This document shows positions 1-64,000 of a stretch of DNA of 64,000 nucleotides, piece by piece. The DNA comes from a virus (lineage: Duplodnaviria; Heunggongvirae; Uroviricota; Caudoviricetes). The translations under genes were made by a program, and so were the position numbers. The DNA lies in IMG/VR virus record IMGVR_UViG_3300042894_003937. One strand, 5' to 3'. Below the pieces are notes generated by a model, which was given only the letters and a program-made list of their open reading frames with translations, made no database searches and was not told where the DNA came from. The number at the start of each line of letters is the position of its first letter. The stretch's first letter is position 1.

Positions 1-54
1 ATACACGTTATATCAGAACCACGTACTTGGATTAAAGGAACTAAAGTAGTTCAA

Positions 55-486
55 TTGATTAGACCTAGAATACAGGTTATGAAGGTTAATCCATTGGCTC
101 TACAAGAACAACAAAGCTATACAGATAATTTTAAAGCACTTATTGAGAATGTAGATTTAAGTTGTTGTGGAATTAGTTGGTCTAACGGTGTCTTATATGA
201 AAATTGTGAGTCTGCAGTTTTACATTGTTTGAATAAACAATATACTGAAAATACAGGTGCTAGAATGTACTCATATGAAAGAGCAACACATAGAAGAGCT
301 AAATTAGAAAGTAGAGGATGGGAGCAAGTTTCTAGAAATAGAGTTCAAAGAAGAGATTTAAAGATTGACTTTGTACTAGAAAATAAAGAAGAATTTGAGT
401 TTACAAAAGAATGGAATGACACAGAACCACTGACGAAAAGTCAAGATCCACCAGCAAGTATGAGTAGAGGTAAAGTATGGAGCTAA
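55..486 (+). CDS. hypothetical protein (Cys-containing); ORF may begin upstream of the window
   Basis: 143-aa ORF; no recognisable motif; next gene overlaps its stop. Confidence 0.4.
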   Translation: MIRPRIQVMKVNPLALQEQQSYTDNFKALIENVDLSCCGISWSNGVLYENCESAVLHCLNKQYTENTGARMYSYERATHRRAKLESRGWEQVSRNRVQRRDLKIDFVLENKEEFEFTKEWNDTEPLTKSQDPPASMSRGKVWS

Positions 487-689
487 GAAGAGCATTTGTT
501 AAAGAAGACTCATTTTATTTAAAAAAGAATATATTATATGATGTTTATCAAGAAGTATGTGAACCACTTACTTGGACAAAGAATACTTTTTATGTAAAAC
601 ATTCACAAGGAGTTACAGCAGCAGATATAAATGATTTAATCTTTCTTGATGAATTAAGAGATAAAAAAATAGACGAACTATTTAAGTAG
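477..689 (+). CDS. small protein with C-terminal tail motif (..LDELRDKKIDELFK)
   Basis: 70-aa ORF; stop lies inside the palindrome at 657-710; tail motif R-D-K-K-I-D-E-L. Confidence 0.45.
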   Translation: MELRRAFVKEDSFYLKKNILYDVYQEVCEPLTWTKNTFYVKHSQGVTAADINDLIFLDELRDKKIDELFK

Positions 690-710
690 TTCGTCTATTT
701 TTTTATCTCT
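657..710. terminator. perfect inverted repeat (24-nt arms, 6-nt loop) between convergent genes; candidate bidirectional terminator
   Basis: agagataaaaaaatagacgaacta / tttaag / tagttcgtctatttttttatctct; arms are exact reverse complements; T-runs on both strands. Confidence 0.6.
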
Positions 711-1244
711 TCGTGAAGGAACATCTAAAAATCCATCCCATTTCCTAATTTCATCATTCTTAGCTTTAATTAGTTCAGCTCTTTTATTATCATCTAATTG
801 ATTTTTATAAAGCCAATCTAAGTGAGATTTAACATTATCAGAAATATATTTTATAGTACGACCACTAGTATCTATATCTACTAAATCATCTACAGTAAAG
901 ATATTCTGTCTATATAAGAAAAGTTTTTTCTTACCTATTACCGATGGGAAATAACCTAACTCAGAATGATAAATCCATTTTATATTTCTATATCTCTTAA
1001 AATTCCAAATATAGTTAAATATACTTTTCTTTCCATCCATTATAGCACCACCTATAAGACCATTTGTTATTAAATTCCATATCAGAAAGAAAAACAAACT
1101 TGAAAAAAGTACTGCACTAATATTAGTAGGATCTATAATACACATTTTTCCAAACCAAGTACATAAAACTGCACCTAAAATAACCAAACCAATTCCAAAA
1201 AAATGGAATAAAACAAAATTTAACTTACTATTCATATCTTTCAT
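678..1244 (-). CDS. membrane protein (several N-terminal TM helices) with C-terminal tail motif (..RRDKKIDELLK)
   Basis: 188 aa; hydrophobic N-terminal segments; C-terminus is encoded by the other arm of the 657-710 palindrome. Confidence 0.55.
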   Translation of the reverse strand: MKDMNSKLNFVLFHFFGIGLVILGAVLCTWFGKMCIIDPTNISAVLFSSLFFFLIWNLITNGLIGGAIMDGKKSIFNYIWNFKRYRNIKWIYHSELGYFPSVIGKKKLFLYRQNIFTVDDLVDIDTSGRTIKYISDNVKSHLDWLYKNQLDDNKRAELIKAKNDEIRKWDGFLDVPSRRDKKIDELLK

Positions 1245-1515
1245 TATATTTACTTAATTCATTCCAAATTTCTTGTGATGTAAATTGTTCTGCCATATCA
1301 GCAGCAAAACTTTTAACACCTCTATATCCACTTATCCATTCACCTTTACCATCTAATCTGATAAAGACCACAAAACTATTTAAGTTCCAATGTGGTTTAG
1401 TCTCACTATTCGGATTATGAGCACAGTCACCATACCAAACATCAATACATCCTGTAACACAGGGTATTCTTGAGAACCTAACCCATCCTTCTTTTAAATC
1501 TTCAAATTGTACCAT
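1228..1515 (-). CDS. hypothetical protein
   Basis: 95-aa ORF in co-directional block; start overlaps the upstream stop. Confidence 0.45.
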   Translation of the reverse strand: MVQFEDLKEGWVRFSRIPCVTGCIDVWYGDCAHNPNSETKPHWNLNSFVVFIRLDGKGEWISGYRGVKSFAADMAEQFTSQEIWNELSKYNERYE

Positions 1516-1732
1516 CTAGTATTTCATTTATTTTATCTTCTCTACGTTTTGCAATCTCTTTATCACACTGAATTATATAAGCTTCCCACATACCATTTTC
1601 TTGATATGCACTATCTAATGTGTTTTTAAGTTCAACTAAATCCCAAAAATGTAAAGTTTCTATTAGTGAAACTCTTTCAGTTGGTGTTAGTGAAGAAAAT
1701 TGTGTTATGTGTTTCATAATTATTATATACAA
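1502..1732 (-). CDS. small protein with C-terminal tail motif (..REDKINEILDGTI)
   Basis: 76-aa ORF; tail motif. Confidence 0.45.
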   Translation of the reverse strand: MYIIIMKHITQFSSLTPTERVSLIETLHFWDLVELKNTLDSAYQENGMWEAYIIQCDKEIAKRREDKINEILDGTI

Positions 1733-1784
1733 ATATAATGTAAATTATTTAATATATCTAAAATTATTTTACTATATTTGCTAT

Positions 1785-2123
1785 ATGAAAACATTTACAC
1801 ACACATTTGAAATTTCAGACGAAGGTTATTCACTTTTACTTTCTATTCAAAAAGAAGGTTATGTTGAATATAGAGATACTCGTTGGGAATCATTAGAAGA
1901 TTTTCGTGCAGATGATGATGAAACAAAATGGCGTTCAGAAGAACACTTTCTAGAACGTAATCACGGTGGTACTTACTACCTAACTTCAGAACTATTAAAA
2001 TACAATCTAATAGATCATGTTGAAGATGCTTGGCATATAACTTATGAACTAACTGACTTTGGTAAAGAAATGTTATCCTTACAAAATGTTAGAGATCAAA
2101 AAATTATCGAAATATTAAAATGA
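1785..2123 (+). CDS. hypothetical protein with C-terminal tail motif (..VRDQKIIEILK); start placed at internal ATG 1785
   Basis: ORF-track ORF 1620..2123 overlaps the minus-strand gene; the Met at 1785 (MKTFTH..) follows an A/T-rich leader. Confidence 0.5.
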   Translation: MKTFTHTFEISDEGYSLLLSIQKEGYVEYRDTRWESLEDFRADDDETKWRSEEHFLERNHGGTYYLTSELLKYNLIDHVEDAWHITYELTDFGKEMLSLQNVRDQKIIEILK

Positions 2124-2353
2124 TAGTAAGAGTTATTAAAAGTCTAATGGTATGTACCAGTAAAAAGTTAAATAACTTCACTTATGGTAGAGTTTATCGT
2201 TTCATAGATGATCCGGATATATACGATACTGGTTATCATTGGGTTAAAAATGATAAGAAAGTTATTTCAGCAGTTCCGATAAGTTCTTTCAGAACTATTG
2301 AAGAGTTTAAAGAACAATTAGAAAAGATGAAACTTAATGAAAATTTAAAATAA
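2120..2353 (+). CDS. small hypothetical protein
   Basis: 77 aa; ATGA overlap with the upstream gene. Confidence 0.4.
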   Translation: MIVRVIKSLMVCTSKKLNNFTYGRVYRFIDDPDIYDTGYHWVKNDKKVISAVPISSFRTIEEFKEQLEKMKLNENLK

Positions 2354-2358
2354 TATAT

Positions 2359-2562
2359 ATGACACTACAATTTGAAGTCGGAGATAAAGTTTTCTTACAA
2401 TCAAATCCTTTTGAAGATGGTAATTTTCTCACAAGTGGAAAGAAACTTGTTATAGATGTAAAAGATACATCTGATATGCCTGGTGCTAAATCAAATCAAT
2501 GGATTATGGTAGAAGGTTATAATGATTGGATTGATAGTACTTGGTTAAAAAAAATAAAATGA
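2359..2562 (+). CDS. small hypothetical protein
   Basis: 67-aa ORF. Confidence 0.4.
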   Translation: MTLQFEVGDKVFLQSNPFEDGNFLTSGKKLVIDVKDTSDMPGAKSNQWIMVEGYNDWIDSTWLKKIK

Positions 2563-2918
2563 TTAAAGAAATGATAGGATTGACAAAAGCATTAGATTAT
2601 ACAATACTTAAACACTTAGGATTAGAACCTAATGGTAACACACTATATAAGGTATGTTATGAAGGTTTTATTAGTAAGTGTCAACCTTGTTATGATAAAA
2701 TAGTAGAATATCATAAACTACAAAGTGGTAGTGATAAATTAGATGCAGTTTTTAGATTATCAACACCACTATTCATCAAAATACATTCTGATAATTGTAT
2801 TACATACTCTTTATCTCTAAATGATAGAGACCTTTGTTTTTTAGGTGAATTAGATTTAAACGCACTCTTTAAAACAGAAATTAGAGAATATAAATTAGAA
2901 AGTTTATTTGTTTTTTAA
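2541..2918 (+). CDS. hypothetical protein
   Basis: 125-aa ORF. Confidence 0.45.
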   Translation: MVKKNKMIKEMIGLTKALDYTILKHLGLEPNGNTLYKVCYEGFISKCQPCYDKIVEYHKLQSGSDKLDAVFRLSTPLFIKIHSDNCITYSLSLNDRDLCFLGELDLNALFKTEIREYKLESLFVF

Positions 2919-2961
2919 GTAAAATTCCGTATATTTGCTATAGAAATTTAATATATAGTAT

Positions 2962-3264
2962 ATGATAATCGATTTTACTGAATACAAATACGGAACGAAA
3001 TTAAATATGACTTTATCAGACGATAAATCTGATGTAAAGGTGGCCGCAATTGTTGAAGAAATTTCATGGGCACCTAACAGAACCCCGTTTCTAGTACACT
3101 TAATTTTAGACGAAAGTGGAGACACTACTAAATGGCCAAATAAGTCTAAAATAGTTTTAGAAGTGAAGTGTAATGATGAAAAAGAACAAATGTTTCTTTT
3201 AGATTGTCCTGCGATGTTAGGAAGAAAAACATTACGTTGTAAAGCAAAAATTCATTTAAACTAA
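2962..3264 (+). CDS. hypothetical protein
   Basis: 100-aa ORF followed by a terminator. Confidence 0.45.
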   Translation: MIIDFTEYKYGTKLNMTLSDDKSDVKVAAIVEEISWAPNRTPFLVHLILDESGDTTKWPNKSKIVLEVKCNDEKEQMFLLDCPAMLGRKTLRCKAKIHLN

Positions 3265-3336
3265 AATAAGTTCTAAATAGGATAACAACTCTGAGAGGTC
3301 GAAAGACAGGAAATATATCTGGTGCAGTTTAGACAC

Positions 3337-3370
3337 AAAGAGAGAGCAATTTGCTCTCTTTTTTTATTTT
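3337..3370 (+). terminator. rho-independent terminator-like hairpin with T-run
   Basis: aaagagagagcaatttgctctctttttttatttt: stem agagagc/gctctct followed by T-tract. Confidence 0.5.
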
Positions 3371-3406
3371 ATTAGTTTTTTATCTAAAAACTTTAATATA
3401 TAAAAT

Positions 3407-4687
3407 ATGAAATTAAATGAAGCTAAATTTAGAAGTCCAGAGTGGCTAAGAAACTTTGTTGACTTTGAAGTCAATACAGGTGAAGATATTAAAGGTGAAC
3501 CTTCTAAAAGAAAGGCCGCTAAACTTGAGAAAGAAAAACAAGATAAACTTAGAGCAGAAGCTAAAAAAAGAGCAGAAGCTAAAGAAAAAGCGGAAAAAGA
3601 GAGAAAAGAACAAGAGGATAGATATAAAGCTTGGAGAAAACAAGCTGATGAAAAAGAAGAACAAGATAAAATTGAACGAGATCTTAATACTCTTTATCGA
3701 TCAATAATCACTGACTTTAGTTCCGCTCGTTATTCAGATAAGATTAGTACACCACAAAGAAATGGTAAAACTGCGTTCTACTATACATTTGAGAATGGGA
3801 AAGTTATCAGAATGTATAAAAGTGCTACTGATAATAGATACCAGTTAGAATCGGAAACTCATATTTATACACTTGGTGTTATATGGTCAGGTAAATTTAT
3901 AGATTTAGCAAATGAAATGATTAAGAAGGGTACATCAAGACCTACTAGTGGTAGATCTGGTTATGATAGATATGATAGTTATGGTGGTAGTAGATCATCA
4001 GGTTCATCTGGTAGTTCAGGTTCTTCACAACAACAAAGAAAAGCTAATACACCACCAAAATGGAAAGACCATCCGAAAGGAGCAATGTATCAAAACTTAA
4101 AAGATACAGTTAAATTAAGAGAAGAACAATTAAAAAGAGCTAGTGGTTCTGATAGAGAAGCTTTACAAAATGAGTTGAATGCTGCTAAAAGAATGTTAGA
4201 CAATCTTAATAAAAAATATAGTTTTGAAAGTAATATACAGAACTTCTCACAATTCAATCAAATCTTTGAAAAAAGTAAGTTTGTTGATACCGATGAGTTT
4301 AACGAATTATTAGATAAGATAAATGATACTGGAATCACCTCTTTAACAGATATAGAAAAGAAAAGATTAGACCTTTTCTCAATGGATGATGAACCTATTT
4401 TAGATTTAATTGATAGAATGGGAGATTTAACTGCTGAGTTTAAAATAATAAACAAAAAGATAAAACAGTTATCTGACGAAGGTAAATCAGTTGAAGCTAA
4501 GAATTTATTTAGAGATCAATGGGACCCAATGAATGATGAGATGATTAAACTTGAAAGAGAAATCAAAAGTTATGGTATTGAAGTAGGTGACGAAACATTT
4601 ATGTCAATGATGAACAAACACAGAGGTGATGTTTATGGTTATGATGTTGATAATGAAGATGATGATGAATTAGAAATGGATATGTAA
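3407..4687 (+). CDS. K/E-rich coiled-coil protein with Gly/Ser-rich low-complexity segment
   Basis: 426 aa; long KE-rich heptad-like N-terminal region; SGSSGSSGSS tract. Confidence 0.6.
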   Translation: MKLNEAKFRSPEWLRNFVDFEVNTGEDIKGEPSKRKAAKLEKEKQDKLRAEAKKRAEAKEKAEKERKEQEDRYKAWRKQADEKEEQDKIERDLNTLYRSIITDFSSARYSDKISTPQRNGKTAFYYTFENGKVIRMYKSATDNRYQLESETHIYTLGVIWSGKFIDLANEMIKKGTSRPTSGRSGYDRYDSYGGSRSSGSSGSSGSSQQQRKANTPPKWKDHPKGAMYQNLKDTVKLREEQLKRASGSDREALQNELNAAKRMLDNLNKKYSFESNIQNFSQFNQIFEKSKFVDTDEFNELLDKINDTGITSLTDIEKKRLDLFSMDDEPILDLIDRMGDLTAEFKIINKKIKQLSDEGKSVEAKNLFRDQWDPMNDEMIKLEREIKSYGIEVGDETFMSMMNKHRGDVYGYDVDNEDDDELEMDM

Positions 4688-5163
4688 TGAGATATATAAG
4701 AACACTTGAATCATTAAAAGAAGATAAAGAAGAACTTGATCAATTTAAAGAAATAATTAAAATGATTTTTGTTGATTTAATTGATGAAGGATTTTCTCCA
4801 CAAATACTATTACAACAAAGAGTTAAGTCACGTATCAATGATTATACAACTCGTCTGGCAGAAAGTTATAATAACTGTAATGTTGTTTATATTAGACTTG
4901 TGAGAAATAAGTTATGGTCGGACCAAGAAGCATACAACTATCCACAGAATAATAAATCAGAAGAATTTAAAGATAAAATAACTGATTGTTTTGAAACTCT
5001 TCTAGCTTTGTTAGACAGAAGATGGAATGGTGCAAAGATTGAAAAGATTGTTAGACAAGACGCAGTTACTGCTAGTGATACTTACTTTCATGTTTTAGAT
5101 GAAAGAGTATGGAGTAGAGACTTTATATCAATTGCAATTACAATAGTTAAAAAAGAAATATAA
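4687..5163 (+). CDS. hypothetical protein with divergent Fam-A-like N-terminus (MRYIRTLESLKE)
   Basis: 158 aa; stop/start overlap with the neighbour. Confidence 0.5.
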   Translation: MRYIRTLESLKEDKEELDQFKEIIKMIFVDLIDEGFSPQILLQQRVKSRINDYTTRLAESYNNCNVVYIRLVRNKLWSDQEAYNYPQNNKSEEFKDKITDCFETLLALLDRRWNGAKIEKIVRQDAVTASDTYFHVLDERVWSRDFISIAITIVKKEI

Positions 5164-5164
5164 T

Positions 5165-5557
5165 ATGAGATACTTAAAATTATTTGAAGATAACGAAGAT
5201 ATAACTATTGATAAAGATTATATTGAAATGTGTTTCGTTGATTTTATTGATGAGGATAACTTTAAACTAATGTTTCATGGACGAGTAAGTAGCAAAACTT
5301 GTGAGATCACTATTGATATGGAAGATAGTTCTTTACCTTTCTCTAGTTCAATAAGAGAATTTACTATGAGAACTGAACTGAGAAATCAACTATTTAATAA
5401 AATTGAAGAATGTTTATCTAAAGTAAAAATTGAATATCCTACAATGAAACATAAAGTAATGGATATGACTGGTGCTGATCAAACAGAAGTTAAAATTATA
5501 TTATCAGTATCAGAATCTTATATTTCATATAATCCTTCTGGATGGTTTCCGTTATAA
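5165..5557 (+). CDS. hypothetical protein with divergent Fam-A-like N-terminus (MRYLKLFEDNED)
   Basis: 130 aa. Confidence 0.5.
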   Translation: MRYLKLFEDNEDITIDKDYIEMCFVDFIDEDNFKLMFHGRVSSKTCEITIDMEDSSLPFSSSIREFTMRTELRNQLFNKIEECLSKVKIEYPTMKHKVMDMTGADQTEVKIILSVSESYISYNPSGWFPL

Positions 5558-5603
5558 TTTGTATTTTATTAAACTTTTATCTATTTTTGTATAAAATAAA
5601 TAT

Positions 5604-6062
5604 ATGAGAGTAGCATTTTTCCACGGCTTAGAGTCGAAACCCCACAGTGAAAAGAACATAGAATTAGTAAAACATTTTGGTGAATCAAATGTTTATGCGC
5701 CTGCTATGGACTATCGAGATCCTTGGTTATTCGATACTGTATTAAAAGAAATAAAAGAAAGAGATATCCAATTACTTATTGGTTCTTCAATGGGTGGGTA
5801 CTTCTCATATTGTTTATCTACAATCACTGGTATTCCTACTTTATTATTCAATCCTGCCGTGATAGGTCGTTCTTTTGATCCAGTTACTGAATTAGGTAAT
5901 CTACCAGCAAAACACACCGTTGTACTAGGTATGAATGATGATGTAATTGATCCAATTAAATCAACTGCTTACTTTATGAAAAATGGTATAGGTGAGTTTG
6001 AGTATAATAAAGAAGATATAGGACATAGAATTCCTATTGAAATATTTACTAAATACCTATAA
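5604..6062 (+). CDS. alpha/beta-hydrolase-fold esterase (YqiA/UPF0227-like)
   Basis: FFHGLES.., nucleophile elbow GSSMGG, NPAV motif; collinear with E. coli YqiA. Confidence 0.6.
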   Translation: MRVAFFHGLESKPHSEKNIELVKHFGESNVYAPAMDYRDPWLFDTVLKEIKERDIQLLIGSSMGGYFSYCLSTITGIPTLLFNPAVIGRSFDPVTELGNLPAKHTVVLGMNDDVIDPIKSTAYFMKNGIGEFEYNKEDIGHRIPIEIFTKYL

Positions 6063-6114
6063 TCGTTTTTATTTCTGAAAAGTATTCCGTATCTTTGTTG
6101 AAATCAAAAGAGAT

Positions 6115-6813
6115 ATGACAAAAACTACTACAGACTTTACAATAAATCAAAAATTTGACTTTTTAAGTGACTTAACTACTATGGTAGTAAACAATACTAC
6201 ACCATCCATCGTGGTTGTGGGACAAGGTGGACTAGGAAAAACTCACTCTGTGTTAGCAACCATCAAAGACAATGATGTTGATGAAAGTAATTTCTTATTC
6301 ATTAAAGGTTACTCAACTGCGAGAGGTCTTTATAATACTTTATATGATAATAACGGAAAACTGATCGTATTTGACGACTGTGACTCTGTGTTAGAAGATA
6401 AAATCGCACTTAACATCTTAAAATCAGCTCTTGACTCTTACGAAAAAAGAACAATAACTTGGTCTGCTCGTATGAATAAAGCAGATGTTTATCCACAATC
6501 ATTTGATTTCACTGGAAGAATTATCTTTATTTCTAATAAAGACAAATCTAAAATTGATGGTGCTATCTTATCAAGAAGTTTAACTGTTGATTTGAGTATG
6601 ACACCAGATGAAAAAATCGAAAGAATGGAATACATCTTACCTAACATCTTACCAGACTATGAGTTAGCAGTTAAGAAAGATGCTTTAAAATTCTTATCAG
6701 AGAATAAAGAAAGTGATAACTTGAACCTTAGAACATTGATAATGGTGTCTAAAATTAGACATTCTTACAAGAATACTTGGCAAGACTTATCAAACTATAT
6801 GATAAATTCATAA
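6115..6813 (+). CDS. P-loop NTPase (Walker A GQGGLGKT, Walker B LIVFDDCD)
   Basis: 232 aa with both Walker motifs. Confidence 0.6.
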   Translation: MTKTTTDFTINQKFDFLSDLTTMVVNNTTPSIVVVGQGGLGKTHSVLATIKDNDVDESNFLFIKGYSTARGLYNTLYDNNGKLIVFDDCDSVLEDKIALNILKSALDSYEKRTITWSARMNKADVYPQSFDFTGRIIFISNKDKSKIDGAILSRSLTVDLSMTPDEKIERMEYILPNILPDYELAVKKDALKFLSENKESDNLNLRTLIMVSKIRHSYKNTWQDLSNYMINS

Positions 6814-7049
6814 TGACTAATAGATCAGCATACGGAACATTTACCGTTGTTTATATCGACGACTACTATGATACTCTTACTACTGGTAAAGAGTATCAAG
6901 TCGGTATTTATGATATAATCGAACAAGGTTCTTCCGAAGAAAGCTATCTTATTGAAAATGATTTAGGTTACACTGAATGTTTCTATAGTGATAGTTTCAA
7001 AAGAGTAAACAAATCCGAAGAACGTGATATAAAGTTAAAGGAATTGTGA
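6777..7049 (+). CDS. small protein with tail motif (..EERDIKLKEL)
   Basis: 90-aa ORF. Confidence 0.45.
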   Translation: MARLIKLYDKFIMTNRSAYGTFTVVYIDDYYDTLTTGKEYQVGIYDIIEQGSSEESYLIENDLGYTECFYSDSFKRVNKSEERDIKLKEL

Positions 7050-7058
7050 ATATAAACT

Positions 7059-7433
7059 ATGATAAATTTTAAATGGAAAACTAAAAAGTCAGACTCTAGA
7101 GCTACATTCCCATTAGATGTAATCTATACTCGTAATATAAAATTATTATTCGGTATTCAAATAGCGGAATATATTCGTGTAGTTACTTATCCTGGTTGTA
7201 CTAATAAAAGATTTACATATCTACGAAGAGTTCTCACATCTGAAAGTCCGTGGACTCACCTACAAGATCCAAAATGGAAAATCAGAATAACTAGATCTTT
7301 AAATTTACTTCTTCATAAAGATATAGAAGCCAATGAAGTTTTAGAAACAAAATACATTAAAAAGTATCCATTTTTAATGAAAAACTTCTTAGAATTAGAA
7401 AGAGAAAGAAAACTCAAACAACTAGGAATATGA
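7059..7433 (+). CDS. hypothetical protein with tail motif (..RERKLKQLGI)
   Basis: 124-aa ORF. Confidence 0.5.
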   Translation: MINFKWKTKKSDSRATFPLDVIYTRNIKLLFGIQIAEYIRVVTYPGCTNKRFTYLRRVLTSESPWTHLQDPKWKIRITRSLNLLLHKDIEANEVLETKYIKKYPFLMKNFLELERERKLKQLGI

Positions 7434-7461
7434 CAAAAAATCAGTCAACTAATCAAACAAT

Positions 7462-7500
7462 AAATGTCGAGAAAAAACCCGACATTTATATTATTATTAG
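7462..7500. terminator. hairpin terminator between convergent genes
   Basis: aaatgtcg-agaaaaaacc-cgacattt followed by tatattattatt. Confidence 0.5.
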
Positions 7501-7525
7501 TTATATATCATGATGTTACATGTTT

Positions 7526-7720
7526 TTAGTTTATATGGAACTTTTCAATGTTATTTTTTCCACACTTAGTACACTTCTGACGAATGACTTTATACTTTGA
7601 TTCAGCTAAACCAACCGTATTCTCAACCGTTTTGTCTTCCCAATTATGAAGACACTTGTCACGTCTAAGATAAACAATCGCTACCGCAGCAGCACATAAA
7701 AAGAAGAAAGATAAGTCCAT
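7526..7720 (-). CDS. small membrane / CxxC protein
   Basis: 64 aa; N-terminal hydrophobic helix; CTKCGKN. Confidence 0.35.
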   Translation of the reverse strand: MDLSFFFLCAAAVAIVYLRRDKCLHNWEDKTVENTVGLAESKYKVIRQKCTKCGKNNIEKFHIN

Positions 7721-7788
7721 AATGTTTTTTGTTTTGTTTTACAAATATACGAAATATAATCCATATCTTTACAATATAATTAAAAAAA

Positions 7789-8205
7789 ATGAGAGTCATA
7801 TTCACCGACATAGACGGAGTTCTAAATCCACATTGGAAAACAAAGTGGAGCAAGGTTGCTATAGACCAATATAACAAGGTTTGTAGAGACTTTGACTTAA
7901 CGCCTGTAATCACTTCAACCTGGAGACTAAATCACACAATAGAAGAGCTACAAGAGATTTTTACTAAACAAGGTATAACAACCCCAATTTATGATTTCAC
8001 ACCTCATATCGACCAAGCAGATAGAGGAATAGAAATAAAAGAATGGTTAAAGAATAATGCTGTTGATAACTTTGTTATCATAGATGATAAAACTTCCGAT
8101 ATAGAGCGACATATAAATAATGTGGTAAAGTGTCGTAGTTGGATCGGTTTAACAAAAGACGAATATAAAGAAATTGAAATAATACTAAATGAAAGTAATT
8201 TGTAA
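7789..8205 (+). CDS. HAD-superfamily hydrolase-like protein (motif I DxDG: FTDIDGVL)
   Basis: 138 aa; DIDGV near the N-terminus; VIIDDK later. Confidence 0.5.
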   Translation: MRVIFTDIDGVLNPHWKTKWSKVAIDQYNKVCRDFDLTPVITSTWRLNHTIEELQEIFTKQGITTPIYDFTPHIDQADRGIEIKEWLKNNAVDNFVIIDDKTSDIERHINNVVKCRSWIGLTKDEYKEIEIILNESNL

Positions 8206-8413
8206 TATAGGATATGAAGCTACTCACCGTGGTGAAGCAGGGAATGTAAGAATTGTATTTAAGAGAGGTCAAGTATATGATACGTTATCTGAATATGATA
8301 ACTGTTATATGTTCTTATTTGACCACGACATTTATATTATAAAAAAACTGTACTTTCTGACATTAGAACAAGTAGCTAAGAGAAAACTATTCTCGTTTAA
8401 CAAAAAAGCTTAG
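8189..8413 (+). CDS. small hypothetical protein
   Basis: 74-aa ORF. Confidence 0.4.
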   Translation: MKVICNIGYEATHRGEAGNVRIVFKRGQVYDTLSEYDNCYMFLFDHDIYIIKKLYFLTLEQVAKRKLFSFNKKA

Positions 8414-9237
8414 GTTATTTTTTTACCTATTTTCAATTTTATTGAGTACAATCCATATCTTTTAGTAAACTGTTCAGTATCAATATTATCAATAATAACA
8501 TCCTCACACGAGTAGTAATATTTGCTACCCATAAAGGTTTGAAAACAAACAAACTCACTCTTTTTACAATCAAAATCCTCAAAATGAAAGTTGAATAAGT
8601 TATATTGTTTTGACAACATATGTAAGAATGGTATGAAATGATCTTTTACTTCATCCCAAGTAAATATCTGTGTAACACCTGATATTTTAATTACTACTTC
8701 GGTCATATGACCACCATACTGTTCAGTATATTCAACCTCAAAGTTTTTATCTGTAAGGTAAGCTAAGTGAGTATCACAGAAGTCTTCAAGTTCTTCTTTT
8801 GGTGATAAACTCTCATTAAGTTGTTCTTTCTCACCAGATAAATATATATCTATGTAAGATACTACCTCAGTGGATAGTTTATCTAACTGATTTTCAAAGT
8901 TATCTCTGATTACTAAATTTATAGTAGGTCCTAAAATTTTAATTTCACTGATTTCATATTCCTTTTCTAATCTTACACAAAAAGGAATAAAATGATCCTT
9001 AATATCACCCCAATTAAAATCTTCTCTTTCTACACCTCTCTCCGCTCTCTGTTTTAAAGTTAAAGATTCTTTTTTAATTCCAATTGAAACATTTCCTATT
9101 GCATATTGTTGACCAACTCTTATTCGGAAACCTTCATCCATAAGATAAGCTAAATTAGTCTCACAATACTCAGTAAGTTCATTCTTTTGATCTCTCGACC
9201 ATCTATCAAATGCTTCAAATAATTTTATATACTTCAT
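8410..9237 (-). CDS. Fam-A paralog, two-domain (two LAYL..DHFIPF units)
   Basis: MKYIKLFEAF..; EYCETNLAYLMDEGF and DFCDTHLAYLTDKNF; GDIKDHFIPF and DEVKDHFIPFLHML. Confidence 0.7.
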   Translation of the reverse strand: MKYIKLFEAFDRWSRDQKNELTEYCETNLAYLMDEGFRIRVGQQYAIGNVSIGIKKESLTLKQRAERGVEREDFNWGDIKDHFIPFCVRLEKEYEISEIKILGPTINLVIRDNFENQLDKLSTEVVSYIDIYLSGEKEQLNESLSPKEELEDFCDTHLAYLTDKNFEVEYTEQYGGHMTEVVIKISGVTQIFTWDEVKDHFIPFLHMLSKQYNLFNFHFEDFDCKKSEFVCFQTFMGSKYYYSCEDVIIDNIDTEQFTKRYGLYSIKLKIGKKIT

Positions 9238-9668
9238 TTCTTATCATTTATTGTTATAGAGATCTTATCGAGCATCAAATATTTTAAATCTTCTTCATCA
9301 AGTAAATCTTGTAATGAATAACAAATACCACGCATACTTTCATCATATATTACATACGGTTTATCTGACCTATTACTGGATGAATCCTCTAATTCATAAC
9401 GTCTTTCTAATAGTTGTAAAAATGGTAAAATCCTATCTTTTACTGAATCCCAAGAAGTACCTTCATCTTTCTCTATACTTATATTTATACATCTACTATC
9501 AACTGGTATATAACCTTTTTTGGTATTCCAAATCCTAAAATCTATTTCCCAACCTTCATCAACTAAATAAGCTAATGATTGTTCAGTAAGATCCTTTACC
9601 TCTTCTAAAAGATTATCATAATATAATTCAACATCTTTCCAAGATTCAAATAAATTTATATACTTCAT
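9234..9668 (-). CDS. Fam-A paralog
   Basis: MKYINLFESW..LAYLVDEGW..DSVKDRILPFLQLL; ATGA overlaps on both sides. Confidence 0.7.
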   Translation of the reverse strand: MKYINLFESWKDVELYYDNLLEEVKDLTEQSLAYLVDEGWEIDFRIWNTKKGYIPVDSRCINISIEKDEGTSWDSVKDRILPFLQLLERRYELEDSSSNRSDKPYVIYDESMRGICYSLQDLLDEEDLKYLMLDKISITINDKK

Positions 9669-10525
9669 CTTTCCTTTACTATTATTCTTATCCTAGTATA
9701 AAACTTATTGGTAAGCCACTGATCTGCTTCACCACTTACAAGCTCTTCTATATCTTTTCTAGTATCATATTGGTACTGTCTTCCACCATTTTGATAAAAT
9801 ACTATTTCTAAAATATGATACTCTTTATTCAACATATAAATATACGGTGACAATCTATCAGTAATCTCCTCCCAAGTGAAACCCGAACGTTTAACTATTC
9901 TCGTACAAATACAACCAGCATAATTATTAGAACGGTCTGTTACCGGATTATCAGTAGTACCAATCTCAAACCCATCATCCATAAGGTAAACTAAACGATC
10001 CTGAGTAAATTCAAGAACATCATCTTTAAGACTTTCATTAGTTCTCAGTTGCCAAGAATACTGACCAACACTATGATCTAATACAACTACCCTAACAGAA
10101 CTAATTAAAGTAGCATGTTCATAAGAATGATTTTTATAACCTTTAGTCAAACTGAAAATCTTTTCTTTTACCTTGTCATCAATAACATCCTGAAAACTCA
10201 TCTTAACTTGAGCACCTCCTCTAATTTGAAAAAAGATTAAGTTATCCTTAATATCATACTGCTTATCTAAAATCTGTAGAAATGGTATAAATCTATCCTT
10301 TATATGATCCCAATCCATCCAATCAACCGTTCCACCAGCACCAGGTACCCAATTACCATACTGAGTATTATATTTAGGATTAACCAAATCTATTTGAGTT
10401 ACTCTACCGGATTCTCTAAAGTCTAAAGCATAACCATCATCTAACAAATAAGCTAGATACTGCTCACAGAAATCTTTTATCTCACCTGGTTCAATTGCTT
10501 CATTAAATTTCTTTAAGTATCTCAT
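9665..10525 (-). CDS. Fam-A paralog, two-domain
   Basis: MRYLKKFNEA..DFCEQYLAYLLDDGY..IKDRFIPFLQIL plus a second LVYLMDDGF..ITDRLSPYIYML unit. Confidence 0.7.
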   Translation of the reverse strand: MRYLKKFNEAIEPGEIKDFCEQYLAYLLDDGYALDFRESGRVTQIDLVNPKYNTQYGNWVPGAGGTVDWMDWDHIKDRFIPFLQILDKQYDIKDNLIFFQIRGGAQVKMSFQDVIDDKVKEKIFSLTKGYKNHSYEHATLISSVRVVVLDHSVGQYSWQLRTNESLKDDVLEFTQDRLVYLMDDGFEIGTTDNPVTDRSNNYAGCICTRIVKRSGFTWEEITDRLSPYIYMLNKEYHILEIVFYQNGGRQYQYDTRKDIEELVSGEADQWLTNKFYTRIRIIVKER

Positions 10526-10543
10526 AGAACTATATATTAAATC

Positions 10544-10996
10544 CTATTTTTGATCTTCATGCAACAAAATGTAAAAAGAAATACTAACAACATTATCTAA
10601 TGAAACCGTATCTAAATCTTGAATCTTATAATATGAAGTTGATGGTATATTATCCTCATCACGACAAGTAAAGATTATATCATCACCATTATGTTTATAA
10701 ACCTCTAAAATATGATACTTCTTCTTTAAATGATAAACAAATGGAATAAATTGATCTTTAACTTCATCAAAACTAAATGGATTGAATGTATAATGAGGAT
10801 CACTTTCTTCTCTTTTAAGAAAAATAAAGGTAGAAACTAGTTGATTATTTGCATTCACAAAAGTATCACTTCTAAATGAGTAACCATCATCTGCTAAATA
10901 AGCTAAATGAGTAGAACAAAAATCATCCAACTCTTGTCGTAATGCTTTTCTTTGTGGACGATTTAAAGCCTCGTTAAACCTTTTTAAATGTTTCAT
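10544..10996 (-). CDS. Fam-A paralog
   Basis: MKHLKRFNEA..DFCSTHLAYLADDGY..DEVKDQFIPFVYHL. Confidence 0.7.
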   Translation of the reverse strand: MKHLKRFNEALNRPQRKALRQELDDFCSTHLAYLADDGYSFRSDTFVNANNQLVSTFIFLKREESDPHYTFNPFSFDEVKDQFIPFVYHLKKKYHILEVYKHNGDDIIFTCRDEDNIPSTSYYKIQDLDTVSLDNVVSISFYILLHEDQK

Positions 10997-11011
10997 ATAT
11001 TATTTTATTTT

Positions 11012-11944
11012 TTAGTAAAATTGTACTTGTAATTCATAGAATTGTTCAGGAACATCCTGATCCTTTATAACATTTCTAATATCCATATAATAAAAATCTG
11101 CATCATAAACATCAGGTAAGAATCTGTCAAACACAATCGTTCTGTTTCTAGGATTATCATCTATGTAAACTGCCTTTTTTTGCATATGACGAACAATTTT
11201 TTCACGTGGCTCAATACTATACTCTCTTATCAACATATGTAAAAAAGGTATAACCTGATCTTTAACATCATTCCACTGAATTAGATCTTGAGCTCCTTCT
11301 ATAGTACGTCCATCATAACTAATATTTCTTGTTAAACTAACAAAGTAAGATGGTGATGCTCTGTAACCAGACATTTCCCATGTTACACTTAATTGATAAG
11401 TAGTATCATCTAAAAGATTTGCCAAGTAATTTGAACAGAACTCTCTAACATCATCGACACCACCGGCAGATTCATTATAACTCTTTAAGTATCTCATTAA
11501 AGATTCTTGTTCTTTAGTATCATTCTCTAACATTATTTCAATATATTGAATCTCATCATCATCTTCATACCAATTATCCACAACTCTTATAAACTTCTCA
11601 TAAGTGAATTCTCTTGATTCATGTCTCTGACGAACTTCAATCACTGAACCATTATCAGAACCAGAATCATCAAACTTATAATTCTTATGTAACTGAATCA
11701 CAAATGGAACAACATGATCTTTAACTTCACCCCAGTTGAAATTAGTTCTCATTACCTGACCTGAACCTAAATCAACTGTCTTACATAAAATAACCGAAAC
11801 AAATCGAGAAGGTTTCTTCCAATCAGTATCTTCAATTCTTATCTCAAAGTCAGGATCATCCAATAAGTAAGCCAAGTTTGTCTCACAGAAATCTTTCAAC
11901 TCATCTTTATCTAAACTCTCAAAAATCCTTTTTAAATATTTCAT
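11012..11944 (-). CDS. Fam-A paralog, fused doublet (internal MRYLKSYNES leader)
   Basis: MKYLKRIFES..DFCETNLAYLLDD..GEVKDHVVPFVIQL, then internal MRYLKSYNES..EFCSNYLANLLDD..NDVKDQVIPFLHML. Confidence 0.7.
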   Translation of the reverse strand: MKYLKRIFESLDKDELKDFCETNLAYLLDDPDFEIRIEDTDWKKPSRFVSVILCKTVDLGSGQVMRTNFNWGEVKDHVVPFVIQLHKNYKFDDSGSDNGSVIEVRQRHESREFTYEKFIRVVDNWYEDDDEIQYIEIMLENDTKEQESLMRYLKSYNESAGGVDDVREFCSNYLANLLDDTTYQLSVTWEMSGYRASPSYFVSLTRNISYDGRTIEGAQDLIQWNDVKDQVIPFLHMLIREYSIEPREKIVRHMQKKAVYIDDNPRNRTIVFDRFLPDVYDADFYYMDIRNVIKDQDVPEQFYELQVQFY

Positions 11945-12825
11945 TTTGTATCTTCTTTTTCTGTTAAAATAATCTGTAATCTAATTCTAATATCACCAAA
12001 ATAATACTGACCTGCAGCAGTCTTAAAAGACATAACAATCTTCTTACTAGCAAAATTATCCGATAAACTTAATAAAATCTTATCAGCAGCATCCTGTGCG
12101 AAAAACTCAACCTGATTCAATATATCAGATCTAAAATTAGATAACGGAACTGGCTTCTTAAATTGATTAGTAGTGAATACTCTCATCGGTTCAGACCTTA
12201 CACCAATTATCACATTCTCATATATAATACCTGTTCTTAAAATAGATTGCCACTCTTCCGTAGTAAGTGCTCTCTCCATAGAAATTGCTGTCATTGGTTC
12301 AATATTATCAGGACTTTTAGTAACCCTAACCCCTTCAAATCCAGAATCCAATAACTCAACCAAATAATGTTCTACATCATCTGTCTTTAATTCAACAGAC
12401 TCTTTAATAGGTTTCTTTTTTTCAGACCTGTAAGTCCAAGATTTGAGATCTACCCAAACTAAAATCTGTATTAAAGGTTCATTATCATATACATTTGGTA
12501 AAGGATTACCAGATAAAATTGTTTCAATATCAAACTCCGTATCATCATCTCCATCATAAAACTCTATAGTCTGATCTATTATATTATAATCTCTGTTTAA
12601 CATATGTAAAAATGGAATATATGACTCTTTAACATCTAACCAAGTAAAATCAATCACCTCATTATCAACCTTACCCAAACTTATCAAAAATGTCTTATTA
12701 TTATTTGTAGGTGAAACTTGTATTTTGTAACCATCATCTAACAAATAAGCTAGATAAGACTCACTAAAATCACGTAGCTGTGATTCTATATCAACAGACT
12801 CATTAAATCTTTTTAAATATCTCAT
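11941..12825 (-). CDS. Fam-A paralog with C-terminal extension
   Basis: MRYLKRFNES..DFSESYLAYLLDDGY..LDVKESYIPFLHML. Confidence 0.7.
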   Translation of the reverse strand: MRYLKRFNESVDIESQLRDFSESYLAYLLDDGYKIQVSPTNNNKTFLISLGKVDNEVIDFTWLDVKESYIPFLHMLNRDYNIIDQTIEFYDGDDDTEFDIETILSGNPLPNVYDNEPLIQILVWVDLKSWTYRSEKKKPIKESVELKTDDVEHYLVELLDSGFEGVRVTKSPDNIEPMTAISMERALTTEEWQSILRTGIIYENVIIGVRSEPMRVFTTNQFKKPVPLSNFRSDILNQVEFFAQDAADKILLSLSDNFASKKIVMSFKTAAGQYYFGDIRIRLQIILTEKEDTK

Positions 12826-13292
12826 TCTACCAATTTATTTTTCATTCCAACCTGAAGTGTAATCTCTAATAAAGGAACATCATCATATCTACCAGGTAAA
12901 GGATCACCAGATAAAACATCCTTAATCGAAACACAAAAGTTTTGACTACCATTATATAAACAAATACAAGGAACATCCCATTGTCCTGCGTTTCTACTTG
13001 CTTCACCTTTATCCATTATCTCATACTGCTTATCTAACATATGTAAAAAAGGAATATAAGAATCTTTAACCTCATTCCAAGTAAAACCAGTTGCTTTTCC
13101 CCATCCTAAATCCCAATTTAATTTACATAGATTTATATTATAATCATCTTCTTCTCTTCCTAAATAACCGTGTCCGTTCCAGATAACAGATAATTCAAAA
13201 TCACCATCCAACAAATAAGCTAGATAAGTCTCACAGAAATCTCTTAAATCTTTCTCTAAATCAACAGATTCAAATGTTTTTAAATACCTCAT
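12822..13292 (-). CDS. Fam-A paralog
   Basis: MRYLKTFESV..DFCETYLAYLLDGDF..NEVKDSYIPFLHML. Confidence 0.7.
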   Translation of the reverse strand: MRYLKTFESVDLEKDLRDFCETYLAYLLDGDFELSVIWNGHGYLGREEDDYNINLCKLNWDLGWGKATGFTWNEVKDSYIPFLHMLDKQYEIMDKGEASRNAGQWDVPCICLYNGSQNFCVSIKDVLSGDPLPGRYDDVPLLEITLQVGMKNKLVE

Positions 13293-13759
13293 ATCTTTAT
13301 AGTATTTTTTACTACAATACCAATCTCTTTTATATCATCACCAGTCCAATAATCTGGTCTTTTCACAAGTCTTTGACCCCAATCCTCAATCTCATCTGCT
13401 TTCAAAAATAATTGATTTCCCGACATAAAATTGATAATAATACTCGACTCCCTCTGATCTAAATCTTTATCATTCAAATCATACTCTCTTGATAAAATAG
13501 TAACAAATGGAATATAATAATCTTTAATGTCATTCCAATGAAAAGGTTGAATACGACGATCCACTAAAGTTTTACCCAACCATATAATATACGAGTCCCA
13601 GGCAGATTTAGCTCCAGACCTTTCAGTATCAATAACTTCTATCTTAAAACTCGTATCATCCAATAAGTAAGCTAAATAAGTCTCACAGAAATCTTGTAAC
13701 TCTACTTCATCAACCTGACTATATAAATCGTTCTCGAAAATCTTTTTTAAATATTTCAT
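13289..13759 (-). CDS. Fam-A paralog
   Basis: MKYLKKIFEN..DFCETYLAYLLDD..NDIKDYYIPFVTIL. Confidence 0.7.
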   Translation of the reverse strand: MKYLKKIFENDLYSQVDEVELQDFCETYLAYLLDDTSFKIEVIDTERSGAKSAWDSYIIWLGKTLVDRRIQPFHWNDIKDYYIPFVTILSREYDLNDKDLDQRESSIIINFMSGNQLFLKADEIEDWGQRLVKRPDYWTGDDIKEIGIVVKNTIKI

Positions 13760-14202
13760 ATCTTACGTTTTACTTTAAACATTATTTTTCTAACTGGTTG
13801 ATTACCCGGTATTAAATCATTTAGTATCTTTTCCTTTGGTACATTCGCGCCTGAAAAATCTACCAAATTATTAACAAGACTTCCGTCTTTCATACTACGA
13901 GAAACACTAGGTATCAATTCATAATTATCTATCAAAACTTTGAAGAATGGTATAAAATAATCAGATACATCATCCCAAGTAGCATTAGGATAACTATGTG
14001 ATCCATCAGCATTCGTTTCATATCTTCTCCAAATCATACAGTCATAATAACCAGTATTTGGATAAACTGAAGTTCTCATAGCAATGTCTATTCGCCAATT
14101 ACCATCATCTAATAAGTAAGCTAAATACATCTCACAGAAATCTTTTAACTGCTCATACTCATCTCTATTGACCTCTTCAAAAATTTTTCTTAAATACTTC
14201 AT
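13756..14202 (-). CDS. Fam-A paralog
   Basis: MKYLRKIFEE..DFCEMYLAYLLDDGN..DDVSDYFIPFFKVL. Confidence 0.7.
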   Translation of the reverse strand: MKYLRKIFEEVNRDEYEQLKDFCEMYLAYLLDDGNWRIDIAMRTSVYPNTGYYDCMIWRRYETNADGSHSYPNATWDDVSDYFIPFFKVLIDNYELIPSVSRSMKDGSLVNNLVDFSGANVPKEKILNDLIPGNQPVRKIMFKVKRKI

Positions 14203-14216
14203 ACTCTATATATTAT

Positions 14217-14636
14217 TTAAAAATTTCTAAACCACGCTTTTTCAACCCTTTCTCCCTTTTTAACAACCCTAATGTATAAAGTAGCTATCTCAGTATCATC
14301 TGGTAAATCATTTATCTGATTTAATGTTAAAGGCTTTTGTTTAATACCAGAACCACCATGAAAAACAATACCCATAGCAGGTTCAACATCATTATCATAA
14401 TATAATTCGTAATACTTAAATAGAAAATGTAAGAAAGGTAGAACCTGATCCTTTACTTCAGACCATAAAAAATTAATTGGCTCAGAAGTACCCAACATTA
14501 TCTGATGATAATCATCTCCTTCAAACTTTGAAATCCTTACTTTAAAACCCTCATCTAACAAATAAGCTAAATTAGTCTCACAGAAATCTAATAACTCTTC
14601 TTTTAAACTCTCATTGAACTTTCTCAAATGTTTCAT
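14217..14636 (-). CDS. Fam-A paralog
   Basis: MKHLRKFNES..DFCETNLAYLLDEGF..SEVKDQVLPFLHFL. Confidence 0.7.
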   Translation of the reverse strand: MKHLRKFNESLKEELLDFCETNLAYLLDEGFKVRISKFEGDDYHQIMLGTSEPINFLWSEVKDQVLPFLHFLFKYYELYYDNDVEPAMGIVFHGGSGIKQKPLTLNQINDLPDDTEIATLYIRVVKKGERVEKAWFRNF

Positions 14637-14644
14637 ACCTAATC

Positions 14645-15490
14645 TTATTTTTCTTTAATCATAATACCCACCGAATATATACCTTGCTTATCCGAATAAG
14701 AACCAAATAAAGTATCATTCACCACCGAATATAACGGGAAATCACTAAACGCCTCATCAGTATAACCATGATGTAATCTAAACCTAACCTGACTTGTCGA
14801 ACGACCATCTTTCCTCGGATTACCAAATCCAATAATCTGATACCTATTATGTAATAACTTTAATAACGGTATGTAATAATCCTTTATATCATCCCAAGTG
14901 AAAGTATCACTCTTAAGCGCATATTGATTACTAAGTGATAACCAAATCGCAGTAGTATCATCCTCTGAACCTCTAGGAATAAAAATACGAAAACCCTCAT
15001 CCAATAAATAAGCTAAACAACTTTCTACGAAATCCGTTAACTCATCCTTATCTATACTCTCATTAAACATCTTCAAATGTTTCATACCATCCTTTTTAAC
15101 CACAATCGAAAAACTATAAAATAACATATCATCTCGTAAATCCTCTAACCGATCTATATCCTTAATATGTATATCATCCGAATAAGTCGCTTCTATCCTA
15201 ATAATCGATGAACTGCCCTCATAACCCACCTGATACCTATTAGATAACATCTGTACAAAAGGAATAATACGATTCTTTACCGATGACCACTCAACATCAT
15301 CATGATGAATCCTATTGTTTCTAACCGACCTAGGCGATAACAAAACAATCTTATACGATGTAGTAAATCCCCACACCGATACCGACCACTCATCATCGAT
15401 AAGATAAGCTAAGTAATCATTAGCAAACTCCTGTAACTCTGCCCTTTTATCAGTAGATTCATCATTGAAAGCTTCATTCAAATACTTCAT
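14645..15490 (-). CDS. Fam-A paralog, fused doublet (internal MKHLKMFNES leader)
   Basis: First unit EFANDYLAYLIDDEW..SSVKNRIIPFVQML; second unit starts with an intact internal leader MKHLKMFNESIDKDELTDFVESCLAYLLDEGF..DDIKDYYIPLLKLL. Confidence 0.7.
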   Translation of the reverse strand: MKYLNEAFNDESTDKRAELQEFANDYLAYLIDDEWSVSVWGFTTSYKIVLLSPRSVRNNRIHHDDVEWSSVKNRIIPFVQMLSNRYQVGYEGSSSIIRIEATYSDDIHIKDIDRLEDLRDDMLFYSFSIVVKKDGMKHLKMFNESIDKDELTDFVESCLAYLLDEGFRIFIPRGSEDDTTAIWLSLSNQYALKSDTFTWDDIKDYYIPLLKLLHNRYQIIGFGNPRKDGRSTSQVRFRLHHGYTDEAFSDFPLYSVVNDTLFGSYSDKQGIYSVGIMIKEK

Positions 15491-15924
15491 ACCTTTTCAC
15501 CTTTAATTTTAAATTGAATTGTATAAATCTTATAATCATCACGAAGACGACTAGAAGGAACAATCTGCTCCGATATAATATCATCCATATTAAACCAATC
15601 AGAATATGTACTCTCCAAACCAATTATCTCAATTCTTACATTAGGCGAAACAAGCCTACGATCCATCGTAACTAAATCATACCCATTTCTTAAATGTGTC
15701 AAAAATGGTATAACCTGATCCTTTATCTGACCCCACCTCTTATTAGCAAATAATCTAAATGATAACGTCACCTTATAATCTATAATCTTTAAATCAAAAT
15801 AATCTGGTGAAACCAAAACCCTTAAACCATCATCCATCAAATAAGCTAAGTGAGTCTCACAGAAATCTTGTATATCTTGCTCAGTTAAATCTTTATTCTC
15901 ATTATATCTTCTCAAATGTTTCAT
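15487..15924 (-). CDS. Fam-A paralog
   Basis: MKHLRRYNEN..DFCETHLAYLMDDGL..GQIKDQVIPFLTHL. Confidence 0.7.
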   Translation of the reverse strand: MKHLRRYNENKDLTEQDIQDFCETHLAYLMDDGLRVLVSPDYFDLKIIDYKVTLSFRLFANKRWGQIKDQVIPFLTHLRNGYDLVTMDRRLVSPNVRIEIIGLESTYSDWFNMDDIISEQIVPSSRLRDDYKIYTIQFKIKGEKV

Positions 15925-15927
15925 ACA

Positions 15928-16464
15928 TTATTTATTATTTTCAAAGTTAATTAAAATCGGATCTTTGTAAATATATCCATTTTCAATTCTCTGTGTTTGT
16001 TTAGCATTAGGCCAATAAGAAACAAGTTTATATAAACTTTCACATACTTTTATTGAATTTTTATATTCTTTTCTTACTTCACCATTTACTATCCATTTAT
16101 TTCCATGTACATATACCTGATTCGATTTCTTTTCTTTAATATCTTCCATATTATTATAAAATATTATCTCACTATGCCACTGAATATCAAAAAATATACT
16201 ATACTTTTCCATTCCTAGCTTTGTACCCTGATATATCACATCTTCAATATCATCTATATTATGATGACCTGTCAAAATAATATCAATATCAAGTGGTGTA
16301 CCTTCATCATTTAGTAATTTATTCGCAAAACTTCCTAATAACAAAACATCAAATTTTTCCGCATTCGGTATTTTAAAAAAATCCTCTCGCCAAGCAAAAA
16401 ATGACTCTACACTTGGCGACTTCCAATTTATATCTATATCTATTTTTCCGTATTTTATATTCAT
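15928..16464 (-). CDS. putative nucleotidyltransferase (pol-beta superfamily motif GS-x15-DIDI)
   Basis: LLLGSFANKLLNDEGTPLDIDIILTG fits hG[GS]..[DE]h[DE]h; further acidic residue in FFDIQ; 178 aa. Confidence 0.45.
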   Translation of the reverse strand: MNIKYGKIDIDINWKSPSVESFFAWREDFFKIPNAEKFDVLLLGSFANKLLNDEGTPLDIDIILTGHHNIDDIEDVIYQGTKLGMEKYSIFFDIQWHSEIIFYNNMEDIKEKKSNQVYVHGNKWIVNGEVRKEYKNSIKVCESLYKLVSYWPNAKQTQRIENGYIYKDPILINFENNK

Positions 16465-16590
16465 TATTCTAATTTATTTTATCACTCACTAAACCCCTAC
16501 GTGCGTCAGCACGTTTACGACTCCGACGACCCACATTCTTCTTGCCGAAGGCAACGACTCCACCGAAACCCAATTGGTCCCACCACAATC
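16465..16590 (-). other. GC-rich intergenic island with three short palindromes (candidate structured leader / ori / pac-like element)
   Basis: acgtgcgtcagcacgt, ttgccgaaggcaa, ccaattgg; direct repeat acgactcc x2; compositional outlier in an AT-rich genome; immediately upstream of the nucleotidyltransferase start. Confidence 0.4.
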
Positions 16591-17034
16591 CTAATCCTTC
16601 TTTAAACCCTTAACCGTCAACTTAACCGTAGTAACCAAAAAATCCGGTGCTCCATCATTTACTATCTGATCCACCGTAAATACCTTCTTATTTATATCCA
16701 ACTGCTCGGTACTATAAAAATGAATCCATTCAGACAAATCATACCTCCTAGATAATATACGAACCAACGGGATAAACCTATCCATCACCAAAGAATAATC
16801 ATATAACTTATTAGTAAATCTGCCTATTTGGTCTGGACGACCATCAGTTAAAGATAACCTTATATCAAACTCACCATTCCAAGCCGGTCTTATCTCATAC
16901 GTAAATCCATCATCCGACAACGGTGCCAAAAATTGCTCACATAAATCATCCAACCCATCCTGTAAATCATCACCTTTCAACCTAACATAAAAATCTGACT
17001 CCATAAAACTTTTTAAATACCTCATCATATACAT
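16591..17034 (-). CDS. Fam-A-like paralog (divergent)
   Basis: MYMMRYLKSFMES..DLCEQFLAPLSDDGF..MDRFIPLVRIL. Confidence 0.65.
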   Translation of the reverse strand: MYMMRYLKSFMESDFYVRLKGDDLQDGLDDLCEQFLAPLSDDGFTYEIRPAWNGEFDIRLSLTDGRPDQIGRFTNKLYDYSLVMDRFIPLVRILSRRYDLSEWIHFYSTEQLDINKKVFTVDQIVNDGAPDFLVTTVKLTVKGLKKD

Positions 17035-17052
17035 ATATATAAATCTTTAATA

Positions 17053-17661
17053 ATGAAACTATCATCCGAACTAAAAAAATTTATAGATAAAGAATACTCC
17101 AATCACCAATGCTTCCCACCTAAACACCTTATACTACACGCACTAAACAACATAGAAAACACCAAAGTTATCATCATAGGTCAAGACCCCTACCACGGCC
17201 ATAACCAAGCTCACGGTCTAGCTTTCTCCACACTCGACACCACAATCCCACCTTCTCTGAAAAACATCTTTAAAGAGCTTAATAACGATTTAAACATCGA
17301 AACACCAACACACGGTAACCTAACCCATTGGCATAACCAAGGAGTACTTCTTCTCAATACAATACTAACAGTAAGAAAACACCAACCACTATCCCATAAG
17401 AATAAAGGATGGGAACAATACACCAATAACATTATATCAGAACTAAATAATAATAAGAATAATCTCGTATTCATTCTATGGGGTTCACAAGCTCACAAGA
17501 CAGAGAAACTTATCGATACGAATAAACACCTTATATTAAAGTCTGGCCATCCATCACCACTATCCGCTAATGCAGGGAAATGGTTCAATAATAAACACTT
17601 TAGTAAAACGAATCAATATCTCACAGAGAATAATATAACACCTATCGACTGGACACTATGA
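17053..17661 (+). CDS. ung: uracil-DNA glycosylase, family 1
   Basis: GQDPYHGHNQAHGLAFS, VLLLNTILTVR, GHPSPLSA and PIDW are collinear with E. coli Ung; catalytic Asp and His motifs are intact. Confidence 0.92.
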   Translation: MKLSSELKKFIDKEYSNHQCFPPKHLILHALNNIENTKVIIIGQDPYHGHNQAHGLAFSTLDTTIPPSLKNIFKELNNDLNIETPTHGNLTHWHNQGVLLLNTILTVRKHQPLSHKNKGWEQYTNNIISELNNNKNNLVFILWGSQAHKTEKLIDTNKHLILKSGHPSPLSANAGKWFNNKHFSKTNQYLTENNITPIDWTL

Positions 17662-17996
17662 TAACAACTACCGCACTACCTAAATCAAAATACTTTATTA
17701 AGAACGTAATAGAAAGTTTTCACATACAAGGAACTACTATTGAGATAGAAGCATTCTATGATACATTACATAAAGGTAATAGATACTCTTGTACAGTCAA
17801 ATCAATAAGAACACAATATCCAACAGGACACTACAACCGTAAATCATTTAAAGTATGTGGTGGATATGGCAAAGATAATCAAATTACCCATCCAACATAC
17901 GAGAGTATTCTTCTACACGCTTTACAAATGGCCGAACTAGGTAACGATATAATAAGAGACTTTAAACTTAAACTTATACTAAATTCTACTGAATGA
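17658..17996 (+). CDS. hypothetical protein
   Basis: 112 aa; ATGA overlap with ung. Confidence 0.5.
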   Translation: MITTTALPKSKYFIKNVIESFHIQGTTIEIEAFYDTLHKGNRYSCTVKSIRTQYPTGHYNRKSFKVCGGYGKDNQITHPTYESILLHALQMAELGNDIIRDFKLKLILNSTE

Positions 17997-18229
17997 AAAC
18001 AACTGATGGGTACGAACTACCAGAAGAACACCTCGAAGTAATCAGAAATGTCTGTAATGTAAATGGTCAAGACTTTAATATAACTCTTATACAAAAGATG
18101 AAAAGATCTTACCAAATAGAAGGTACTTATAAAGGTATCGATAAACATTATACCGCTGAAATTGAATTCGATTATATCAAACAAGAGATTAGAAATAATC
18201 GAATAAATGATGTGTTAAATAACAAATAA
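17993..18229 (+). CDS. small protein with tail-like motif (..IRNNRINDVLNNK)
   Basis: 78 aa. Confidence 0.45.
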   Translation: MKTTDGYELPEEHLEVIRNVCNVNGQDFNITLIQKMKRSYQIEGTYKGIDKHYTAEIEFDYIKQEIRNNRINDVLNNK

Positions 18230-18273
18230 CTGAATTAAGGTAAATATACGTAAAATATGGGTAGCTACCAAAA

Positions 18274-18302
18274 GTGTATAAAATCCGGTCGTTTTTTATA
18301 CA
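18274..18302. promoter_or_regulatory. palindromic element P1 (gtgtataaaa-N9-ttttatacac); adjacent palindrome GGTAGCTACC at 18260-18269
   Basis: 10-bp perfect inverted arms; near-identical copies at 20265-20294 and 22456-22485; about 130 bp upstream of the RHH gene. Confidence 0.45.
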
Positions 18303-18432
18303 AATTTTTAGTTGATCCTATTCGTGTTTGTAAGGTTGTCCCAAAACCTTTTTCGTGGTCATTACATTTATTTGCGATTGTGGATAACTTTTCGCATTAT
18401 TTAGAATATATATAGAAAGAAAATAGTTGACG

Positions 18433-18624
18433 ATGTTTGAAAGAGCGAAGAAAGGTTTTAAACCACCTAAACCAAAAAAGCAAAGGATAAACTTCTTTAT
18501 GAACAAAGAGGTGTATGACCAGTTTGAGTTGTACTGTGATGCGAACCAATATAAGAGAAACGAATTGATTGAATGTATCTTAGAAGAGTTTCTGAATAAG
18601 TATGGAACAGATAAAAAAAGGTAG
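18433..18624 (+). CDS. ribbon-helix-helix (CopG/Arc-like) DNA-binding protein
   Basis: KKQRINFFMNKEVYDQFELYCDANQYKRNELIECILEEFL: beta-strand/helix/helix pattern typical of RHH; ORF track begins at TTG 18427, ATG at 18433. Confidence 0.55.
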   Translation: MFERAKKGFKPPKPKKQRINFFMNKEVYDQFELYCDANQYKRNELIECILEEFLNKYGTDKKR

Positions 18625-18625
18625 A

Positions 18626-18751
18626 ATGAAAGATATGTTACCAGTGGGTTCATTTTATGTTACCTATGAAGATGTTAGACCATATTGGAGACCTGTTATA
18701 CTAGCGAGAAAGTATAAGATTAAAAGGATTCTGTCATGGCGATTCCTTTAG
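18626..18751 (+). CDS. tiny basic peptide, Fam-D (..WRPVILARKYKIKRILSWRFL), 41 aa
   Basis: Translated by hand; below the ORF-track cut-off; shares the RKxKIKRI core with seven other tiny ORFs. Confidence 0.35.
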   Translation: MKDMLPVGSFYVTYEDVRPYWRPVILARKYKIKRILSWRFL

Positions 18752-18762
18752 TCCCATATGGT

Positions 18763-18864
18763 ATGAGTTATGCTGATTGGGCTAAACGGGTTCATAGACC
18801 GACGAATTTAAAGTGGATAAGAAAGAACTCACGAATGAGAAAGATTAAAAGGATATATGAATAA
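18763..18864 (+). CDS. tiny basic peptide, Fam-D (MSYADWAKRVHRPTNLKWIRKNSRMRKIKRIYE), 33 aa
   Basis: Hand translation; RMRKIKRIYE core. Confidence 0.35.
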   Translation: MSYADWAKRVHRPTNLKWIRKNSRMRKIKRIYE

Positions 18865-18868
18865 TGAT

Positions 18869-18905
18869 AAAACCCACTTAATAGTGGGTTTATCTGTTAT
18901 TATTT
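18869..18905. terminator. hairpin terminator aaaacccact-taat-agtgggttt plus T-rich tail; identical copy at 21755-21790
   Basis: 9-10 bp GC-containing stem, 4-nt loop, followed by atctgttattattt. Confidence 0.55.
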
Positions 18906-18929
18906 ATATACTATTATAAAAAAAAATAA

Positions 18930-19451
18930 TTAAAATGCGTATTGATCAAATGATTTATATCTTTCTCCTTCTTTATATTTATCAAATTTCACTCTTGTAG
19001 ATGTACCGTTATAAATATAACCTTCATTAAATTCTAAAATATATGTTAAATTCCCATCTTTGTAAGAAATTGATTCTTGATCAACATCTAAAACTTCGAA
19101 GTCTTGACCATCTATTGTTATGTAATCATTATTAGGTTGATAGTTTAAACTAATGTTACCTTGAACGGCAGTATTTATAAATTGTTGGGAATTGATAATA
19201 TAATTTTCATTTCCGGGGTTATAATATTTAAGTACTAATTCGGCATTTATCACGAATCCTTTTTCAGGATTTATGTGTTTTTGTTTAACTACGTTTTCTA
19301 TGTTATCATCGGGTGTACATGATTGAAAAGGACTTCCAAGTAGACATGCACCCATAGCGGCACCAATAATTGCTTTCTTACCGAAGTTTGCTAAGCCTTC
19401 GTTAGTTTCTTCACTTTTAGTGAATTTATTAAAATCGTTTAAATATTTCAT
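18930..19451 (-). CDS. secreted/lipoprotein-like protein with Fam-A-type leader (MKYLNDFNKF)
   Basis: Hydrophobic segment AIIGAAMGACLLGSPFQSC after the leader. Confidence 0.55.
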   Translation of the reverse strand: MKYLNDFNKFTKSEETNEGLANFGKKAIIGAAMGACLLGSPFQSCTPDDNIENVVKQKHINPEKGFVINAELVLKYYNPGNENYIINSQQFINTAVQGNISLNYQPNNDYITIDGQDFEVLDVDQESISYKDGNLTYILEFNEGYIYNGTSTRVKFDKYKEGERYKSFDQYAF

Positions 19452-19551
19452 TTTTTGATTATTTTTTTAAGTATATATTATTATTTAAAAATAATTTTTC
19501 TCTGTGTTTAATTAAAGATGATGGTAGACATAAATTGTTACTATATAATTT

Positions 19552-20169
19552 ATGATTATATATACAGACAAAAGTCAATCAGAAGAGGTTGAACCACATC
19601 CAGAACTAATTTTATACTTTCAAGAGACACAAAAATTTTCAGGAAAACTACCAGATGATTATAATGAGGGAAATGAATTCTACAATATAGTAAGTAATAT
19701 TGAACAAAATATATTTTTATTAGATAGATTAAATGAAAGAAATCTACTTAAAGAAAATAACAATATGATAGATTGTGGAATAGGTCTTGGATTTTCTCTT
19801 TTTGATTTTTATTTACAATCTCTTAGTTTAAATAGAAATTTCACATTCACTGGAATTGAAAAACAAAAAATATATGTTGATTATCTTAAAGAAAATCTAC
19901 TATCATTTTGGAATGAAGAGTTGAATATAATTGAAGATGATATAATGAATCATAGTTACAGTGATTATAATATTGTTTATTCATACACACCATTTCGTTC
20001 TGGAAAAAGTTTAAATGAGTTTTATAATAAAATAGCTTATGAAGTAAAAAGTGGTTCAATTATAATTGAGAATGCTAATTGGGGATTAGGTTATCATGAT
20101 TTGTTAAAAAATATTGATTTGTTAGAACCTATTGAGATAGATGATATACATATTTTTGTAAAAAGATAA
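19552..20169 (+). CDS. hypothetical protein, possible SAM-methyltransferase fold (MIDCGIGLG)
   Basis: Gly-rich motif-I-like segment; weak. Confidence 0.45.
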   Translation: MIIYTDKSQSEEVEPHPELILYFQETQKFSGKLPDDYNEGNEFYNIVSNIEQNIFLLDRLNERNLLKENNNMIDCGIGLGFSLFDFYLQSLSLNRNFTFTGIEKQKIYVDYLKENLLSFWNEELNIIEDDIMNHSYSDYNIVYSYTPFRSGKSLNEFYNKIAYEVKSGSIIIENANWGLGYHDLLKNIDLLEPIEIDDIHIFVKR

Positions 20170-20264
20170 TTTCATTATAAAATAGGTTGGAGTCTACTCT
20201 TCTGATCTTATCAACCCGTCATCCAATACAAAGATAAGAAGATTATATGGTTCTACCAAGTAAA

Positions 20265-20294
20265 GCGTATAAAATCCGTACGTTTTTTACACGC
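20265..20294. promoter_or_regulatory. palindromic element P2 (gcgtataaaatccgtacgttttttacacgc)
   Basis: Copy of P1/P3; shares upstream tatgg.t.ctaccaa with the P1 flank. Confidence 0.45.
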
Positions 20295-20334
20295 TTTATA
20301 ATAAAACTTATCATTACAGGTTCTATATAATTAT

Positions 20335-20457
20335 ATGGGTTGGGTAAATAAGAATGTTTGGATAGATGAACCAGAGGATGATGGGATAAGTCATTTCAAG
20401 TTTTTGAGAAGGATTAGAAGGAAAACAAAGATAAAAAGGTTATTTGTCTGTATTTAA
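20335..20457 (+). CDS. tiny basic peptide, Fam-D (..HFKFLRRIRRKTKIKRLFVCI), 40 aa
   Basis: Hand translation; RRKTKIKRLF core. Confidence 0.35.
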   Translation: MGWVNKNVWIDEPEDDGISHFKFLRRIRRKTKIKRLFVCI

Positions 20458-20764
20458 AGGAAAGTGTATTGTGGAGAAAGGTGATATAGTGCAAAGCACT
20501 CTCTGCGTGGGTGGAGTATTAGTTTGTAGGAAGACTTATTGTAGATATGTTTTATATAATCGTAGTTGGTCGAGAAATATAAGTGGTAAGAGTTATATTA
20601 TAATGGCGATAAAGGAAAGTGTAAATGTTTATGTTTCTAATGAAGAGGGAGGTTCTATGTTATTTTCTTTATATGATGATGGTAAGTTACCATATTTAGG
20701 GGATTATTTTATTTCGTTGGTGGATTTTCGTGAGGAAAAATTAGAACAAATTATAGGTAAATGA
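20444..20764 (+). CDS. small protein with C-terminal tail motif (..DFREEKLEQIIGK); start may be the internal ATG at 20603
   Basis: 106-aa ORF; stop overlaps the purN start (ATGA). Confidence 0.45.
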   Translation: MSVFKGKCIVEKGDIVQSTLCVGGVLVCRKTYCRYVLYNRSWSRNISGKSYIIMAIKESVNVYVSNEEGGSMLFSLYDDGKLPYLGDYFISLVDFREEKLEQIIGK

Positions 20765-21336
20765 AAAAGATTATACTTTTTGCTTCGGGTAATGGTTCTA
20801 ATGTTGAGAATATCATTGAATATTTCAATGCAGGTGAAGTTACTGTTGTGGGTGTTTTTACTAATAACTCAAATGCTAAGGTTTTAGAAAAGGTTAGTAG
20901 GTATGGTATTCAAACGGTAATTTTCAGTAGGGAAGATTTTACTTCGGGATTTGTTTTAGATAAGATAATTTCGTTTGAACCGGATTTAATTGTTTTGGCG
21001 GGATTTCTTTGGAAGATACCTGAATCGATTATTAGTTATTATACTAATAGAATAATCAATATACATCCTTCTTTATTACCAAAATATGGAGGAAAGGGTA
21101 TGTATGGAATGAATGTTCATCAATCTGTTTTAGACAATCGTGACAAGGAAACTGGGATTACTATTCATTATGTGAATAATGATTATGATGATGGTGAATT
21201 CATTTTTCAACAAAGTGTGATGATTGATGATTGTTTTTCCGCTGCTGATATTGCGGTTAAAATACATGAGTTGGAATATAGGTATTTACCTGTTGTAATA
21301 AAAAGAATACTGATTGGATATGAAAAATTGGGATAA
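20761..21336 (+). CDS. purN: phosphoribosylglycinamide formyltransferase
   Basis: ILFASGNGSN, LIVLAGFL, NIHPSLLPKYGG and H..V..G.TIHYV are collinear with PurN. Confidence 0.88.
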   Translation: MKKIILFASGNGSNVENIIEYFNAGEVTVVGVFTNNSNAKVLEKVSRYGIQTVIFSREDFTSGFVLDKIISFEPDLIVLAGFLWKIPESIISYYTNRIINIHPSLLPKYGGKGMYGMNVHQSVLDNRDKETGITIHYVNNDYDDGEFIFQQSVMIDDCFSAADIAVKIHELEYRYLPVVIKRILIGYEKLG

Positions 21337-21562
21337 TTTGGCTGTTACAGATAAGTTTAACATTACTGGTCGTGGAGTTGTGTTGATTGTTGATTTCATT
21401 AAGTCTGGTTTATGTACAGAGGTATGGGAGAAGGATTTACCGAAAATTGACGTGGGAGACACGATTTTATATGAAGGTATAACTTATACTATACGAGCTA
21501 TAGATAGTTCAAGGAACACGTTTAATGGTCGTTTAATGACAAGGATAGGAGTATTGGTTTGA
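21314..21562 (+). CDS. hypothetical protein
   Basis: 82-aa ORF overlapping the purN end. Confidence 0.45.
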   Translation: MDMKNWDNLAVTDKFNITGRGVVLIVDFIKSGLCTEVWEKDLPKIDVGDTILYEGITYTIRAIDSSRNTFNGRLMTRIGVLV

Positions 21563-21564
21563 TT

Positions 21565-21699
21565 ATGGATTTAAAATTGAGGATTACGGACTCTATTGAG
21601 AGGAAGTTGGGTTTAAAGGATTCGGGGTTGATAAGTTCTTATTCGTTATATAATACGATTAGGCGGATGCAGATTATAAGTAATTTGTTTAAAAAATAA
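21565..21699 (+). CDS. tiny basic peptide, divergent Fam-D (..LKLRITDSIERKLG..IRRMQIISNLFKK), 44 aa
   Basis: Hand translation; Arg-rich; same island type. Confidence 0.3.
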   Translation: MDLKLRITDSIERKLGLKDSGLISSYSLYNTIRRMQIISNLFKK

Positions 21700-21754
21700 C
21701 CGGATTTTAAACAATGAGACTTGGTATTCTATATTAGAATGAGTTGGATATGAT

Positions 21755-21790
21755 AAAACCCACTTAATAGTGGGTTTATCTGTTATTATT
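21755..21790. terminator. hairpin terminator identical to the one at 18869-18905
   Basis: gataaaacccacttaatagtgggtttatctgttattattt. Confidence 0.55.
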
Positions 21791-21799
21791 TTAGTTAAC

Positions 21800-22390
21800 T
21801 TAGTTGTATACTCTGATTTCTATTGGACTTGATTGTAAAAGGTCATTAAACGGTGTATTATCATAAGAAGTATGTAACTGCATAGTTCCTGTAGTTGTTA
21901 AATCAATTCCTAATATATAGGTGCCACCACTTCCACCATAAGGTAAACCCATAGCCCATGTTTTATTAGTAAACGCTCCATTTATTATATATCCTCCTAC
22001 TCCATTATAAGAAAAAGTAGGTGTAAATCCTAAAGTATTTTCTAACACAACAGCAGTTGGAGCTGCTGTACCACTCTGTGTTAATAAAGCAGTATAAACT
22101 GAGTATAACGGTAATGCAGATGTTCCGGAAGTACCATTTAAACCAGAGGTTCCAGAAGTACCATTTATACCAGAAGTTCCAGAGGTTCCAGAGGTTCCAG
22201 AAGTACCATTTATACCAGAAGTTCCATTTATACCAGAAGTACCAGAGGTTCCAGCTATACCAGAAGTTCCAGAAGTACCAGAGTTTGATTGTGTTAAACC
22301 AGCTAACTGATCTTCTAAATAGTGAAAGTTGTTATCCATTTGAGCAACTGATAATGCTCCGTCTTGTTCTGATCTATATGTAATACCCAT
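21800..22390 (-). CDS. collagen-like repeat tail-fibre-like protein, short paralog (Gly-Thr-Ser triplets)
   Basis: N-terminal 33 aa identical to the 22497..24305 product; (GTS)n/(GIN) triplet run; shared C-terminal domain ending PIEIRVYN. Confidence 0.7.
22287..22390. repeat. about 104-bp near-identical repeat (fibre gene 5' end), copy 1
   Basis: Matches 24202..24305 apart from a few substitutions. Confidence 0.6.
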
Positions 22391-22455
22391 TTTTTATATT
22401 TTTTTTATACTACTCTTTTATTTTGATATAAATAAATGTAGCTCTCTGTGAAACA

Positions 22456-22485
22456 GTGTATAAAATCTGTACGTTTTTTATACAC
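22456..22485. promoter_or_regulatory. palindromic element P3 (gtgtataaaatctgtacgttttttatacac)
   Basis: Copy of P1/P2; lies in the upstream region of the short fibre gene. Confidence 0.45.
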
Positions 22486-22496
22486 CTTTAACAAAT

Positions 22497-24305
22497 TTAG
22501 TTATATACTCTTATTTCGATTGGAGTTCTTAATATTAAATCGTCTGCACCAGTACTACTCTGATTAGTTGCTATATATATATCATTAGAAGTAGTGTCTT
22601 CATTATCAACATAAAAGTCATAATCATTGATAGCCCAATGATTTTTACAAAAGAACACTACGGTTTTTAATAAAGGAAATCCACCAGTACTACTTAAAAA
22701 ATATAAACCGGGAGAGTCTCTATTCCAAACGGGAGTAAAACCTAAAGTATTTTCTAACACAGAGGCTGTTGGTGATGCTGTACCACTCTGTGTTAATATA
22801 GCGGTATAAACTTTATATTTTGGTGCATAAGCCGTAGTTTGAACCGAATTATCTGGGAATGTTATACTTCCAGTTGTACCAAATACCCAGTTTTCAGGTC
22901 CATCATTATCACCAGTTTGTATAGTAACAGTTCCATTATCAGCAATCACTCTACCACTCTGATAACGAATTATTTCTATATCTATTCCAGTTATAGCCAA
23001 ACTCGCAGTTGGTGCATTCTGGTCCACGGTTAAAACTATTGGGTTTGACTGGACCTTATTCGTGATATTTAGGCTTACTGCTGTAGTTGGATCGTAAAAC
23101 ACTGTAAATATGTCTGTTGCTACTTGATAACCGTTTATGAAATTTACTAGAGTTGAATCTGGATTAGTAATAGTTATCAGATTGCCAGACCATGTAGCAG
23201 AATCATAGTTAGATCCTACAGAGCAACTTGCAGAATCTTGAGTGTATAAATTCTTTGAATTTATTTGTACTGTTTTACTAGTGTCACTAACTTTTAAGTT
23301 ATTATCTTCACCACCAATGAATAGATCAGTTGCACTATCATCGATAGGACCACCTGCACGAATATGTATATGATTAGGACTTCCTTCAGTAGGATCTAAT
23401 ATAATGTATTGGTCAGTTTCTAAAGAAGAATCTGGTTTTAATACTATTATTGGACCAAGACCAAGATTGACTGATTCTATTTGACTACCATTAGAATTTA
23501 TAGCACCAGTAATATTCACATCACCATCTACATCTAAAGCTACTGATGGATTGGTTGTTCCTATACCTATCTTACCATCATTAGTAATTCTCATTCTTTC
23601 ATCACCATCAGTTTGCACGATTACGTTTCCTCCCGCGGTGCCTCCACCTCCTGCGTTTATAACGATATTACCACCAGTATTAGCTCCGTAACCAGATTCA
23701 ATGTATACTTCACCACCATAACCATTATTACTTTGTCCTGCATATATTTCAACAAAACCACCATCACCTGTATCTGTGTATCCACCTCTTATCTTAACTG
23801 TACCTCCTTCTGAGATACCTTCTCCTGCATCAACTTTAATATCTCCACCATTTTGTCCTTTACCGGCCCATAGGTAAATGTCTCCACCTTCGCCACTGTA
23901 GGTAAGTCCATTTTGATAACTATCACCACCAGATATGACTAATCTTTCAACGGTCGGAGCAGATCCTGTTCCATCTTGAGTTGATATGATTTTTTGGTAT
24001 ACACTTCCTTTTTCAAATTGAAGGTTATCTCCGCTTCCTGTTCTTTGGTTACCTGGTAAGAATGGAAAACTAATTGCACCGGTTGTACCAAACCCTGCAG
24101 GTCCTGTAGCACCTTGTGGTCCAGTAGGTCCTTGAGGTCCTGTAGCACCATTTATACCAGAAGGTCCTGTAGCACCGGCAGGTCCAGTAGCACCAGAACC
24201 AGAGTTTGTTAAACCAGCTAACTGATCTTCTAAATAGTGAAAGTTGTTATCCATTTGAGCAACTGATAATGCACCGTCTTGTTCTGATCTATATGTAATA
24301 CCCAT
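22497..24305 (-). CDS. collagen-like repeat tail-fibre-like protein, long paralog
   Basis: 602 aa; G-X-Y collagen-like repeats (GATGPAGATGPSG..); Gly-rich beta-rich middle; C-terminal domain shared with the short paralog. Confidence 0.75.
   Translation of the reverse strand: MGITYRSEQDGALSVAQMDNNFHYLEDQLAGLTNSGSGATGPAGATGPSGINGATGPQGPTGPQGATGPAGFGTTGAISFPFLPGNQRTGSGDNLQFEKGSVYQKIISTQDGTGSAPTVERLVISGGDSYQNGLTYSGEGGDIYLWAGKGQNGGDIKVDAGEGISEGGTVKIRGGYTDTGDGGFVEIYAGQSNNGYGGEVYIESGYGANTGGNIVINAGGGGTAGGNVIVQTDGDERMRITNDGKIGIGTTNPSVALDVDGDVNITGAINSNGSQIESVNLGLGPIIVLKPDSSLETDQYIILDPTEGSPNHIHIRAGGPIDDSATDLFIGGEDNNLKVSDTSKTVQINSKNLYTQDSASCSVGSNYDSATWSGNLITITNPDSTLVNFINGYQVATDIFTVFYDPTTAVSLNITNKVQSNPIVLTVDQNAPTASLAITGIDIEIIRYQSGRVIADNGTVTIQTGDNDGPENWVFGTTGSITFPDNSVQTTAYAPKYKVYTAILTQSGTASPTASVLENTLGFTPVWNRDSPGLYFLSSTGGFPLLKTVVFFCKNHWAINDYDFYVDNEDTTSNDIYIATNQSSTGADDLILRTPIEIRVYN
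24202..24305. repeat. about 104-bp near-identical repeat (fibre gene 5' end), copy 2
   Basis: Matches 22287..22390. Confidence 0.6.
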
Positions 24306-24353
24306 GATTTATATTTATGTTTTTTTATATACTATATATTTAATATAAATATT

Positions 24354-24385
24354 AAAAAAACCCACTATTAAGCGGGTTTGTTTTT
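24354..24385. terminator. hairpin aaaccc-N10-gggttt plus T-run (variant of the 18869 hairpin)
   Basis: aaaaaaacccactattaagcgggtttgttttt. Confidence 0.45.
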
Positions 24386-24935
24386 ATTTAACGGCTACTA
24401 TTTCAAAGTAACCGTTATGATCAATTGAACCAACATCAGCAACTCTAGCTTCTTCACCTTTATCTAAACGACAATAAATTCCTACTTCACCTTTCAACTG
24501 AGTAGTATTATAATAATTATTAGTCGGTATATCTTGATATTCTGTTCCATATGAAGAATAGATACCTATTTCACCAGCTTCTTTATTGTATTTTATAAAA
24601 TAATTATTTGTTGGTATATCCTGACTACGACTTCTATAATCTTCAATGTCTTTTGGATCGTAATTCTTGAATAGTAGGTAGTATTCACCATGTTTCATTT
24701 CCAAACCTTTAGCTTCTTTATGTGATAAAGAAGGAGTTGATGCTAAATCTATCCAACTACCGAAATAAAACCAGTTATCTCTTGGCGGCGTTAAAGCAAT
24801 TGCCGATTTAATATAATTATCCCAAAATTTATCATAACCACTCTGAGTAAATTTAACAACAATTTTATCAGGGTTGTTTTTCGTATTTTCATAATTATAT
24901 TCATTAAACTCCTCAAATAATTTTACGTATTTCAT
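24384..24935 (-). CDS. hypothetical protein with MKYVKLFEEF leader and internal YQDIPTNNY repeat
   Basis: 183 aa; two copies of QDIPTNNY..GE(I/V)GIY. Confidence 0.55.
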   Translation of the reverse strand: MKYVKLFEEFNEYNYENTKNNPDKIVVKFTQSGYDKFWDNYIKSAIALTPPRDNWFYFGSWIDLASTPSLSHKEAKGLEMKHGEYYLLFKNYDPKDIEDYRSRSQDIPTNNYFIKYNKEAGEIGIYSSYGTEYQDIPTNNYYNTTQLKGEVGIYCRLDKGEEARVADVGSIDHNGYFEIVAVK

Positions 24936-24985
24936 AATCTTTTATATTTTTTTATATTAAGCGGTATTTCATAATTTTTTTAATT

Positions 24986-25390
24986 CTAATTGAAGATCAA
25001 ACCATTTAATGTAGAAGGATCCACTTTACAATCTCTTTCATCGAATGCCATAAGAATTTTATCACCTTCGTGTAATACACCGATAAGTTTATCATCCATT
25101 CCTTGATCAATAAGTTCTACTACAGAGAATTTCTTCTCACCATTTACATATTGTTTCCAAAATGTTTCAGCTCTTGGTCTAGTTAATCCAAATCCTGTCT
25201 CGTACGATGGATTACCATAAAGACACCATAACACTGGTTTATTATTTTCTTCAATCCATTCAGAAACAGTTAGACAAAAATCACCATGTTCTTCTGGTCC
25301 AAATGTATGTGTAGAAAACATCTTACCATTTGGGTTTTGATACTTAACTTCTTCATTAGTGAAGTTTTCAAATAATTTTACGTATTTCAT
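24986..25390 (-). CDS. hypothetical protein with MKYVKLFENF leader
   Basis: 134 aa. Confidence 0.5.
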   Translation of the reverse strand: MKYVKLFENFTNEEVKYQNPNGKMFSTHTFGPEEHGDFCLTVSEWIEENNKPVLWCLYGNPSYETGFGLTRPRAETFWKQYVNGEKKFSVVELIDQGMDDKLIGVLHEGDKILMAFDERDCKVDPSTLNGLIFN

Positions 25391-25667
25391 AATTGTTTAT
25401 TTTTTTTTCTTATAGTATATATTATTTAATTTCTACTATATTTTTATTCTTTAACACAATAAATTGAGATAGGATAAAGCCAGTGACATTTAGTGGAGAT
25501 AGAGTATAACATATCACCACCTAACATCTTTGTCATCTTGTGAATCAAGAGAATATTTTTTATAGTATATATATTATAGAAATTAAAATTTATTGATAAA
25601 AAGTGTGAATTATATAAAAATCGTTTTTTTTAATAAATATATACTTTTATAAAAAATAATTAAAATT

Positions 25668-26171
25668 ATGAAACACATTAAAGAATTTAATCAAATCAAC
25701 GAAGGTAAAGGTGATTGGATAAGAACAATACAAACACTTTTTGATAAATCTGACGTAGGATCTTTTTCTGGTGATGAAATGGATTTCGAAATGTTTCAGA
25801 AATGGGATAATTTATTACCATATCTTGATCAATATGGTGAAATAAATAACTCTAAGCCTTTAGGTCCTATTGAAGAAACTATTAGACATTTTGAAAATAA
25901 ACAATTAAAGAAAGAATTTATTCCAATGCAAGATATTTCAAAAGAAGAGAAGGAAATCAAAAAGAGAGAAGGCACTCCAAAAGTTTATACTGCCTTCGGA
26001 GAACATGAATGGAATTTAGATAGTTATAATAAAGAATATCAAGATGGTGTTAAAAAACTTAGAAAAGCTTGGATGAGTTTCTTAAAAGAGGCGGGTACAT
26101 TTGCGGGAAAGGCTCATTTTGATATTGATATTGAACCTGGTAGAAAAGTTATTGGAGTACCCAGAAAGTAA
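25668..26171 (+). CDS. hypothetical protein with MKHIKEFNQ leader
   Basis: 167 aa. Confidence 0.5.
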   Translation: MKHIKEFNQINEGKGDWIRTIQTLFDKSDVGSFSGDEMDFEMFQKWDNLLPYLDQYGEINNSKPLGPIEETIRHFENKQLKKEFIPMQDISKEEKEIKKREGTPKVYTAFGEHEWNLDSYNKEYQDGVKKLRKAWMSFLKEAGTFAGKAHFDIDIEPGRKVIGVPRK

Positions 26172-26271
26172 GATTTGAACCATTAAAATCATCATTGACA
26201 CAAATTTAGATGCTGATTACAAATTCGTAGTTCTAAATAGAAACTAAAATAATAAATTATACAAACAAAAT

Positions 26272-26302
26272 AAAAAAACCAGTTAAAGACTGGTTTTTTT
26301 AT
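26272..26302. terminator. bidirectional hairpin aaaaaaaccagt-taaag-actggttttttt
   Basis: Perfect 12-bp stem flanked by A- and T-runs, between convergent genes. Confidence 0.55.
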
Positions 26303-26499
26303 TCTACCTTCTTTTCTATTCTATTTGTTTTCGTATTAAATAACATATCACCACCTATAATCTCATACGCTATCCCATTTATAACCTTTGTTTTACCGTG
26401 GTCTTTATGTGAACGTATTGTTTTGAGTAAGGTTGAATTATCTTCACAGAAAACTCTGTGAGGTGCTTTTCTAGTAGTAGTTGCCATTAGTTTATACAA
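26299..26499 (-). CDS. small hypothetical protein
   Basis: 66 aa. Confidence 0.45.
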   Translation of the reverse strand: MYKLMATTTRKAPHRVFCEDNSTLLKTIRSHKDHGKTKVINGIAYEIIGGDMLFNTKTNRIEKKVE

Positions 26500-26687
26500 A
26501 CAGCATTTACATCTTCATCACCTTCTTGGAACTCCATATCTTCATAGTAACCTTTGGATGGTGTATAATGAACTTCTTGGAACCCATTACCTTCATCATC
26601 ACGTGAGTAGATAACATCCATATCTAATGTTTCTGGGTTTGCTTCGGCAAACTTTTGTAATTGTTCGATATATTCTCTTAGTTTCAT
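26487..26687 (-). CDS. small acidic hypothetical protein
   Basis: 66 aa. Confidence 0.45.
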   Translation of the reverse strand: MKLREYIEQLQKFAEANPETLDMDVIYSRDDEGNGFQEVHYTPSKGYYEDMEFQEGDEDVNAVCIN

Positions 26688-27058
26688 TTTATATTTAATT
26701 GTTTTAGTTTATCTTCTCTTATTTCTGCAATTGATCTAGTATGTAATAACATTTCTTTTTTAATCTTCCAATGCCAATATTGTGTATAAGGATCAAAAAA
26801 CGGTATGAAGTCTTTATGTATGTAACCATTGGTTAGTTTAATAGTTTCATCTTGTTTAAAGTATAAAACTGCACCAGGTTTATCTTTAGATGTGAATGTA
26901 ATGAATATTTCATTATTACTACTCAATATATAATCTTTATTCTTTATAACAAGATAGGTTTCTTTATAATACTTATACTTTGGATAGTAAGTTAAGAATG
27001 AAGCAAGCCAAAATATACTTATTACTACCAGTAATACTGAAGTCAAGATTAGTATCAT
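26684..27058 (-). CDS. membrane protein (N-terminal TM) with tail motif (..IREDKLKQLNIK)
   Basis: 124 aa. Confidence 0.5.
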   Translation of the reverse strand: MILILTSVLLVVISIFWLASFLTYYPKYKYYKETYLVIKNKDYILSSNNEIFITFTSKDKPGAVLYFKQDETIKLTNGYIHKDFIPFFDPYTQYWHWKIKKEMLLHTRSIAEIREDKLKQLNIK

Positions 27059-27351
27059 TATATTTTAGGATAAACTCTTGATTTAGAAACTTCAATAACC
27101 ATCTTAACTTTATCTTCTGTAACTTCAAGAATTTCACCATTTATACTACCAGACATAACAGGAGTATAAACTAGGTCACCTTGCTTCATAGTAGGTGTAT
27201 ATTCTTTTCTTTTCTTTTCAGTTTGTAATGTTCTGTAAGCCGCATAAACTATAAATGAACCTAAGAAGGCTAATAGTAATAATAGAATTAGATTTGTATA
27301 TAAGATTGCATCTTGCATTGCTAAATCAGTAACCGGTAGTTTTGCGTTCAT
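27058..27351 (-). CDS. small membrane protein
   Basis: 97 aa; one TM helix. Confidence 0.5.
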   Translation of the reverse strand: MNAKLPVTDLAMQDAILYTNLILLLLLAFLGSFIVYAAYRTLQTEKKRKEYTPTMKQGDLVYTPVMSGSINGEILEVTEDKVKMVIEVSKSRVYPKI

Positions 27352-27352
27352 A

Positions 27353-27841
27353 TTATATTTCTAGTTTAATGTATTTCGAATCTTCTTTATAATCAATGAA
27401 CGTAATGTCGGTCACCTCATCTTCAATACTATCTTTTATCTTTTGTTTGGTTTCTTCTGAGATTGTGAATAGTTTCATTACTGATTTATAGATAGACCCA
27501 AAAGTCTGTTGTCTACTTTTTATATCATATACTTCTACTAAGCCATCCTTATAGTCATACGAGAACCATAATCCTTCCACCCATACACTCTGTTCTCTTT
27601 TTATATTTAGTGTCTTATCTAACGCTATATCTCTCCAATATGATATAGTCAATGAGTCTACTATTGGTTTAATCCAAGTTAGTAAATTTCTATCATCTAC
27701 TTCATCCTCTGGAAAGTTTACCCAATATGATTTACCATCAGGTCTTTCGATGGTAGCTCTTCTTTCGTCCGTATTATGACCTGAGTATCTACAAGGTTGT
27801 TTTGTCATATTACAAAGATACAATTTATATTTCAGTCTCAC
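27353..27841 (-). CDS. hypothetical protein
   Basis: 162 aa. Confidence 0.5.
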   Translation of the reverse strand: MRLKYKLYLCNMTKQPCRYSGHNTDERRATIERPDGKSYWVNFPEDEVDDRNLLTWIKPIVDSLTISYWRDIALDKTLNIKREQSVWVEGLWFSYDYKDGLVEVYDIKSRQQTFGSIYKSVMKLFTISEETKQKIKDSIEDEVTDITFIDYKEDSKYIKLEI

Positions 27842-28475
27842 AAGAAGACATCACTTCATTTATCTTCTTTTCTCTACTATCTGCAATTATCTGATAGATA
27901 TAATCGGTAAGACCTTCTTGTTTAAGAGTATCTATATTATTGAAAACACTTCTACTTTCTACATAATCTTCTATGAAGAATGGTTGATTCTGTTTTAACC
28001 AATCAATCCAAGCCCTTTGACTATTAATATCAATATTTGGTTTATCCCATTCTTGTTGAATAACTTCACAGTTATCGAATGATGGTAAATGACCGATATA
28101 TGAACCTATCAATTTAATATTTATTTTTAGATGATCGTTATTTCTTGGATCAAACTGGTAAGAATTTATTAGTTTATCTTTGAGTGTTTTACCAACTAAA
28201 GTAAATTTTATCTGACCTTCGTGATAGATACAAAGAGCTATCTTTGTGTTTTGTAGTTTTGATGGATAATTTCCCTGAGCTAACGCACCACCTTGATACA
28301 ATCCTTCTTGATAAGCTTTGGTTTTTAAAGCCGTTTTTAGATGATTCTGTGGTGTATCATAGATTACTTTACCACCAATATAAAAACCTCTTAGTTCTTC
28401 TACTGGTGAGAATGAGCCGTCTTTTTTAATGATTGGTAGTATTTTTATTATGTCACCGTCTTTTAGTTTGTACAT
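27825..28475 (-). CDS. hypothetical protein
   Basis: 216 aa. Confidence 0.5.
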   Translation of the reverse strand: MYKLKDGDIIKILPIIKKDGSFSPVEELRGFYIGGKVIYDTPQNHLKTALKTKAYQEGLYQGGALAQGNYPSKLQNTKIALCIYHEGQIKFTLVGKTLKDKLINSYQFDPRNNDHLKINIKLIGSYIGHLPSFDNCEVIQQEWDKPNIDINSQRAWIDWLKQNQPFFIEDYVESRSVFNNIDTLKQEGLTDYIYQIIADSREKKINEVMSSCETEI

Positions 28476-28484
28476 GATTTTAAC

Positions 28485-28781
28485 TTAATTAAAGCAGATA
28501 TAATTACCTACATAATATCTATTAAAAGTTTGAGGATCGATATAAACCGTTATAAATGTACCATTCTGATTTATATCAAATGAATATTGAGTGTTTCCAT
28601 TATTTCTTTTAGAAGCGATTAAGCCACAACCATAATATCTTTCAGTATAATTTGGATATAAAAATCCAATATTGTAATAAACTGGATTTATATAATTTGG
28701 AATTTGATAATTTGGAATTGGTTCTACAACACATCCACTTAATGTAAATGATAGTACAATTGCTAATATAATTTTTTTCAT
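28485..28781 (-). CDS. lipoprotein (signal peptide plus lipobox LSGC)
   Basis: MKKIILAIVLSFTLSGCVV. Confidence 0.55.
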   Translation of the reverse strand: MKKIILAIVLSFTLSGCVVEPIPNYQIPNYINPVYYNIGFLYPNYTERYYGCGLIASKRNNGNTQYSFDINQNGTFITVYIDPQTFNRYYVGNYICFN

Positions 28782-28785
28782 AGTT

Positions 28786-29013
28786 TTATTTTTTTAGTTT
28801 TTTTATTTCAATTATAAATATGTATTTGAATGCTGCCCACATCCAAAATACGGTAGCAGAGGTAACTACTAGATTTATGAACAATTGTTTTATCGAGAAA
28901 CCTTGTTGGTATATATACCACCATCCACATATACTATTAACGATTAGTGATAGCATACATAAAATCATAAATGTTATATAAATAACATCACCAGGTGTTG
29001 GTTTTACTTTCAT
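28786..29013 (-). CDS. small membrane protein (2 TM)
   Basis: 75 aa, hydrophobic. Confidence 0.5.
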   Translation of the reverse strand: MKVKPTPGDVIYITFMILCMLSLIVNSICGWWYIYQQGFSIKQLFINLVVTSATVFWMWAAFKYIFIIEIKKLKK

Positions 29014-29297
29014 ATTAAATCGTTTTTATATATCTCTACTGCTCTTTCTAAGATTCTTTTCAACTCTTTTTTATCCATTCTTGGGTCTTCAATATCAAAA
29101 TCAACATTAAATGCAAATTTAGGTCGTTGTTCTACTATTTTATCACCAAAGAGCCAATATTTTTTATACACTTCTTCGGTATATCCAAAATAAAAGTTGT
29201 ACCCTTTAAAGATGGCTGTTGATGCGGCATCATTACTATGAGTGTAATGTTTTGAATAAAAATATTCTTCACCTAAAATTATTATACTTTTCATCAT
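29010..29297 (-). CDS. hypothetical protein
   Basis: 95 aa. Confidence 0.5.
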   Translation of the reverse strand: MMKSIIILGEEYFYSKHYTHSNDAASTAIFKGYNFYFGYTEEVYKKYWLFGDKIVEQRPKFAFNVDFDIEDPRMDKKELKRILERAVEIYKNDLI

Positions 29298-29516
29298 TTA
29301 TATCAATTTATTTAATTTTTTATCTCTTTCTACTTCTAAGGTAGCATCTTCAAATTGTCCCAATAAAAGATAGTATGAATCATTATCATAGTTATCATTG
29401 ACTTTAACAATTAAATTAGCATCAAACTTTGAAGTACCAATATAGTCGATTACTTTATATACTTCACCTTCACTTAATCGGTAACCATCCTTTTTTATAC
29501 ATCTTACCCACTTCAT
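29298..29516 (-). CDS. small protein with tail motif (..VERDKKLNKLI)
   Basis: 72 aa. Confidence 0.5.
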   Translation of the reverse strand: MKWVRCIKKDGYRLSEGEVYKVIDYIGTSKFDANLIVKVNDNYDNDSYYLLLGQFEDATLEVERDKKLNKLI

Positions 29517-29905
29517 AACTCTCCTTTGTTTTTTAATTCTCTATATGTTTCATGTTCTACAAACTTACCCTCAACTTTATATCCCCACTGTCTCTTTGGT
29601 TTTGTCACGAAGAAAAGTGTATAAACAACTGGACTTAGCAGTTCTAGTATCTTATGATAGTCTTCACCGTTTCTTATATTGATATGACCAGGTGTTTGAA
29701 GATAAACACCCGTTTGTGTCAGTTCTTTATAAGAACCTTTTAAAACGATTGATTTAAAGTCCCAAGGGTGGTTATGAAGATGTTTATCAGCATCGGCTTT
29801 ATAAATAGCGTGTAACCAGATAGAACCCCAACGTGTTTTAAGGATTTCCCAACGTTTGAAGTGTAGTTCACCGGTTTTCGACTTTATTTCTTTGATTAGT
29901 TTCAT
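29513..29905 (-). CDS. hypothetical protein (His-rich segment HLHNHPWDF)
   Basis: 130 aa. Confidence 0.5.
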   Translation of the reverse strand: MKLIKEIKSKTGELHFKRWEILKTRWGSIWLHAIYKADADKHLHNHPWDFKSIVLKGSYKELTQTGVYLQTPGHINIRNGEDYHKILELLSPVVYTLFFVTKPKRQWGYKVEGKFVEHETYRELKNKGEL

Positions 29906-29906
29906 A

Positions 29907-30017
29907 TTACATTAATAGTATTGTTAATACAAGTATTATACCGAGTATTACTCTTGCTATAGACCAATACTTAGCTTCTTTGGCATTTTTCTTTGCGGTT
30001 TCTTCAAATGGATTCAT
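29907..30017 (-). CDS. tiny membrane peptide (MNPFEETAKKNAKEAKYWSIARVILGIILVLTILLM), 36 aa
   Basis: Hand translation; fills the gap between genes; single TM helix. Confidence 0.3.
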   Translation of the reverse strand: MNPFEETAKKNAKEAKYWSIARVILGIILVLTILLM

Positions 30018-30343
30018 TACTTAGATTTTTTAATCACTATGATGGAATCATTCTCAGATATAACTGATTCTACATTGATAGTTGTTGGTGTTCCCTTATT
30101 TACAAGTATTACTGATTGTTGGTGTTTACCTGATTGATAAGTTGTAGAAACAACTTGGTTATTTAGAATACCTACTTTTACATATTCATTATCACCACAA
30201 GATACTCTATAGACTTTAAGTCCTTTTAGTTCTGCTGGTAAGGTTGGTTCGTCACCAGTTAGTCTTTGACTGGTTACACCTTTATCTTCACAGGAAATTG
30301 TTAGTAGTGCGATACAGAATAGGATTGTTAAGATTTTTTTCAT
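30017..30343 (-). CDS. lipoprotein (signal peptide plus lipobox TISC)
   Basis: MKKILTILFCIALLTISCEDKG. Confidence 0.55.
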   Translation of the reverse strand: MKKILTILFCIALLTISCEDKGVTSQRLTGDEPTLPAELKGLKVYRVSCGDNEYVKVGILNNQVVSTTYQSGKHQQSVILVNKGTPTTINVESVISENDSIIVIKKSK

Positions 30344-30365
30344 TGTTATTTAGTTTATTTTTTAT

Positions 30366-30710
30366 TTATGAGAAATGTGAGAAGATGAATAGGGTTGGTT
30401 CTGTTGTAGGGTATATACCAAATAATTCAACATATTTGGATTTAACCTTTTCTGCATCACAAGAAGCAATGTCAAGGTTTACAAAGTCCCAACCTTCGTA
30501 TTCATCATTACAGTGTTGTACATTAAGTCCAAAGACGTTATACCTACCACACATTCCATCTGTGATTAAAGCAAAGTCTTCTCCTTCAAATCCACACATA
30601 ATGGATTCAAATTTTTCATGGTAAAGGTCAATTTTATTACCTTCATTATCAAGTATTTCATATGGTAGTTTCCAACCATATACAATATAATCACTTCTGT
30701 CTATTCCCAT
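30366..30710 (-). CDS. hypothetical protein
   Basis: 114 aa. Confidence 0.5.
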   Translation of the reverse strand: MGIDRSDYIVYGWKLPYEILDNEGNKIDLYHEKFESIMCGFEGEDFALITDGMCGRYNVFGLNVQHCNDEYEGWDFVNLDIASCDAEKVKSKYVELFGIYPTTEPTLFIFSHFS

Positions 30711-30711
30711 A

Positions 30712-31041
30712 TTAGTTAAGGTTTTGTAGTTGTAGTTGTAATCTTTCGATTTGTTGAGTAATCAATCTTCTTTGAGCTTCTCTTTGAGCTAAACGAATAG
30801 AATCCCATTGTGTTGGTATTTTAGTAGATACTTTTGTTTCTGTATCAAAGATATAAGCACTTAGTATACCACAAGATGTTGTTGTAGCTGAGAATTTCTC
30901 GATAGCTTCGTTTATAGTAATTTCACTATTGCTATCACGTGTTTCTATAATACACATATCATCCTCGGTTAAAGGGACGTTAAATCTGTTGTAAGCACTG
31001 TTTAAAACTAATCTTCTCATTTCATTTTCATTTAAGTACAA
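30712..31041 (-). CDS. hypothetical protein
   Basis: 109 aa. Confidence 0.5.
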   Translation of the reverse strand: MYLNENEMRRLVLNSAYNRFNVPLTEDDMCIIETRDSNSEITINEAIEKFSATTTSCGILSAYIFDTETKVSTKIPTQWDSIRLAQREAQRRLITQQIERLQLQLQNLN

Positions 31042-31094
31042 AGATAAACAAATTTTATGTAAAAAGATATTTTGGAAATGATATTTTTATTTAA

Positions 31095-31106
31095 TATATA
31101 CATAAT
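31095..31106 (+). promoter_or_regulatory. ATATATACATAAT box abutting the start codon (recurrent upstream motif)
   Basis: Same ATATACATTAT-type box occurs directly 5' of the ATGs at 34240, 35189, 54669 and (variant) 42517, 53117, 59930. Confidence 0.35.
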
Positions 31107-31523
31107 ATGAAGATAAAGAGAATAGGTGAATTCAATACCACAAATATCAAGACAAAACAATATAAAGACTATCTTTTAGTCATAGGTAAAAGTTCAGACA
31201 TATTCGACTATTTTGGAGTTGAAGAACTACACGGGTTAAAAAGATCTGAATGCTACGATACACCAGATGATGCATACATTGCCGGGCTTTGTAATCAATT
31301 CCCTGATGATCCATCAAAGCAGTTCTTATTCATAAATGAGATAAGAATTGGAAGAAGCTACAAAGACGTTCTTTTGATAATGCATGAGGCAATGCATCTA
31401 TCATTGGAAGTACATGGATATAACCTACAAGGTGATACAGAAGAAGTAGCAATTACATATGGGGAAAATGTGGCTACAGAGATATGTGAATATCTAAAGT
31501 CGATAGGAATATTGAAGATATGA
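31107..31523 (+). CDS. hypothetical protein with HExxH (HEAMH) zinc-peptidase-like motif
   Basis: 138 aa; LIMHEAMHLSLEVHG. Confidence 0.45.
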   Translation: MKIKRIGEFNTTNIKTKQYKDYLLVIGKSSDIFDYFGVEELHGLKRSECYDTPDDAYIAGLCNQFPDDPSKQFLFINEIRIGRSYKDVLLIMHEAMHLSLEVHGYNLQGDTEEVAITYGENVATEICEYLKSIGILKI

Positions 31524-31529
31524 TAGAAA

Positions 31530-31570
31530 AAAAAGAGAGGGTCTTAATAAGACCCTCTCTTTTATTATTT
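31530..31570. terminator. strong bidirectional hairpin agagagggtctta / taagaccctctct plus T-run
   Basis: 13-bp GC-containing stem between convergent genes. Confidence 0.6.
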
Positions 31571-32395
31571 TAATCCTTTTATGACAGTTGTTCCTGCACC
31601 AAAGACGTTGTTATTACCATAACGTGATACACCTTTATCAGCCCACTTCTCTTCAATCTCAAGTTCTTTCAATCTCAAGATTGCTGGTTGAGACATAAGT
31701 GCTTTAGCTTTCGTATCATACTCAGCTGTTTCAAAACGTCCTCTAGCTGCTTCTACTGTAGATGCTGCGATATTTGTTTCATAAGCTTTCAATTTCTCTG
31801 CTTTCAAGTTAAGTTGCTCTTGTTCTTGTTTAGCGATAATAGCTGAAGCAATAGCAGATGGTAAATCAACATCGGTAACTTCGGCAAATGCAACGTGAAT
31901 ATTTTCTTTAGCTAGTGAAGTTCTAATACTTGTTTCGATTTCACTTTCAACGTTTTCACGTTTAGCTCCATATATTTGTTCGTATCCATATCTACCGATA
32001 GCATCTTTAATAGCTCCGGATGATTGTACATCAATTACACTGGCTTCATAGCCTGGTCCGTGTTTAAGGTGGACAGATGGTGATTTACCTCGTAGTAAAG
32101 CGGCAGATACGGTTACAGATACGGTTACTTCGGTTCCGTCTTTATCAAGTACTTTGGCGGTGTACTTATAAGATTTATATTGTACATTATAGGTAATCAT
32201 TTCTTTCCAAGGAAGGTATGGTGTATACCCTTCACTATAGGTCATGGTTTTATCGATACCGCCGCCGAAGCTATCGAAGAGGAAACCTTCTTCTCCGGGT
32301 TTGATTGTTTTACCACTAAAGGCAAAGATTAAGAATGTGATTACAAGACCGAGTCCTGCTAAAATTTTTACAATTGTAGAAAAGTTTAAGTTCAT
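31565..32395 (-). CDS. SPFH/band-7 (stomatin/prohibitin-like) membrane protein
   Basis: N-terminal TM; band-7-like core; coiled-coil tail EQEQLNLKAEKLKAYETNIAAS. Confidence 0.6.
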   Translation of the reverse strand: MNLNFSTIVKILAGLGLVITFLIFAFSGKTIKPGEEGFLFDSFGGGIDKTMTYSEGYTPYLPWKEMITYNVQYKSYKYTAKVLDKDGTEVTVSVTVSAALLRGKSPSVHLKHGPGYEASVIDVQSSGAIKDAIGRYGYEQIYGAKRENVESEIETSIRTSLAKENIHVAFAEVTDVDLPSAIASAIIAKQEQEQLNLKAEKLKAYETNIAASTVEAARGRFETAEYDTKAKALMSQPAILRLKELEIEEKWADKGVSRYGNNNVFGAGTTVIKGLK

Positions 32396-32610
32396 TATTT
32401 TTTTGTTTTTTTTGTTATTAAATATTGTTGAAAGTCAGGATATTTGAAGATTGCCCATATGGAACCTAATGTTCCTAAAATTCCTATGATTTTAAGAGGT
32501 CTGGCGAGTCTTAGCATTTCGATTGATAGAAATAATAGGAAAGCTACTATTACCATATAAGCCATAAAGACAAAGATGTTGTCACGTGCTGATTTAAAGT
32601 ATTTGTTCAT
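32395..32610 (-). CDS. small 2-TM membrane protein co-transcribed with the SPFH gene
   Basis: 71 aa; ATGA overlap. Confidence 0.5.
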   Translation of the reverse strand: MNKYFKSARDNIFVFMAYMVIVAFLLFLSIEMLRLARPLKIIGILGTLGSIWAIFKYPDFQQYLITKKTKK

Positions 32611-32661
32611 ATTTTTTAATTTGTTTTACAAAGATAGGTATAAAAATTGAATAACCTAACT

Positions 32662-33048
32662 TTACTCTAATATTTTATTTAATTGTTTATCTCTATATAA
32701 TTCAATAGAGAATAATTGTTTTATATTTTCTTTTGTTAGTTCGATATATTGTTTACCTTCCTTAAGCATTGCTCTATCTTTTATTCTTCTTAAAGCTTCT
32801 TTAACATCTACTGATAATGATAATGTAGAATTATCAACACCTTCTTTTAATACTGGTTCTTGCCATACAGGATGAGTATAAACTTTATAGTTATCTATAT
32901 CAAATGAGAGTTTAAGTGTTTCGAGTGATATAATAGGTTCTGTTGAAAGACTTATATTTTGGTGGAGTTTTTCTAGGTCTTGATCTTTCGTTTCTAGATT
33001 GATAGTATATGGAAGTTGCATCATTGTTATGATTGCGTCTATTGTCAT
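32662..33048 (-). CDS. hypothetical protein with tail motif (..YRDKQLNKILE)
   Basis: 128 aa. Confidence 0.5.
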   Translation of the reverse strand: MTIDAIITMMQLPYTINLETKDQDLEKLHQNISLSTEPIISLETLKLSFDIDNYKVYTHPVWQEPVLKEGVDNSTLSLSVDVKEALRRIKDRAMLKEGKQYIELTKENIKQLFSIELYRDKQLNKILE

Positions 33049-33236
33049 AGTATTTGATTTAGTTTATCTTCTCTTAATTCTTGTACAGTAGCAAAGTTTA
33101 CTTTGTGATACCGAGAAGAGTTCCAAGGTATATCAGTATGGTTTTCTAATTGGAATGATTGTGAGGAGGAAAGTATTACCTTATACCATTCTCCTTTTAT
33201 CAGAAATCTTGAACCTCTTACACACAGAACTTTCAT
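33045..33236 (-). CDS. Fam-B small protein (MKVLCV.., ..ELREDKLNQIL)
   Basis: 63 aa. Confidence 0.5.
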   Translation of the reverse strand: MKVLCVRGSRFLIKGEWYKVILSSSQSFQLENHTDIPWNSSRYHKVNFATVQELREDKLNQIL

Positions 33237-33253
33237 ATGGTTTATTTATTTGT

Positions 33254-33353
33254 AGTCAGGACAGGATTCGAACCTGTATGTAACTTTATGTTTCCACTCC
33301 GTCTATAGTTACTACGGTATACTTAGCGTCTTACCAATTCCGCCACCTGACTA
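33254..33353 (-). tRNA. tRNA-like gene (Leu-like D-arm; canonical acceptor and T arms; anticodon arm not resolved, about 100 nt)
   Basis: Minus-strand RNA AGTCAGG-TG-GCGGAATTGGTAAGACGC..ACAGG-TTCGAAT-CCTGT-CCTGACT; 7-bp acceptor stem, GGTTCGAATCC T-arm, GGCGGAATTGGTA D-arm; no canonical 5-7-5 anticodon arm found by hand. Confidence 0.45.
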
Positions 33354-33438
33354 AAAATGAGAGTTCCATACTTCCGGGAAGTCACTCACAACCCACCTGC
33401 TTCTTTGTTTACTTTACAAAGATATGATATATATTTGA

Positions 33439-33672
33439 TTATATAATCTTATTTATTTGTTGTTCTCTCCATTTATCTAATTCCATAAAGTATTTCATCA
33501 TGTAAGCATAGTACTGGTTATTATCATCAGTAATCCATACTGCTATATCACCATCTAAAGAAAATATCTTATCTACGGTATAAACTTTCTGTAGGGTTAG
33601 ACCATCTATTTTAACACCATCAGGATAATGTTTGTTGATGGCTATATTATTTATACAAATGATTTGGTTCAT
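33439..33672 (-). CDS. Fam-B-like small protein (..KWREQQINKII)
   Basis: 77 aa. Confidence 0.45.
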   Translation of the reverse strand: MNQIICINNIAINKHYPDGVKIDGLTLQKVYTVDKIFSLDGDIAVWITDDNNQYYAYMMKYFMELDKWREQQINKII

Positions 33673-33680
33673 TATGGTAA

Positions 33681-33896
33681 CTATATTCCTATTTGTTTTA
33701 ATTTTTGTAATCGATTATTAAGTTTTATTTGGTCTTCGTGTATTTCTAGTTCAGATTCAACGAATGGGAAATTAGAGTTCTCGACATAAACAAATAAAGC
33801 ATCTATATTAGTTATAATACGTCTTGTGCCGGGAATACTTTTAATCTTTACTATATCACCAACATTCATATTAGTCAATGTTTTGAAATTCTTCAA
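33681..33896 (-). CDS. small protein with tail motif (..LQKLKQIGI)
   Basis: 71 aa. Confidence 0.45.
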   Translation of the reverse strand: MKNFKTLTNMNVGDIVKIKSIPGTRRIITNIDALFVYVENSNFPFVESELEIHEDQIKLNNRLQKLKQIGI

Positions 33897-34182
33897 CTGC
33901 TAAGTTATATGCGTCTTGTAGATTTTTATCTGCAGGTCTATTGATAGTTTTGATTAGTTTTAATACTTGACTATGTTTTAACAAACCTTGTTTGATTTGA
34001 TTATCAGTAGGGTTGTGGTATCTATTTACAACCTTTAACAGAGACTTAAACTGTTCTGCTAATGAAGTAGCAGTATGTGCCAGTTTTAGTTCTTCTAAAG
34101 CTTTATTATAAGTAAAGTTAGTTGCTTTGAAGTTATTCATTTCTTCTTTATGTATTTCTTGTAATTCTTTGATAGATGTCAT
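33871..34182 (-). CDS. hypothetical helical protein
   Basis: 103 aa. Confidence 0.45.
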   Translation of the reverse strand: MTSIKELQEIHKEEMNNFKATNFTYNKALEELKLAHTATSLAEQFKSLLKVVNRYHNPTDNQIKQGLLKHSQVLKLIKTINRPADKNLQDAYNLAVEEFQNID

Positions 34183-34227
34183 ATGTCGTTATTTAATACA
34201 ACAAAGATATGGATATTATTTTATAAT

Positions 34228-34238
34228 ATATACATTAT
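34228..34238 (+). promoter_or_regulatory. ATATACATTAT box 1 nt upstream of the ATG
   Basis: Recurrent start-proximal motif. Confidence 0.35.
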
Positions 34239-34239
34239 T

Positions 34240-34686
34240 ATGAAACATTTAAAAAAATTTAATGAAAGTTTAGAACCAGTTGAGATCGATGAGTTAAAAG
34301 ACTTCTGTGAGACATCACTCGCTTATCTATTAGATGATGGGTATCAAGTTAGTGTATATGAATCAAGATTTAAAGATGTATCTGTAAGAGATAAAGTAAA
34401 GTATCCTGAGAAAGAACATACAATTGTAAGTTTGGGTTTAAAAGGAAAAATGGGTTATAGGTTATTCGATTGGAATGATATAAAAGATTATTACATACCA
34501 TTTCTTCAAATGTTAGTAAGAAGATATGAATTACTACCTTTCGGAATGTATGATAAGATTTGTTATTTTAATACCGAAGGTGGTTTTAGATATTTATCAT
34601 TAGATCAAGTTATAAATGATAGGGTTGGCTCAGAACTTGGTAGTCGTTTGTGGGGAATAAATATAATGATAGTAGATAAGATATGA
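34240..34686 (+). CDS. Fam-A paralog (start at MKHLKKFNES)
   Basis: DFCETSLAYLLDDGY..NDIKDYYIPFLQML; the ORF-track start upstream is unlikely. Confidence 0.7.
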   Translation: MKHLKKFNESLEPVEIDELKDFCETSLAYLLDDGYQVSVYESRFKDVSVRDKVKYPEKEHTIVSLGLKGKMGYRLFDWNDIKDYYIPFLQMLVRRYELLPFGMYDKICYFNTEGGFRYLSLDQVINDRVGSELGSRLWGINIMIVDKI

Positions 34687-35123
34687 AACATTTGAAAAGA
34701 TATAATGAAAGTTTACAACCTAATGAGGTTGACGAGTTAAAAGACTTCTGTGAGACTTCATTGGCTTATCTATTAGATGATGGATATAATGTTGATGTTT
34801 CTATAAGAAATTCAGTAGGGTATCCAGGAAATAATCAAGTAATCGTAAGTTTGGGTTTACCTACATATAGTGAAAGTGGTTTACTGGATTATAAAAGGTT
34901 CCATTGGAATGATGTAAAAGATTATTACATACCATTTCTTCAAATCTTAGTAAGAAGATATGAGTTGCTGCCTTATAGAGGTGAGGGTTATGTTTATTTT
35001 AATGGTGAGATGGGATTTGACTATTTCTCATTAGATGAAGTAATAGATGATACGGTCAGTGGTATGAATCACATTGGTAGTAGTTTATGGGGTATAAATA
35101 TAAAAATAGTAGATAAGATATAA
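34683..35123 (+). CDS. Fam-A paralog
   Basis: MKHLKRYNES..DFCETSLAYLLDDGY..NDVKDYYIPFLQIL; ATGA overlap. Confidence 0.7.
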   Translation: MKHLKRYNESLQPNEVDELKDFCETSLAYLLDDGYNVDVSIRNSVGYPGNNQVIVSLGLPTYSESGLLDYKRFHWNDVKDYYIPFLQILVRRYELLPYRGEGYVYFNGEMGFDYFSLDEVIDDTVSGMNHIGSSLWGINIKIVDKI

Positions 35124-35179
35124 ACTATCTCCTTGAGACATATACACCCAGACTCAAACTTTTTAAAAATAATTTTAAT

Positions 35180-35190
35180 ATATACATTAT
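35180..35190 (+). promoter_or_regulatory. ATATACATTAT box overlapping the ATG
   Basis: Recurrent start-proximal motif. Confidence 0.35.
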
Positions 35191-35965
35191 GAAATACTGT
35201 AGAAAACAAAGTGTAAGTTCAGGAAGAACTTTACGCTATATTAAAAGTTTTAATCAAACACTTGAGAACTACTCAACTGTTGCCAATACATTTAGAGGAT
35301 TACGACCATCTATTAAAAATCTTGCCATATTAACCGCACAGAACCCACATGGTGAGCAACATTCAAATGAGTTTAACAAATCTGCGAACCAAGAACTTGA
35401 AGAGGTTCTATCTAAAGCTAAATTAGGTTATAAAAAGGTTAAAGGTTCGTATGTTCAAAAAGAGAAATCATTTATTGTTTTTAATATACCTTATGCAGTA
35501 GCTATAGAAATTGGTACAAGATTTAAACAAGATAGTATTATCTATGGTGAGATTAACGATAAACAAAGTTATGATGATGATGAATCAATGTTATTTAAAA
35601 TTATAGGAACTGATCAAAGTAAGCCAGAAGAATATAAGAAAGTTTTGGCAGAAACTAGTGTTTTTGTTAGTAGAGATAATGCGGATGATTTTTATAGTGA
35701 GATTAAAGGTAGGAAATTTATATTACCATTTTATGATGTGATTGATCAATCTGATGATCCTACGATACTTAATATAAAAAAGGATTATACTGGAAGTAAA
35801 TGGAAAGGTGGTAAAGCGGAACCTACATCAACAACAACTTATCGACTTCCTGATTGGTTATTAAAATGGCAGCAAGATCAAAGGATAAAAGAACATGAGG
35901 AAAAACATTCAATGTACAATAAATCCAAAAAACCTTTCATTAGAAAGGTAACTGGTGATAACTAA
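35189..35965 (+). CDS. hypothetical protein
   Basis: 258 aa. Confidence 0.5.
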   Translation: MKYCRKQSVSSGRTLRYIKSFNQTLENYSTVANTFRGLRPSIKNLAILTAQNPHGEQHSNEFNKSANQELEEVLSKAKLGYKKVKGSYVQKEKSFIVFNIPYAVAIEIGTRFKQDSIIYGEINDKQSYDDDESMLFKIIGTDQSKPEEYKKVLAETSVFVSRDNADDFYSEIKGRKFILPFYDVIDQSDDPTILNIKKDYTGSKWKGGKAEPTSTTTYRLPDWLLKWQQDQRIKEHEEKHSMYNKSKKPFIRKVTGDN

Positions 35966-35979
35966 AAGTAAAGTATAAT

Positions 35980-37230
35980 ATGATACAATCTATAATAGGA
36001 ACAAGTTTTACCGGAGGTTATAATCCACCTTTACCATTTGACATAACTGCTAACTGGAGTTTGACAACACCTGCTGTTGTAGATGAGGTATCTTTTAAAA
36101 CTTTTCTAGAAAGTGGTGAAGATGGAGATGATGAGACAAATGAGTTAACAGGTGTAGTCATTACTGACTTCTTACTTGAAGGAAACAGGTTAACTTGTAA
36201 TCTTTCTGCTAGTGGTTATAATTTTTACCTTAGTTATACAGAAGTTTCAGTTGTAAATAGTATAGGTAATATTGTAGGATTAGAAAATTTGAATTTAAGT
36301 GTTAATCAAATAACATCATTCGATCCCTCTATTGCATTACCTAGTTCATTACTTAGTTTAGCTTTAGGTGTCAATCAAATAACATCATTCGATCCCTCTA
36401 TTGCTTTACCTAGCAGTTTACAACAATTAAGTTTAAGTGATAATCAATTAACATCATTTGATCCCTCTATTACTTTGCCTAGCAGTTTACAACAATTAAG
36501 TTTAAGTGATAATCAATTAACATCATTTGATCCCTCTATTGCTTTACCTAATTCATTGTTAGAATTAAGTTTAAGTTATAATCAAGTATCGATGAACTTT
36601 ACCCCAAGTTTACCATTACCCAGTTCATTACAATATTTAAGCTTGGATAATTCTAATATAGTTACATTTGATCCAGCATATGATTTGCCTAGCAGTTTAC
36701 AACAATTAAGTTTAAGTGATAATCAAATAGTGAATTTTACTCCAAGTAACTCGCTTGGGGGTGGATTACAATATTTAGATTTAAGTGATAATCAAATAGT
36801 AACATTTGATCCTGTTGCAGCATTACCAAGTTCATTACAATCAATATTCTTAAACCGCAATCAAATTGTGACATTTGATCCCACTATAGCTTTACCTACT
36901 GGATTAACAAGTTTAGATTTAACTGGTAATCAAATTGTGACATTTGATCCCACTATAGCTTTACCTACTGGATTATTATACTTACAATTAGCGGATAATC
37001 AAATTGTTACATTTGATCCTAGCATTACGTTACCAAATTCATTAATTGTTTTAAATTTAGTTAATAATCAAATGACAACAGCTGGTTATACTGCATCTGA
37101 ACCATGGGCAAATGCTATGTCTGTGATTCCTGGGAGAGGTAGTGTATATTTTGGTGCTAATCCAAATTCTGTAAGTGGAACAAATCTTGGAACAATATTA
37201 CAATCTAAAGGTTGGAGTGTAAACGTATAA
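35980..37230 (+). CDS. leucine-rich-repeat protein (about 14 LRRs of LSLSDNQLTSFDPSIALPSSLQQ type)
   Basis: Regular 22-residue LxxLxLxxNxL repeats; N-terminal 16 aa identical to the next gene. Confidence 0.7.
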   Translation: MIQSIIGTSFTGGYNPPLPFDITANWSLTTPAVVDEVSFKTFLESGEDGDDETNELTGVVITDFLLEGNRLTCNLSASGYNFYLSYTEVSVVNSIGNIVGLENLNLSVNQITSFDPSIALPSSLLSLALGVNQITSFDPSIALPSSLQQLSLSDNQLTSFDPSITLPSSLQQLSLSDNQLTSFDPSIALPNSLLELSLSYNQVSMNFTPSLPLPSSLQYLSLDNSNIVTFDPAYDLPSSLQQLSLSDNQIVNFTPSNSLGGGLQYLDLSDNQIVTFDPVAALPSSLQSIFLNRNQIVTFDPTIALPTGLTSLDLTGNQIVTFDPTIALPTGLLYLQLADNQIVTFDPSITLPNSLIVLNLVNNQMTTAGYTASEPWANAMSVIPGRGSVYFGANPNSVSGTNLGTILQSKGWSVNV

Positions 37231-37244
37231 AAATAAAGTATAAT

Positions 37245-37982
37245 ATGATACAATCTATAATAGGAACAAGTTTTACAGGAGGTTATAATCCACAAGGTCC
37301 ATCATTTAGACTTATGTTTACAGATATAAGTTTTGCTAATACCCTAGTAGGGGATGCGTCAAATGTTAATGATTGGAATACATATTTAGATTTACCTCTT
37401 TTGGGTACACCTTTCACTAGTGTAAACGTTAGTGGTGATGAAGTGTCTTTGTATGGCGGAGTAGGTATTACATTAAAAACTTCTGCATTTACTATTAATC
37501 TAAAAAAAAATGAAGTTCCTTATTTAGTTTCTGTAGATGATGAAAGTGGAGTGATTGTGGAATTACAAGAAGAAACTTTTTCAAGTCAATCATTATTAAC
37601 AACTGTATCTTTACCACAACTAATTACTGCAGATATTTTCTGTTTTAATGGTTGTGACAATTTAGCCATTATTAATTTACCACAGTTAACAACTGCAGGT
37701 GTTGGCTGTTTTAATACTTGTGACAATTTAGCCATTATTAATTTACCACAGTTAACAACTGCAGGTGCTGGATGCTTTGCTGGTTGTAGTTTAACAACAG
37801 TAACATTACCTCTCTGTACAAACTTAGGTGGCGGTGTTTTAAATGATAATGTGTTTTCAGACATAATTGGAAACACAATTTCTTTAACTATACCTGAGTC
37901 TTTAATGACTTGTAATTCAGGAAATCCAGATGGTGATATTCAATACTTGCAGGCAAATAACACAGTAACAATAATAAGTTAG
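37245..37982 (+). CDS. repeat protein with Cys-containing LRR-like repeats (INLPQLTTAG.GCF..C.NL); start placed at MIQSIIGT
   Basis: N-terminal 16 aa and about 45 bp upstream identical to the 35980 gene. Confidence 0.6.
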   Translation: MIQSIIGTSFTGGYNPQGPSFRLMFTDISFANTLVGDASNVNDWNTYLDLPLLGTPFTSVNVSGDEVSLYGGVGITLKTSAFTINLKKNEVPYLVSVDDESGVIVELQEETFSSQSLLTTVSLPQLITADIFCFNGCDNLAIINLPQLTTAGVGCFNTCDNLAIINLPQLTTAGAGCFAGCSLTTVTLPLCTNLGGGVLNDNVFSDIIGNTISLTIPESLMTCNSGNPDGDIQYLQANNTVTIIS

Positions 37983-37985
37983 ATT

Positions 37986-38050
37986 CATTTAACAGAACTC
38001 TTGTAGTTCTTCTTTGAAGGTGTCACCTACTAAATGGTTTTAAATGTTTC
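37986..38050 (-). pseudogene. degenerate fragment of a Fam-A 5' end (MKHLKPF-frameshift-GDTFKEELQEFC)
   Basis: Near-identical to the first about 70 nt of gene 39100..39636 apart from a 9-nt deletion that causes a frameshift and stop. Confidence 0.45.
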
Positions 38051-38055
38051 ATATA

Positions 38056-39054
38056 TTATCGTTTACCTTTGAATGATTCAAATGTTTTAATCCATTTTTT
38101 ATTAGAAGTTTTTTCCATAGTTAAATCAGGATTACCTAAGATTCTTTTTATAATCTCAAACGCTTCTTCTTTAGTTTTACCAGCTATTTCTTTATTTATT
38201 TGACCAATCTGTGGACCTTTTGCACCATATTTCATAATGTCTTGTGCAGTGAATAAAACAGGAGCTTTCTCTGCTTTAATCTCAACTAATTCTGATTTTT
38301 TGAATTGGTCTTTCAATGGGCATTCTTCATCCCATTTATCATAAGATGGATTATCCCATTTTAAAGATTCTGCATTAAAGTCATTACCCATATTATCCAT
38401 TTTAGAAAATACACATAACTTATAAAAAGATTTAGCTTTTTCATTATTATCAACACCAGGAGCATCCGCGAATATTTTAAATCTTGTGTTTGGATTTAAT
38501 TCACCACCTTCTGATGGTCCACCAGTCACACTTGCCAACCAACCTTTAATAACCATATGTTTTGCACATATATAAACAACTAACTCATTCGCACCACCTG
38601 CAGAAGCTGACTCGGCACCTGCTTTATCATGACCTAAAGAAGTTGGCCATCCCATCTTATTAAAAGAAACAGTATCAAACTTGGCTATATCGTGATAAAG
38701 TGCTGCAGTAATCAAATCTTGATCATTAGTTTCAATTCCTCTACTCATAACTATCTTAATATGAACTAAAGAGTTTCTTTCTGGATGCCACTTAGGATTT
38801 TCATTTATATAAACATTTCTAAGTAATTGTTTTTTTAAATCTGTGCCTAAACCACCAATAAGTGAATCACACTGATCAAAAGCACCTTTATACTTATTCT
38901 CTAGTTCCATACTAACTTGTTTTTCGGTTCTCATAGATTCTGATTTGCCTAAAGCTTCATCAACTATTGTTTGTTGTACATCATTCAAAGAAACACCTTC
39001 AAGTGGATCGACATTCCACTGATCTTTTATTGTTTTTGCATTATCACTTTCCAT
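38056..39054 (-). CDS. HD-domain phosphohydrolase-like protein
   Basis: H..H...YHDIAKF metal-binding HD signature. Confidence 0.55.
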   Translation of the reverse strand: MESDNAKTIKDQWNVDPLEGVSLNDVQQTIVDEALGKSESMRTEKQVSMELENKYKGAFDQCDSLIGGLGTDLKKQLLRNVYINENPKWHPERNSLVHIKIVMSRGIETNDQDLITAALYHDIAKFDTVSFNKMGWPTSLGHDKAGAESASAGGANELVVYICAKHMVIKGWLASVTGGPSEGGELNPNTRFKIFADAPGVDNNEKAKSFYKLCVFSKMDNMGNDFNAESLKWDNPSYDKWDEECPLKDQFKKSELVEIKAEKAPVLFTAQDIMKYGAKGPQIGQINKEIAGKTKEEAFEIIKRILGNPDLTMEKTSNKKWIKTFESFKGKR

Positions 39055-39099
39055 AAAATATTATTTTTTTTATTGTTCTTTTTTCTAATAGACTATATA

Positions 39100-39636
39100 T
39101 TATTTAAAGAATGATTTTAATTTGGTTAGAACAGATTTATTTTCTTGTTTATATCCATCTATTATAAATTCAAACTCTGTTATATAAGATTCTAAAACAT
39201 CATCAGTATCAGTATCATAATAAAGACCTGATTTTATATCATCATTGATTAGTTTATTTACTTGGTAAAATAATTCTGTTTTACGATGAGGCCAGTGTTG
39301 TCTAGCAGCTTCTAAGTCACGTGTTACTTCTATTATGACATCTTTTTTATTTTTACGAGTATGTCCCATTTGTCTAGCATATTGTTTAAGTTCATATTGA
39401 TTAGTAAGTCTGGTTAAGAATGGTATCATATGGTCTTTTATATCGGACCATAATCTAGGATTCTCATTTAATTCTAGTGTAAGTTTGAAACTTAAACCTA
39501 AACCACTTCTAACTAACGTTATAGAAATATTTAATTCTTCATCTAATAGATAAGCTAGATTCATTTCACAGAAGTCTTGTAGTTCTTCTTTGAAGGTGTC
39601 ACCTACTGCTTCATTGAATGGTTTAATATGTTTCAT
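39100..39636 (-). CDS. Fam-A paralog
   Basis: MKHIKPFNEA..DFCEMNLAYLLDEE..SDIKDHMIPFLTRL. Confidence 0.7.
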   Translation of the reverse strand: MKHIKPFNEAVGDTFKEELQDFCEMNLAYLLDEELNISITLVRSGLGLSFKLTLELNENPRLWSDIKDHMIPFLTRLTNQYELKQYARQMGHTRKNKKDVIIEVTRDLEAARQHWPHRKTELFYQVNKLINDDIKSGLYYDTDTDDVLESYITEFEFIIDGYKQENKSVLTKLKSFFK

Positions 39637-39638
39637 AT

Positions 39639-40865
39639 TTAGAGAATGAATTTATTTACAATACTAGATATTTGACTGGCTCCATTTTTACATATATCAT
39701 GGTGTTCTACTCCTGGTATAACTGTTAAAGATGTTTTATCATTAGGAAAATTACCTTTGTCATCTTTTTCAGCTTGTTCCTTAGTAAGTACACCTGAGTC
39801 TGTTTTACCAGCTCTAATAATTAAACACTCAACACTATCATCTAACTTTTCTATTTCTTTTGGATCTCTCTGTAATGATCCAACCATACCAATCGCTTGA
39901 CTGTGTAAGAAATCTATATTATATTTTCTATCTCCATTTTCTATATCACAATAGTAGTTCTTTTTATCTGATGAATCAAATTTATCTTCTACTATCCAAA
40001 CATTATTAGGATTTTTAATACCTGATGAAGTAATAATTGATTTGATGTATTCAATAGATGTTTTACCATCATTTGTTGGTATTTCTTCTTGCTTCACACC
40101 TTTTTTCCAAACTGATGATGGATTAGTTTTACTAGGATAATGTTTACCTACTCTTTCTGTGAATGGTTCATCTATGAATTCAATTACAAGTTCTTTTGTT
40201 GCTCTCCATTTTTCATAATCTGATTGTAATTTGAATTCAAAATCTGATAGTTTTGCTTTACTAAAATCAAAATCTGATGGATTTTTTTTATGTACTTCTG
40301 GTTTATATGTATATTTGAATTGAATAATTTCGTCTTTTGTTGGATTAGTTTGAGAATCTTTTTCATAAAAAGGAAAGGTAACACAATTATACCTTCTCAT
40401 TGTGTTATTTTTCATTGTTGTACTTACATATTTATCAGGTGCTATTGCATTAGGAGCGGCAGCATCTATACATATAAATTTACCTTTGAAATCTGATCCT
40501 AATTCTTTAATTATCCAAAATCCAAAAGTTGTACCCATTGAAAATCCTAGAATAGATAAATTAGGATATGATTTTAATTGTTTTGCGATTTCCTTACATC
40601 TATCTTTACCATTATCTTTAACGTTCTCATCATATGAAAATGTTATTAAGTTAAATGTTTCTTTTAACAGAGAAGCAAGTACCTCGTAATCATCTATTGG
40701 ATTACCACCACCACCTGGAATTAAAAGAAGTGTTGGTTTATTTTTATCATTATCTGATTCTATTGGATAAGGTTGAATAATAAATTTCTCAGGTGATAAT
40801 TTTTCTTTATTATCTTCTAATATAAGTCTAAATTGTTTATATAACTTTAAGTGTTTCATAATCAT
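39639..40865 (-). CDS. alpha/beta hydrolase (GFSMG nucleophile elbow) carrying a Fam-A-type leader (MIMKHLKLYKQF)
   Basis: 408 aa; LLLIPGGGGN..ILGFSMGTTFG. Confidence 0.6.
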   Translation of the reverse strand: MIMKHLKLYKQFRLILEDNKEKLSPEKFIIQPYPIESDNDKNKPTLLLIPGGGGNPIDDYEVLASLLKETFNLITFSYDENVKDNGKDRCKEIAKQLKSYPNLSILGFSMGTTFGFWIIKELGSDFKGKFICIDAAAPNAIAPDKYVSTTMKNNTMRRYNCVTFPFYEKDSQTNPTKDEIIQFKYTYKPEVHKKNPSDFDFSKAKLSDFEFKLQSDYEKWRATKELVIEFIDEPFTERVGKHYPSKTNPSSVWKKGVKQEEIPTNDGKTSIEYIKSIITSSGIKNPNNVWIVEDKFDSSDKKNYYCDIENGDRKYNIDFLHSQAIGMVGSLQRDPKEIEKLDDSVECLIIRAGKTDSGVLTKEQAEKDDKGNFPNDKTSLTVIPGVEHHDICKNGASQISSIVNKFIL

Positions 40866-40873
40866 TAATTTTT

Positions 40874-41098
40874 TTATTCTAATTCATCAAGAAATTTTTT
40901 ATAGTCAAACTTAATCTTCTCTTTTTTGAATTGTTTAACCATATCATTGGCTATCTCTATTCTATTTTCTTTATCTTTGACTTTCTTTAGTATATCAATT
41001 ATACCTGATACCATTTGGTAATAGTTATTATTACCAAGCTCTGCTTTTATTTCAGATTTAGATTCTTTTACTTGTGAGTATGTTTTTAAATGTTTCAT
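40874..41098 (-). CDS. small helical protein with MKHLKTY leader
   Basis: 74 aa. Confidence 0.45.
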   Translation of the reverse strand: MKHLKTYSQVKESKSEIKAELGNNNYYQMVSGIIDILKKVKDKENRIEIANDMVKQFKKEKIKFDYKKFLDELE

Positions 41099-41108
41099 AG
41101 TTTATATA

Positions 41109-42437
41109 TTAAATTATATAAGAGGTAGGATTTAAACTTCCGTAACTTCCATACCCTAAATCAGATATTAAGTCAACTCTATCAGTAAAATCATTATACT
41201 TTATTTTTATTAGTTTAGTTGTAGGGTTTGGTATTTTATTAGGATCTATATCCCAAGATCCTGTTGCATATGTATTAGTTGGTGCCTCACCATTAAGATA
41301 AATATATCCATCTGAAAAAATTGAATTATCATCTGTTATTAATGTATCTATTGGAATGGATTCTTCGATAGCTAACGTATCAATATTCATTCGCACTAAA
41401 CTTCTATGTGAAGTAGTAGTACCCATTATAGCATTACTTATTATTAACTTATCATTATAAACTCCCATCCAGTGTGGCAAAGGTATAAATGATGGAGTTC
41501 CTGCATTTATAGTTTGACTATAAATTTGTCTTTTTCTAATACCATCTAATCCCCATACTTCCATTCCCATTTGACTAAATCCTGAACCGCCGGCAGCATT
41601 ATTAACAATAGGTATGTAAATCTCATCATTATAAATTAAATATGAGGAAAAAGTTCTTACTCTTCTAGATGGAACTGATAAGGTTCCAGTTATTAGTAAT
41701 TCACTATATGTTCCAAGTGTTAAATCCATTTTTAAAATAATACCATTGGAAGTAGTTAATGATGGCATTATATATACATAATCTTTATAAGCTATAATAT
41801 CAGTTGTTTGTTTATTCAAATATTTAGCGGGTAAAGTAAGTGTGATAATATTATCAATATTACCAGAATCTATTCTAGCGACAGTAGTTGTGGCAGATCT
41901 TGATGCTAAATAAAGGTAACCTTTATAGAAACACATACCGTGTACTAGATTTATATTAGATGTTATAAGTTTATATTCAATTTTATCAAACTGAAGAATA
42001 AGACCATTTTTTAATTTACAATTTGTTAATTTTAAAAAGTAAGTATCTGAAGGTCCAAAATTACCACATAAATAAAAATCAGAACCATTTCTAACAATTT
42101 CATTACTGTTTCTAACATTTATACTTGGATCCAAATAACTTTCTAAATCTATTCTACGAAAAGAATCTGTATAATATAATAGCTCACTGCTATTTACTAA
42201 AGTAGATATATAAAAGTCTTCTGGTATATCTTTAAATATACCTCCCCCTGAGTTACTACTCGCGACTGCATTATTAGCCATTTGTAAAGAGTTTTCATAA
42301 ATCTTGAGTCTTCTAAGATGTTCTTCTTTTTGTTTTTGTTGAATTTCTAACGCATCTACTAAATATTTTGTTTCTTTTAAATCTCTCTCCCTCTTTTCTT
42401 CTTCAATTTTCATAAGAATCTCTTCAATTGATTTCAT
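41109..42437 (-). CDS. hypothetical protein, N-terminal coiled coil plus beta-rich domain (structural?)
   Basis: 442 aa. Confidence 0.55.
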   Translation of the reverse strand: MKSIEEILMKIEEEKRERDLKETKYLVDALEIQQKQKEEHLRRLKIYENSLQMANNAVASSNSGGGIFKDIPEDFYISTLVNSSELLYYTDSFRRIDLESYLDPSINVRNSNEIVRNGSDFYLCGNFGPSDTYFLKLTNCKLKNGLILQFDKIEYKLITSNINLVHGMCFYKGYLYLASRSATTTVARIDSGNIDNIITLTLPAKYLNKQTTDIIAYKDYVYIMPSLTTSNGIILKMDLTLGTYSELLITGTLSVPSRRVRTFSSYLIYNDEIYIPIVNNAAGGSGFSQMGMEVWGLDGIRKRQIYSQTINAGTPSFIPLPHWMGVYNDKLIISNAIMGTTTSHRSLVRMNIDTLAIEESIPIDTLITDDNSIFSDGYIYLNGEAPTNTYATGSWDIDPNKIPNPTTKLIKIKYNDFTDRVDLISDLGYGSYGSLNPTSYII

Positions 42438-42504
42438 AAATAAAAAACTTTTTATGTATATATTAAAATAAAATCAGTATAAATGATTTTAAATATCTTA
42501 TTTT

Positions 42505-42516
42505 TATATATACTTT
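42505..42516 (+). promoter_or_regulatory. TATATATACTTT box abutting the ATG (variant of the recurrent motif)
   Basis: Motif variant. Confidence 0.3.
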
Positions 42517-43131
42517 ATGAAATACTTAAAATCATTTAATGAAGGTTCTACTACGACTGATGTAGATTATTATAAATCCGCTATACATTACTTCAATAAT
42601 AATTTGAATAATGATAGAGCATTAGAATATATCAATAAAGCCATTGAGTTATCAGATAGAAAAAGTAATCCATACTATTTCGCTTTAAAACAAATGATTG
42701 AGGAAAAAGGACCTGAACCAAAGTTTGAAAGTAATGAGCAACAGATAGAAGCTTTAAAAGATTTATGTGATACTAATCTAGCTTATCTAAAAGATGATAA
42801 TTTCATTGTAAGGGTTGTTCCTTCTAGACCTGATAGTTTCTATATATTTATTGGATCAGATGGATTTAATCCAAGTGGTGAAAGATATTATTTTAGTTGG
42901 TTATCTGTAAAGAATCATTTAATACCATTCTTTCATTACCTACTAAAAGATTTTAAGATACAAGATAATCCAAAGGGTACTAATAACAGAGGTGTATCAT
43001 TTGTTAGTTATGGTACTTTTAATGATACTAATGAGTATGTTAAGGTTGATCAAATCTTAAATGATGAGATAGAAGATGATAAACAAATAGCGGGTATATC
43101 TATTTATATTAAGTCGGAATACTTTATTTAA
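42517..43131 (+). CDS. Fam-A paralog with N-terminal helical (TPR-like) extension
   Basis: MKYLKSFNEG..DLCDTNLAYLKDDNF..LSVKNHLIPFFHYL. Confidence 0.6.
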   Translation: MKYLKSFNEGSTTTDVDYYKSAIHYFNNNLNNDRALEYINKAIELSDRKSNPYYFALKQMIEEKGPEPKFESNEQQIEALKDLCDTNLAYLKDDNFIVRVVPSRPDSFYIFIGSDGFNPSGERYYFSWLSVKNHLIPFFHYLLKDFKIQDNPKGTNNRGVSFVSYGTFNDTNEYVKVDQILNDEIEDDKQIAGISIYIKSEYFI

Positions 43132-43168
43132 TATAATTATTTAATATATAAAAGAAAAAATAATAAAA

Positions 43169-43624
43169 ATGGAAAATATGTCAAGAAAAGAAATGTGTAA
43201 TATGTTATGTAATATGGGACACGATATGCGAGATCTAGAAGTTTGTTCAAATGAAGAACTAGCACAAATGTGTAGTGGTATGAACCACGATATGGATAAA
43301 GAAATAGTGGAAAATCAATCATCCAGAATCATTAAAAGTTTTAAAGACTTTAGAAAAACATTCGAAGAATTAAGTCCAGAGATTTATAAAAGAGCCGCTG
43401 CTGGTTTTAGAAAAAGAGATGAAAAAGATAGATCTCAACGTAAAATGTTAGGTATGTCGGATGAATATGAAGAAGACTTTCTTTTAGATAAAGAAGGTAA
43501 TCTAGTTGAGGACGAAAAAGGCAATTTTATTAGAAAGGCTGATGCTTCAGCAAAGAACTTAGAAGATCATGCCAAAGAAAGAGAAGGAAGAACCATAACT
43601 TGGGCAAATCAATCTACGAAATGA
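43169..43624 (+). CDS. hypothetical protein with Cys/Met-rich N-terminal repeats
   Basis: 151 aa; CNMGHDM and CSGMNHDM. Confidence 0.5.
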   Translation: MENMSRKEMCNMLCNMGHDMRDLEVCSNEELAQMCSGMNHDMDKEIVENQSSRIIKSFKDFRKTFEELSPEIYKRAAAGFRKRDEKDRSQRKMLGMSDEYEEDFLLDKEGNLVEDEKGNFIRKADASAKNLEDHAKEREGRTITWANQSTK

Positions 43625-43639
43625 CTTTAGATAATTAGA

Positions 43640-43672
43640 AAAGAAGTGTGGTGAAAACTACACTTCTTTTAT
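43640..43672. terminator. bidirectional hairpin aaagaagtgtg..cacacttcttt
   Basis: 11-bp stem between convergent genes, flanked by A/T runs. Confidence 0.55.
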
Positions 43673-43840
43673 TATACCTACATAGTAACCTTTAAAGCTA
43701 CTTTCTTCAATAAGGTTCTCTGTAACTAACCTTTCTATTTGTTGTTTAGTTGATTGCATATCCTCTTTGGTGATATAAGAACTTATATAAGTTATATGGG
43801 TTGGTAGCTTTAAATGTTTTATTAGAACTTCATCTTTCAT
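43658..43840 (-). CDS. small hypothetical protein
   Basis: 60 aa; overlaps the terminator, uncertain. Confidence 0.35.
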   Translation of the reverse strand: MKDEVLIKHLKLPTHITYISSYITKEDMQSTKQQIERLVTENLIEESSFKGYYVGIIKEV

Positions 43841-44268
43841 TATCTATCAATCTTAGCAATTCTATCTAAATGTCTTCCACCTTCAAATCCTGTATTGATG
43901 AATTCATCTACACATTCAAACGCAGTTTCATCAGAGATATATCTTGCTGGTAAAGTAAGTATATTCGCATCATTATGTAATCTAGCCATATTAGCTATCT
44001 CTGCGCTCCAACAAACCGCTGATCTAACACCAGACCATTTATTGGCGGTCATACTGATACCATTACCGGAACCACAGATTAGGATACCGAAGTCACAATT
44101 TTGATTGGTAACATCATTGGCAACTGCGTGAGCGAAGTCTGGATAGTCACATCGTTCTTCTGAGTGACAACCAAAGTCATTTACTTCGATATTTTTGGTG
44201 GTTAGATATTGTTTAACCTTTTCTTTAAGTTCGTATGCTGCGTGGTCGCAACCGATAGATATTTTCAT
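43840..44268 (-). CDS. rpiB: ribose-5-phosphate isomerase B (RpiB/LacAB family)
   Basis: MKISIGCDHAAYELK, ILICGSGNGISMTANK and GGRH are collinear with E. coli RpiB. Confidence 0.88.
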   Translation of the reverse strand: MKISIGCDHAAYELKEKVKQYLTTKNIEVNDFGCHSEERCDYPDFAHAVANDVTNQNCDFGILICGSGNGISMTANKWSGVRSAVCWSAEIANMARLHNDANILTLPARYISDETAFECVDEFINTGFEGGRHLDRIAKIDR

Positions 44269-44298
44269 AGTGGTTTTTATTTATTATAGAATCTTATA

Positions 44299-44487
44299 TT
44301 ATTCTAATTCTATTTGTTTATTTTTTCTTCTATCAGCTTTTCTTCTAGCTACTTTCGCTTTGGCTCTTGCTTTTCTAGCATTACCATAACGTTCACCTCT
44401 TTCTTCTTGCCACGTTGCTTCGCCTCGGTCGGCGTTTAAACTGATGGTGTAACCAGTTCGTGTCGATAGTTTTGATACTTTTTTCAT
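44299..44487 (-). CDS. small highly basic protein
   Basis: 62 aa; RKARAKAKVARRKADRRKNK. Confidence 0.4.
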   Translation of the reverse strand: MKKVSKLSTRTGYTISLNADRGEATWQEERGERYGNARKARAKAKVARRKADRRKNKQIELE

Positions 44488-44723
44488 ATTCCCAATTCTT
44501 TTAACTTGTTATCTCTTGACATTGATTTTGTGATAAACATATTTTTCTTGTAGTAAACTTTCATATCACCTAAGTCGGTTCTAATGAAAAGGTGTTTACT
44601 TTCTACACCATTATAAACAAAACCTCCAAACTCATAAGACTTACCTTTGGTTAGTTCCTTTACTTTGCCTTGACCTGGTATATTTCGGTAGAAGTCTCTT
44701 ACTGGTATTACTATATCTATCAT
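44484..44723 (-). CDS. small protein with tail motif (..SRDNKLKELGI)
   Basis: 79 aa. Confidence 0.45.
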   Translation of the reverse strand: MIDIVIPVRDFYRNIPGQGKVKELTKGKSYEFGGFVYNGVESKHLFIRTDLGDMKVYYKKNMFITKSMSRDNKLKELGI

Positions 44724-44728
44724 ATTCT

Positions 44729-45448
44729 TTACTTTTTAAATTCAAATTGTATTAAACCCCAATCAACTTCAAGGCCGTTTGCGGTAGATTTTATTCCTAA
44801 TATATCACGAATCCCATCATAAATAATATTTTCATTGACTTTATCTAACCCAAAGAAATAAGAAAAGAAACAAAGCATCTCAGATTTATCTTTAAATACA
44901 AACGGATACTGGTTATATTGTGTTCTTATAATCTTTTGTTGTAATAATGGAAATTCATTAAATGAATCTTCTGTAAAGAAAATTCCATTATGACCTAATG
45001 AATTATATTCATTAACAAATTCATTTAAAAAAATATCAACTGCGGTATCTTTTTTTACATCAGAGAAGATAAATGAACCATTTGCTTTCAAAACTCTCAA
45101 ACATTCGTTCACAAATTTAGGAACATCATTCAAATGATGTAAACCACTTAAAGAAAGAACTAAGTCAAATGAATTATCCGAATATGAAAATTGTGTAGGA
45201 TCTACAAGTTGTATATTTTCATTTGTAAAACCTTCTGAAAAGTCTGCCGAGATAAGTTCAATATTGTTAGGAAGATATTTTTTTAAATACCCACCACCAG
45301 ATGGAATATCTAAAACGTTCTTAATGTTTGAAAAATCGGTACTACCGATTAAACTTTCAAATTCATAAGAACGAACATCTGGATATTTCTGCATCGCCCA
45401 GTGATAATCATTTGCTCTTTTTTCAAAAATCTTTTGGTAGTCGTTCAT
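44729..45448 (-). CDS. class I SAM-dependent methyltransferase
   Basis: Motif I VLDIPSGGGYL, acidic loop, FDLVLSLSGLHH, LKANGSFIFSD. Confidence 0.65.
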   Translation of the reverse strand: MNDYQKIFEKRANDYHWAMQKYPDVRSYEFESLIGSTDFSNIKNVLDIPSGGGYLKKYLPNNIELISADFSEGFTNENIQLVDPTQFSYSDNSFDLVLSLSGLHHLNDVPKFVNECLRVLKANGSFIFSDVKKDTAVDIFLNEFVNEYNSLGHNGIFFTEDSFNEFPLLQQKIIRTQYNQYPFVFKDKSEMLCFFSYFFGLDKVNENIIYDGIRDILGIKSTANGLEVDWGLIQFEFKK

Positions 45449-46339
45449 TTACTTATTTATAAAATTTTTCATTTTCCAAGCTTCCAATGTATTTAGAATC
45501 AATCCCGATATAGTCATTGGTCCAACACCTCCAGGTACTGGAGTTATTCTAGCTTTCTTTACAATTTCTTCATAGTCACAATCACCTACTAGTTTACCAT
45601 TATCTAGTTTATTGATACCAACATCAATCACAACTGCACCTTCTTTAATCATATCTGCTGTTACTAAATTAGGTTTACCAACTGCTACAATAACAATATC
45701 TGCTTTTAAACACTCTTCATTTAGAAGCAACTTAGGTGTATTTATATCACACGTGGTTACTGTTGATCTTCCAATGTTAAAATCATTAGATAACATAATA
45801 GAGATAGGTTTACCAACGTGATTTGATTTCCCTATAACAACGACATGTTTTCCTTTTGTTTCAATTTGGTAATACTCTAGAAGTTTCAGAATACCATAAG
45901 CGGTGGCGGGTCTCATTGATTTTTGACCTAAACACATTTTACCAAAGTTAAGTGGATGAAAACCATCAATATCTTTGTAAGCACTTATTTCATTGATAAT
46001 TGGTTCAGGTCGGATATGATTAGGTAGTGGTAGTTGAACTATGAATCCATCGTGGTGAGATTTATTTAGATTTTTGACTTCTAGTAATAAATCATACTCG
46101 GATATAGTTTCATCAAATCTAATTAGGTTGTAGTTGATGTTAGCGGATTCACAAGCTTTTAATTTGGCTTTGACATATGATTCGGATGCGGGGTTATTAC
46201 CGACAAGAATGATTGCTATACTAGGTTTAGCAATTTTATATCCTAATCTGATTTTAGATTCATTTATATGTTCGTCAACTGACTCTTTAATTTGGTTGAT
46301 AATTTTATCTGCTACTAGTTTGCCGTTTAATCTATTCAT
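45449..46339 (-). CDS. folD: bifunctional methylene-THF dehydrogenase/cyclohydrolase
   Basis: Full-length collinearity with FolD: GKHVVVIGKSNHVGKP, PVPGGVGPMT, DVDGFHP. Confidence 0.92.
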   Translation of the reverse strand: MNRLNGKLVADKIINQIKESVDEHINESKIRLGYKIAKPSIAIILVGNNPASESYVKAKLKACESANINYNLIRFDETISEYDLLLEVKNLNKSHHDGFIVQLPLPNHIRPEPIINEISAYKDIDGFHPLNFGKMCLGQKSMRPATAYGILKLLEYYQIETKGKHVVVIGKSNHVGKPISIMLSNDFNIGRSTVTTCDINTPKLLLNEECLKADIVIVAVGKPNLVTADMIKEGAVVIDVGINKLDNGKLVGDCDYEEIVKKARITPVPGGVGPMTISGLILNTLEAWKMKNFINK

Positions 46340-46568
46340 TATTTAATAGTTGATTTAATTTTTGTTCTCTTATATTTTGTATAGTCATAAAGTAGGTAAT
46401 TATTTTACCACTTTCATAACCATAAAGTGAAGGCCAACCTCTCACACCACGATCATTTAGAATGTCTAGGTTAAAACCAGTTAAATCACTTATTAGTTGG
46501 TATTTCTTACCTTTAGTAAAGTTAGCAAATCTGTGATCAACACATACTACCCAATCACCTTTTTTCAT
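46332..46568 (-). CDS. Fam-B small protein (..NIREQKLNQLLNNE)
   Basis: 78 aa; stop overlaps the folD start. Confidence 0.5.
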   Translation of the reverse strand: MKKGDWVVCVDHRFANFTKGKKYQLISDLTGFNLDILNDRGVRGWPSLYGYESGKIITYFMTIQNIREQKLNQLLNNE

Positions 46569-46792
46569 ATCAATTTATCTAATTGTTGTTCTCTCCACTG
46601 TTCTATGGTAAGAAAGTATTTTCTATCTAAAGCATATTCTGTACCTTCTTTAACAAAGAAGTATCTAGTTTTTAGAAATGGTTCAGAATCTTCTGAGTAA
46701 TCATTTCTAGATTTTTCAGTTACATCAATCCATTCACCTAACTTAATACGAAGAGTTCTTAAATGAGTATTTGATACACATATTACTTTCAT
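46565..46792 (-). CDS. Fam-B small protein (MKVICVSNT.., ..EQWREQQLDKLI)
   Basis: 75 aa; 5' 27 nt plus 13 nt upstream identical to the gene at 47138..47383. Confidence 0.55.
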   Translation of the reverse strand: MKVICVSNTHLRTLRIKLGEWIDVTEKSRNDYSEDSEPFLKTRYFFVKEGTEYALDRKYFLTIEQWREQQLDKLI

Positions 46793-47136
46793 ATACCTAG
46801 TTTATTTAATTTCTTCTCTCTTGTCTTATCTATACGATTCAGAAAATCTGGTATATCAGGAACTTCGTGATATTCCCACCACTCTGAACCATCATACTCA
46901 CCTCTTGTTGTCCAAGTACCGTCTTCATACCAAATCATACCATCTAGTTCTTGGCCACCATACCCGTTATTATACTCTCTATCTATATCAGATAAAAACT
47001 GATTATATTCATCTTCGGTGTATCCGGTTGTAAGTGAGAACCTTTCATCTTCATAATCTAACTCTATATAAGCACATTTGATTACTTTACTTTTGGTGTG
47101 TCTAACAAACTCTTCTTTTGCATTTATTATAGCCAT
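46789..47136 (-). CDS. small acidic protein with tail motif (..TREKKLNKLGI)
   Basis: 115 aa. Confidence 0.5.
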   Translation of the reverse strand: MAIINAKEEFVRHTKSKVIKCAYIELDYEDERFSLTTGYTEDEYNQFLSDIDREYNNGYGGQELDGMIWYEDGTWTTRGEYDGSEWWEYHEVPDIPDFLNRIDKTREKKLNKLGI

Positions 47137-47137
47137 A

Positions 47138-47383
47138 TTATATTCCCAGTTTTTCTAATTGGTTATTTCTCCATTTTTGTTTGTAATCTTCTGCCTTGAC
47201 AAAATATCCAGGTGGTATCCATCTTTGTTCTTCCTCAACCCAATTTGAGAAAGTTTCCCAATTATCTATATCAGTTTGCATTACTAATCCAGATAATGTA
47301 TATTCTTTACCTATTACTAGTAATGGTTCGCTTCTTTTATAATTATTTATTACGATAGTATTTGATACACATATTACTTTCAT
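47138..47383 (-). CDS. Fam-B small protein (MKVICVSNT.., ..KWRNNQLEKLGI)
   Basis: 81 aa. Confidence 0.55.
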   Translation of the reverse strand: MKVICVSNTIVINNYKRSEPLLVIGKEYTLSGLVMQTDIDNWETFSNWVEEEQRWIPPGYFVKAEDYKQKWRNNQLEKLGI

Positions 47384-47607
47384 ATACCTAGTTTATCTAA
47401 TTTATCTTGTCTATCTTGTTGAATATCTGCTTCAATAAATTCACCTGTGTGGTTTATAAAGATGTTACACGTATTCGAGAAACCTTTATCACAATTGTGT
47501 TTAACCCCATAGAAGTTTTTACCAATATGAAATACAACACCTTTTACGTTATAGATTTCGGATATCCTTTTGGTTATGATTACGTTATCTCCTATTTTAA
47601 AATTCAT
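47380..47607 (-). CDS. small protein with tail motif (..QDRQDKLDKLGI)
   Basis: 75 aa. Confidence 0.5.
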   Translation of the reverse strand: MNFKIGDNVIITKRISEIYNVKGVVFHIGKNFYGVKHNCDKGFSNTCNIFINHTGEFIEADIQQDRQDKLDKLGI

Positions 47608-47845
47608 CTAATAGTTCTTCTAATTGTTTATTTCTCCATTCTGGTAAAGATATGAAATCTTGTTGTAATACAGTAACCGCATAATTTTTACCATCAATAA
47701 AATCTATTACAATATTTATCTTATCTCCGCTCAGTTGATAATAAACAGGTTGTAATCGTGCTACTTCAAATTGGTCACCTATATTGAAATAATAATCTAA
47801 ATGGTTGAATGAATACAAACATTCTTTAATACATACTACTTTCAT
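47597..47845 (-). CDS. Fam-B small protein (MKVVCIKE.., ..EWRNKQLEELLDEF)
   Basis: 82 aa. Confidence 0.5.
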   Translation of the reverse strand: MKVVCIKECLYSFNHLDYYFNIGDQFEVARLQPVYYQLSGDKINIVIDFIDGKNYAVTVLQQDFISLPEWRNKQLEELLDEF

Positions 47846-48200
47846 CTAATATACTATTTAATTTATTATCTCTTAGTATTTGTGTAAAGTTTACAAAAGT
47901 ATAATCATCCCAATCACCATAGACATCATAGTCCCTATTAGACCTAGAATATAGTTGGTATTCAAATCTTACACCAAATTCCATACTTATTATTCTTTTC
48001 CTTACTAAAATGATAGAACTATGTTTCGTGGATAGAAATTGAGTATATTTTTCAAACATATCTTCTTCTTCACTTTCTTTCCAATCCATCTTCTGATAAG
48101 TAATGCCTTCTTGTTTACTTATCTCGATAAATTGTTTTATATGTTCGAATGTATCACATATAAATGCGGTATTACCGTTTTCTATTATTTCTTTAATCAT
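47826..48200 (-). CDS. hypothetical protein with tail-like motif (..ILRDNKLNSILDESSMY)
   Basis: 124 aa. Confidence 0.5.
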   Translation of the reverse strand: MIKEIIENGNTAFICDTFEHIKQFIEISKQEGITYQKMDWKESEEEDMFEKYTQFLSTKHSSIILVRKRIISMEFGVRFEYQLYSRSNRDYDVYGDWDDYTFVNFTQILRDNKLNSILDESSMY

Positions 48201-48411
48201 TTAAAATCTGATTTATTTTATTATCTCTTAATTGTTGAATTGTAATAAAGCTTTCTTTCCGAAACTGACTTTGTATATTATTATCTGCAATAAGTAAATA
48301 TCCATGTTCATTGATGGATTCCACCTCATATATTTCACCTACTGTTAGAAATCTATAGTGTATAGTATTCGGATTTTCATTTGCCGCAGTTGATATACAT
48401 TTAACTTTCAT
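48193..48411 (-). CDS. Fam-B small protein (MKVKCIS.., ..QQLRDNKINQILND)
   Basis: 72 aa. Confidence 0.5.
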   Translation of the reverse strand: MKVKCISTAANENPNTIHYRFLTVGEIYEVESINEHGYLLIADNNIQSQFRKESFITIQQLRDNKINQILND

Positions 48412-48622
48412 TTAAAATCTGATTTATTTTATTCTCTCTTACCTCTGCGGTCGCATCTTCGAACCATGTATGAATATCATATGTACATTCAAAATCTGCA
48501 TCATTTGTTAGTATGATATAGGTAAGATTACTCCAATCTGATGTCCAGTAACGTTTGACCTCATATACTTTTTGATACGTTAGATTGACTGCCAATGGAT
48601 TCACACACTTAACCCAGTTCAT
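48401..48622 (-). CDS. Fam-B small protein (MNWVKCV.., ..EVRENKINQILNES)
   Basis: 73 aa. Confidence 0.5.
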   Translation of the reverse strand: MNWVKCVNPLAVNLTYQKVYEVKRYWTSDWSNLTYIILTNDADFECTYDIHTWFEDATAEVRENKINQILNES

Positions 48623-48846
48623 TACAATCGTCTTAGTTCAAAGATTTCATCTTCAAAGGTTTTATCTAAATAATCTTGGGCTTCTTGCTCTGAGTCGTCT
48701 TCTAATGATAAACCTAATAGTTCAATTTGTTTTGGTTCATTATCAATGATTTCGTATATGGTAACAAGTTTGCTACCGGTACATTCTAGTACATCGTCTC
48801 CGTAATCTTCTACGGCGATGTCTACTACATAGTAAAATTTTCTCAT
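48622..48846 (-). CDS. small acidic protein
   Basis: 74 aa. Confidence 0.45.
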   Translation of the reverse strand: MRKFYYVVDIAVEDYGDDVLECTGSKLVTIYEIIDNEPKQIELLGLSLEDDSEQEAQDYLDKTFEDEIFELRRL

Positions 48847-48847
48847 A

Positions 48848-49120
48848 TTAGTTTTCTTCTGTTTGTTCTACTTCTTCTACATAAACATCGATTTCATCAC
48901 CATCATCACCTTGATAGTCTAATTCATACTTATATGAATCTTTGACGTAGGTTCCTGGGAAATGTTCTGATTCTGGACTGAATCTAGCTAATCTAGACCA
49001 ATCTTCTGTTGCTTCATAGATTTCTTCTTCTAAGTCTTCTAATGCCAAGTCTGATTCGATTTCTAGTTCAACTCTAACCTGTGCGGTTACATACTGGTTT
49101 AAATAAATTTTGTACTTCAT
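48848..49120 (-). CDS. small acidic protein
   Basis: 90 aa. Confidence 0.45.
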   Translation of the reverse strand: MKYKIYLNQYVTAQVRVELEIESDLALEDLEEEIYEATEDWSRLARFSPESEHFPGTYVKDSYKYELDYQGDDGDEIDVYVEEVEQTEEN

Positions 49121-49121
49121 A

Positions 49122-49394
49122 TTATTGTTTTAGTGTTATTTTTCGTATATCTGGTTTAACAAAACATAAGTCAATACCTTTATTTTGAATTATTTGTTTT
49201 AATTGATCTTCATTCCAATGATTAAGTTGAATAGAAGGTGCTGCAATGTTATGTATCGGTGTTAAAACACTGACATCACCTTCGTCTTCACCTACTGGTG
49301 TAAAGAATATATAATCATTTTCTGATACGTCAAATTGTTCCATTACTAGATTCAATTTATCAATCAGTTGTTTTATTGTTAAAGGTTGTATCAT
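49122..49394 (-). CDS. small hypothetical protein
   Basis: 90 aa. Confidence 0.45.
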   Translation of the reverse strand: MIQPLTIKQLIDKLNLVMEQFDVSENDYIFFTPVGEDEGDVSVLTPIHNIAAPSIQLNHWNEDQLKQIIQNKGIDLCFVKPDIRKITLKQ

Positions 49395-49406
49395 AATTTA
49401 TTTGTT

Positions 49407-49586
49407 TTAAAAATCCTCACTGATTGAATCTAATCTAGATGTCGTATTTACTTTATCCACCTTTTGATTGATAGATTCACATGCAGTTAGATATCCTTTA
49501 ATTTCTTCTTCTGACCAACCTTCAAATGATTGTTCTTTTAAAGTTTTGATATATCGTTTTATCTCTTCAAAATAATAGTTGTTCAT
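49407..49586 (-). CDS. small hypothetical protein (59 aa, MNNYYFEEIKRYIKTLKEQSFEGW..)
   Basis: Hand translation; one residue below the ORF-track cut-off; fills the gap. Confidence 0.4.
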   Translation of the reverse strand: MNNYYFEEIKRYIKTLKEQSFEGWSEEEIKGYLTACESINQKVDKVNTTSRLDSISEDF

Positions 49587-49592
49587 ATTTTT

Positions 49593-50018
49593 TTATAATT
49601 GAATTGGTAATAAGTGTTCTGGTAAGTATTGTTCTGGACAAACGATTGTATAACTATCTATATTGTATTCATACTTTAATAGGTAGTTTATATCTTCCGC
49701 CTTCTTATCATGATAATTGATTATCACATAAGGAATCTTAACTTTATTATCAAGTTTGATACGTATCTTCTGAAAGTCCATTTGTAAGTATCTATATTCT
49801 CCATCAACGGCTCCCATCGCTTTGACATCAGTAGTGGTATAAGTACCAGAACTAGCGGATCCTGCAATCAAAAAGAATGATGCTGATGAATAGGTTTCCT
49901 TTGTCTCACTTTTGACAAGTTGACGTAAAGGAATTTTTTTTGTATGTCTATCTGTATAAGGTTGACCACACGAAGTTAAAAGCACTATGGCTACAAGTAA
50001 AAGGATTAGTTTTTTCAT
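49593..50018 (-). CDS. lipoprotein (lipobox LTSC)
   Basis: MKKLILLLVAIVLLTSCGQ. Confidence 0.55.
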   Translation of the reverse strand: MKKLILLLVAIVLLTSCGQPYTDRHTKKIPLRQLVKSETKETYSSASFFLIAGSASSGTYTTTDVKAMGAVDGEYRYLQMDFQKIRIKLDNKVKIPYVIINYHDKKAEDINYLLKYEYNIDSYTIVCPEQYLPEHLLPIQL

Positions 50019-50029
50019 ATTTATTTTAT

Positions 50030-50278
50030 TTATTTAAGTTGAATCATTGCTATACCTCTGGAGTCATTATACAGAAGTATTTCCTTACCATCTTGTAAGG
50101 TTACTTTGTACAATCCAATACTACGACCATTGGTATGTAATTCACCAGTGATGTATTCGATACTTTTAGCTTTATGATTTTTTGTGGTTACTTCTATAGG
50201 TTCAGTTGGTTTATCTGGTGCGAATAGATCACAAGATGTTGCGGTGATAGCAAGTAATAATAAGATTATTTTTTTCAT
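50030..50278 (-). CDS. lipoprotein (start at MKKIILLLLAITATSC)
   Basis: ORF-track start extended; internal Met followed by signal peptide and Cys. Confidence 0.5.
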   Translation of the reverse strand: MKKIILLLLAITATSCDLFAPDKPTEPIEVTTKNHKAKSIEYITGELHTNGRSIGLYKVTLQDGKEILLYNDSRGIAMIQLK

Positions 50279-50304
50279 ATTTAGTAATTTATTTAATTTT
50301 TTAT

Positions 50305-50691
50305 TTAATTTAATTCCCAACATAAGTCAGATAAAAGTTTATCTCTTTCATCTATCGACTGTATGATTTCTAGTTTATGTTGTTCTGATTTTTCACCATT
50401 ATCTTTCCAACAAGTTTCTTGGTCGAAATCATTTAATGTAGCTGATCTAACTAACTCGTTATAATCTTCATCACGTAGATAACCTTTTAGTGGCATTAAA
50501 CGACCTACACATGTATTCCATGTTAGTTTTCTACCATCATAGGTGATCCAATACAAATCGTGTTCGTCTTCACCTATCGCTACTAATCTTTCGATTTTAT
50601 GGCTTTGAGTGATTACGAACTGGCCTTTTAGTGATTCAAACTCTTGTTTTACTCTTTCTTCTGGTGTCATATTATATTTTTTCGTGTTCAA
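50305..50691 (-). CDS. hypothetical protein
   Basis: 128 aa. Confidence 0.5.
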   Translation of the reverse strand: MNTKKYNMTPEERVKQEFESLKGQFVITQSHKIERLVAIGEDEHDLYWITYDGRKLTWNTCVGRLMPLKGYLRDEDYNELVRSATLNDFDQETCWKDNGEKSEQHKLEIIQSIDERDKLLSDLCWELN

Positions 50692-51043
50692 TTAGTCTAG
50701 AGGCAGTAGCATAATTTGTTGCTAAAGGTATATCATAAACATTACATAGTCTCATAAGCATGTGAATATCTACTGAATGTGGATGTGAAAACATTGGATC
50801 TATAAAGAATAGAACCATATCAATTTTACCTTCTACGATAAGAGTCGCGATTTGTGCGTCTCCACCTAATGGTCCCGACTTCAAACATTCGACTTCTAAA
50901 CCACCTGCGTGTATGATATGTGAACCGGTTGTACCGGTTGCGAATAATTTTACATCTTTTTGTTTAAAGAATTTTAATCGTTTCATAACGAAAGCGACCA
51001 TATCGGCTTTCTTATTATCGTGTGCAATGATTGCTATGTTCAT
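50672..51043 (-). CDS. mgsA: methylglyoxal synthase
   Basis: IALIAHD.., ATGTTG, SGPLGGDAQI and the FF.DP...HPHSVD..L.RL....IP.ATN block are collinear with E. coli MgsA; 123 aa. Confidence 0.85.
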   Translation of the reverse strand: MNIAIIAHDNKKADMVAFVMKRLKFFKQKDVKLFATGTTGSHIIHAGGLEVECLKSGPLGGDAQIATLIVEGKIDMVLFFIDPMFSHPHSVDIHMLMRLCNVYDIPLATNYATASRLIEHEKI

Positions 51044-51091
51044 ATTATATCTTTTTATTTATACAAAGTTACGTATAAAGATTTATATAAC

Positions 51092-51412
51092 CTAATATAA
51101 ATCTTCCGAGTATAAAGTCGTCTTTAACTCTTCAGTCTGACCTGCCATAAAAGCTATTTGACCTGCTTCTTTTCTATCAACAAATCTATTAGTATTGGTT
51201 AAGAACCCTTGTTCGTATTCACCAACACCATCAACCGCGTTTGTGACACTTCTTAGTCCAGTTAAAGAAGCCATAGTCCACATACATTGACCGTGACGAT
51301 GGCCTAGAACAACTAAGCCTTTATCACAGTTTTTTGGTAGAACTTGAGGTATTTCTTTCTTTAAAGGGATTTCTTTGTACCAGATAGCGGCACATAGTAT
51401 GTACTCTTTCAT
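51092..51412 (-). CDS. hypothetical protein
   Basis: 106 aa. Confidence 0.5.
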   Translation of the reverse strand: MKEYILCAAIWYKEIPLKKEIPQVLPKNCDKGLVVLGHRHGQCMWTMASLTGLRSVTNAVDGVGEYEQGFLTNTNRFVDRKEAGQIAFMAGQTEELKTTLYSEDLY

Positions 51413-52044
51413 TAAGCTATATTTAATTCGTTAAGTTTCATTTCTCTTAGAACTTCTAAGTTTATTGATAATGGTTCATTCTTTGAAGCATATCTTTTAT
51501 TATGTTTAATAAGATACTCTTCAATTGTTATTTCATTATCTCCCATATCACTAGGGGATATACCATAAGGAATTACTAGTTTATCACCTAACATGTATGA
51601 ACTAATATAATTCATTTTAAGGTCCCAATCTTTTATCATGGTGTAAACCTTTTGGTAGTTAAGAAAAGCATTGAATAGTACTTCCCATTTAGAGACTAAT
51701 TCTTTTTTAATAATACGCTGGGCTATATCATCTGTTATAGGATAAACTTTATAAGCAAAAACTTGATTATCATATTTAGATGAATAGTGTCTAGGTGTAT
51801 TTATGATGTCGTGTTCAAAGTAGTAGTATTGGTTACCTTGTTTAGTTAAACCATCTCTTATATGGTCGGAAGATCTTGGATAATCTTCGTGTTTTACAAA
51901 AGCGATAGCCGTTTCATCGGTGATTACATCGATGAAAGGTTCGCATTTAGTTAAGGTTTTTATGGATTTATCTCTTATTACTATCATTTTCATATTTTTT
52001 TCTACCCACACATTTTGTTTTTTCTTTTGTGTCCCATAGGTCAC
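51412..52044 (-). CDS. hypothetical protein with tail-like motif (..LREMKLNELNIA); start may be the internal Met at 51993
   Basis: 210 aa. Confidence 0.5.
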   Translation of the reverse strand: MTYGTQKKKQNVWVEKNMKMIVIRDKSIKTLTKCEPFIDVITDETAIAFVKHEDYPRSSDHIRDGLTKQGNQYYYFEHDIINTPRHYSSKYDNQVFAYKVYPITDDIAQRIIKKELVSKWEVLFNAFLNYQKVYTMIKDWDLKMNYISSYMLGDKLVIPYGISPSDMGDNEITIEEYLIKHNKRYASKNEPLSINLEVLREMKLNELNIA

Positions 52045-52171
52045 CTCGTTTATCTTGAGGTATCATATGACAATTATGTGCTTTATCATATTTCTTTGAG
52101 TGTTCGATAATCATATCATTGAATTTATTTCTAACAACCCACGGACATTCTTTACAGGGAGTCTTACACAT
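51968..52171 (-). CDS. small Cys/His-rich protein (possible zinc-binding)
   Basis: MCKTPCKECPW..HNCHMIP; overlaps the neighbour's 5' end. Confidence 0.3.
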   Translation of the reverse strand: MCKTPCKECPWVVRNKFNDMIIEHSKKYDKAHNCHMIPQDKRGDLWDTKEKTKCVGRKKYENDSNKR

Positions 52172-52324
52172 TATTTACGTTTGATTAAAGATAAAAGGTC
52201 TGATAAAATTGGTACAACTAAAAAACATATAATTAGTGCGATACCTGCGGCTGAGTCTGTCATATAATTTCTTTTCACAAAGATAGTAAAAATAATTATA
52301 AAATAAAAATATGTATTGACTAAC

Positions 52325-53035
52325 TTAGGTATTATTATTGATAATAAATTTAGAGCATTCTAATAAAAAATTCATATCCCAAATACTTTTAAACATATTT
52401 ATACTATGCCATACTAATTGAATATTATCTAACTCATAAGTTCCTCCATTCTTTTTGGGATTTATTCTATCTATTGATGGTAATTTTGGACTTCCATTTT
52501 TTAATTCAAAGTCCTGTCCAGTTATTGCACATTTATAATTTTGTTTTTCTAGGACAGACATTAAATCATTTATGGAAAAATAATCCTTTCTATTTCTTTT
52601 ATTCATTAGTGATTGGAAATATTTTTCAAATGAAGAGTATCTATTTAGGTTCAAATTATATTTATTCAAATAGTAATAATCTTTTTTCTGATCTAATGCA
52701 CAATCAGTACAATATTTATGTCCCCATTTAAAGGATGATTCTAGTTTATATTCCTCACATCGATAACATAGAAAATCTCCATTTAAACACTTTAACTCTT
52801 TTAAAACTCTTTTATTTTTATTTCTGACAATCTCTATTCCTTTTTCGACAACTTGGTCTATAGCATCAAATGCGTCATTCCAACTTGGGAAAAATGCAAC
52901 ATGTTTTCCGTCGAATACTAACTGATAAGGATTTTTTGAATATTGTTTACAGTTTGCTATTGTAAGTTTACTAATACCTAAATCTTTTTTCTTTTGAAAA
53001 AGTATTTTAGTTTCGTTTGTCCATTTCTTTCCCAT
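52325..53035 (-). CDS. HNH endonuclease (free-standing, homing-endonuclease-like) with N-terminal Cys-rich module
   Basis: CAITGQDFELKNGSPKLPSIDRINPKKNGGTYELDNIQLVWHSIN is an HNH-type motif; CYRCEEY..CTDC Zn-finger-like. Confidence 0.7.
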   Translation of the reverse strand: MGKKWTNETKILFQKKKDLGISKLTIANCKQYSKNPYQLVFDGKHVAFFPSWNDAFDAIDQVVEKGIEIVRNKNKRVLKELKCLNGDFLCYRCEEYKLESSFKWGHKYCTDCALDQKKDYYYLNKYNLNLNRYSSFEKYFQSLMNKRNRKDYFSINDLMSVLEKQNYKCAITGQDFELKNGSPKLPSIDRINPKKNGGTYELDNIQLVWHSINMFKSIWDMNFLLECSKFIINNNT

Positions 53036-53104
53036 ATATATTGTTTTTAATTTTATATATTATTTCTCACAATACCTATACTGATTTTTATTGAAAAAAA
53101 AATT

Positions 53105-53116
53105 TATATATACTTA
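53105..53116 (+). promoter_or_regulatory. TATATATACTTA box abutting the ATG
   Basis: Motif variant. Confidence 0.3.
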
Positions 53117-53701
53117 ATGAAACATTTGAAAACATTTGATGAGATTACCGAATCTTATAATAAACCAAGAGCTGGTGGTAAGAAACGCTGGTCGGTCAAA
53201 TATAAGAAGTCAATAAATTGCTCTAATGCAAAGGGGTTTTCTCAAAAGCAGTATTGTAAGAGGAAAAGAAAAGGTGGTTCTTATAAGAATGAGTCTGTTG
53301 AATCTGTGATGGGTGGTTTAATTCAAAAAGTTGGTAAGGTTATTGAAGGTGTTGATGAATTGTGTGAACAACATTTAGTTTACTTACAGGATGATGGGTT
53401 TAAATATTTCATTGATATAAATGAAGATCTAAACAGTGATTTATATAATCAAGGTGATGTTATCTTTATTTTAGAGAGAAATCGAGAAGAATTTTCTTGG
53501 GATCAGGTCAAGGATAGGTTTATACCATTTTTGATTATGTTGAAAAGGGATTTCAAACCGTTATCAGATATTGAATTCGCTTTGGGTACTAACTGGAGGT
53601 ATGCGACTAATAATGAGAAGTTTGAAATAAATCTTCTTATAAATGATGCTATTGATTCGTATAGTAACATAGTAGAAATAATTATAAAGATAAACGTATA
53701 A
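53117..53701 (+). CDS. Fam-A paralog with basic N-terminal insertion
   Basis: MKHLKTFDEI..ELCEQHLVYLQDDGF..DQVKDRFIPFLIML. Confidence 0.6.
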   Translation: MKHLKTFDEITESYNKPRAGGKKRWSVKYKKSINCSNAKGFSQKQYCKRKRKGGSYKNESVESVMGGLIQKVGKVIEGVDELCEQHLVYLQDDGFKYFIDINEDLNSDLYNQGDVIFILERNREEFSWDQVKDRFIPFLIMLKRDFKPLSDIEFALGTNWRYATNNEKFEINLLINDAIDSYSNIVEIIIKINV

Positions 53702-53702
53702 T

Positions 53703-54212
53703 TTATATATCTAATTTTACTTGATTTTTCTTTACCTTTATAATAACACCAATACTTATCAAATCTGGATCTGGTGTCCACTTATAATATATATGATCCT
53801 TCCAATAACCTTCTGAATCAAATACATCATCATTAATGACTCTGGCATAACTGAAATTTTTACTAACATTTACAAATGAATAATCGTTCTTTTGACGGTA
53901 TCTAAATCTAACACTTGGTTCACGTGAATCTACATCACCATCGAAAAAAGTACCTATATCATATCTATTAGATAATAATTGTAAGAAAGGAATATAATAA
54001 TCCTTTACATCATCCCATTTAAAAAACTCTCTACCATTATTCTTTGCTAAAAAAATACCAAACTGTCCCGTAGTTGCCCTTGCACGTGGATCGTCACCGC
54101 CCCTAATAGTAACGTTGAAGCTCTCATCCATTAGATAAGCTAATGATGATTCACAGAAGTCTTGTAGGTCTTCTTGGGTTACTCCCTCGTTAAATCTTTT
54201 CAAATGTTTCAT
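53703..54212 (-). CDS. Fam-A paralog
   Basis: MKHLKRFNEG..DFCESSLAYLMDESF..DDVKDYYIPFLQLL. Confidence 0.7.
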   Translation of the reverse strand: MKHLKRFNEGVTQEDLQDFCESSLAYLMDESFNVTIRGGDDPRARATTGQFGIFLAKNNGREFFKWDDVKDYYIPFLQLLSNRYDIGTFFDGDVDSREPSVRFRYRQKNDYSFVNVSKNFSYARVINDDVFDSEGYWKDHIYYKWTPDPDLISIGVIIKVKKNQVKLDI

Positions 54213-54604
54213 TTTAGAAAGAATACTATTTTTTCGACAATCTTTTCTTGTGGAAGATTTTCTAATTCATCATATGAAAGATAAAGTTCTTTGCTATAAT
54301 TACCCACAAAATTTCGATTTGAAACTTGTACTATAATGAATTTATCAGAACCATCTTCTAAACTATTTATTTCATAAACATTATTAAATCTATGTAAGAA
54401 TGGTATAATCTGATCTTTGATTTCTGACCACGGTCTACCGTGTCCATTAGATTGGTAAAGGTATAGTGTAACAAATAAATCTGATCGGTCATTATCAATT
54501 CTAACTTCTAATCCTTCATCCATTAGATAAGCTAGATGGGTTTCACAATAATCTTTTAGATCATATTCGTTTATACTTTCATTAAATCTTTTCAAATATC
54601 TCAT
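54209..54604 (-). CDS. Fam-A paralog
   Basis: MRYLKRFNES..DYCETHLAYLMDEGL..SEIKDQIIPFLHRF. Confidence 0.7.
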   Translation of the reverse strand: MRYLKRFNESINEYDLKDYCETHLAYLMDEGLEVRIDNDRSDLFVTLYLYQSNGHGRPWSEIKDQIIPFLHRFNNVYEINSLEDGSDKFIIVQVSNRNFVGNYSKELYLSYDELENLPQEKIVEKIVFFLK

Positions 54605-54642
54605 AAACTATATATAAATAAAAGTGATTTAATTTTTTAATA

Positions 54643-54670
54643 TATACATTATAAAAATAATATACATTAT
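54643..54670 (+). promoter_or_regulatory. two tandem ATATACATTAT boxes immediately 5' of the ATG
   Basis: atatacattataaaaataatatacattATG. Confidence 0.35.
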
Positions 54671-54878
54671 GAAAAACTTACTAATCTTTGAAGACTTTAA
54701 AGAGGTTCTTATTGTAGAGAAAAATGTGCCGACAAATTCTGAATTGTGGAATACTTGTAAAGCTTGGGCTAAGTCGAAGTATGATGTATGGCCATCTGCG
54801 TATGCTTGTGGTGCTGCTGCAAAAAGATATAAGGCTAAAGGTGGTAAGTGGAAAAAAGCTAAAAAGAAAAAGAAATAA
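54669..54878 (+). CDS. small basic protein (Lys-rich tail KWKKAKKKKK)
   Basis: 69 aa; paralogous N-terminus (M.N.LIFEDF) with the next gene. Confidence 0.45.
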   Translation: MKNLLIFEDFKEVLIVEKNVPTNSELWNTCKAWAKSKYDVWPSAYACGAAAKRYKAKGGKWKKAKKKKK

Positions 54879-55171
54879 TGGAACATATATTATTATTTGA
54901 ACAATTTATTTTAGAGGAAAAGAAAACTAAAGGTGGTTTAGACAAATGGTTTAAAGAAAAATGGGTAGATATATCTAAAACCAATGCTGATGGTTCACAC
55001 CCACCTTGTGGTCGTGATGATGCTGACAAAGGTGGTTATCCAAAATGTAGAAAGGTTAGAGTTGCTGCAAGGATGTCTGCAAAAGAGAAAAAAGCATCTG
55101 TTGCAAGAAAGAGAAAAGTAGAGAAAACCGGTTCGAAAGGTGAAGGTAGAAAACCAAACTATGCAAAATAA
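54878..55171 (+). CDS. small basic protein (K/R-rich C-terminal half)
   Basis: 97 aa; MEHILLFEQF; ATAATG junction. Confidence 0.45.
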   Translation: MEHILLFEQFILEEKKTKGGLDKWFKEKWVDISKTNADGSHPPCGRDDADKGGYPKCRKVRVAARMSAKEKKASVARKRKVEKTGSKGEGRKPNYAK

Positions 55172-55254
55172 TACAAAAGTGATATAATATTTTATATCAC
55201 TTTTTTTATACATTATATTTATCAACAAAGTTATACTCAAATTATATAACGTGT

Positions 55255-56358
55255 ATGAATAAATTAGATAAACAATACACAGACTTGCTACTAGACATTT
55301 TACATAATGGTCAAGCAAAAGGTGATAGAACCGGTACAGGAACAATCTCAGTATTCGGTAGACAGATCAGACATGATATGAAGGATGGTTTTCCTTTACT
55401 AACAACCAAAAAGATGCCATTCAAAACAATCGTAACAGAATTGTTATGGTTTTTAAATGGTGATACTAATATAAAGTATCTAGTTGATAATGGTTGTAAC
55501 ATTTGGAATGGTGATGCTTATAAAAACTATGTCACAAAATTCAAAGAGTATTGGAGTGGAAAAGGATATGATGTACCTACAATGGAAACCTTCGTCGATA
55601 GAATTAAGAATCAACAAGGATTTTCTGAAGAGAATGGTCAGCTAGGTCCAATTTACGGAGCTCAGTGGAGATCTTGGAGAGTTGGTAAGGGAATTGAAAC
55701 TACATTAAAAACTGAAGATGGTGAATCTATATATGAGGCAGGTTCAATGTATATTGACCAAATTGCAAACCTAATCAAAGATTTAAAAACAAATCCAGAT
55801 TCTAGACGATTGATGGTTTCTGCTTGGAATGTGGGAGAATTGGAGAATATGGTTTTACCACCTTGTCATTATGGATTTCAAGTTTATACCAGAGAGTTAG
55901 ATGCAGAGACTAGATATAACATCTGGTTTAATAACAATTATGAAACAGGTATGGAAAGATTCTTTGATCCTAACAAACTACCTGATTATGATAATACATA
56001 TTATATACCGACACCTACCAGAGCAATCTCACTTATGTGGAATCAACGTTCAGTAGATACATTCTTAGGATTGCCATTTAATATAGCTTCTTATGCTCTT
56101 TTATTAGAGATTATTGCAAGAGAAGTGAATATGGTGCCGGATCAATTGATTGGAAATTTAGGTGATGTTCATTTATATTCTAATCATATTGAACAAGCTA
56201 AGGAACAGATTGCGAGAAAAGGATTGGATTTACCTAGTATAATTATAAATAAAGTTATGAAGAAAGCAGATGATTCATTACCTTTATACAATATAACTGA
56301 CTTTAAATTAAATGATTATAAGTCACACGAAACAATTAAAGCAAAATTAAGTAATTAA
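55255..56358 (+). CDS. thyA: thymidylate synthase (ThyA-type, with insertions)
   Basis: DRTGTGT, catalytic LPPCH, WNQRSVDTFLGLPFNIASYALLLEIIA and GD.HLYSNH are collinear with ThyA; 367 aa, so about 80-100 aa of inserts. Confidence 0.92.
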   Translation: MNKLDKQYTDLLLDILHNGQAKGDRTGTGTISVFGRQIRHDMKDGFPLLTTKKMPFKTIVTELLWFLNGDTNIKYLVDNGCNIWNGDAYKNYVTKFKEYWSGKGYDVPTMETFVDRIKNQQGFSEENGQLGPIYGAQWRSWRVGKGIETTLKTEDGESIYEAGSMYIDQIANLIKDLKTNPDSRRLMVSAWNVGELENMVLPPCHYGFQVYTRELDAETRYNIWFNNNYETGMERFFDPNKLPDYDNTYYIPTPTRAISLMWNQRSVDTFLGLPFNIASYALLLEIIAREVNMVPDQLIGNLGDVHLYSNHIEQAKEQIARKGLDLPSIIINKVMKKADDSLPLYNITDFKLNDYKSHETIKAKLSN

Positions 56359-56361
56359 GAT

Positions 56362-56901
56362 ATGGCAAACATTATGACAACTTATGTTAAGGTAGGTAAC
56401 CTTAATGAAGAAACCCACAAAAGATTTGTGGATCTATTTGAAGATACAGAGGATTTACTATCACACTTCAATAAAATATATTCTACTGAATTTTCAGACT
56501 ATGATGAATTAGATAGAGATTGGATGGTAGAAAACATTGGATCTAAATGGATATCTATAGAATGTGACGACGATTTATCTTATAATGATAGTATGGATTT
56601 AGTTTTAGAAACAGCTTGGTCAGTACCAACTGAATACCTTCAAAAGGTGGTTGAATTTATTGGTGATGATGTTGTTGTATATGGAACTTATGAGGATGAA
56701 TCTTATGATCCAATCGGTGCATTCGTATATGCAGTTGATTATGATGATATTGAGGATTATGAAGAGGTTGAATTAGAGCGTATTCATGAAGATGATGATT
56801 ATATGGAATCGATGTATGATGAATTATACCAACTTCGTGATTCTTTATATGAATCATATCTTGAAGTAATTTATGAGAGAGCAAACGAAGAACAAATATG
56901 A
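56362..56901 (+). CDS. highly acidic hypothetical protein
   Basis: 179 aa, D/E-rich. Confidence 0.5.
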   Translation: MANIMTTYVKVGNLNEETHKRFVDLFEDTEDLLSHFNKIYSTEFSDYDELDRDWMVENIGSKWISIECDDDLSYNDSMDLVLETAWSVPTEYLQKVVEFIGDDVVVYGTYEDESYDPIGAFVYAVDYDDIEDYEEVELERIHEDDDYMESMYDELYQLRDSLYESYLEVIYERANEEQI

Positions 56902-57401
56902 AAAGAATACTAACAACACTTTTACTAATAGTTTCAATAGTATGTACCGCTCAAACACCAGTAACTCTCGTATTTGACAATGGTATGACTGTGGTAAATG
57001 GATTTGTAGATGATGGTGTTCAGATTATTCTACCACCGAAATATAACTTCTTTATGTATGGTGAGAGAAACATTATGGGTATTGAACAGTTTGATTCGAT
57101 TGAACAATATAGATTAGTTGAGAAGGAGTTTCGGTATATGTATCAAGCTAGATTATATGGAGATACAGAAGTATCGATAGAGATTCAAGATCATCCAATG
57201 TTTGAATATTGTACTGTGATTTACTTCTTTTATGAGTCTGGCATGTCTACTAATGGTATAACAAATATGTGGACTTCGATGGGTAATGGGGATCATCATA
57301 TTATTATAACGACTTATGAAGGTATTTACTATAAAGCTTTTATAAGAATAAAAGATGGATGTTTGGTAGAACAAAGAGAGTTACCGATATATCATGAGTA
57401 A
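56898..57401 (+). CDS. secreted hypothetical protein (signal peptide)
   Basis: MKRILTTLLLIVSIVCTAQ. Confidence 0.5.
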   Translation: MKRILTTLLLIVSIVCTAQTPVTLVFDNGMTVVNGFVDDGVQIILPPKYNFFMYGERNIMGIEQFDSIEQYRLVEKEFRYMYQARLYGDTEVSIEIQDHPMFEYCTVIYFFYESGMSTNGITNMWTSMGNGDHHIIITTYEGIYYKAFIRIKDGCLVEQRELPIYHE

Positions 57402-57546
57402 TTATATTTGTAGTGTTGATTTAGTAACTGATAATCCAACGGTTATTATTACGTCAACACCTTATGGAAGTAATTGGTCAAGTTTTATAGGCTTCCATTT
57501 CAAATTAAGACGTATAGAAAAGATTAGACGAATTTTCAATGGGTAA
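57394..57546 (+). CDS. tiny basic peptide, Fam-D (..FHFKLRRIEKIRRIFNG), 50 aa
   Basis: Hand translation; overlaps neighbours by ATGA-type junctions. Confidence 0.3.
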   Translation: MSNYICSVDLVTDNPTVIITSTPYGSNWSSFIGFHFKLRRIEKIRRIFNG

Positions 57547-57643
57547 AAATAAATGGAGAAATATATTTCGAGCTAGATTAAGAAAGCATAAAATTAGAAG
57601 GATATTCTCTATGGGAATACCTGAATACTGGCAAAATATTTAA
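57539..57643 (+). CDS. tiny basic peptide, Fam-D (MGKNKWRNIFRARLRKHKIRRIFSMGIPEYWQNI), 34 aa
   Basis: Hand translation; its nucleotides aaggatattctctatgggaatacc are homologous to 18726-18750. Confidence 0.3.
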   Translation: MGKNKWRNIFRARLRKHKIRRIFSMGIPEYWQNI

Positions 57644-57648
57644 AAGAA

Positions 57649-57759
57649 ATGTATCAAAAAACATCAGGAAAATGGAATCCAATTACTAGACATAGTATAT
57701 TACGATCAAATGTAAGAAAGATTAAGATAATGAATATCTTTATGAATATAAAAAAATAA
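57649..57759 (+). CDS. tiny basic peptide, Fam-D (..ILRSNVRKIKIMNIFMNIKK), 36 aa
   Basis: Hand translation. Confidence 0.3.
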   Translation: MYQKTSGKWNPITRHSILRSNVRKIKIMNIFMNIKK

Positions 57760-57766
57760 AAAATAA

Positions 57767-58195
57767 ATGAAAAAGGAAATACAATTAAGATCAATACTAG
57801 ATGATGAAGGTCATTTAGCTAGTCCACAATTACCATCTGATATTAAAAATTATCTAATAGATATTGATGGTACTATTACAGATGATGTACCTAATGAAGA
57901 GCATGAACGTATGTCAGTAGTTATACCTTACTCTGATTCTGTAGAAACATTAAATAGATGGTATGATGAAGGACATGTTATCACATTCTTTACTTCTAGA
58001 ACAGAAGAGCATAGAGACATAACTGAGGCTTGGTTAAACAAGTGGGGTTATAAGTATCATGGATTACTAATGAATAAACCAAGAGGTGGTAACTATCATT
58101 GGGTAGATAATCATATTGTAAAGGGAACTAGATACGAGGGTGTTTGGAGTGATCTTGTTAGAGAAGAAAGAACGATAGAAGTTTTCCCATCATAA
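57767..58195 (+). CDS. HAD-superfamily hydrolase-like protein (motif I LIDIDGTITDD)
   Basis: 142 aa; DxDGT near the N-terminus; FFTSRTEEHRD motif-II-like. Confidence 0.5.
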   Translation: MKKEIQLRSILDDEGHLASPQLPSDIKNYLIDIDGTITDDVPNEEHERMSVVIPYSDSVETLNRWYDEGHVITFFTSRTEEHRDITEAWLNKWGYKYHGLLMNKPRGGNYHWVDNHIVKGTRYEGVWSDLVREERTIEVFPS

Positions 58196-58225
58196 GTAAT
58201 TAAACAATTAAAAATAATAATAAAT

Positions 58226-58555
58226 ATGAAAAAACATTTTAGAGCGACTGAATATTTTACTATTTACGCAGCAACAGAACCAATTGAATTAGACAGTGAT
58301 TTATTCCCAGAGTTTGAGGGAACAACTGAACAGGAATTTTTTGACTACATATCAGAGAATTATAATGACTTAGCAGAGGATGAATCTTTACCAGAAGAAG
58401 TAAGAAATTCTCTTTGGACACTTATTGAAGGTGAGAAGTTTGATTACTTTAATTCATCATATAAAGGTTATGAAGGTGATATTCAAATGGGTAAACCAAA
58501 TGAAACTTGGCATAAGACTGGTGGATTTGAAGTTGAACTTACAACTGGATACTAA
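58226..58555 (+). CDS. acidic small protein, Fam-C (ATEYFT..ELDSD..FEG..E.F.DYI)
   Basis: Paralogous to 62013..62273 and 62276..62569. Confidence 0.5.
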   Translation: MKKHFRATEYFTIYAATEPIELDSDLFPEFEGTTEQEFFDYISENYNDLAEDESLPEEVRNSLWTLIEGEKFDYFNSSYKGYEGDIQMGKPNETWHKTGGFEVELTTGY

Positions 58556-58813
58556 TTGAATCTCGACAATATACAAAAGGTTATCTGTATAAAAAATACA
58601 CGTGAGATTGATGGTGAGATATTTGTAGAAAATAGATTACAGGTTGGTAAGATATATGATATGCAACGTATTTTATATACTGATGATAACTCCTGGGACT
58701 TATGGAATTGTTATATACATGATGGAGAGGTTTTTATAGTACCTTTAGATTTTTTTGAGTATTTAGAACAGTGGAGAGATAAACAATTAAATATTTTATT
58801 AAATAGCAAATGA
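58556..58813 (+). CDS. Fam-B small protein (..KVICIKN.., ..EQWRDKQLNILLNSK)
   Basis: 85 aa. Confidence 0.5.
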   Translation: MNLDNIQKVICIKNTREIDGEIFVENRLQVGKIYDMQRILYTDDNSWDLWNCYIHDGEVFIVPLDFFEYLEQWRDKQLNILLNSK

Positions 58814-59019
58814 GAAAAATAATAACATTACTTGCCATTTTACTTCTTTTTAGTTGTAAAACAGCAGAAGAAAGAATATACAAACATAGTTATACTGATT
58901 CTTGGTATTATACAGACAGCGGAGAAAGATACCAAGTATACCAAACTTCTATGGGTAATAAGTATATTTTAGTTATAAACAAGAAACAAACAAAAACTAT
59001 TAGAAAATACATAAAATGA
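58810..59019 (+). CDS. small lipoprotein (lipobox LLFSC)
   Basis: MRKIITLLAILLLFSCKT. Confidence 0.5.
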   Translation: MRKIITLLAILLLFSCKTAEERIYKHSYTDSWYYTDSGERYQVYQTSMGNKYILVINKKQTKTIRKYIK

Positions 59020-59171
59020 GTAACCCGGCAAGACAAATTCGTAAGAGATTTAGTGATGAAGTAATCAGTAAGTTATTAGAATTGAAATGGTGGGATAAAA
59101 CTGAGTCTGAGATAAATGATATATCTGATATTCTTTGCTCTGATGATATACAAAAATTAAATAAATTATAA
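59016..59171 (+). CDS. small hypothetical protein (51 aa, MSNPARQIRKRFSDEVISKLLELKWWDK..)
   Basis: Hand translation; ATGA and TAATG junctions with both neighbours. Confidence 0.35.
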   Translation: MSNPARQIRKRFSDEVISKLLELKWWDKTESEINDISDILCSDDIQKLNKL

Positions 59172-59752
59172 TGAAAAGAACAGATATTATAAATAAACTT
59201 GTTGTAAAATATAACTACAAATCATATTTAGAGGTTGGTACTCAAGATCCATCATCTAACTTTGATCTAATAAATATAGAACATAAGGTTTCTATTGACC
59301 CATTTCCTAGAGGTGCAGTTACTTTTGTTGGAACATCTGATGAATATTTTGATTCAATTACTAAGGATGTAAAGTATGATATTATTTTTATTGATGGTTT
59401 ACATCATTCAGAACAAGTATTAAAAGATATTGAAAATTCATTAAATCATTTATCTGATAATGGAACAATTGTTTGTCATGATTGTTTACCAACAACTGAA
59501 AAGATGCAATATAGAGAAGATCACGGTGAAGAATGGACTGGTGATGTTTGGAAAGCAATTGCCGAATTAAGAGTTGTACGAACTGATTTAGATATAAAGG
59601 TAGTAGATAGTGATTATGGTTGTGGTATAATTAGAAGAGGTACTAATATACCATATCAAACATCTGAGGATTATAAAACATATTCTCACTTTTCATTAAA
59701 TAGAAATCATTTAATGAATGTTATCTCAACCAATGATTTATTAAAAATATGA
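59171..59752 (+). CDS. class I SAM-dependent methyltransferase-like protein (TylF/CmcI-like fold)
   Basis: LEVGTQDPSS.., DIIFIDGLH, DNGTIVCHD. Confidence 0.5.
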   Translation: MKRTDIINKLVVKYNYKSYLEVGTQDPSSNFDLINIEHKVSIDPFPRGAVTFVGTSDEYFDSITKDVKYDIIFIDGLHHSEQVLKDIENSLNHLSDNGTIVCHDCLPTTEKMQYREDHGEEWTGDVWKAIAELRVVRTDLDIKVVDSDYGCGIIRRGTNIPYQTSEDYKTYSHFSLNRNHLMNVISTNDLLKI

Positions 59753-59874
59753 TAAAATTTGATTTAGACTTAGGACAGAAAGATTGGACTGAAAAAGATT
59801 GGATAGAACTTGATTCACGTATGAGAGCTATCCGAAGAATGATGAAGATAAAAGATATATTTGAACATGACTGA
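59749..59874 (+). CDS. tiny peptide, Fam-D (..WIELDSRMRAIRRMMKIKDIFEHD), 41 aa
   Basis: Hand translation; SRMR.I.R core as in 18763..18864. Confidence 0.35.
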   Translation: MIKFDLDLGQKDWTEKDWIELDSRMRAIRRMMKIKDIFEHD

Positions 59875-59888
59875 TTAAAATTTAATAG

Positions 59889-59920
59889 AAGATTCTAAAT
59901 TTTTAGAGTCTTTTTTTTAT
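59889..59920 (+). terminator. hairpin agattctaaa-ttt-ttagagtct plus T8
   Basis: Stem with one G:U, then tttttttt. Confidence 0.5.
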
Positions 59921-59929
59921 ATATAAGTA

Positions 59930-60340
59930 ATGAAGTATTTAAAAAGTATTTTTGAGTCTAGGAGTGAAAAAGATCTTACTGAGTTACAAGATACTTGTGA
60001 GATGTATCTAGCTTATTTAATTGATAATGGATTTCATGTTGAGATACAAGATTTTGATATAATAGATATAGACATTAGAAATGATTTAGATGCTAATGAG
60101 GAAGAAACTTTTAAATGGTCGGACGTAAAGGATCATGTGATACCTTTAATAACTTTATTTAAGAATGATCATTTTAGATATAAATTAAAAGAGACTGTTT
60201 TATTCTATAAGGGTAAGCCAGATGATATGGTGAGTATTTCTAATTTTAATTCTGGTAGACGCCACATAGGATTAGATGAGAATTTAGAATCAATAAAAGA
60301 AGATCAAGAAATAATTTGCTTAACAATAAGAGTTCGATAG
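59930..60340 (+). CDS. Fam-A paralog
   Basis: MKYLKSIFES..DTCEMYLAYLIDNGF..SDVKDHVIPLITLF. Confidence 0.7.
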   Translation: MKYLKSIFESRSEKDLTELQDTCEMYLAYLIDNGFHVEIQDFDIIDIDIRNDLDANEEETFKWSDVKDHVIPLITLFKNDHFRYKLKETVLFYKGKPDDMVSISNFNSGRRHIGLDENLESIKEDQEIICLTIRVR

Positions 60341-60341
60341 T

Positions 60342-60788
60342 ATGAGATATTTAAGAAAATTTGAGAATTTACAGGATAGATTTACCACTGATGAATTGTC
60401 TGAAATAAGGAATAAGTGTGAGATGTATCTGGCTTATTTAGTTGATAATGGATTTGATATTGATATAGATAATACAGAAAGTACTCATAGTTGTATAGAT
60501 ATAACACAATCTAATACACTGGATGCTAAACTACATTTTACTGAAACTGGTGATGGTGTATCTTGGTCAGAAATAAAGGATAATATTATTCCTTTAATTT
60601 CTTTATTTATGAAAGGTGACTTTGATTGTCAATTATTAAATATAGAATTTTTCTTTTGGAGAAAAAGACCTATACTAGTGGAAGCTGAAGATTTTGAGGA
60701 TTTTATTAATGATAGACCTCATTCATTTTCATTGAAAGATTTAGAAGGTAATGGTATATCGTGTATAACATTAGAAATAAAGAAATAA
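60342..60788 (+). CDS. Fam-A paralog
   Basis: MRYLRKFENL..NKCEMYLAYLVDNGF..SEIKDNIIPLISLF. Confidence 0.7.
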   Translation: MRYLRKFENLQDRFTTDELSEIRNKCEMYLAYLVDNGFDIDIDNTESTHSCIDITQSNTLDAKLHFTETGDGVSWSEIKDNIIPLISLFMKGDFDCQLLNIEFFFWRKRPILVEAEDFEDFINDRPHSFSLKDLEGNGISCITLEIKK

Positions 60789-60790
60789 GT

Positions 60791-61261
60791 ATGAGATATT
60801 TAAAAAAATTTTTTGAGAGTTTTGAAGAAAATGTATTACAAGACTTCTGTGAAACCCATCTAGCTTATTTGTTAGATGAAGGATATGAATTATATATTGG
60901 TGATGAACGTGGTAAGAAAACAATCAGTATAACTATACCGAGTGATGTAAGTGATGAAGATGGTGAGTATGATACTGGTGAATTTGAATGGAATAATGTT
61001 AAAGATCATTACATAACATTTTTAACACATTTGAATAATAAGTATAACGTTGTTCCTTATTTTGATCAAAACTCTTTTGTAGCGTACGATTGGTTTACGA
61101 GAGATGAAAAAGATGTCGTCGAATTTTTTACTAACTCTGCCGGAGTGAAGCCAGGAGAAGAACAATATAGACATTATTATTCAGTACAAGAAGTACTTGA
61201 TGATAAACCTTCAGAATTAGATAGTTGTTTATATGAAATAACTGTAAAGGTGCAATTATAA
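60791..61261 (+). CDS. Fam-A paralog (start at MRYLKKFFES)
   Basis: DFCETHLAYLLDEGY..NNVKDHYITFLTHL. Confidence 0.7.
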   Translation: MRYLKKFFESFEENVLQDFCETHLAYLLDEGYELYIGDERGKKTISITIPSDVSDEDGEYDTGEFEWNNVKDHYITFLTHLNNKYNVVPYFDQNSFVAYDWFTRDEKDVVEFFTNSAGVKPGEEQYRHYYSVQEVLDDKPSELDSCLYEITVKVQL

Positions 61262-61912
61262 TATTGGTTTATAAACGGTATTTACAAATACCATTTTTTC
61301 GTTACTATTGTATATTAGTTGTTTATAAGGTTCATAATTGATTGATTTCATAAAGTTATTATAATCTACTGCTCTCGTATCTATCTCTAGTACTATGATA
61401 GGTTTGTCTCTTTCTATAAGCTCTTTAGCACCTTTTAAAGCATTAAACTCATATCCTTCGAGGTCTAAATGTATTAAATCGATTTTTTCAATAAGAAAAT
61501 CATCTAATTTGATCATATCTATTCTAATACCTTCTCCGATTTCACTTCGAGGTCCCATTTCTAATCCTGATTCATCGATATGTTTTAGACTACTTTTACA
61601 ATTACTTTCACCTAAAGCTTGTTTATATAAGCTAACATTGGTTAAATTATTTAGTACTATTGTTTGTAAAGTACATTTGTGCATTAAAGGATTAGGCTCA
61701 AAAACAAATACTCGATTACAATCTTTTAGTGCTGGTAGAAAATCACCAAATCCGGAACCTGCGTGTATAACATTTCCACCAATTGATTTTATGTATTCGA
61801 TTGTAGTTTCTTCGTGAACACCACCGTCTATAATAGTTTGAGCGGTATATGTGTATTTGATTTCTTCGGGTATTACGTATACTCCGTATTTATTCTGTGC
61901 TTTTAACATCAT
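61256..61912 (-). CDS. FkbM-family methyltransferase
   Basis: IHAGSGFGDF..; IDLIHLDLEGYEFNALKGAKELIERDKPIIVLEI matches the FkbM-domain signature. Confidence 0.65.
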   Translation of the reverse strand: MMLKAQNKYGVYVIPEEIKYTYTAQTIIDGGVHEETTIEYIKSIGGNVIHAGSGFGDFLPALKDCNRVFVFEPNPLMHKCTLQTIVLNNLTNVSLYKQALGESNCKSSLKHIDESGLEMGPRSEIGEGIRIDMIKLDDFLIEKIDLIHLDLEGYEFNALKGAKELIERDKPIIVLEIDTRAVDYNNFMKSINYEPYKQLIYNSNEKMVFVNTVYKPIL

Positions 61913-61920
61913 ATTATTTG

Positions 61921-62002
61921 ATATTGGGATAGGACTCGAACCTACAACGATACAACCTTTGAAAGGATGACATGCCTTTTTGCCATTACGTACTACCCAA
62001 TA
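61921..62002 (-). tRNA. tRNA-like gene (canonical acceptor and T arms; middle non-canonical; possible UCA anticodon loop)
   Basis: Minus-strand RNA TATTGGG..GTAGG-TTCGAGT-CCTAT-CCCAATA-T; candidate anticodon loop TTTCAAA flanked by an imperfect stem CATCC/GGTTG. Confidence 0.4.
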
Positions 62003-62012
62003 ATTGTTCTAT

Positions 62013-62273
62013 TTAATCAGTAAGAACTTCTGTTTCATCACCAGTGATTTTGTTTTTAACAATCTCTTGATCCATTAATTCATCCCATAGTGAATAGTAG
62101 TTATCAGTATCTTCTCCTTCTTTATACATATCAGAAGAATTCCATTTGATGTAATCTTTTGCTTCTTCTTCGGACATTCCTTTTAATTCATGGTAGTCCT
62201 CAGTATTGATTATAAGTTCATCCCTTACTATATAAGTGGTGAAGTATTCTGTTGCTTGTGCTTTAATTTCCAT
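62013..62273 (-). CDS. acidic small protein, Fam-C
   Basis: ..ATEYFTTYIVRDELIINTEDYHELKGMSEEEAKDYI.. Confidence 0.5.
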   Translation of the reverse strand: MEIKAQATEYFTTYIVRDELIINTEDYHELKGMSEEEAKDYIKWNSSDMYKEGEDTDNYYSLWDELMDQEIVKNKITGDETEVLTD

Positions 62274-62275
62274 TA

Positions 62276-62569
62276 TTAGAACATTTCTAATTGAGCATTG
62301 ATTTCTTGAGTCTCATTTGTGATTTTATCTCTACGGATATCTTGATCATTAAGTTCATCTGCCAATGAATCATACATATCTGGATTTGTTGATGGCATTT
62401 CCCATGCATTAGACTCAACATAGTCAATTGCTTCTTCTGCACTCATACCTTCCAATTCTGGATAATCTTCAATGTTTAATTCAATAGGTTCTCTAGTGAT
62501 AGATGTTTCGTAATACTCAGTTGCGAATACTGCGATTGTTTTCTGGGTTGTTTCTGTTTGTTCTGACAT
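62276..62569 (-). CDS. acidic small protein, Fam-C
   Basis: ..ATEYYETSITREPIELNIEDYPELEGMSAEEAIDYV.. Confidence 0.5.
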   Translation of the reverse strand: MSEQTETTQKTIAVFATEYYETSITREPIELNIEDYPELEGMSAEEAIDYVESNAWEMPSTNPDMYDSLADELNDQDIRRDKITNETQEINAQLEMF

Positions 62570-62583
62570 AATTTATATTTGTT

Positions 62584-62751
62584 TTAATTGTTACGTTGTT
62601 TAGATTTCGTGTATAGGTTTTCAGATTTCTTTTGAAGAGAACCGTCACGAACCGCCATTTCGGCAATGAGTTTAGAAAATTTATTTGTTGTTAGTAGAAG
62701 ACCTGAGCCAGACACTATGAAACCTAACTTTCTGAAAATGTAATTTATCAT
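62584..62751 (-). CDS. possible small protein (55 aa)
   Basis: Hand translation, MINYIFRKLGFIVSGSGLLL..; uncertain. Confidence 0.3.
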   Translation of the reverse strand: MINYIFRKLGFIVSGSGLLLTTNKFSKLIAEMAVRDGSLQKKSENLYTKSKQRNN

Positions 62752-62771
62752 TATATTATATTGTTGAAAAT

Positions 62772-62978
62772 TTATTTGTTTAGTAAATCATTTAATAATT
62801 TATCTCTTTTTTCTTCAATTGGTTCAAAACGATCTTTAGTGAACCAAAAGTTTCTACCTAAATCATCAATTATTCGGTAGCCAATCGTATCTATATCAGT
62901 TAGTTGATAGTAAGCATCTATTCTTAATCCTTTTAATCTACCTACACCATCATGATCTTTAATACATTTAACTTTCAT
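62772..62978 (-). CDS. Fam-B small protein (MKVKCIKDH.., ..EEKRDKLLNDLLNK)
   Basis: 68 aa. Confidence 0.5.
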   Translation of the reverse strand: MKVKCIKDHDGVGRLKGLRIDAYYQLTDIDTIGYRIIDDLGRNFWFTKDRFEPIEEKRDKLLNDLLNK

Positions 62979-62983
62979 TGGAC

Positions 62984-63916
62984 TTATCTTTTTATTTTAT
63001 AAGTTGTTATTGTATCGTTACTTATTGATTTTACAATATAGATACCTTGTTGTAGATCATCTATATTATCTCCGACAAAAACACCCGACATATCAAATAT
63101 CTTTACAGAATTTACTTTAGCAGCAACAGTGTTTACTACAACAGTTTGAAATAAATCATTATATCCTTTAGTTGGTACCCAAGTATTTATGTTGGCAAAT
63201 TGTATAGCATAATTTACATTTGTACTATTTGGATCTGGTATATGAAGGTAAAGCTTGTAAGTACCGATTGGTAGATTATAGTTTAGTGGTACACTAATTG
63301 TTTTAGTAGTGCCTTCTAACCATTGATTGGGACTACTGACTTCAAATTTATATTCTGTTCCTAATGTATTTTGAAAAATCAAAAAAACTTTTCTTGTTTT
63401 GAAAACATTGGCCCAACCAGTATTCTTAATATTTACTGTTAAAACATTATTAGTTATATTAGAATTGACCAATTCATATCTATATCCTAATTTCTTTTGT
63501 ATTTCAGTAAAACATCCATTAGTTTGCCAGTTTGATATAACTGTTGGGAAATAATCTTTATTGATAAGACTCCAATTATATCTATTTAGTTCTATCATAG
63601 CGTTAGCACAATCTGTTCTTGGAGCGTTAACCATATTTGATTCCCCACTTACCGGATTGTTTACTGTATTGGTTTGCCAATATGTTACATCAGCAGCAGA
63701 TGGTGTACCATATTTTGAACTAACATTGAATGTACCACTATCACCCCATGTTCCTAAGAAGCTGTCATTGTAAAATCCAATTCTGCCTACAAAAGTATTT
63801 CCATACATTTTTTGTTTAGCAAAAACATATCTAACTTGTAACGGAATAGAAGAATCAAATGAACTAATCATTGAATCCATTACTTTTTTTCTATTATTCC
63901 ATTGTGTAGTTGTCAA
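62984..63916 (-). CDS. beta-rich protein with C-terminal T9SS-sorting-domain-like module
   Basis: C-terminus ..KVNSVKIFDMSGVFVGDNIDDLQQGIYIVKSISNDTITTYKIKR matches the Por/T9SS C-terminal-domain pattern (IYD.SGR.V..GVYLVK..K.IK); no N-terminal signal peptide. Confidence 0.55.
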   Translation of the reverse strand: MTTTQWNNRKKVMDSMISSFDSSIPLQVRYVFAKQKMYGNTFVGRIGFYNDSFLGTWGDSGTFNVSSKYGTPSAADVTYWQTNTVNNPVSGESNMVNAPRTDCANAMIELNRYNWSLINKDYFPTVISNWQTNGCFTEIQKKLGYRYELVNSNITNNVLTVNIKNTGWANVFKTRKVFLIFQNTLGTEYKFEVSSPNQWLEGTTKTISVPLNYNLPIGTYKLYLHIPDPNSTNVNYAIQFANINTWVPTKGYNDLFQTVVVNTVAAKVNSVKIFDMSGVFVGDNIDDLQQGIYIVKSISNDTITTYKIKR

Positions 63917-64000
63917 TACTGTAAAATTACCATCCCCAAATTCTGATGATCCAGTGTAGTACCATTCACCATACCTACCTATAAACCCAGCTTGTATACT

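Follow-up and report, generated by a model that had tools for sequence, protein, structure and literature searches.

A lineage-specific family of micro-proteins with a common motif helix in a mosaic region of a giant phage genome

Most genes of phages whose genomes exceed 600 kb lack a functional assignment, metagenomes being the only source from which such phages are known. Among the phage systems in which small basic proteins and intergenic hairpins occur together, the lambda N protein has as its cognate boxB, a hairpin with a short stem and a GNRA-like pentaloop that is placed, in a single orientation, within a nut site close to the promoter. In T4-type phages, small orphan genes are flanked by hairpin-bearing intergenic elements, forming PeSL (promoter-early stem-loop) ORFan cassettes (PMC2839356, PMC4122927). 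The internal proteins of the T-even phages form a hypervariable set with only a short targeting sequence in common (PMC3012670), and their loci are plastic and bounded by stem-loops (PMC2839356). The capsid targeting tag of T4 consists of 10 N-terminal residues that are cut off by the prohead protease (PMC3012670). The locus described here, at positions 18230 to 18930 of a 64,000-nucleotide stretch of phage DNA (hereafter called the window), was compared with these systems. The source of the window is an AT-rich giant phage with relatives on metagenomic contigs of 635-649 kb. Genes in the window have A-rich leaders, and Shine-Dalgarno-like motifs were observed upstream of 4 of 86 genes versus a background of 8%; the A-rich leaders and the lack of Shine-Dalgarno sequences fit a Bacteroidota host.

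The transcription unit at 18230-18930 and its hairpins

The first-pass annotation had described 18230-18930 as an ORF-poor regulatory island, one of several. The sequence from 18433 to 18864 is in fact coding throughout, and the ORF-poor appearance is an artefact of the ORF length cut-off. The islands do have elements in common, as had been proposed: a palindromic hairpin (hereafter called P), a terminator hairpin and a nucleotide block, the last of these being a real match between 18726-18750 and 57598-57622. The region reads as one compact transcription unit within a mosaic, 'hyperplastic' part of the genome, with the following features:

18275..18302, + strand: P copy 1 (core at 18276), stem of about 9-10 bp, conserved 10-nt loop UCCGGUCGUU
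18303..18432, + strand: predicted leader/promoter of the RHH operon, non-coding and conserved in a four-genome alignment
18433..18624, + strand: ribbon-helix-helix (RHH, Arc-like) regulator gene, 63 aa, from PHROG and PDB matches
18602..18751, + strand: micro-protein gene H, 49 aa (start 18602) or 41 aa (start 18626), ends ..ARKYKIKRILSWRFL; overlaps the RHH stop codon
18736..18864, + strand: micro-protein gene E, 42 aa, MAIPLVPYGMSYADWAKRVHRPTNLKWIRKNSRMRKIKRIYE; 16-nt overlap with gene H
18870..18891, both strands: bidirectional intrinsic-terminator-like hairpin AAACCCACTTAATAGTGGGTTT between convergent genes, from a terminator scan

P, as a boundary hairpin, is followed in turn by the conserved leader, the Arc-like repressor gene, the two micro-protein genes and the bidirectional terminator. 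The repressor would presumably autoregulate its unit, and the overlapping genes H and E would be translationally coupled.

The assignment of an RHH regulator in the earlier annotation was corroborated by matches to PHROG families of Arc-like repressors (phrog_3180, E 2.9e-7, residues 18-62; phrog_876, E 4.7e-7; phrog_582, E 4.6e-4) and to PDB 2kel_A (SIRV1 56B; E 0.014, residues 13-56). These profile matches extend across a strand-helix-helix domain of about 45 aa, and no Pfam match was found at E<=0.01. The dN/dS of the gene is 0.06-0.22. The 190 nt upstream of it are strongly conserved, and the leader contains long invariant blocks across four genomes, whereas between the window and the related loci L008 and L010 the RHH gene differs at 54-66% of its synonymous sites. 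An operator repeat was sought upstream of the RHH gene and none was found, the candidate TAGTTGAY not being enriched. A 52-aa ORF called by JGI at 18257-18415 was rejected as spurious; its frame is interrupted by stop codons in both L008 and L010, and L002 lacks the start.

The hairpin at 18870-18891 contains 9 bp, 4 of them GC, and folds at -14.5 kcal/mol (z -5.0), with a T-tract detected by the terminator scan on both strands. It combines a stable G+C-containing hairpin, a T-rich tract and a position at the end of an operon, as intrinsic terminators do, and both the scan and the fold energy bear out the terminator that had been predicted here. Further copies or similar hairpins are found elsewhere in the window:

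21756..21777, both strands: terminator hairpin, second copy, identical to 18870-18891
24358, - strand: terminator hairpin, third copy, one mismatch versus the 18870 copy
59889-59912: terminator-like hairpin 3' of gene A, fold -8.9 kcal/mol

The conserved palindrome of the earlier annotation is likewise real, and forms a hairpin with a 10-bp stem that is present in four copies in the window. In addition to copy 1, these are:

20225..20297, + strand: repeated module of a micro-protein remnant and P copy 2, also in L008
20262-20297 (core 20267), + strand: P copy 2, the second half of this module
22456..22485 (core 22458), + strand: P copy 3, flanked by two minus-strand tail-fibre-like genes
21685..21714 (core 21690), - strand: P copy 4, inverted, with the compensated stem GTTTAAAA/TTTTAAAC

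The P core GTATAAAATCCGnnCGTTTTTTA has 4 copies in the window versus 0.01 expected; all of them fall inside 18.2-22.5 kb, and related loci carry 4-5 copies each. An upstream 78-aa gene ends with its stop codon 47 nt before copy 1, which folds at -6.1 kcal/mol (z -2.9). The covariance analysis that had been suggested for the hairpins showed that the P stem covaries above shuffles (score 0.189 versus 0.081, with 3 of 500 shuffles reaching 0.189), and among 14 copies the outer stem carries compensatory changes, 4 pairs being altered on both sides. P lies 0-100 nt 3' of stop codons in either orientation. In the orthologous copy of L008 the inner part is inverted, so the RNA loop is not conserved. 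The sequences that follow the P copies have no mutual likeness, and the search for known RNA families in Rfam gave no match at the gathering threshold or at E<=1. Three micro-protein sites are devoid of P; nor is there a P hairpin close to the sites at 57.4 and 59.7 kb.

Between the RHH gene and an 80-aa gene, the gene content is wholly different in the window, L002, L008 and L010. P hairpins and the module of about 70 nt formed by a micro-protein remnant and P recur at cassette junctions; this module is found in L008 and, in two copies, in L002, and P clusters alongside micro-protein arrays in four genomes. The micro-protein family may diversify via duplication, deletion-fusion, and recombination at P hairpins and in motif-coding DNA, which would resemble the shuffling of ORFans between PeSL elements in T4-type phages. 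Two hallmarks of PeSL loci are present, namely a repeated stem-loop at cassette borders and cassette indels or replacements between relatives. Sigma-70-like sites numbered 30 versus 35.6 expected in shuffles, and sites of the Bacteroidetes-type TAnnTTTG, at 52 versus 53 expected, were not enriched. Insofar as no promoter consensus is demonstrable beside P, the PeSL analogy is incomplete.

The micro-proteins are a coded family

The two micro-protein genes of the unit belong to a set of eight in the window, the others being listed here together with a ninth, truncated member:

about 20225-20263, + strand: start-less 3' remnant of a micro-protein gene (..TKIRRLYGSTK, then stop), ninth member, from the motif scan
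20335..20457, + strand: gene D, 40 aa, ends ..FKFLRRIRRKTKIKRLFVCI; many orthologues, dN/dS 0.22-0.41
21565..21699, + strand: gene B, 44 aa, divergent member (IRRMQIISNLF), ends ..NTIRRMQIISNLFKK; 3' end enters P copy 4
57394..57546, + strand: gene C, 50 aa, ends ..KLRRIEKIRRIFNG; last codons include the start codon of the next gene
57539..57643, + strand: gene G, 34 aa, contains ..RARLRKHKIRRIFSMGIPEYWQNI; dN/dS 0.39-0.73
57649..57759, + strand: gene F, 36 aa, contains ..SNVRKIKIMNIFMNIKK; from its translation and orthologues
59749..59874, + strand: gene A, 41 aa, ends ..SRMRAIRRMMKIKDIFEHD; orthologues to E 2e-11, dN/dS 0.09-0.16

All eight tiny ORFs translate as the first-pass annotation had reported. 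Its coordinates hold, with the probable exception of the starts of the first two genes. Gene H probably starts at 18602, where it is called in an NCBI record that contains an identical protein (P0027). Gene E almost certainly starts at 18736 (MAIPLVPYG...), given that this N-terminus is conserved in its orthologues. Mosaic orthologues of gene H in L002, L008 and L010 keep YEDVRPYW and the motif described below. Gene E has ten orthologues with full-length identities of 71-81% and dN/dS of 0.15-0.37, and the orthologues of gene B are 45-69 aa long with a dN/dS of 0.15. The gene G ORF is intact in L011 and L013, though uncalled there, and gene F is absent from L013. JGI gene calling also missed the ORFs on the identical contig L001, where no family member was called at 18-22 kb.

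On the evidence of the sequences, the tiny ORFs are true protein-coding genes that belong to an expanded family restricted to one lineage. A family profile searched against 5.8e9 sequences retrieved 71 proteins, all of 34-77 aa, with E values down to 1.9e-11; 16 cluster representatives reached E<=1e-3 among 1.84e9 proteins, all of 35-82 aa. Every ORF of the window has its own orthologue group, with orthologues of 34-82 aa across searches. Orthologues lie on metagenomic contigs that reach 635-649 kb, the metagenome search having been recommended for the peptide. The observation named in advance as pointing to a non-coding repeat was that related genomes would show frameshifts and stops; the ORFs stay open in relatives at 72-89% DNA identity, which favours coding. 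The pooled orthologue dN/dS is 0.27 versus 0.155 for flanking genes, and some pairs of genes G and C, with very few sites to compare, gave 0.4-0.8. All six Arg codons are used for the motif's invariant Arg (position -8) (AGA 17, AGG 12, CGT 11, CGA 3, CGG 3, CGC 1). Together with the dN/dS, this codon range upholds the peptide-level selection that had been claimed for the paralogous family. Across 25 paralogous motifs, pS was 0.70 and pN 0.32 in frame, with pN/pS of 1.1-1.3 in the other two frames; this paralogue comparison is partly circular because the motif instances were chosen with the peptide pattern, and only the saturated pS is independent of that choice. Deletion chimeras (P0054, P0064, P0070) keep the frame. 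The codon-usage score of the micro-protein ORFs was weakly positive, but is no evidence either way, since a non-conserved ORF scored equally.

What the family has in common is an alpha-helix whose end reads R-[M/K]-x-K-I-[K/R]-[R/K]-[I/L]-F-[G/N] and which can occupy a C-terminal, central or N-terminal place (N-terminal or mid-protein in L002 5261, 5762 and 5906). The Phe usually precedes Gly or Asn, which probably caps the helix. Each micro-protein is approximately one long cationic amphipathic alpha-helix with a short variable segment that is often acidic or aromatic, and in most members a Trp lies upstream of the motif. AF2 models predicted helices at residues 12-19 and 23-41 in the gene E product (mean pLDDT 70, helix-turn-helix-like packing) and a single helix at 16-38 after a disordered N-terminus in the gene D product (pLDDT about 85). 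The net charge of the motif region is +4 to +5 and that of the whole peptide up to +9, with pI 9.6-12 for seven of the eight. The motif helix contains 4-5 hydrophobic residues and has a mean hydrophobicity of -0.1 to -0.3, versus -0.77 for lambda N and -0.78 for P22 N.

A six-frame scan for K[IM][KR][RKDN][ILM] gave 10 matches in 64 kb, 7 of them near the C-termini of small + strand ORFs, and a stricter 10-residue pattern gave 3 matches versus 0.24 expected in shuffles. With an HMM of the 14-residue motif the eight ORFs were among the top matches, beside several short chance ORFs, and no further convincing member was found in the window. Relatives carry 10-11 members per 2-12 kb. Searches with 26 members found no family match in Pfam, PHROG or NCBIfam, a PDB sequence search with micro-proteins likewise gave none, and no paper containing KIKRIF, KIKRLF or KIRRIF was found in the literature. 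No relatives turned up among GenBank phages, in IMG/VR or among GTDB genomes, the family being carried only by ENA, JGI and Logan metagenome contigs; when IMG/VR was scanned for the 30-nt mini-element, the matches were all chance ones within an infA-like gene. As judged from these searches, the family is hitherto undescribed and confined to one phage lineage. A likeness of the D-type peptides to ribosomal protein bS21 (..ALRRFKR..) was considered and set aside, as it has no supporting Pfam match.

Possible roles of the motif helix

The same residues recur in the same order on otherwise unrelated proteins, with the helix at either end, and this conservation pattern suggests, with low confidence, that the motif helix is a docking module common to the variable mini-proteins. 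Such a module would bring them to one polyanionic or acidic target, whether nucleic acid or a protein of the host or the phage, and the variable segment would supply the specific effect of each. The joint explanation, comprising a compact unit, a genuine micro-protein family, a docking helix and P-mediated shuffling, was assigned a probability of roughly 55%. A more specific proposal, in which the R-M-x-K-I-K-R-I-F helix would be a portable address tag that delivers dozens of hypervariable micro-proteins of megaphages of about 640 kb to one destination, is speculative and rather unlikely to be correct. Its destination may be the capsid interior (for co-injection), a hub protein of the host, or a specific structure, P for example, in RNA or DNA.

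Alternatively, the motif might be a membrane-binding amphipathic helix of the MinD/FtsA type, or of the cationic antimicrobial or 'disruptin' type, with a role at the host membrane in lysis, superinfection exclusion or a division block. Basic residues do alternate with Ile, Leu or Phe, the hydrophobic moment (0.39-0.43) falls between those of the MinD (0.29) and FtsA (0.57) targeting sequences, and the motif is often C-terminal. A lipid-binding helix would nevertheless not normally keep a strict residue order across unrelated paralogues, known membrane-targeting sequences are less densely charged, the motif can be internal or N-terminal, and the genes adjoin RHH and nucleotide-metabolism genes and not lysis genes. 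A membrane role is distinctly improbable on this balance.

It seems very doubtful that the motif is a capsid address tag like the T4 targeting sequence, carried by packaged DNA-neutralising peptides or by ejected anti-defence proteins. The T4 sequence is an N-terminal tag followed by a prohead-protease site, whereas the place of the motif varies and is not N-terminal throughout, and no recurrent protease-site-like pattern follows it. The neighbouring genes are metabolic or regulatory and not head genes. What recalls a capsid tag is the combination of small, mostly basic proteins, one short common motif, a variable remainder and mosaic loci.

The first-pass annotation had favoured lambda-N-like antiterminators paired with the hairpins in a dedicated regulatory system, a reading that gained no specific support. 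On that view the micro-proteins, as lambda N-type RNA binders with an arginine-rich motif, would recognize the RNA of P or of the terminator and serve in antitermination or RNA regulation, a role consistent with the charge of the motif region and of the whole peptides, the Trp ahead of the motif, the conserved loop and covarying stem positions of P, and the clustering of P with micro-protein arrays in four genomes. Several observations speak against the pairing. P is missing from the micro-protein sites at 57.4 and 59.7 kb, occurs in both orientations (with an inverted centre in L008), follows stop codons where a nut site is promoter-proximal, and has a loop of 10 nt unlike a boxB-like pentaloop. 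The N and P22 N motifs are far less hydrophobic than the helix of the micro-proteins, many paralogues would have to be matched to a single hairpin type, and 26 members showed no sequence similarity to N-like families in Pfam, PHROG or NCBIfam. The family has neither homology to N or Nun nor a boxB-like promoter-proximal hairpin in a single orientation, and a lambda N role is most unlikely; the micro-proteins may still bind nucleic acid as such.

The least probable reading, which is largely refuted, is that the repeat acts as non-coding DNA or RNA (a recombination site, promoter or translation-initiation signal) with incidental ORFs: although the motif often ends 4-10 nt ahead of the next start codon and the remnant and P module is conserved in nucleotides without an intact ORF, the synonymous sites of the motif are saturated while its amino acids are kept, in one frame only, orthologue dN/dS is 0.27, the genome uses no Shine-Dalgarno sequences, the motif is also found distant from any downstream start, and Rfam gave no match. 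A role as a Shine-Dalgarno or translational-coupling signal, with AAAAGGA ahead of the following ATG, was considered and rejected, given the depletion of such motifs upstream of genes (4/86) and the N-terminal location of the motif in some members.

Significance and comparison with known systems

Stretches of giant-phage genomes that look non-coding hold a selected, fast-shuffling micro-protein family with a single common helix, and ORF length cut-offs hide a whole gene class in such genomes. If the helix is a docking or address module, it would provide a handle on a central host or phage target of megaphage infection. If the address tag proved true, it would represent a new phage system for effector delivery or host takeover, made up of 35-60-residue proteins that gene callers mostly miss. 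The family is easily testable, the peptides being synthesizable and the motif mutable.

Among known systems, the MinD and FtsA helices and the cationic phage lysis peptides are similar in being short basic-hydrophobic amphipathic helices that are often C-terminal; the motif described here is more charged, has a strict order, is not always terminal and has no lysis-gene context. Lambda N, P22 N and HK022 Nun are also short basic helical peptides, with a Trp close to the basic residues and conserved hairpins nearby, but they are not homologous to the present family, in which the helix has a hydrophobic face and many paralogues have no hairpin. The RHH product aligns along the strand-helix-helix region with Arc/MetJ phage repressors such as SIRV1 SvtR (PDB 2kel), and, as with those repressors, its gene is the first of its operon and is preceded by a conserved region. 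With the T-even internal proteins the micro-proteins share small size, a mostly basic character, one common motif on otherwise unrelated sequences, and plastic loci; here the motif is a basic helix at either end, and the proteins are 2-3 times smaller. As in PeSL cassettes, short conserved intergenic hairpins border small genes in a hypervariable region, and related genomes differ by cassette insertion, deletion and replacement with chimeric junctions. The PeSL stem is polyG/polyC, whereas P is AT-rich with a conserved 10-nt loop, and, unlike the T4 ORFans, the genes shuffled here have a peptide motif in common.

Layout of the island

The window has a G+C content of 30% and its phage-like genes are tightly packed. 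Between 18230 and 18930 the following elements were identified:

18275-18302 (+): P, a palindromic hairpin and the first element of the island
18303-18432 (+): 130-nt stretch without a conserved ORF, between P and the next gene
18433-18624 (+): gene for a 63-aa ribbon-helix-helix (RHH) protein with Arc-like PHROG matches
18602/18626-18751 (+): micro-protein ORF H, overlapping ORF 18736-18864
18736-18864 (+): micro-protein ORF E, overlapping ORF H
18870-18891: strong hairpin AAACCCACTTAATAGTGGGTTT (terminator), then a convergent minus-strand gene

The first-pass annotation had called this island ORF-poor, a label that reflects the ORF length cut-off; the tiny ORFs it listed are present. Its RHH regulator was borne out by matches to Arc-like repressor families in PHROG (E 2.9e-7 and 4.7e-7) and by an alignment with the viral protein of PDB 2kel (SIRV1 56B, the RHH regulator SvtR; E 0.014). 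The terminator likewise stands, with an identical second copy at 21756 and a one-mismatch copy at 24358 in the window. A region of about 190 nt 5' of the RHH start contains long invariant blocks in four genomes, despite 54-66% divergence at RHH synonymous sites, and 18303-18432 is a likely promoter, operator and (structured) leader. A 52-aa JGI-called ORF over this upstream region (18257-18415) is broken in relatives and was rejected as not conserved. As read from the DNA, the island is an operon headed by RHH, with a pair of translationally coupled micro-protein genes and, at its end, a bidirectional terminator.

Coding status and structure of the micro-proteins

All eight tiny Arg-rich ORFs translate exactly as first listed: H and E, together with D (20335-20457), B (21565-21699), C (57394-57546), G (57539-57643), F (57649-57759) and A (59749-59874). 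A six-frame scan of the window with K[IM][KR][RKDN][ILM] gave 10 matches, seven of them close to the C-terminal ends of small ORFs on the + strand, and a stricter pattern gave 3 where 0.24 were expected. A motif HMM returned the eight ORFs among its top matches, mixed with short chance ORFs, and no further convincing member across the window. The translations and motif enrichment, with the RHH match and the recurrence of P and terminator, confirm the original observation.

A profile built from the eight peptides retrieved 71 of 5.8 billion proteins (all 34-77 aa, best E 1.9e-11), which sort into orthologue groups, one per window ORF. Pooled dN/dS for seven of these groups was 0.27 (pS 0.30, pN 0.098), compared with 0.155 for flanking genes. 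In 47 instances of the motif, every one of the six Arg codons was found at the invariant Arg, ATA, ATT and ATC were found at Ile, and TTT and TTC at Phe. For 25 paralogous motifs in frame, pS was saturated at 0.70 and pN was 0.32, the low pN but not the saturated pS being partly built in by the selection of instances; in the two other frames the pN/pS ratio exceeded 1. Natural deletion chimeras among database micro-proteins also keep the frame (P0054, N-terminus of C with C-terminus of G; P0064, H with E; P0070, D with B). Selection at the peptide level, as had been proposed, is therefore shown by dN/dS, pS, Arg codon usage and the chimeras. Nor have the ORFs decayed in relatives to leave only a nucleotide repeat, since they remain open in five syntenic metagenome contigs (L002, L008, L010, L011 and L013; 72-89% DNA identity), even where uncalled. 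The tiny ORFs are very probably a real coding family. Purifying selection acts on the micro-proteins, which form an expanded, lineage-specific family.

With the final aromatic residue set as position 0, the family shares the signature hydrophobic (-10), R (-9), R (-8), M/K (-7), any residue, K (-5), I/V (-4), K/R (-3), R/K/N/D (-2), I/L (-1) and F (0); the next residue is usually G or N, which would form a helix C-cap. AF2 with the family alignment predicted a disordered N-terminus and a single helix at 16-38 for the D protein (pLDDT about 85), and for the E protein two helices, a short one and then one of 19 residues, with an HRP turn between them. The pI is 9.6-12 in seven of the eight; only A departs from this, its N-terminal half being acidic. 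Proteins of relatives (L002) show the motif in other places too: N-terminal or central in some of 46-48 aa, and in two copies in one of 90 aa. The motif is therefore a module rather than a C-terminal signal. An exhaustive search of 1.84 billion representatives yielded 16 clusters, all of 35-82 aa, and no larger domain-bearing protein with the motif. The micro-proteins matched nothing in Pfam, PHROG, NCBIfam or PDB (by sequence) or in a literature search, and no family member turned up in GenBank phages, IMG/VR or GTDB genomes. It is a previously undescribed micro-protein family of giant phages in an ordinary repressor-operon cassette.

As a separate observation, the tail of protein G (..RRIFSMGIPEYWQNI and stop; 57596-57643) represents the opening part of an E-type gene (MAIPLVPYG..YADW; 18722-18765), joined to G in frame through a 1-2-nt indel and later truncated. 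Like fusions of neighbouring genes are seen in P0054, P0064, P0049 and P0070.

The P hairpin, mosaic surroundings and relatives

The P core occurs four times in the window (18276, 20267 and 22458 on +, 21690 on -), against 0.01 expected. Its fold (-6 to -9 kcal/mol, z about -2.9) has a stem of some 10 bp and a loop of 10 nt that is conserved. A comparison of 14 copies (four genomes) shows no change in the inner A4/T4 or the loop, while the outer stem varies with compensation (GTAT/ATAC, GTTT/AAAC, GTGT/ACAC; four pairs altered on both sides). Covariation was 0.189 versus 0.081 in shuffles, 3 of 500 of which reached it. All window copies lie 0-100 nt 3' of a stop codon, in both orientations. 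In the P upstream of RHH the centre is inverted between L008 (5640-5670, AAAAAACGACCGTATTTT) and L010 (5400-5430, AAAATACGGTCGTTTTTT) with flanks unchanged, which looks like a loop flip such as template switching at a DNA hairpin would give. Given the post-stop position, either orientation and the inverted L008 centre, P is consistent with a strand-symmetric boundary element (attenuator, RNA-end hairpin or DNA site) and not with a loop-specific RNA ligand.

Between RHH and an 80-aa gene (window 21320-21562), four genomes carry wholly different gene sets:

Window: terminator, convergent gene, methyltransferase-like gene, P, D, 106-aa ORF (20444-20764), formyltransferase
L002: about 10 motif-bearing instances in seven small ORFs, plus one 124-aa gene
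L008 and L010: other gene combinations

Junctions repeatedly carry a module of about 70 nt, in which a micro-protein 3' remnant is joined to P. PeSL/ORFan cassettes of T4-type phages have been described (PMC2839356, PMC4122927) and show the same pattern of mosaic gene sets and junction modules, although a promoter consensus, which adjoins the PeSL stem-loop, was sought beside P and could not be shown.

A 30-nt double-hairpin mini-element, approximately TAGTGCGAAGCACTCTCTGCGTACGCAGAG (GTGC-gaa-GCAC + CTCTGCG-nn-CGCAGAG), was found inside ORFs, in frame, in the window (20487-20516), L010 (~6450-6480, ~6678-6708, 11687(-)), L008 (~6156-6186) and L002 (~4142-4172, 4232(-), 4977(-)), and in the database micro-proteins P0058, P0065 and P0077. 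Compared with L008, the window's 106-aa ORF carries it as an exact 30-nt insertion, and so does the L010 orthologue of the 80-aa gene when set against the window. About 10 residues come with it (SAKHSLRRQS, VRSTLCVRRV or VQSTLCVGGV), and copies are mostly flanked by TA or GTA. Scanning IMG/VR gave chance matches only. The mini-element looks like a miniature palindromic mobile element that keeps the frame, comparable to the Rickettsia palindromic elements.

The window DNA had no match among GenBank phages, and one window protein aligned over a short stretch with the 735-kb uncultured phage LR756501. L001, a 7.4-kb JGI contig retrieved by exact-protein look-up, is nearly identical to the window (one mismatch), and small-ORF orthologues lie on contigs of up to 635,260, 639,601 and 648,731 bp. 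The largest 'Mahaphage' genomes are of the same size class, and all are predicted to infect Bacteroidetes (PMC7162821). In the window, 4 of 86 genes have a Shine-Dalgarno-like motif 5' of the start codon, a depletion relative to the 8% background, and A makes up 55-69% of leader positions -17 to -3. Initiation with few Shine-Dalgarno motifs and A-rich leaders is the Bacteroidota style, and these features fit the Bacteroidetes host predicted for phages above 634 kb.

Elsewhere in the window lie about 20 or more paralogous genes (8410-17034 (-), 34183-35123 (+), 39100-39636 (-), 53703-54604 (-), 59930-61261 (+)), whose products span roughly 140-310 aa in single or double units. They have 60-88% identical nucleotide blocks in common (e.g. 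..AAATAAGCTA..TCACAGAAATC..), no Pfam match, and are a large tandem expansion. Two tail-fibre-like genes, 21800-22390 (-) and 22497-24305 (-), with a P hairpin between them, share their first ~33 and last (..PIEIRVYN) residues and have collagen-like G-x-x 9-nt repeats. An Rfam tRNA match at 33253-33352 (-) (37.3 bits, E 3e-4, 100 nt), within an 822-nt gene-free gap, was called no tRNA by ARAGORN; it may mark a tRNA that has an intron or is aberrant. The ORF at 35980-37230 (416 aa) contains about 10 tandem 69-nt (23-aa) repeats, 60-88% identical, at 36268-37074 (+); its PHROG matches are solely to families without assigned function.

Proposed function and alternatives

Identical residues in identical order on otherwise unrelated mini-proteins, with the helix at either end, suggest that the shared helix would dock every family member onto one common target, while the variable part would diversify the effect. 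Based upon the high positive charge, the most likely target would be RNA or DNA, as a polyanion, or else an acidic groove on a protein. We place the whole reading, coding family, operon cassette and docking included, at a probability of roughly 55%.

It is unlikely that the helix is membrane-targeting or antimicrobial-peptide-like: its hydrophobic moment is compatible, but the strict residue order, variable position and gene context fit more poorly. By analogy the motif could be a capsid address tag, or the micro-proteins internal peptides, though this is improbable. Lambda-N-like antitermination, the kind of mechanism originally suggested, is unsupported and, if taken to act through P, just as doubtful, as P is absent from the micro-protein sites at 57-60 kb, varies in orientation with one centre inverted and has a 10-nt loop, and the motif helix has hydrophobic character. 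Together, dN/dS, codon variety, saturated pS and the depletion of Shine-Dalgarno motifs upstream of genes all but exclude a non-coding element or a ribosome-binding signal.

For micro-proteins carrying a putative docking helix, the nearest functional analogy is to the T-even internal proteins, which are hypervariable and have in common only a short capsid targeting sequence (PMC3012670); in both, variable proteins share one short motif.

Follow-up and report, generated by a model that had tools for sequence, protein, structure and literature searches.

A repeated palindrome in a phage genome looks less like a repressor operator set than a hairpin marking the ends of small gene cassettes

We analyzed a 64-kb stretch of phage DNA (the window) that contains a near-palindrome of approximately 30 bp, here called Pal, in three copies (18274-18303, 20265-20294 and 22456-22485), where none would be expected by chance. 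The window is an AT-rich, ORFan-dense phage region, and the ORFs neighboring Pal have no family matches. A search of the window with the Pal consensus, allowing up to 3 mismatches, gave exactly these three matches, all on the + strand. None of 100 dinucleotide-preserving shuffles of the window contained a match, so the three copies of the original prediction are genuine repeats. That prediction had also proposed a scan for further copies. A covariance model run over the full 64 kb added a fourth, degenerate copy, and beyond these four no score rose above noise. All four copies are confined to 18270-22489 (4.2 kb):

18274-18303, unstranded: Pal copy 1, GTGTATAAAATCCGGTCGTTTTTTATACAA (covariance model score 51.3 bits)
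20265-20294, unstranded: Pal copy 2, GCGTATAAAATCCGTACGTTTTTTACACGC, the arms of which span 20261-20298 (50.1 bits)
22456-22485, unstranded: Pal copy 3, GTGTATAAAATCTGTACGTTTTTTATACAC (44.7 bits)
21681-21718, - strand: Pal copy 4, degenerate, TGTTTAAAAAATAACCGGATTTTAAACA (36.4 bits, E = 4e-5)

Copy 1 lies 45 nt past the stop codon of the ORF at 17993-18229 and 130 nt ahead of the ATG of a gene for a small ribbon-helix-helix (RHH)-like protein. Copy 3, between two collagen-like genes on the - strand, had been described as lying upstream of a fiber gene. It is indeed 65 nt upstream of a 196-aa collagen-like gene, and it is also 11 nt past the stop of a 602-aa gene. Copy 4 overlaps the stop codon of the ORF at 21559-21699, and its core is in the opposite orientation to that of the other copies. 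The predicted folding energy of the hairpin is -6.1 kcal/mol for copy 1 (z = -2.5), -12 kcal/mol on the + strand and -15.5 kcal/mol on the - strand for copy 2 (z = -4.2 and -5.2), -8.6 to -8.8 kcal/mol for copy 3 and -6.3 to -6.8 kcal/mol for copy 4.

Perfect 10-bp arms had been claimed for each of the first three copies, and we found them in copy 3 only. The arms of copy 1 pair at 9 of 10 positions, with the outermost G opposite A. Those of copy 2 have one internal A.C mismatch, yet they are 14 positions long (AAAGCGTATAAAA / TTTTACACGCTTT). The central tccgtacg, said to be palindromic, is not; the palindromic part is CGTACG, and copies 1-3 keep the same asymmetry around it (TC on the left, TT on the right). 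A second palindrome described before copy 1, GGTAGCTACC (18260-18269), is present and palindromic. However, relatives do not conserve it (they have GAAACTACC and GGTGGTTACC), and we rejected it as a second operator for this reason. It falls where a predicted promoter has its -33 box and spacer.

The region ahead of and including the gene downstream of copy 1 contains two further features:

18312-18348, + strand: conserved non-coding block between Pal copy 1 and the RHH gene, TTGATCCTAT-N9-TAAGGTTGTCCCAAAACC
18433-18624, + strand: gene for an RHH-like protein of 63 aa (PHROG 3180, Arc-like repressor, E = 2.6e-7)

The 63-aa product does look like an RHH protein, as originally proposed, judging from homology and a structural model. 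Besides the PHROG match, it matched PDB entry 2kel (E = 0.014); it had no Pfam match. The model (pLDDT 81) has an extended N-terminal segment followed by helices at residues 25-37 and 42-57. The best Foldseek matches to the model were mostly RHH proteins (Reg576, Arc, ParD2, CopA and PrpA), none of them statistically significant.

We found 49 distinct copies of Pal in related freshwater contigs. The related loci (L002-L039 and L063-L074) derive from lake metagenomes and carry 5-7 copies each within a few kb. The inner core, AAAA-WM-CGnnCG-KW-TTTT (that is, AAAA-(TC or AA)-CGnnCG-(TT or GA)-TTTT), is conserved: the inner A/T tracts do not vary among the 49 copies, and the loop hardly does. The outer arms vary (GTGTAT, GTGTAG, ATGCA, TGACA, GAGT, ATACT), yet they remain complementary. 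The covariation score of the arms was 0.252, compared with 0.119 in shuffles (0/500 reached 0.252) and at most 0.143 in slid controls. Pal is an AT-rich hairpin of 10-14 pairs, 1-3 of them G-C, with a folding energy of about -3 to -15 kcal/mol, and every copy has a more stable predicted fold than its own shuffles. The covariation and the folds bear out the earlier suggestion of a structured motif.

The same core as in the relatives of the window is found in a 172-kb IMG/VR contig (L100, UViG_3300042691_036629). In the 11.7 kb of this contig that was read, no protein similarity to the window phage was detectable. Other database searches gave little. Rfam 15 had no match in 17900-22700 at E up to 1, and in the whole window only a tRNA reached the gathering score. 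Megablast of 17000-24000 against deposited phages gave no match. Several candidate matches were discarded: the single match of a first IMG/VR pattern scan was a chance match and not a palindrome, nearly all of 23 matches in a scan of a genome collection were chance non-palindromes or ordinary terminators, and matches in L005, L007 and L036 belong to a different tandem repeat.

We compared the position of Pal with those of the neighboring genes. Pal is usually -7 to +45 nt from the preceding stop codon and the next ATG is usually farther away. Both neighbors are defined for 43 copies, of which 27 are in tandem, 13 in convergent and 3 in divergent contexts; the background gene junctions are 299 tandem, 42 convergent and 35 divergent. 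Pal is therefore enriched at convergent junctions (13/43 vs. 11% in the background), with at least 8 of the convergent cases depending on gene calls supplied by the collection. One copy is 19 nt past a tRNA-Leu. Many copies are directly past stop codons, without a promoter and with the next ATG 8-23 nt away, and in two loci (L067 and L068) Pal is found in almost every intergenic gap of co-directional arrays of small ORFs. Divergent units flank some copies (in L011, and copy 1 of L064).

Some copies of Pal adjoin predicted promoters. The predicted promoters of this phage are of the Bacteroidota sigma-A type (-33 TTG/TTTG, N19-21, -7 TAnnTTTG), a documented consensus (PMC7366714, PMC9723704), and the phage's own form of the -7 box, ccgTATCTTTGTA, is found upstream of many genes in the window. 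The strict pattern was not enriched over the whole window (13 vs. 11.5); what is informative there is only placement, intergenic and in the correct orientation ahead of genes. We rejected a sigma-70 model as wrong for the host because its counts in the window (58) were not above those in shuffles (59). A sigma-A-type promoter adjoins 22 of 57 Pal copies (approximately 40%), compared with 4% in the background, and reads away from Pal. These promoters have their TTG 3-7 nt away from the palindrome or overlapping an arm. Where a promoter is present, Pal occupies approximately -40 to -68, ahead of the -33 box and not across the promoter, and five loci (L002, L021, L039, L064 and L065) have the layout stop codon, Pal, promoter, next gene. 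The window has two such promoters and a candidate RNA linked to one of them:

18241-18272, - strand: predicted sigma-A-type promoter at Pal copy 1, TTTGGTAGCTACCCATATTTTACGTATATTTA, with a predicted +1 near 18236, reading away from copy 1
20229-20259, - strand: predicted sigma-A-type promoter at Pal copy 2, TTGGTAGAACCATATAATCTTCTTATCTTTG, which matches ccgTATCTTTGTA, reading away from copy 2
20172-20224, - strand: short conserved RNA linked to Pal copy 2, a candidate sRNA or leader, GGAUGACGGGU...AGAAGAGUAGACUCCAACCUAUUUUAU, from alignments of related loci

At copies 1 and 2 a gap of 3-6 nt separates the predicted promoter from the palindrome; no intact promoter adjoins copy 3 or copy 4, each having at most a degenerate one. 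Both predicted promoters read toward the upstream gene's 3' end, not into a downstream gene. We considered coding genes on the - strand past these promoters and rejected them: the - strand ORFs are noise-like, and those on the + strand appear genuine and show conservation at the protein level. The promoter at copy 1 is conserved in six loci (L013, L021, L024, L027, L063 and L064), and in L064 it faces a gene on the sense strand. The candidate RNA at copy 2 (GGAUGACGGG...) starts at the predicted +1 of its promoter, set from a -7 box position of -12 to -5 (PMC9723704). There is one copy of this RNA per related locus. It had no Rfam match, RNAalifold gave no convincing structure or covariation, and single folds were no better than those of shuffles.

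The original prediction suggested that Pal could be a set of RHH operators: the dyad would be bound by RHH dimers, which would regulate the promoters beside it, and a small local regulon of three promoters, the RHH gene's own included, would result. Operators of the Arc/Mnt type (phage P22 immI) are dyad-symmetric, approximately 21 bp long, and lie over a promoter. Pal is likewise a dyad beside a small RHH gene, and its inner 18 bp can be read as a pair of half-sites in inverted orientation (AAAAWMCG-N2-CGKWTTTT). Two promoter-like sequences diverge from either side of copy 1, a layout kept in all RHH loci down to 65% protein identity, and orthologues of copy 1 are upstream of every RHH homologue examined. 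In every locus, Pal copies are found from the RHH gene onwards and none ahead of it. However, Pal is 30 bp long and upstream of the -33 box, most copies are at the 3' ends of genes, and the outer arms covary, which protein binding would not need. Relatives carry more copies than a three-promoter regulon would have, and the copies are not all at promoters: those between convergent genes have no promoter there to regulate, and the promoterless copies past stop codons and the copy past the tRNA are no better placed. The DNA-reading beta-strand of the RHH protein also varies (RINFFM, RIHFSL, RVSFFI, RINIYL), and the Pal core is unchanged across all four variants; it is the 70 nt just ahead of the RHH ATG that change along with the beta-strand. 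Lastly, L100 has the same core, and searches for an RHH homologue found none in IMG/VR and none in the 11.7 kb of L100 that was read. We consider an RHH-operator regulon unlikely; it is not supported as a general explanation and is possible only for copy 1. The block at 18312-18348, conserved in every RHH locus including those at 65% protein identity, is a candidate promoter or operator of the RHH gene.

The position of Pal past genes is that of a Rho-independent terminator. Pal resembles one in being a hairpin with an A-tract and a T-tract that lies past stop codons, frequently at convergent genes, and also past a tRNA. In contrast to a canonical intrinsic terminator, with its G+C-rich stem and U-tract, Pal has its A/T tracts inside the stem, only 1-3 G-C pairs, a modest predicted stability and no bias toward a trailing U-tract. 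T counts after the stem were alike in both directions, with no enrichment in the direction of transcription, and a consensus terminator scan of the window did not list Pal. Further differences are that the sequence of Pal is common to its copies and that a separate, GC-stemmed canonical terminator occurs three times in the same region:

18870-18891, unstranded: canonical bidirectional terminator hairpin, copy 1 of 3, AAACCCACTTAATAGTGGGTTT (-14.5 kcal/mol), closing the gene block after Pal copy 1
21756-21777, unstranded: the same AAACCCACTTAATAGTGGGTTT hairpin, copy 2 of 3, where genes converge after the formyltransferase block
24358-24379, - strand: the same AAACCCACTTAATAGTGGGTTT hairpin with one mismatch, copy 3 of 3, after the gene at 24384-24935

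Pal might also be recognized as RNA by a factor of the phage or the host, serving as a processing or 3'-stabilizing site or as a factor-dependent, regulated terminator. Intercistronic sites of this kind include the RNase III sites of T7 and REP elements in operons. Such a role would fit a core whose sequence is conserved together with its structure, also in the distant phage L100, and the conservation of the two mismatched pairs adjoining the loop. It would also fit L067 and L068, in which the co-directional gaps that contain Pal are too tight for a separate promoter. However, G.U pairs were no commoner than A.C pairs in the sense strand (16 vs. 16), the site survives flipping of its loop, at 10-14 pairs the stems are short for an RNase III substrate, and no candidate factor was found, the neighboring ORFs being without family matches. 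We regard this explanation as rather unlikely.

The lack of signal in the strand and U-tract tests is also what one would expect if Pal were a selfish or neutral repeat of the REP or MITE type, spread or homogenized by gene conversion and without a regulatory role; its association with promoters and stop codons would then merely reflect where insertions are tolerated. Non-coding gaps contain numerous near-identical copies, which close relatives do not all share. Pal is indeed similar to the REP/BIME elements of enterobacteria, which are short, imperfect extragenic palindromes, repeated, conserved in structure and often located after the last gene or between co-transcribed genes, and which have roles in mRNA 3' stabilization, attenuation and recombination. 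Unlike these, Pal is on a phage genome and clustered in one region, and we saw neither a RAYT-type transposase nor a GTAG-type 5' tetranucleotide. Four observations argue against a neutral repeat, which we consider quite improbable: the 3-7 nt offset to the -33 box is fixed although the promoter spacers differ, Pal is enriched at convergent junctions and sits tight against or overlaps stop codons, the position of copy 1 is kept across all RHH loci, and no transposase was found.

We found that homology between the window and related phages ends at several Pal edges. The edges of copy 2 (20267 and 20292-20296) are the ends of homology with L002, L009, L011, L021 and L026. At copy 4, homology with L021, L024, L026, L027 and L029 stops at 21713-21717, and at copy 3 homology with L025 stops at 22455. 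In total, 32 HSP ends were within 12 nt of a Pal compared with 10.9 expected (approximately 3-fold), using a uniform null that is crude and HSPs that are non-independent; most homology breakpoints fall elsewhere. A 56-aa gene that lies between two Pals in L021, L024, L027 and L029 is missing from the window, and the small gene to the left of copy 1 is inverted in L064. The loop of Pal is flipped between identical flanks in two pairs of loci (L023 vs. L034, and L021 vs. L024).

Breakpoints at Pal, and Pal-flanked cassettes that are present in some phages and absent from others, could indicate that Pal is a site-specific recombination site with the role of attC or lox in an integron-like cassette array. 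The inverted arms of 10-13 bp around an asymmetric center of 6-10 nt, and the small co-directional ORFs that are each followed by a Pal in L067 and L068, would suit this role. Like an attC site, Pal is an imperfect palindrome 3' of small, mostly promoterless cassettes, it keeps its pairing despite a variable outer sequence, and it has conserved unpaired positions. In contrast to attC, the center of Pal is conserved in sequence. No integrase, attI or attC-type R/L core boxes were found, there is no GTTRRRY in the Pal alignment, and the gene calls for the window region and eight related loci include no tyrosine or serine recombinase. In addition, the flipped loop of L023 vs. L034 is not a simple product of site-specific exchange and is typical of recombination between hairpin arms, so that the loop inversions point to homologous exchange. 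Homologous recombination accounts for the same data, as it does for the stem-loops of T4-type phages, and we consider a site-specific recombination site very unlikely.

To us, Pal looks less like a set of repressor operators than a repeated hairpin marking the ends of small gene cassettes. We interpret its repetition, conservation, arm covariation, gene position, promoter adjacency, breakpoints and loop inversions as those of a cassette similar to the PeSLs (promoter-early stem-loops) of T4-type phages. On balance, Pal is probably the stem-loop half of such a repeated intergenic unit, a putative terminator or insulator plus promoter that would also provide homology for recombination. The architecture of PeSLs and their role in modular shuffling have been described (Arbiol et al. 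2010, PMC2839356; Comeau et al. 2014, PMC4122927). Crossovers were mapped in or beside the stem-loop, and terminator and promoter function was shown by reporter assays (PMC2839356, PMC4122927).

The likeness has three parts. Both elements are composite intergenic units with a stem-loop and a host-type promoter, as found at Pal copies 1 and 2 and at 22 of 57 copies. Both are present in multiple copies in a hyperplastic, ORFan-rich region (4 Pals in 4.2 kb, and 5-7 per relative). Both are at junctions of insertion, deletion or replacement, for Pal in L002, L009, L011, L021, L024-L027 and L029, as judged against the crude null. There are also differences. The promoter at Pal is of the Bacteroidota sigma-A type (-33 TTG, -7 TAnnTTTG) and that of PeSLs is of the sigma-70 type; Pal has an AT-rich stem and a conserved loop containing CG, compared with polyG/polyC in PeSLs; the Pal promoter abuts the hairpin at 3-7 nt, and approximately 60% of Pals are promoterless; the two Pal promoters of the window face the upstream gene; and the Pal phages are unrelated to T4-type phages at the sequence level. 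No T4 core genes were recognized among the window proteins scanned. Given the Bacteroidota promoter, the lack of a match among deposited phages and the lack of a T4 core gene, the comparison with PeSLs is one of analogy and not of membership.

If Pal is PeSL-like, its copies would lie at the boundaries of the small gene cassettes that fill a hyperplastic region beginning at the RHH gene. As RNA, Pal would terminate or attenuate the transcripts of whichever gene ends at it, whatever the strand, and would thereby insulate the adjoining promoter or the next cassette. As DNA, the many near-identical Pals would supply homology for recombination, and we propose that this is how related phages come to differ by the deletion, insertion, replacement or inversion of cassettes.

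Neither simple termination nor plain recombination homology explains the conserved core, which hints at a specific factor. A core common to phages without detectable protein similarity could be the site at which a dedicated factor recognizes the hairpin and acts on it. This could be a hairpin-specific recombination system that mobilizes cassettes bounded by Pal, forming an integron-like array in lytic Bacteroidota phages, or a terminator/insulator switch that is controlled by a factor, possibly run by the RHH protein, and that selects the cassettes to be expressed. We consider a dedicated factor of either kind improbable.

If our interpretation is correct, shuffling by way of repeated terminator-promoter cassettes would not be peculiar to the T4-type phages of Proteobacteria, and would have arisen independently in uncultured freshwater Bacteroidota phages using the promoter type of that phylum. 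Pal would explain mosaic differences among these metagenomic contigs and would be a practical marker for the boundaries of transcription units and cassettes in ORFan-rich regions that otherwise cannot be annotated. For Bacteroidota genetics it would be a source of compact promoters and hairpins. The Pal core and the candidate small RNA that accompanies one class of Pal also offer concrete starting points for finding new regulatory factors of phages.

We found that Pal, a near-palindrome of about 30 bp, occurs in the window in the three copies that the original prediction had described. The consensus GTGTATAAAATCYGTACGTTTTTTATACAC, with up to three mismatches, gave exactly three matches, all on the + strand, and none in 100 dinucleotide-preserving shuffles. 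Scanning the whole 64 kb with a covariance model built from 49 family members revealed a fourth, degenerate copy; beyond these four, no score rose above noise.

Copies of Pal in the window
18274-18303 (+), Pal1, consensus match, outermost pair lost
20265-20294 (+), Pal2, consensus match, one internal A.C mismatch, arms reaching 14 positions
21681-21718, Pal4, degenerate copy, covariance model (36.4 bits, E 4e-5)
22456-22485 (+), Pal3, consensus match, perfect 10+10 palindrome

The perfect 10-bp arms predicted for every copy are thus present in Pal3, but not in Pal1 or Pal2. Pal1, Pal2 and Pal3 have in common the central asymmetry AAAA-TC-CGnnCG-TT-TTTT, and their hairpins (dG -6 to -15.5 kcal/mol) fold better than their own shuffles (z -2.5 to -5.2). 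A second palindrome reported beside Pal1, GGTAGCTACC, is indeed there, inside the Pal1-linked - strand promoter, but is not conserved in relatives.

Related copies came from metagenome contigs. A core-pattern scan identified approximately 20 freshwater-lake contigs (~31% G+C) with true family members. A search with the 63-aa ribbon-helix-helix (RHH)-like protein encoded by ORF 18433-18624 (+) gave 21 homologues (65-98% identity); none was found in IMG/VR. In all of the contigs L063-L074, which carry RHH homologues, Pal lies 131-233 nt upstream of the RHH start. L067 has seven copies in 6.3 kb, L063 and L065 six each, and L064 and L068 five each; in these five contigs every copy is at or beyond the RHH gene, with none ahead of it. 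A second IMG/VR scan yielded L100 (UViG_3300042691_036629, 171,766 bp), which has three Pal-like hairpins at 9462-10373 with the same core and with arms (ATACTAAAA/TTTTAGTAT) unlike those of the window. The 11.7-kb piece of L100 compared had no protein similarity to the window. L100 is possibly a near-complete genome suited to genome-wide mapping of Pal. A tandem array in L005, L007 and L036 (67-kb contig Ga0182027_10000515), with AAAATCCGTACGTTTTTT-like and AAAATCCGTAYAAAACCC units and a period of ~145 nt, is unrelated to Pal.

When 49 distinct copies were aligned, which needed no gaps, Pal had invariant A and T tracts; at least 90% of copies had TCCG and the second central C, with a centre such as CGTACG, CGTGCG or CGGTCG. 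The outer arms vary between copies, even inside one genome, and keep their complementarity. Across the 15-pair helix, both sides had changed in 92 cells (57 in shuffles), and the covariation score was 0.252 (0.119 in shuffles, 0/500 reaching 0.252; maximum 0.143 with slid partners). Because arm covariation exceeds both controls, the alignment favors a hairpin more than a protein site that is purely linear. This bears out the earlier suggestion of a structured motif, in a test that does not separate an RNA from a DNA hairpin. On the sense strand, 26 co-directional contexts had 16 G.U and 16 A.C oppositions. Three inner forms occur: TC/GA paired, AA/TT paired, and a hybrid TC/TT with its mirror AA/GA, the hybrid being that of the window's clade.

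Pal is located mostly at the ends of genes. For the 43 copies whose neighbours on both sides are defined, 27 junctions were co-directional, 13 convergent (at least 8 of these on the collection's own gene calls) and 3 divergent, compared to 299, 42 and 35 for all junctions in the same loci. Pal usually starts -7 to +45 nt relative to the stop codon, the TAA in its left arm is the stop codon itself in several cases, and between co-directional genes it is nearly always nearer the upstream stop than the next ATG. One of the hairpins in L100 is 19 nt downstream of a tRNA-Leu gene. Because Pal is found near stops, at convergent junctions and after this tRNA gene, its distribution is that of a transcript-end element and not that of an operator.

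The original prediction was that the RHH protein could bind the three sites, giving a small regulon. The protein does appear to be RHH-like: it matched the PHROG Arc-like repressor family (E 2.6e-7) and PDB 2kel (E 0.014), and its model (pLDDT 81) has two helices, with mostly RHH proteins, none significant, as best matches in a fold search. Pal1 is constantly upstream of the RHH gene in the loci compared, and a conserved block, TTGATCCTAT-N9-TAAGGTTGTCCCAAAACC, at 18312-18348 shares this constancy. However, the predicted DNA-reading beta-strand has four variants (RINFFM, RIHFSL/M, RVSFFI and RINIYL), across which both the Pal core and the block are unchanged. Since the core is invariant to these changes and most copies are at gene ends, an operator-regulon is unlikely as a general explanation of Pal, although Pal1 by itself might be an operator. 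The 70 nt before the RHH ATG vary together with the beta-strand, which may be simple linkage. In a comparison that took in L021 and L063-L074, non-coding 18312-18432, which includes TTGATCCTAT...GGTTGTCCCAAAACC, was 95% identical to L021, and the flanking genes ~80%.

Gene order in the Pal region
+ genes 17053-18229, Pal1, RHH gene and two small + ORFs, GC-stemmed hairpin 18870
one gene on the - strand, one + gene that ends at 20169, Pal2, + genes with the formyltransferase among them
Pal4 (overlapping the last stop codon), GC-stemmed hairpin 21756, 196-aa collagen-like gene (-)
Pal3, 602-aa collagen-like gene (-), GC-stemmed hairpin 24358

Every gene block in the Pal region is closed by a canonical bidirectional terminator, the GC-stemmed hairpin AAACCCACTTAATAGTGGGTTT (dG -14.5 kcal/mol). 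The repeated form, GATAAAACCCACTTAATAGTGGGTTTATCTGTTAT, has a stem bordered by A and T tracts and three copies (18866-18900, 21752-21786 (+) and 24358-24379 (-)); the flanks are likewise repeated. Pal itself was rejected as a canonical terminator: its stem is AT-rich, and the sequence that follows the stem, read as transcribed, is not enriched in U-tracts.

The window has 30% G+C, 93% coding sequence and 133 mostly small ORFs. Those with recognisable products include the following, in addition to thymidylate synthase, FolD, a leucine-rich repeat (LRR) protein, an SPFH protein and an endonuclease VII-like protein.

17053-17661, uracil-DNA glycosylase-family protein
20761-21336, formyltransferase
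21800-22390 (-), collagen-like fibre-type protein, 196 aa
22497-24305 (-), collagen-like fibre-type protein, 602 aa

Most remaining ORFs had no match, and a DNA-level search of deposited phages found none similar. Relatives of the glycosylase are mainly from Flavobacterium and Bacteroides phages. A sigma-70 promoter scan of the window gave background level only. Many intergenic regions contain, in the correct orientation and 15-60 nt upstream of an ATG, the Bacteroidota sigma-A promoter (consensus as in PMC7366714 and PMC9723704) in the form TTTG-N19-21-TAnnTTTG, typically ccgTATCTTTGTA. Based on these two scans, the host most likely belongs to the Bacteroidota.

Several other features of the window were observed. 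The 50 nt preceding same-strand ATGs are 7-fold enriched in the motif A[TA]ATATA[CGA], whose distance from the ATG has a sharp mode of exactly 11 nt; about 38 gene starts have it (e.g., 2951, 3396, 35178, 42506, 53106, 59919, 24316 and 22401). The motif may be either a promoter specific to the phage, serving leaderless or short-leader mRNAs, or a Shine-Dalgarno-less Bacteroidota translation-initiation context. A large paralogous family, with at least 20 members of ~145 aa or, where genes are fused, ~290 aa (8410-16464 (-), 34183-35123 (+), 39100-39636 (-), 53703-54604 (-) and 59930-61261 (+)), is the source of most direct and inverted repeats; related contigs have members too, and the member tested had no family match. 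Rfam called a 100-nt tRNA at 33253-33352 (-), with an implied insert of ~29 nt, that is absent from the ARAGORN output and has a sigma-A promoter ahead of it, near 33400-33438; a tRNA-like stretch, GGGATAGGACTCGAACCTAC..., at ~61913-62012 (-) was called by neither. A 167-nt repeat (22240-22406 and 24155-24321, 86% identity) spans the 5' ends of both collagen-like genes and 16 nt upstream, and the shorter gene has a collagen repeat with a 9-nt period at 22098-22295. Tandem 69-nt repeats at 36268-37074 code for the leucine-rich repeats of the 416-aa LRR protein (35980-37230), unusual in a phage accessory region.

Pal is often joined to a promoter. Sigma-A promoters on the - strand lie immediately left of Pal1 (18241-18272) and Pal2 (20229-20259), with the -33 box beginning 3-6 nt from the palindrome. 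Overall, 22 of 57 copies have such a promoter, its TTG starting 3-7 nt past the 28-bp palindrome (background 4%); with a stricter pattern, the count was 21/54 (background 3.4%). The TTG in L068 is within the Pal arm. These promoters are always directed away from the palindrome. Their spacer sequences differ between copies, and therefore the geometry is maintained, not merely copied. In L002, L021, L039, L064 and L065 the upstream stop is followed by Pal, then by the promoter and then by the next gene, which is the layout of PeSL, the promoter-early stem-loop of T4-type phages (PMC2839356). In the window, each of the promoters at Pal1 and Pal2 is aimed at the 3' end of the + gene before it.

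For the Pal2-linked promoter, the -7 box (at -12 to -5) puts the predicted +1 at the G of 20224, which is the first base of a conserved sequence of ~50-70 nt (20172-20224, - strand). It consists of GGATGACGGGY, a variable small hairpin, GRAAGAGTAGACTCC, NNCC and a T-rich run; as RNA it would read GGAUGACGGGY, variable hairpin, GRAAGAGUAGACUCC and a U-rich end, beginning with a 3-5-codon mini-ORF (AUG ACG GGC ...). The sequence recurs once per related locus (L002, L009, L021, L023, L026, L034 and L063-L066), with different downstream genes or none. Rfam had no match for it, and its consensus fold was not convincing. It looks like a candidate small independent RNA or leader. At Pal1, the promoter in L064 faces a small Cys-rich Zn-finger-like gene (5673-5933) on the sense strand and is its predicted driver. 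In L021 (8356-8577), L013 (175-399) and L024 (49-279) this gene is reversed and directed towards the promoter, and in the window the slot is filled by an unrelated 78-aa gene.

Where the window shares nucleotide homology with its relatives, that homology repeatedly ends at Pal edges.

Ends of homology
20292-20296, in L002, L009, L017, L021 and L026
20267, in L011, where a gene located at 28485-28791 in the window is joined left of Pal2
21713-21717, in L021, L024, L026, L027 and L029
22455, in L025, which wholly lacks 21700-22455

A 56-aa gene between two Pals in L021, L024, L027 and L029 is missing from the window. In 15 loci, 32 HSP ends fell within 12 nt of a Pal, compared to 10.9 expected under a uniform null with non-independent HSPs; this excess is only supportive of a link to breakpoints. 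The loop is inverted between identical flanks in L023 relative to L034, and along with a right-flank change in L021 relative to L024. Recombination between inverted arms would produce such inversions.

Our results lean modestly toward Pal working most like PeSL: a repeated stem-loop at cassette boundaries, often with a host-type promoter, that would act both in transcription and in cassette exchange. The hairpin would insulate transcription units, presumably by termination; the joined promoter would start transcription; and the repeated copies could serve as homology for recombination that shuffles cassettes. In the strict sense Pal is outside the PeSL family, because promoter type, hairpin chemistry and phage lineage all differ. 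The feature least explained by the PeSL-like model is the conserved core common to unrelated phages, and it is there that something more novel could hide.

Follow-up and report, generated by a model that had tools for sequence, protein, structure and literature searches.

Binding proteins of different specificity can be attached to a virion through a very short N-terminal docking peptide, a principle documented so far for the enzymatic tailspikes of enterobacterial podo- and myoviruses. In phage K1-5, the tailspikes gp46 and gp47 dock on the adaptor gp37 via N-terminal hepta- and undecapeptides, and K1E and SP6 are alike. The known docking-peptide tailspikes are trimeric beta-helix proteins, and LRR, BspA and LamG bodies are usually monomeric. 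Short N-terminal tags are also found on the T4 internal proteins IPI, IPII, IPIII and Alt, unrelated proteins from hyperplastic loci that carry a capsid-targeting sequence of about 10 residues. The K1-5 gp46 and gp47 proteins start with MAKLTKP and MIQRLGSSLVK, respectively, as checked in AY370674. In Klebsiella phages, "conserved peptides" as short as 7 aa dock secondary binding proteins likewise (PMC6872550), and such a peptide has been validated experimentally as a docking element (PMC13352976).

The locus described here lies in the window, by which we mean the whole stretch of 64,000 nt that was analyzed. It comprises two consecutive genes, ORF A (35980-37230, 416 aa) and ORF B (37245-37982, 245 aa), both on the + strand, to which all features of this locus mapped below also belong. 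Their products start identically (MIQSIIGTSFTGGYNP); the head common to the two is the decapeptide MIQSIIGTSF, and the N-terminal peptide that forms the candidate docking sequence is MIQSIIGTSFTGG. A repeat search of the window placed both starts in a 66-nt direct repeat (family D4) with copies 1265 nt apart and identical at 64 of 66 positions. Copy 1 (35963-36028) consists of the stop codon of the preceding gene, a 14-nt spacer and the first 16 codons of ORF A, and copy 2 (37228-37293) starts at the ORF A stop codon. The segment is thus made up of 17 nt upstream of the ATG and 49 nt of coding sequence. An earlier, sequence-only reading of this DNA had assigned about 45 bp of shared upstream sequence to the pair, which was wrong, since only the 17 nt from the preceding gene's stop codon onward are noncoding. 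The 32-nt core of the repeat was found at two sites only in the 64 kb, a count reached in 0 of 100 shuffles. BLASTP of ORF A against ORF B gave 17 identities in 19 positions at the N-terminus and no significant similarity past it, confirming the claim of that reading that identical N-termini precede unlike bodies. The copy 2 spacer, AAAATAAAGTATAAT, was identical in L035, L036, L040 and L045, and the ORF A/B pair was identical in a second sample.

In ORF A, the head (35980-36009) is followed by a G/P-rich linker, TGGYNPPLP (36010-36036), an N-cap domain (36037-36270), twelve 23-residue LRRs (36271-37074) and a C-cap (37075-37227). The Pfam matches were LRR_4 (6e-31, 106 bits) and LRR_8 (2e-25, 88.5 bits; cutoff 27), and ORF A belongs to the classical LRR proteins, a class defined by tandem LxxLxLxxN repeats of 20 to 29 residues in a curved solenoid. 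Both the DNA repeat family and the structural model gave about 12 repeats with a period of 69 nt, hence 23 residues rather than the 22 initially read. The AlphaFold model had a mean pLDDT of 92, with 12 strands at regular spacing and values below 50 for residues 1 to 14. Foldseek returned LRR proteins at E values down to 6e-9, including Leptospira LRR proteins, YopM, SspH2 and SlrP; with injected effectors and surface proteins both among the nearest solved folds, the modeled fold is no guide to the place of action. From residue 20 on, the body recurs behind other heads, and it has cellular homologues in Flavobacterium genomes.

In ORF B, the same head (37245-37274) and the linker TGGYNPQGPS (37275-37304) precede an N-cap domain (37305-37544), a tract of BspA-type LRRs (37545-37874), which includes three 66-nt repeats at 37610-37807 (families D3 and D5), and a C-terminal cap (37875-37979). 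The Pfam profile LRR_5 (PF13306) matched at 8.8e-14 with 51.9 bits (cutoff, 27.7), and this score above the gathering value, together with a BspA-like fold, places ORF B among the BspA-type LRR proteins. The Cys-containing repeats pointed out previously are indeed present, with a length of 22 residues, but they had been set against LRRs and are themselves LRRs of the BspA type. Since the ORF B repeats are also LRRs, the two bodies belong to one superfamily, within which they are by sequence different, non-alignable subfamilies. The ORF B model had a mean pLDDT of 90.6, with residues 1 to 10 averaging 49, and its top Foldseek matches were PcpA, the Bacteroides proteins BACCAC_03700, BACOVA_04585 and BT_1240, and TpLRR, at E values of 1e-3 to 1e-2 only and probabilities of 0.98 to 1.0. 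Most of the 297 ORF B homologues carry other heads, and its orthologues gave dN/dS values of 0.37 to 0.43, indicating purifying selection. Fold prediction, suggested in the sequence-only reading as a check on the pair, yielded confident solenoids in both models behind heads of low confidence. No secondary structure was predicted in residues 1 to 14 of ORF A or 1 to 10 of ORF B, the look that would be expected of a tethering peptide and linker. The PHROG families matched by the LRR/BspA proteins are annotated as "unknown function," and we know of no role assigned to phage LRR/BspA proteins.

In related metagenomic genomes, the decapeptide MIQSIIGTSF was found at the start of no fewer than 20 distinct proteins. 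Their bodies are of at least five types and comprise LRR, BspA-LRR, Laminin-G lectin and uncharacterized modules, either single or strung together. It was present on BspA bodies (P0001, P0002, P0003, P0013, P0015, P0085, P0092, P0097 and P0109), LRR bodies (P0121, P0127, P0146 and P0164), Laminin_G_3 bodies (236 aa in L042 and 349 aa in L044), uncharacterized bodies (382 aa in L042, 266 aa in L044 and 126 aa in L040) and multimodule chains (P0130, P0136 and a 1439-aa protein of L044 with four LRR modules). Such a short N-terminal peptide on otherwise unrelated proteins of one phage group is one of the features by which docking-peptide proteins are recognized. Eight of the 10 head positions were invariant in a 14-sequence alignment, and the replacements observed (Q3L, I5V and T8S) were all conservative. 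The ten head codons were kept in L037, L038, L042a/b and L044b/c, in which the upstream DNA was not conserved. L035, L036, P0003 and P0013 have ORF B as a stand-alone gene whose head and linker are the same, and differing bodies occupy the same site in the syntenic contigs L040 and L042. LRR and BspA bodies were also observed in IMG/VR phage contigs behind at least six unrelated N-terminal heads, and in those contigs neighboring genes share heads too. In L007, a BspA-bearing protein is encoded by the second gene after that of the tape-measure protein, which by gene order is a tail-tip position. An IMG/VR scan with the back-translated MIQ head gave 0 matches, INPHARED DNA and protein searches with the locus and its neighbors gave nothing useful, and a census of MIQ-headed proteins with a 40-column head profile, which supplied too few index words, returned three short fragments only. 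A GTDB genome scan gave two head matches (MIQTIIGTTF and MIQRIIGTSF), both in short or interrupted frames; they were rejected as chance, and therefore no prophage or host was assigned. One of four metagenome matches to the head, L041, was also due to chance.

Beyond the window, this genome carries a further three MIQ genes immediately after a conserved fibre gene encoding 1446 aa (L044:2810-7150). A MIQ gene was located 18 to 79 nt past this big fibre gene in all four contigs with enough context (L044, L045, L042 and L039). The fibre (~1440 aa) had about 70% of its alignment columns identical across three full-length copies, over its whole length, and the MIQ gene after it was wholly different in each of L044, L045 and L042. 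The big fibre and two MIQ bodies had no match in Pfam, PHROG or PDB sequence searches, and neither a docking partner nor a T4gp10-like branching domain came to light. The pair itself follows a DUF3293 gene and does not adjoin a fibre; only its paralogues adjoin the fibre gene. The 37 nt before ORF A nevertheless match the fibre-to-MIQ junction, the last codons of the fibre gene included. This junction remnant, GAAAGGTAACTGGTGATAACTAAAAGTAAAGTATAAT (35943-35979), corresponds to the 3' end of the big fibre gene and the spacer before the fibre-adjacent MIQ gene, and it aligned with L044 and L045 as AGAAGATAACTGGTGCTAACTAAAAATAAAGTATA(G/A)T. Because paralogues adjoin the fibre gene and the ORF A junction stems from there, the tie of the pair to the fibres is closer than was guessed when only a similar pattern of conserved starts had been seen in both. 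In a relative, L046, with flanks about 90 to 99% identical to the window, the same locus holds a single fused 685-aa MIQ-LRR-LRR-BspA gene, which is also preceded by the DUF3293 gene. The window differs from L046 precisely where two modules meet, with a stop codon, then a spacer of 14 nt and a new MIQ head. This fusion, the body swaps at syntenic sites and the number of MIQ proteins all support the earlier suggestion that a conserved 5' end with a variable body marks exchangeable modules.

The DUF3293-family protein (35189-35965, 258 aa; Pfam E value of 2.7e-12) has its last codons within the junction remnant. The gaps between its gene, ORF A and ORF B are only 14 nt, and the three are probably cotranscribed. 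The candidate promoter motif TTAATATATA (35175-35184) begins 14 nt before the ATG of the DUF3293 gene. The motif TTWATATATA was present in 14 copies in the window versus 4.7 expected, and the copies compared with ORF starts (2948, 3393, 35175, 42503, 53103 and 59916) begin 14 nt before an ATG, suggesting that the copy at 35175 may be the promoter of a unit consisting of the DUF3293 gene, ORF A and ORF B. A sigma-70 promoter and terminator scan was uninformative, with 30 promoter-like sites versus 29 expected. The pair is surrounded by metabolic and hypothetical genes, with no structural module, and some 11.6 kb separate it from the fibre-like genes of the window itself (21800-24305). The virus is probably a large AT-rich uncultured phage of Bacteroidota (Flavobacteriia-like) hosts, the host and virus type being read only from promoter-like motifs, homologues and lipoprotein signals in other parts of the window (e.g., 28485-28781 and 49593-50018). 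The low GC content, the paralogue families and LRR matches to giant-virus proteins raised the possibility of a giant eukaryotic virus origin. It was rejected in view of the lipoprotein signal peptides, TAnnTTTG motifs and Flavobacterium homologues; SLT-domain genes in relatives and modules shared with tailed-phage contigs were also against it.

The analysis established the protein family and its modularity, the fission or fusion, where the junction came from and, in the models, a disordered head. On this basis, we lean toward the interpretation that the decapeptide is a docking peptide which attaches exchangeable adhesins to the virion. Each protein would consist of the constant decapeptide, a short flexible Gly/Pro/Thr-rich linker and one or several self-contained binding modules, such as a classical LRR solenoid, a BspA-type LRR or a Laminin-G lectin. 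The decapeptide would dock these unrelated adhesin or receptor-binding modules on one common virion partner, the likeliest being the conserved ~1440-aa fibre whose gene is directly upstream of MIQ genes. New specificities would arise when body cassettes are swapped, fused, split or re-copied behind the unchanged head, with the identical 66-nt segment (stop, spacer, head and linker) serving as the joint of these rearrangements, and the ORF A/B pair would be a satellite copy of the fibre-locus arrangement. Our inference is that the head docks on the fibre or virion and that the bodies bind the host surface. No match to a depolymerase or tailspike family was found among the bodies, which do not conform to trimeric beta-helix tailspikes. 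Counted against docking were the failure to identify a partner or branching domain, the monomer-type bodies, the nonstructural surroundings, the distance from the MIQ-linked fibre gene and the presence of injected effectors, beside surface proteins, among the closest folds of ORF A. A more far-reaching proposal, which we put forward only tentatively and hold to be rather doubtful, is that one tag allows a large Bacteroidota phage to display at least five nonenzymatic solenoid or lectin adhesins, probably monomers, on one conserved fibre and that module fission and fusion tune the number of docking sites per specificity. Such a system would be LRR-based, combinatorial and distinct from trimeric tailspikes, with a cassette pool common to at least six head types across phages.

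The decapeptide could also be a virion-loading signal like the T4 capsid-targeting sequence, in which case the MIQ proteins would be packaged and injected and the LRR effectors would bind host proteins. A short conserved tag on unrelated proteins in plastic loci is the pattern of the T4 internal proteins, the solved folds closest to ORF A include the injected LRR effectors YopM, SspH2 and SlrP, and the pair does not lie in a structural gene module. We nevertheless consider loading unlikely, as no L/I-x-E protease site follows the head, ORF A has no Glu before residue 35, and neither MIQSIIGTSFTGGYNPPLPFDITANW nor ...NPQGPSFRLMF contains a Glu or a prohead-protease site near the tag as T4-type targeting would have. 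Moreover, Laminin_G_3 lectin and BspA-type bodies are typical of extracellular binding, one member reaches 1439 aa with four LRR modules, paralogues directly follow the fibre gene and tail modules contain homologous bodies. The fibre adjacency would go unexplained if the head were a tag for a nonvirion fate (chaperone, sorting or export) and the modules acted on the infected-cell envelope or the lysate, for instance in superinfection exclusion or matrix binding. The location of the pair among nonstructural genes, its probable cotranscription with the DUF3293 gene and the fact that BspA-like and LRR proteins typify the Bacteroidota cell surface would suit such a fate. Read from its sequence, however, the head has no K/R, no Cys and a hydrophobic run of only about five residues (IQSII), short of the 7 to 10 or more of a signal core, and hence no Sec or lipoprotein signal features, whereas the window elsewhere has genuine lipoprotein signals. 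We know of no N-terminal export signal of the MIQ-head form and regard this fate as very unlikely.

Alternatively, the conserved 5' segment may act as nucleic acid, as an initiation region for Shine-Dalgarno-less mRNAs and/or a recombination handle, with the peptide itself functionless. The 66-nt identity includes 17 noncoding nt, the spacer AAAATAAAGTATAAT is also present in L035, L040 and L045, and the choice of the first 10 codons is nearly invariant, with 8 of 9 identical versus 59 to 65% in the bodies; independent synonymous draws would match all nine consensus codons with a chance of 6e-4. The codon comparison gives only weak support to a nucleotide-level constraint on the head, and in any single pair the synonymous excess is weak (about p = 0.07). 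The retention of the ten codons where the upstream DNA is not kept (L037, L038, L042a/b and L044b/c), the lack of this start in the other listed window genes and the conservative nature of the replacements at the protein level all argue against a role of the nucleic acid alone, which we too consider unlikely. A role as recombination handle is compatible with docking and is not an alternative to it. It is extremely improbable that the pair reflects a recent local duplication in which ORF B only inherited a copied 5' end and forms no functional unit, the outcome named in the sequence-only reading as the one that would overturn it. The 64/66 identity of copies 1265 nt apart would fit such an event; the dN/dS of ORF B (0.37 to 0.43), its stand-alone occurrence under purifying selection (L035, L036, P0003 and P0013), the presence of the head on at least 20 proteins, its retention without the upstream DNA and the identity of the pair in the second sample contradict it.

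To our knowledge, host recognition by marine and freshwater Bacteroidota phages is almost uncharted. If the docking tag is true, a simple sequence rule would find the receptor-binding repertoire of an uncultured large phage group, and the locus would offer natural cases in which cassettes are exchanged or concatenated and genes are split at module boundaries. The tag would also be a minimal ready "plug" with which binding modules could be engineered onto such phages, and the docking-peptide principle would extend to nonenzymatic repeat-protein adhesins.

Among known systems, the mosaic adhesive trimer fibre Bd2133 of Bdellovibrio (PDB 8ond) has a fibre-stalk motif in common with the window's 602-aa fibre; the match concerns the window fibres and not ORF A/B, and the MIQ proteins have no stalk. 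BspA, PcpA, TpLRR and Leptospira LIC-type surface LRR proteins are like both bodies in fold and Pfam family, but these are cellular proteins with signal peptides or anchors, whereas ORF A and ORF B are phage-encoded, have no signal peptides and carry the MIQ head. Compared with the T4 internal proteins, the MIQ tag has no protease cleavage motif, the bodies are large and of extracellular type, and the MIQ genes show linkage to a fibre gene. The resemblance to K1-5, K1E and SP6 lies in adjacent genes for two binding proteins, each with a very short N-terminal peptide and an unrelated body, and in the conservation of the peptide among phages of different specificity. MIQSIIGTSF and MIQRLGSSLVK of K1-5 even have MIQ and a hydrophobic-G-S/T-S-hydrophobic pattern in common, possibly by chance. 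Those phages differ in having T7-like genomes and trimeric enzymatic tailspikes. The present genome is AT-rich and large, and the same peptide heads LRR/lectin modules in at least five genes per genome, both members of the pair among them; docking is only proposed here, and no gp37/T4gp10-like adaptor was found. In the Klebsiella KP32, KP34, Menlow and PhiK64-1 groups, a group-specific peptide of at least 7 aa likewise occurs beside a primary anchored fibre, the specificity domain is exchanged horizontally and there are several binding proteins per genome (PMC6872550). In contrast to those groups, the genomes described here have no recognizable branching domain and the bodies are nonenzymatic repeat/lectin modules, which are concatenated like beads, split or fused among close relatives and present in satellite copies far from the fibre locus.

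ORF A (35980-37230, + strand, 416 aa) and ORF B (37245-37982, + strand, 245 aa) lie head to tail with a gap of 14 nt, and both have the N-terminus MIQSIIGTSFTGGYNP. A repeat search of the window revealed a 66-nt direct repeat (35963-36028 versus 37228-37293, 64/66 identical), each copy of which opens with the TAA codon that ends the gene before it and continues through a 14-nt spacer into the first 16 codons. Its 32-nt core was found at only two places in the window, a count matched by 0 of 100 shuffles. BLASTP showed no similarity between the two proteins past residue 19, confirming the sequence-only reading of paired genes with a common 5' end and different bodies. However, the upstream portion of the repeat was only 17 nt rather than about 45 bp, and the LRR period in ORF A was 69 nt, or 23 rather than 22 residues. 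The contrast drawn earlier between classical LRRs and Cys-containing repeats held in that the bodies differ, ORF A matching Pfam LRR_4 and LRR_8, but the Cys repeats of ORF B are also LRRs, of the BspA type (Pfam LRR_5). At 36337-36588 in ORF A, adjacent 69-nt units were 84-88% identical in DNA, including two successive SSLQQLSLSDNQLTSFDPSI units, and the repeat number varied among relatives (homologues P0127, P0146 and P0164 and the related contig L046), suggesting that the array is still gaining and losing units.

AlphaFold models built with homologue alignments were confident (mean pLDDT of 92.0 for ORF A and 90.6 for ORF B). In both, a small alpha/beta N-cap from residue 19-21 led into a solenoid that ended in a C-cap, with residues 1-14 (ORF A) and 1-10 (ORF B) having a pLDDT of <50 and no secondary structure. 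The ORF B model was similar to PcpA, TpLRR and several Bacteroides surface LRR proteins, and that of ORF A to Leptospira LRR proteins and, to the same degree, YopM and SspH2. The predicted fold indicates a binding scaffold and says nothing on location.

The body of ORF B had 297 homologues in the protein collection, the majority with other N-termini; nine began with MIQSIIGTSF (the head; genes starting with it are termed MIQ genes), MILSIIGTSF or MIQSVIGTSF. The linkers behind the head varied, for example TGSYNPQGPS, KKSELEPA and KSTSPFTGYTGD. The pattern was repeated among the ORF A-body homologues, where P0121, P0127, P0146 and P0164 carried the MIQ head. When JGI metagenomes were scanned with back-translated MIQSIIGTSF, the head was found on a Laminin_G_3 lectin (L042, 236 aa), a family-less protein of 382 aa and a 126-aa module (L040). 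It also headed multi-module chains: an uncharacterised module, LamG and LRR in P0130; an uncharacterised module and LRR in P0136; and LRR, LRR and BspA in P0121. The upstream sequence AAAATAAAGTATAAT was kept at ORF B and in L035, L040 and L045; in L037, L042a/b and L044b/c the upstream DNA was unrelated, yet the ten head codons were retained. The head is conserved in its own right rather than being a chance feature of this locus. The dN/dS of ORF B was 0.43 versus L035 and 0.37 versus L037, indicating purifying selection. Because the head is conserved on other bodies and ORF B is under purifying selection, a duplication artefact with a non-functional ORF B was rejected. The earlier proposal of exchangeable binding modules behind a conserved 5' end was supported and extended, the head occurring on LRR, BspA, Laminin_G_3 and other bodies. 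The genomic position of MIQ genes shifts between relatives. Mosaicism among the relatives is strong: L035 has its ORF B orthologue across the 39.1-41.1 kb block from where the gene lies in the window, and in L037 and L038 a MIQ gene adjoins FolD.

Window 27245-47982 matched a stretch of a 111,255-bp JGI metagenome contig (3300042890, Ga0453678_0000075) at 100% identity, and the ORF A/ORF B pair was present in a second sample too. Outside the window, the same contig carries a block (L044:2810-13367) in which a 1446-aa fibre-like gene, with an N-terminus (...LSIAEMDNNFLYLEE) similar to that of the window's fibres, is followed after 18 nt by three successive MIQ genes. These encode 1439 aa (head, uncharacterised module and four complete LRR modules in tandem), 349 aa (head, uncharacterised module and LamG) and 266 aa (head and a body of no known type). 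The fibre-then-MIQ order was also found in L045, L042 and L039. About 70% of alignment columns were identical in all three full-length fibre copies, up to the C-terminus, and the MIQ gene behind differed in each. The 37 nt before ORF A (35943-35979) match the L044/L045 fibre-to-MIQ junction, including the last fibre codons (TAACTGGTG-TAACTAAAA); the ORF A cassette therefore originated as a copy from that locus and came to lie behind a DUF3293 gene. Two fibre-like genes in the window (21800-22390 and 22497-24305, - strand) have their first 33 residues in common and similar C-terminal ends, with differing collagen-like or Gly-rich middles; the window's 602-aa fibre-like protein matched the Bdellovibrio fibre Bd2133 (PDB 8ond).

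L046, a 3.6-kb ENA contig syntenic with the window, was 89.7% identical over the DUF3293 gene and ORF A start and 91.5% identical in the BspA body; for the convergent gene downstream, identity reached 98.8%. In L046 one gene of 685 aa takes the place of the window's two. The boundary reads ...GWTVQGNVDLPP-FRLMF... in L046 and ...GWSVNV-stop, AAAATAAAGTATAAT, ATG-MIQSIIGTSFTGGYNPQGPS-FRLMF... in the window. The head cassette is thus the unit whose gain or loss falls precisely on the border between modules, and the ORF B body serves both within a multi-module protein and behind a head of its own.

In phage contigs of IMG/VR and among proteins of the collection, these LRR and BspA bodies followed at least six unrelated heads, among them MxxNKRxLKAYVRYDGSGR...ECCN, MAIPSRQIGWS...NLLWQISKQL, MNIEEVRKQSIEQFAALRRKAL, MKRINIISETIYKGQ and MALVRNSI, and adjacent genes in those contigs also have common heads. 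These bodies are a pool common to phages. In the unrelated IMG/VR phage contig L032 (7950-10093), two adjoining genes begin with MALVRNSI and then diverge, one body being an LRR like ORF A and the other 424 aa; this head recalls the docking heptapeptide MALxxLV of KP34-like phages. In L007, the BspA-bearing protein is encoded by the second gene after that of the tape-measure protein (PHROG E value of 6e-26), a tail-tip position.

Searches of INPHARED with the locus and its neighbours returned no similar sequence, and IMG/VR held no match to the MIQ-head pattern. The genome probably belongs to a large Bacteroidota phage and not to a giant virus of eukaryotes, judging from its low GC (30% in the window), the absence of tRNA and Shine-Dalgarno sequences from the window, lipoprotein-type signal peptides there, two sequence motifs, cellular (Flavobacterium) homologues of the ORF A body and SLT-domain genes in relatives. 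The first motif, TAnnTTTG (the Bacteroidota -7 promoter box), a clue to the host, showed about a 2-fold excess in upstream windows of 60 nt, clustered 20-32 nt before the ATG and preceded 14 genes (e.g., 6115, 30712-31020, 32395-32610, 33871-34182 and 50672-51043). The second, TTWATATATA, which may be a phage promoter or a signal for leaderless starts, occurred 14 times in the window versus 4.7 expected (e.g., 2948, 3393, 31091, 35175, 42503, 53103 and 59916) and started 14 nt before the ATG in the copies compared with ORF starts.

The window also contains at least 23 copies of a ~140-aa paralogue domain (MK[HY]LKxFNE ... DFCExxLAYLLDDGY), several as two-domain fusions, at 8410-17034 (a - strand array), 34183-35123, 39100-39636, 42517-43131, 53117-54604 and 59930-61261; the copy at 34183-34686 had no Pfam or PHROG match and that at 34683-35123 no INPHARED match. 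Seven copies of a small-protein family (~65-80 aa, starting MKV[IVKL]C[IVN]) lie at 8189, 33236, 46792, 47383, 47845, 48411 and 62978, several with similar upstream sequence. The thymidylate synthase at 55255-56358 has 367 aa and covers all 266 Pfam model positions, which implies a ~100-residue insertion.

The best-supported reading, held with moderate confidence, is that MIQSIIGTSF may serve as a docking peptide. The head, followed by a flexible G/P-rich linker, would hold interchangeable binding modules on one shared partner in the virion, for which the conserved fibre is the most plausible candidate. Pfam, PHROG and PDB sequence searches of this fibre gave no match, a gp10-like domain included. 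Docking, partner, virion incorporation and ligand are all four what we infer for the MIQ proteins. The fold would also be compatible with injected LRR effectors that carry a packaging tag as in T4, given the likeness of ORF A to YopM and SspH2, but the head has no cleavage motif and lectins are among the bodies, leaving this unlikely. Improbable to a similar degree is a 5' segment acting purely as nucleic acid: synonymous identity was 8/9 in the head versus ~60%, a weak excess, and the head is retained where the upstream DNA differs. A sorting or chaperone tag is very unlikely, as the head is devoid of signal-peptide features.

Docking peptides have precedents. In K1-5, K1E and SP6, gp46 and gp47 bind the adaptor gp37 via MAKLTKP and MIQRLGSSLVK (PMC6872550), starts that we confirmed in AY370674; MIQRLGSSLVK resembles MIQSIIGTSF, but the similarity spans too few residues to evaluate. 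For secondary receptor-binding proteins of Klebsiella phages, "conserved peptides" were experimentally validated as docking elements (PMC13352976). The proteins in these systems are trimeric tailspikes, whereas the ORF A and ORF B bodies are not. The docking-peptide, modular receptor-binding principle is known; what would be new here is the uncharacterised phage group and the LRR and lectin bodies.
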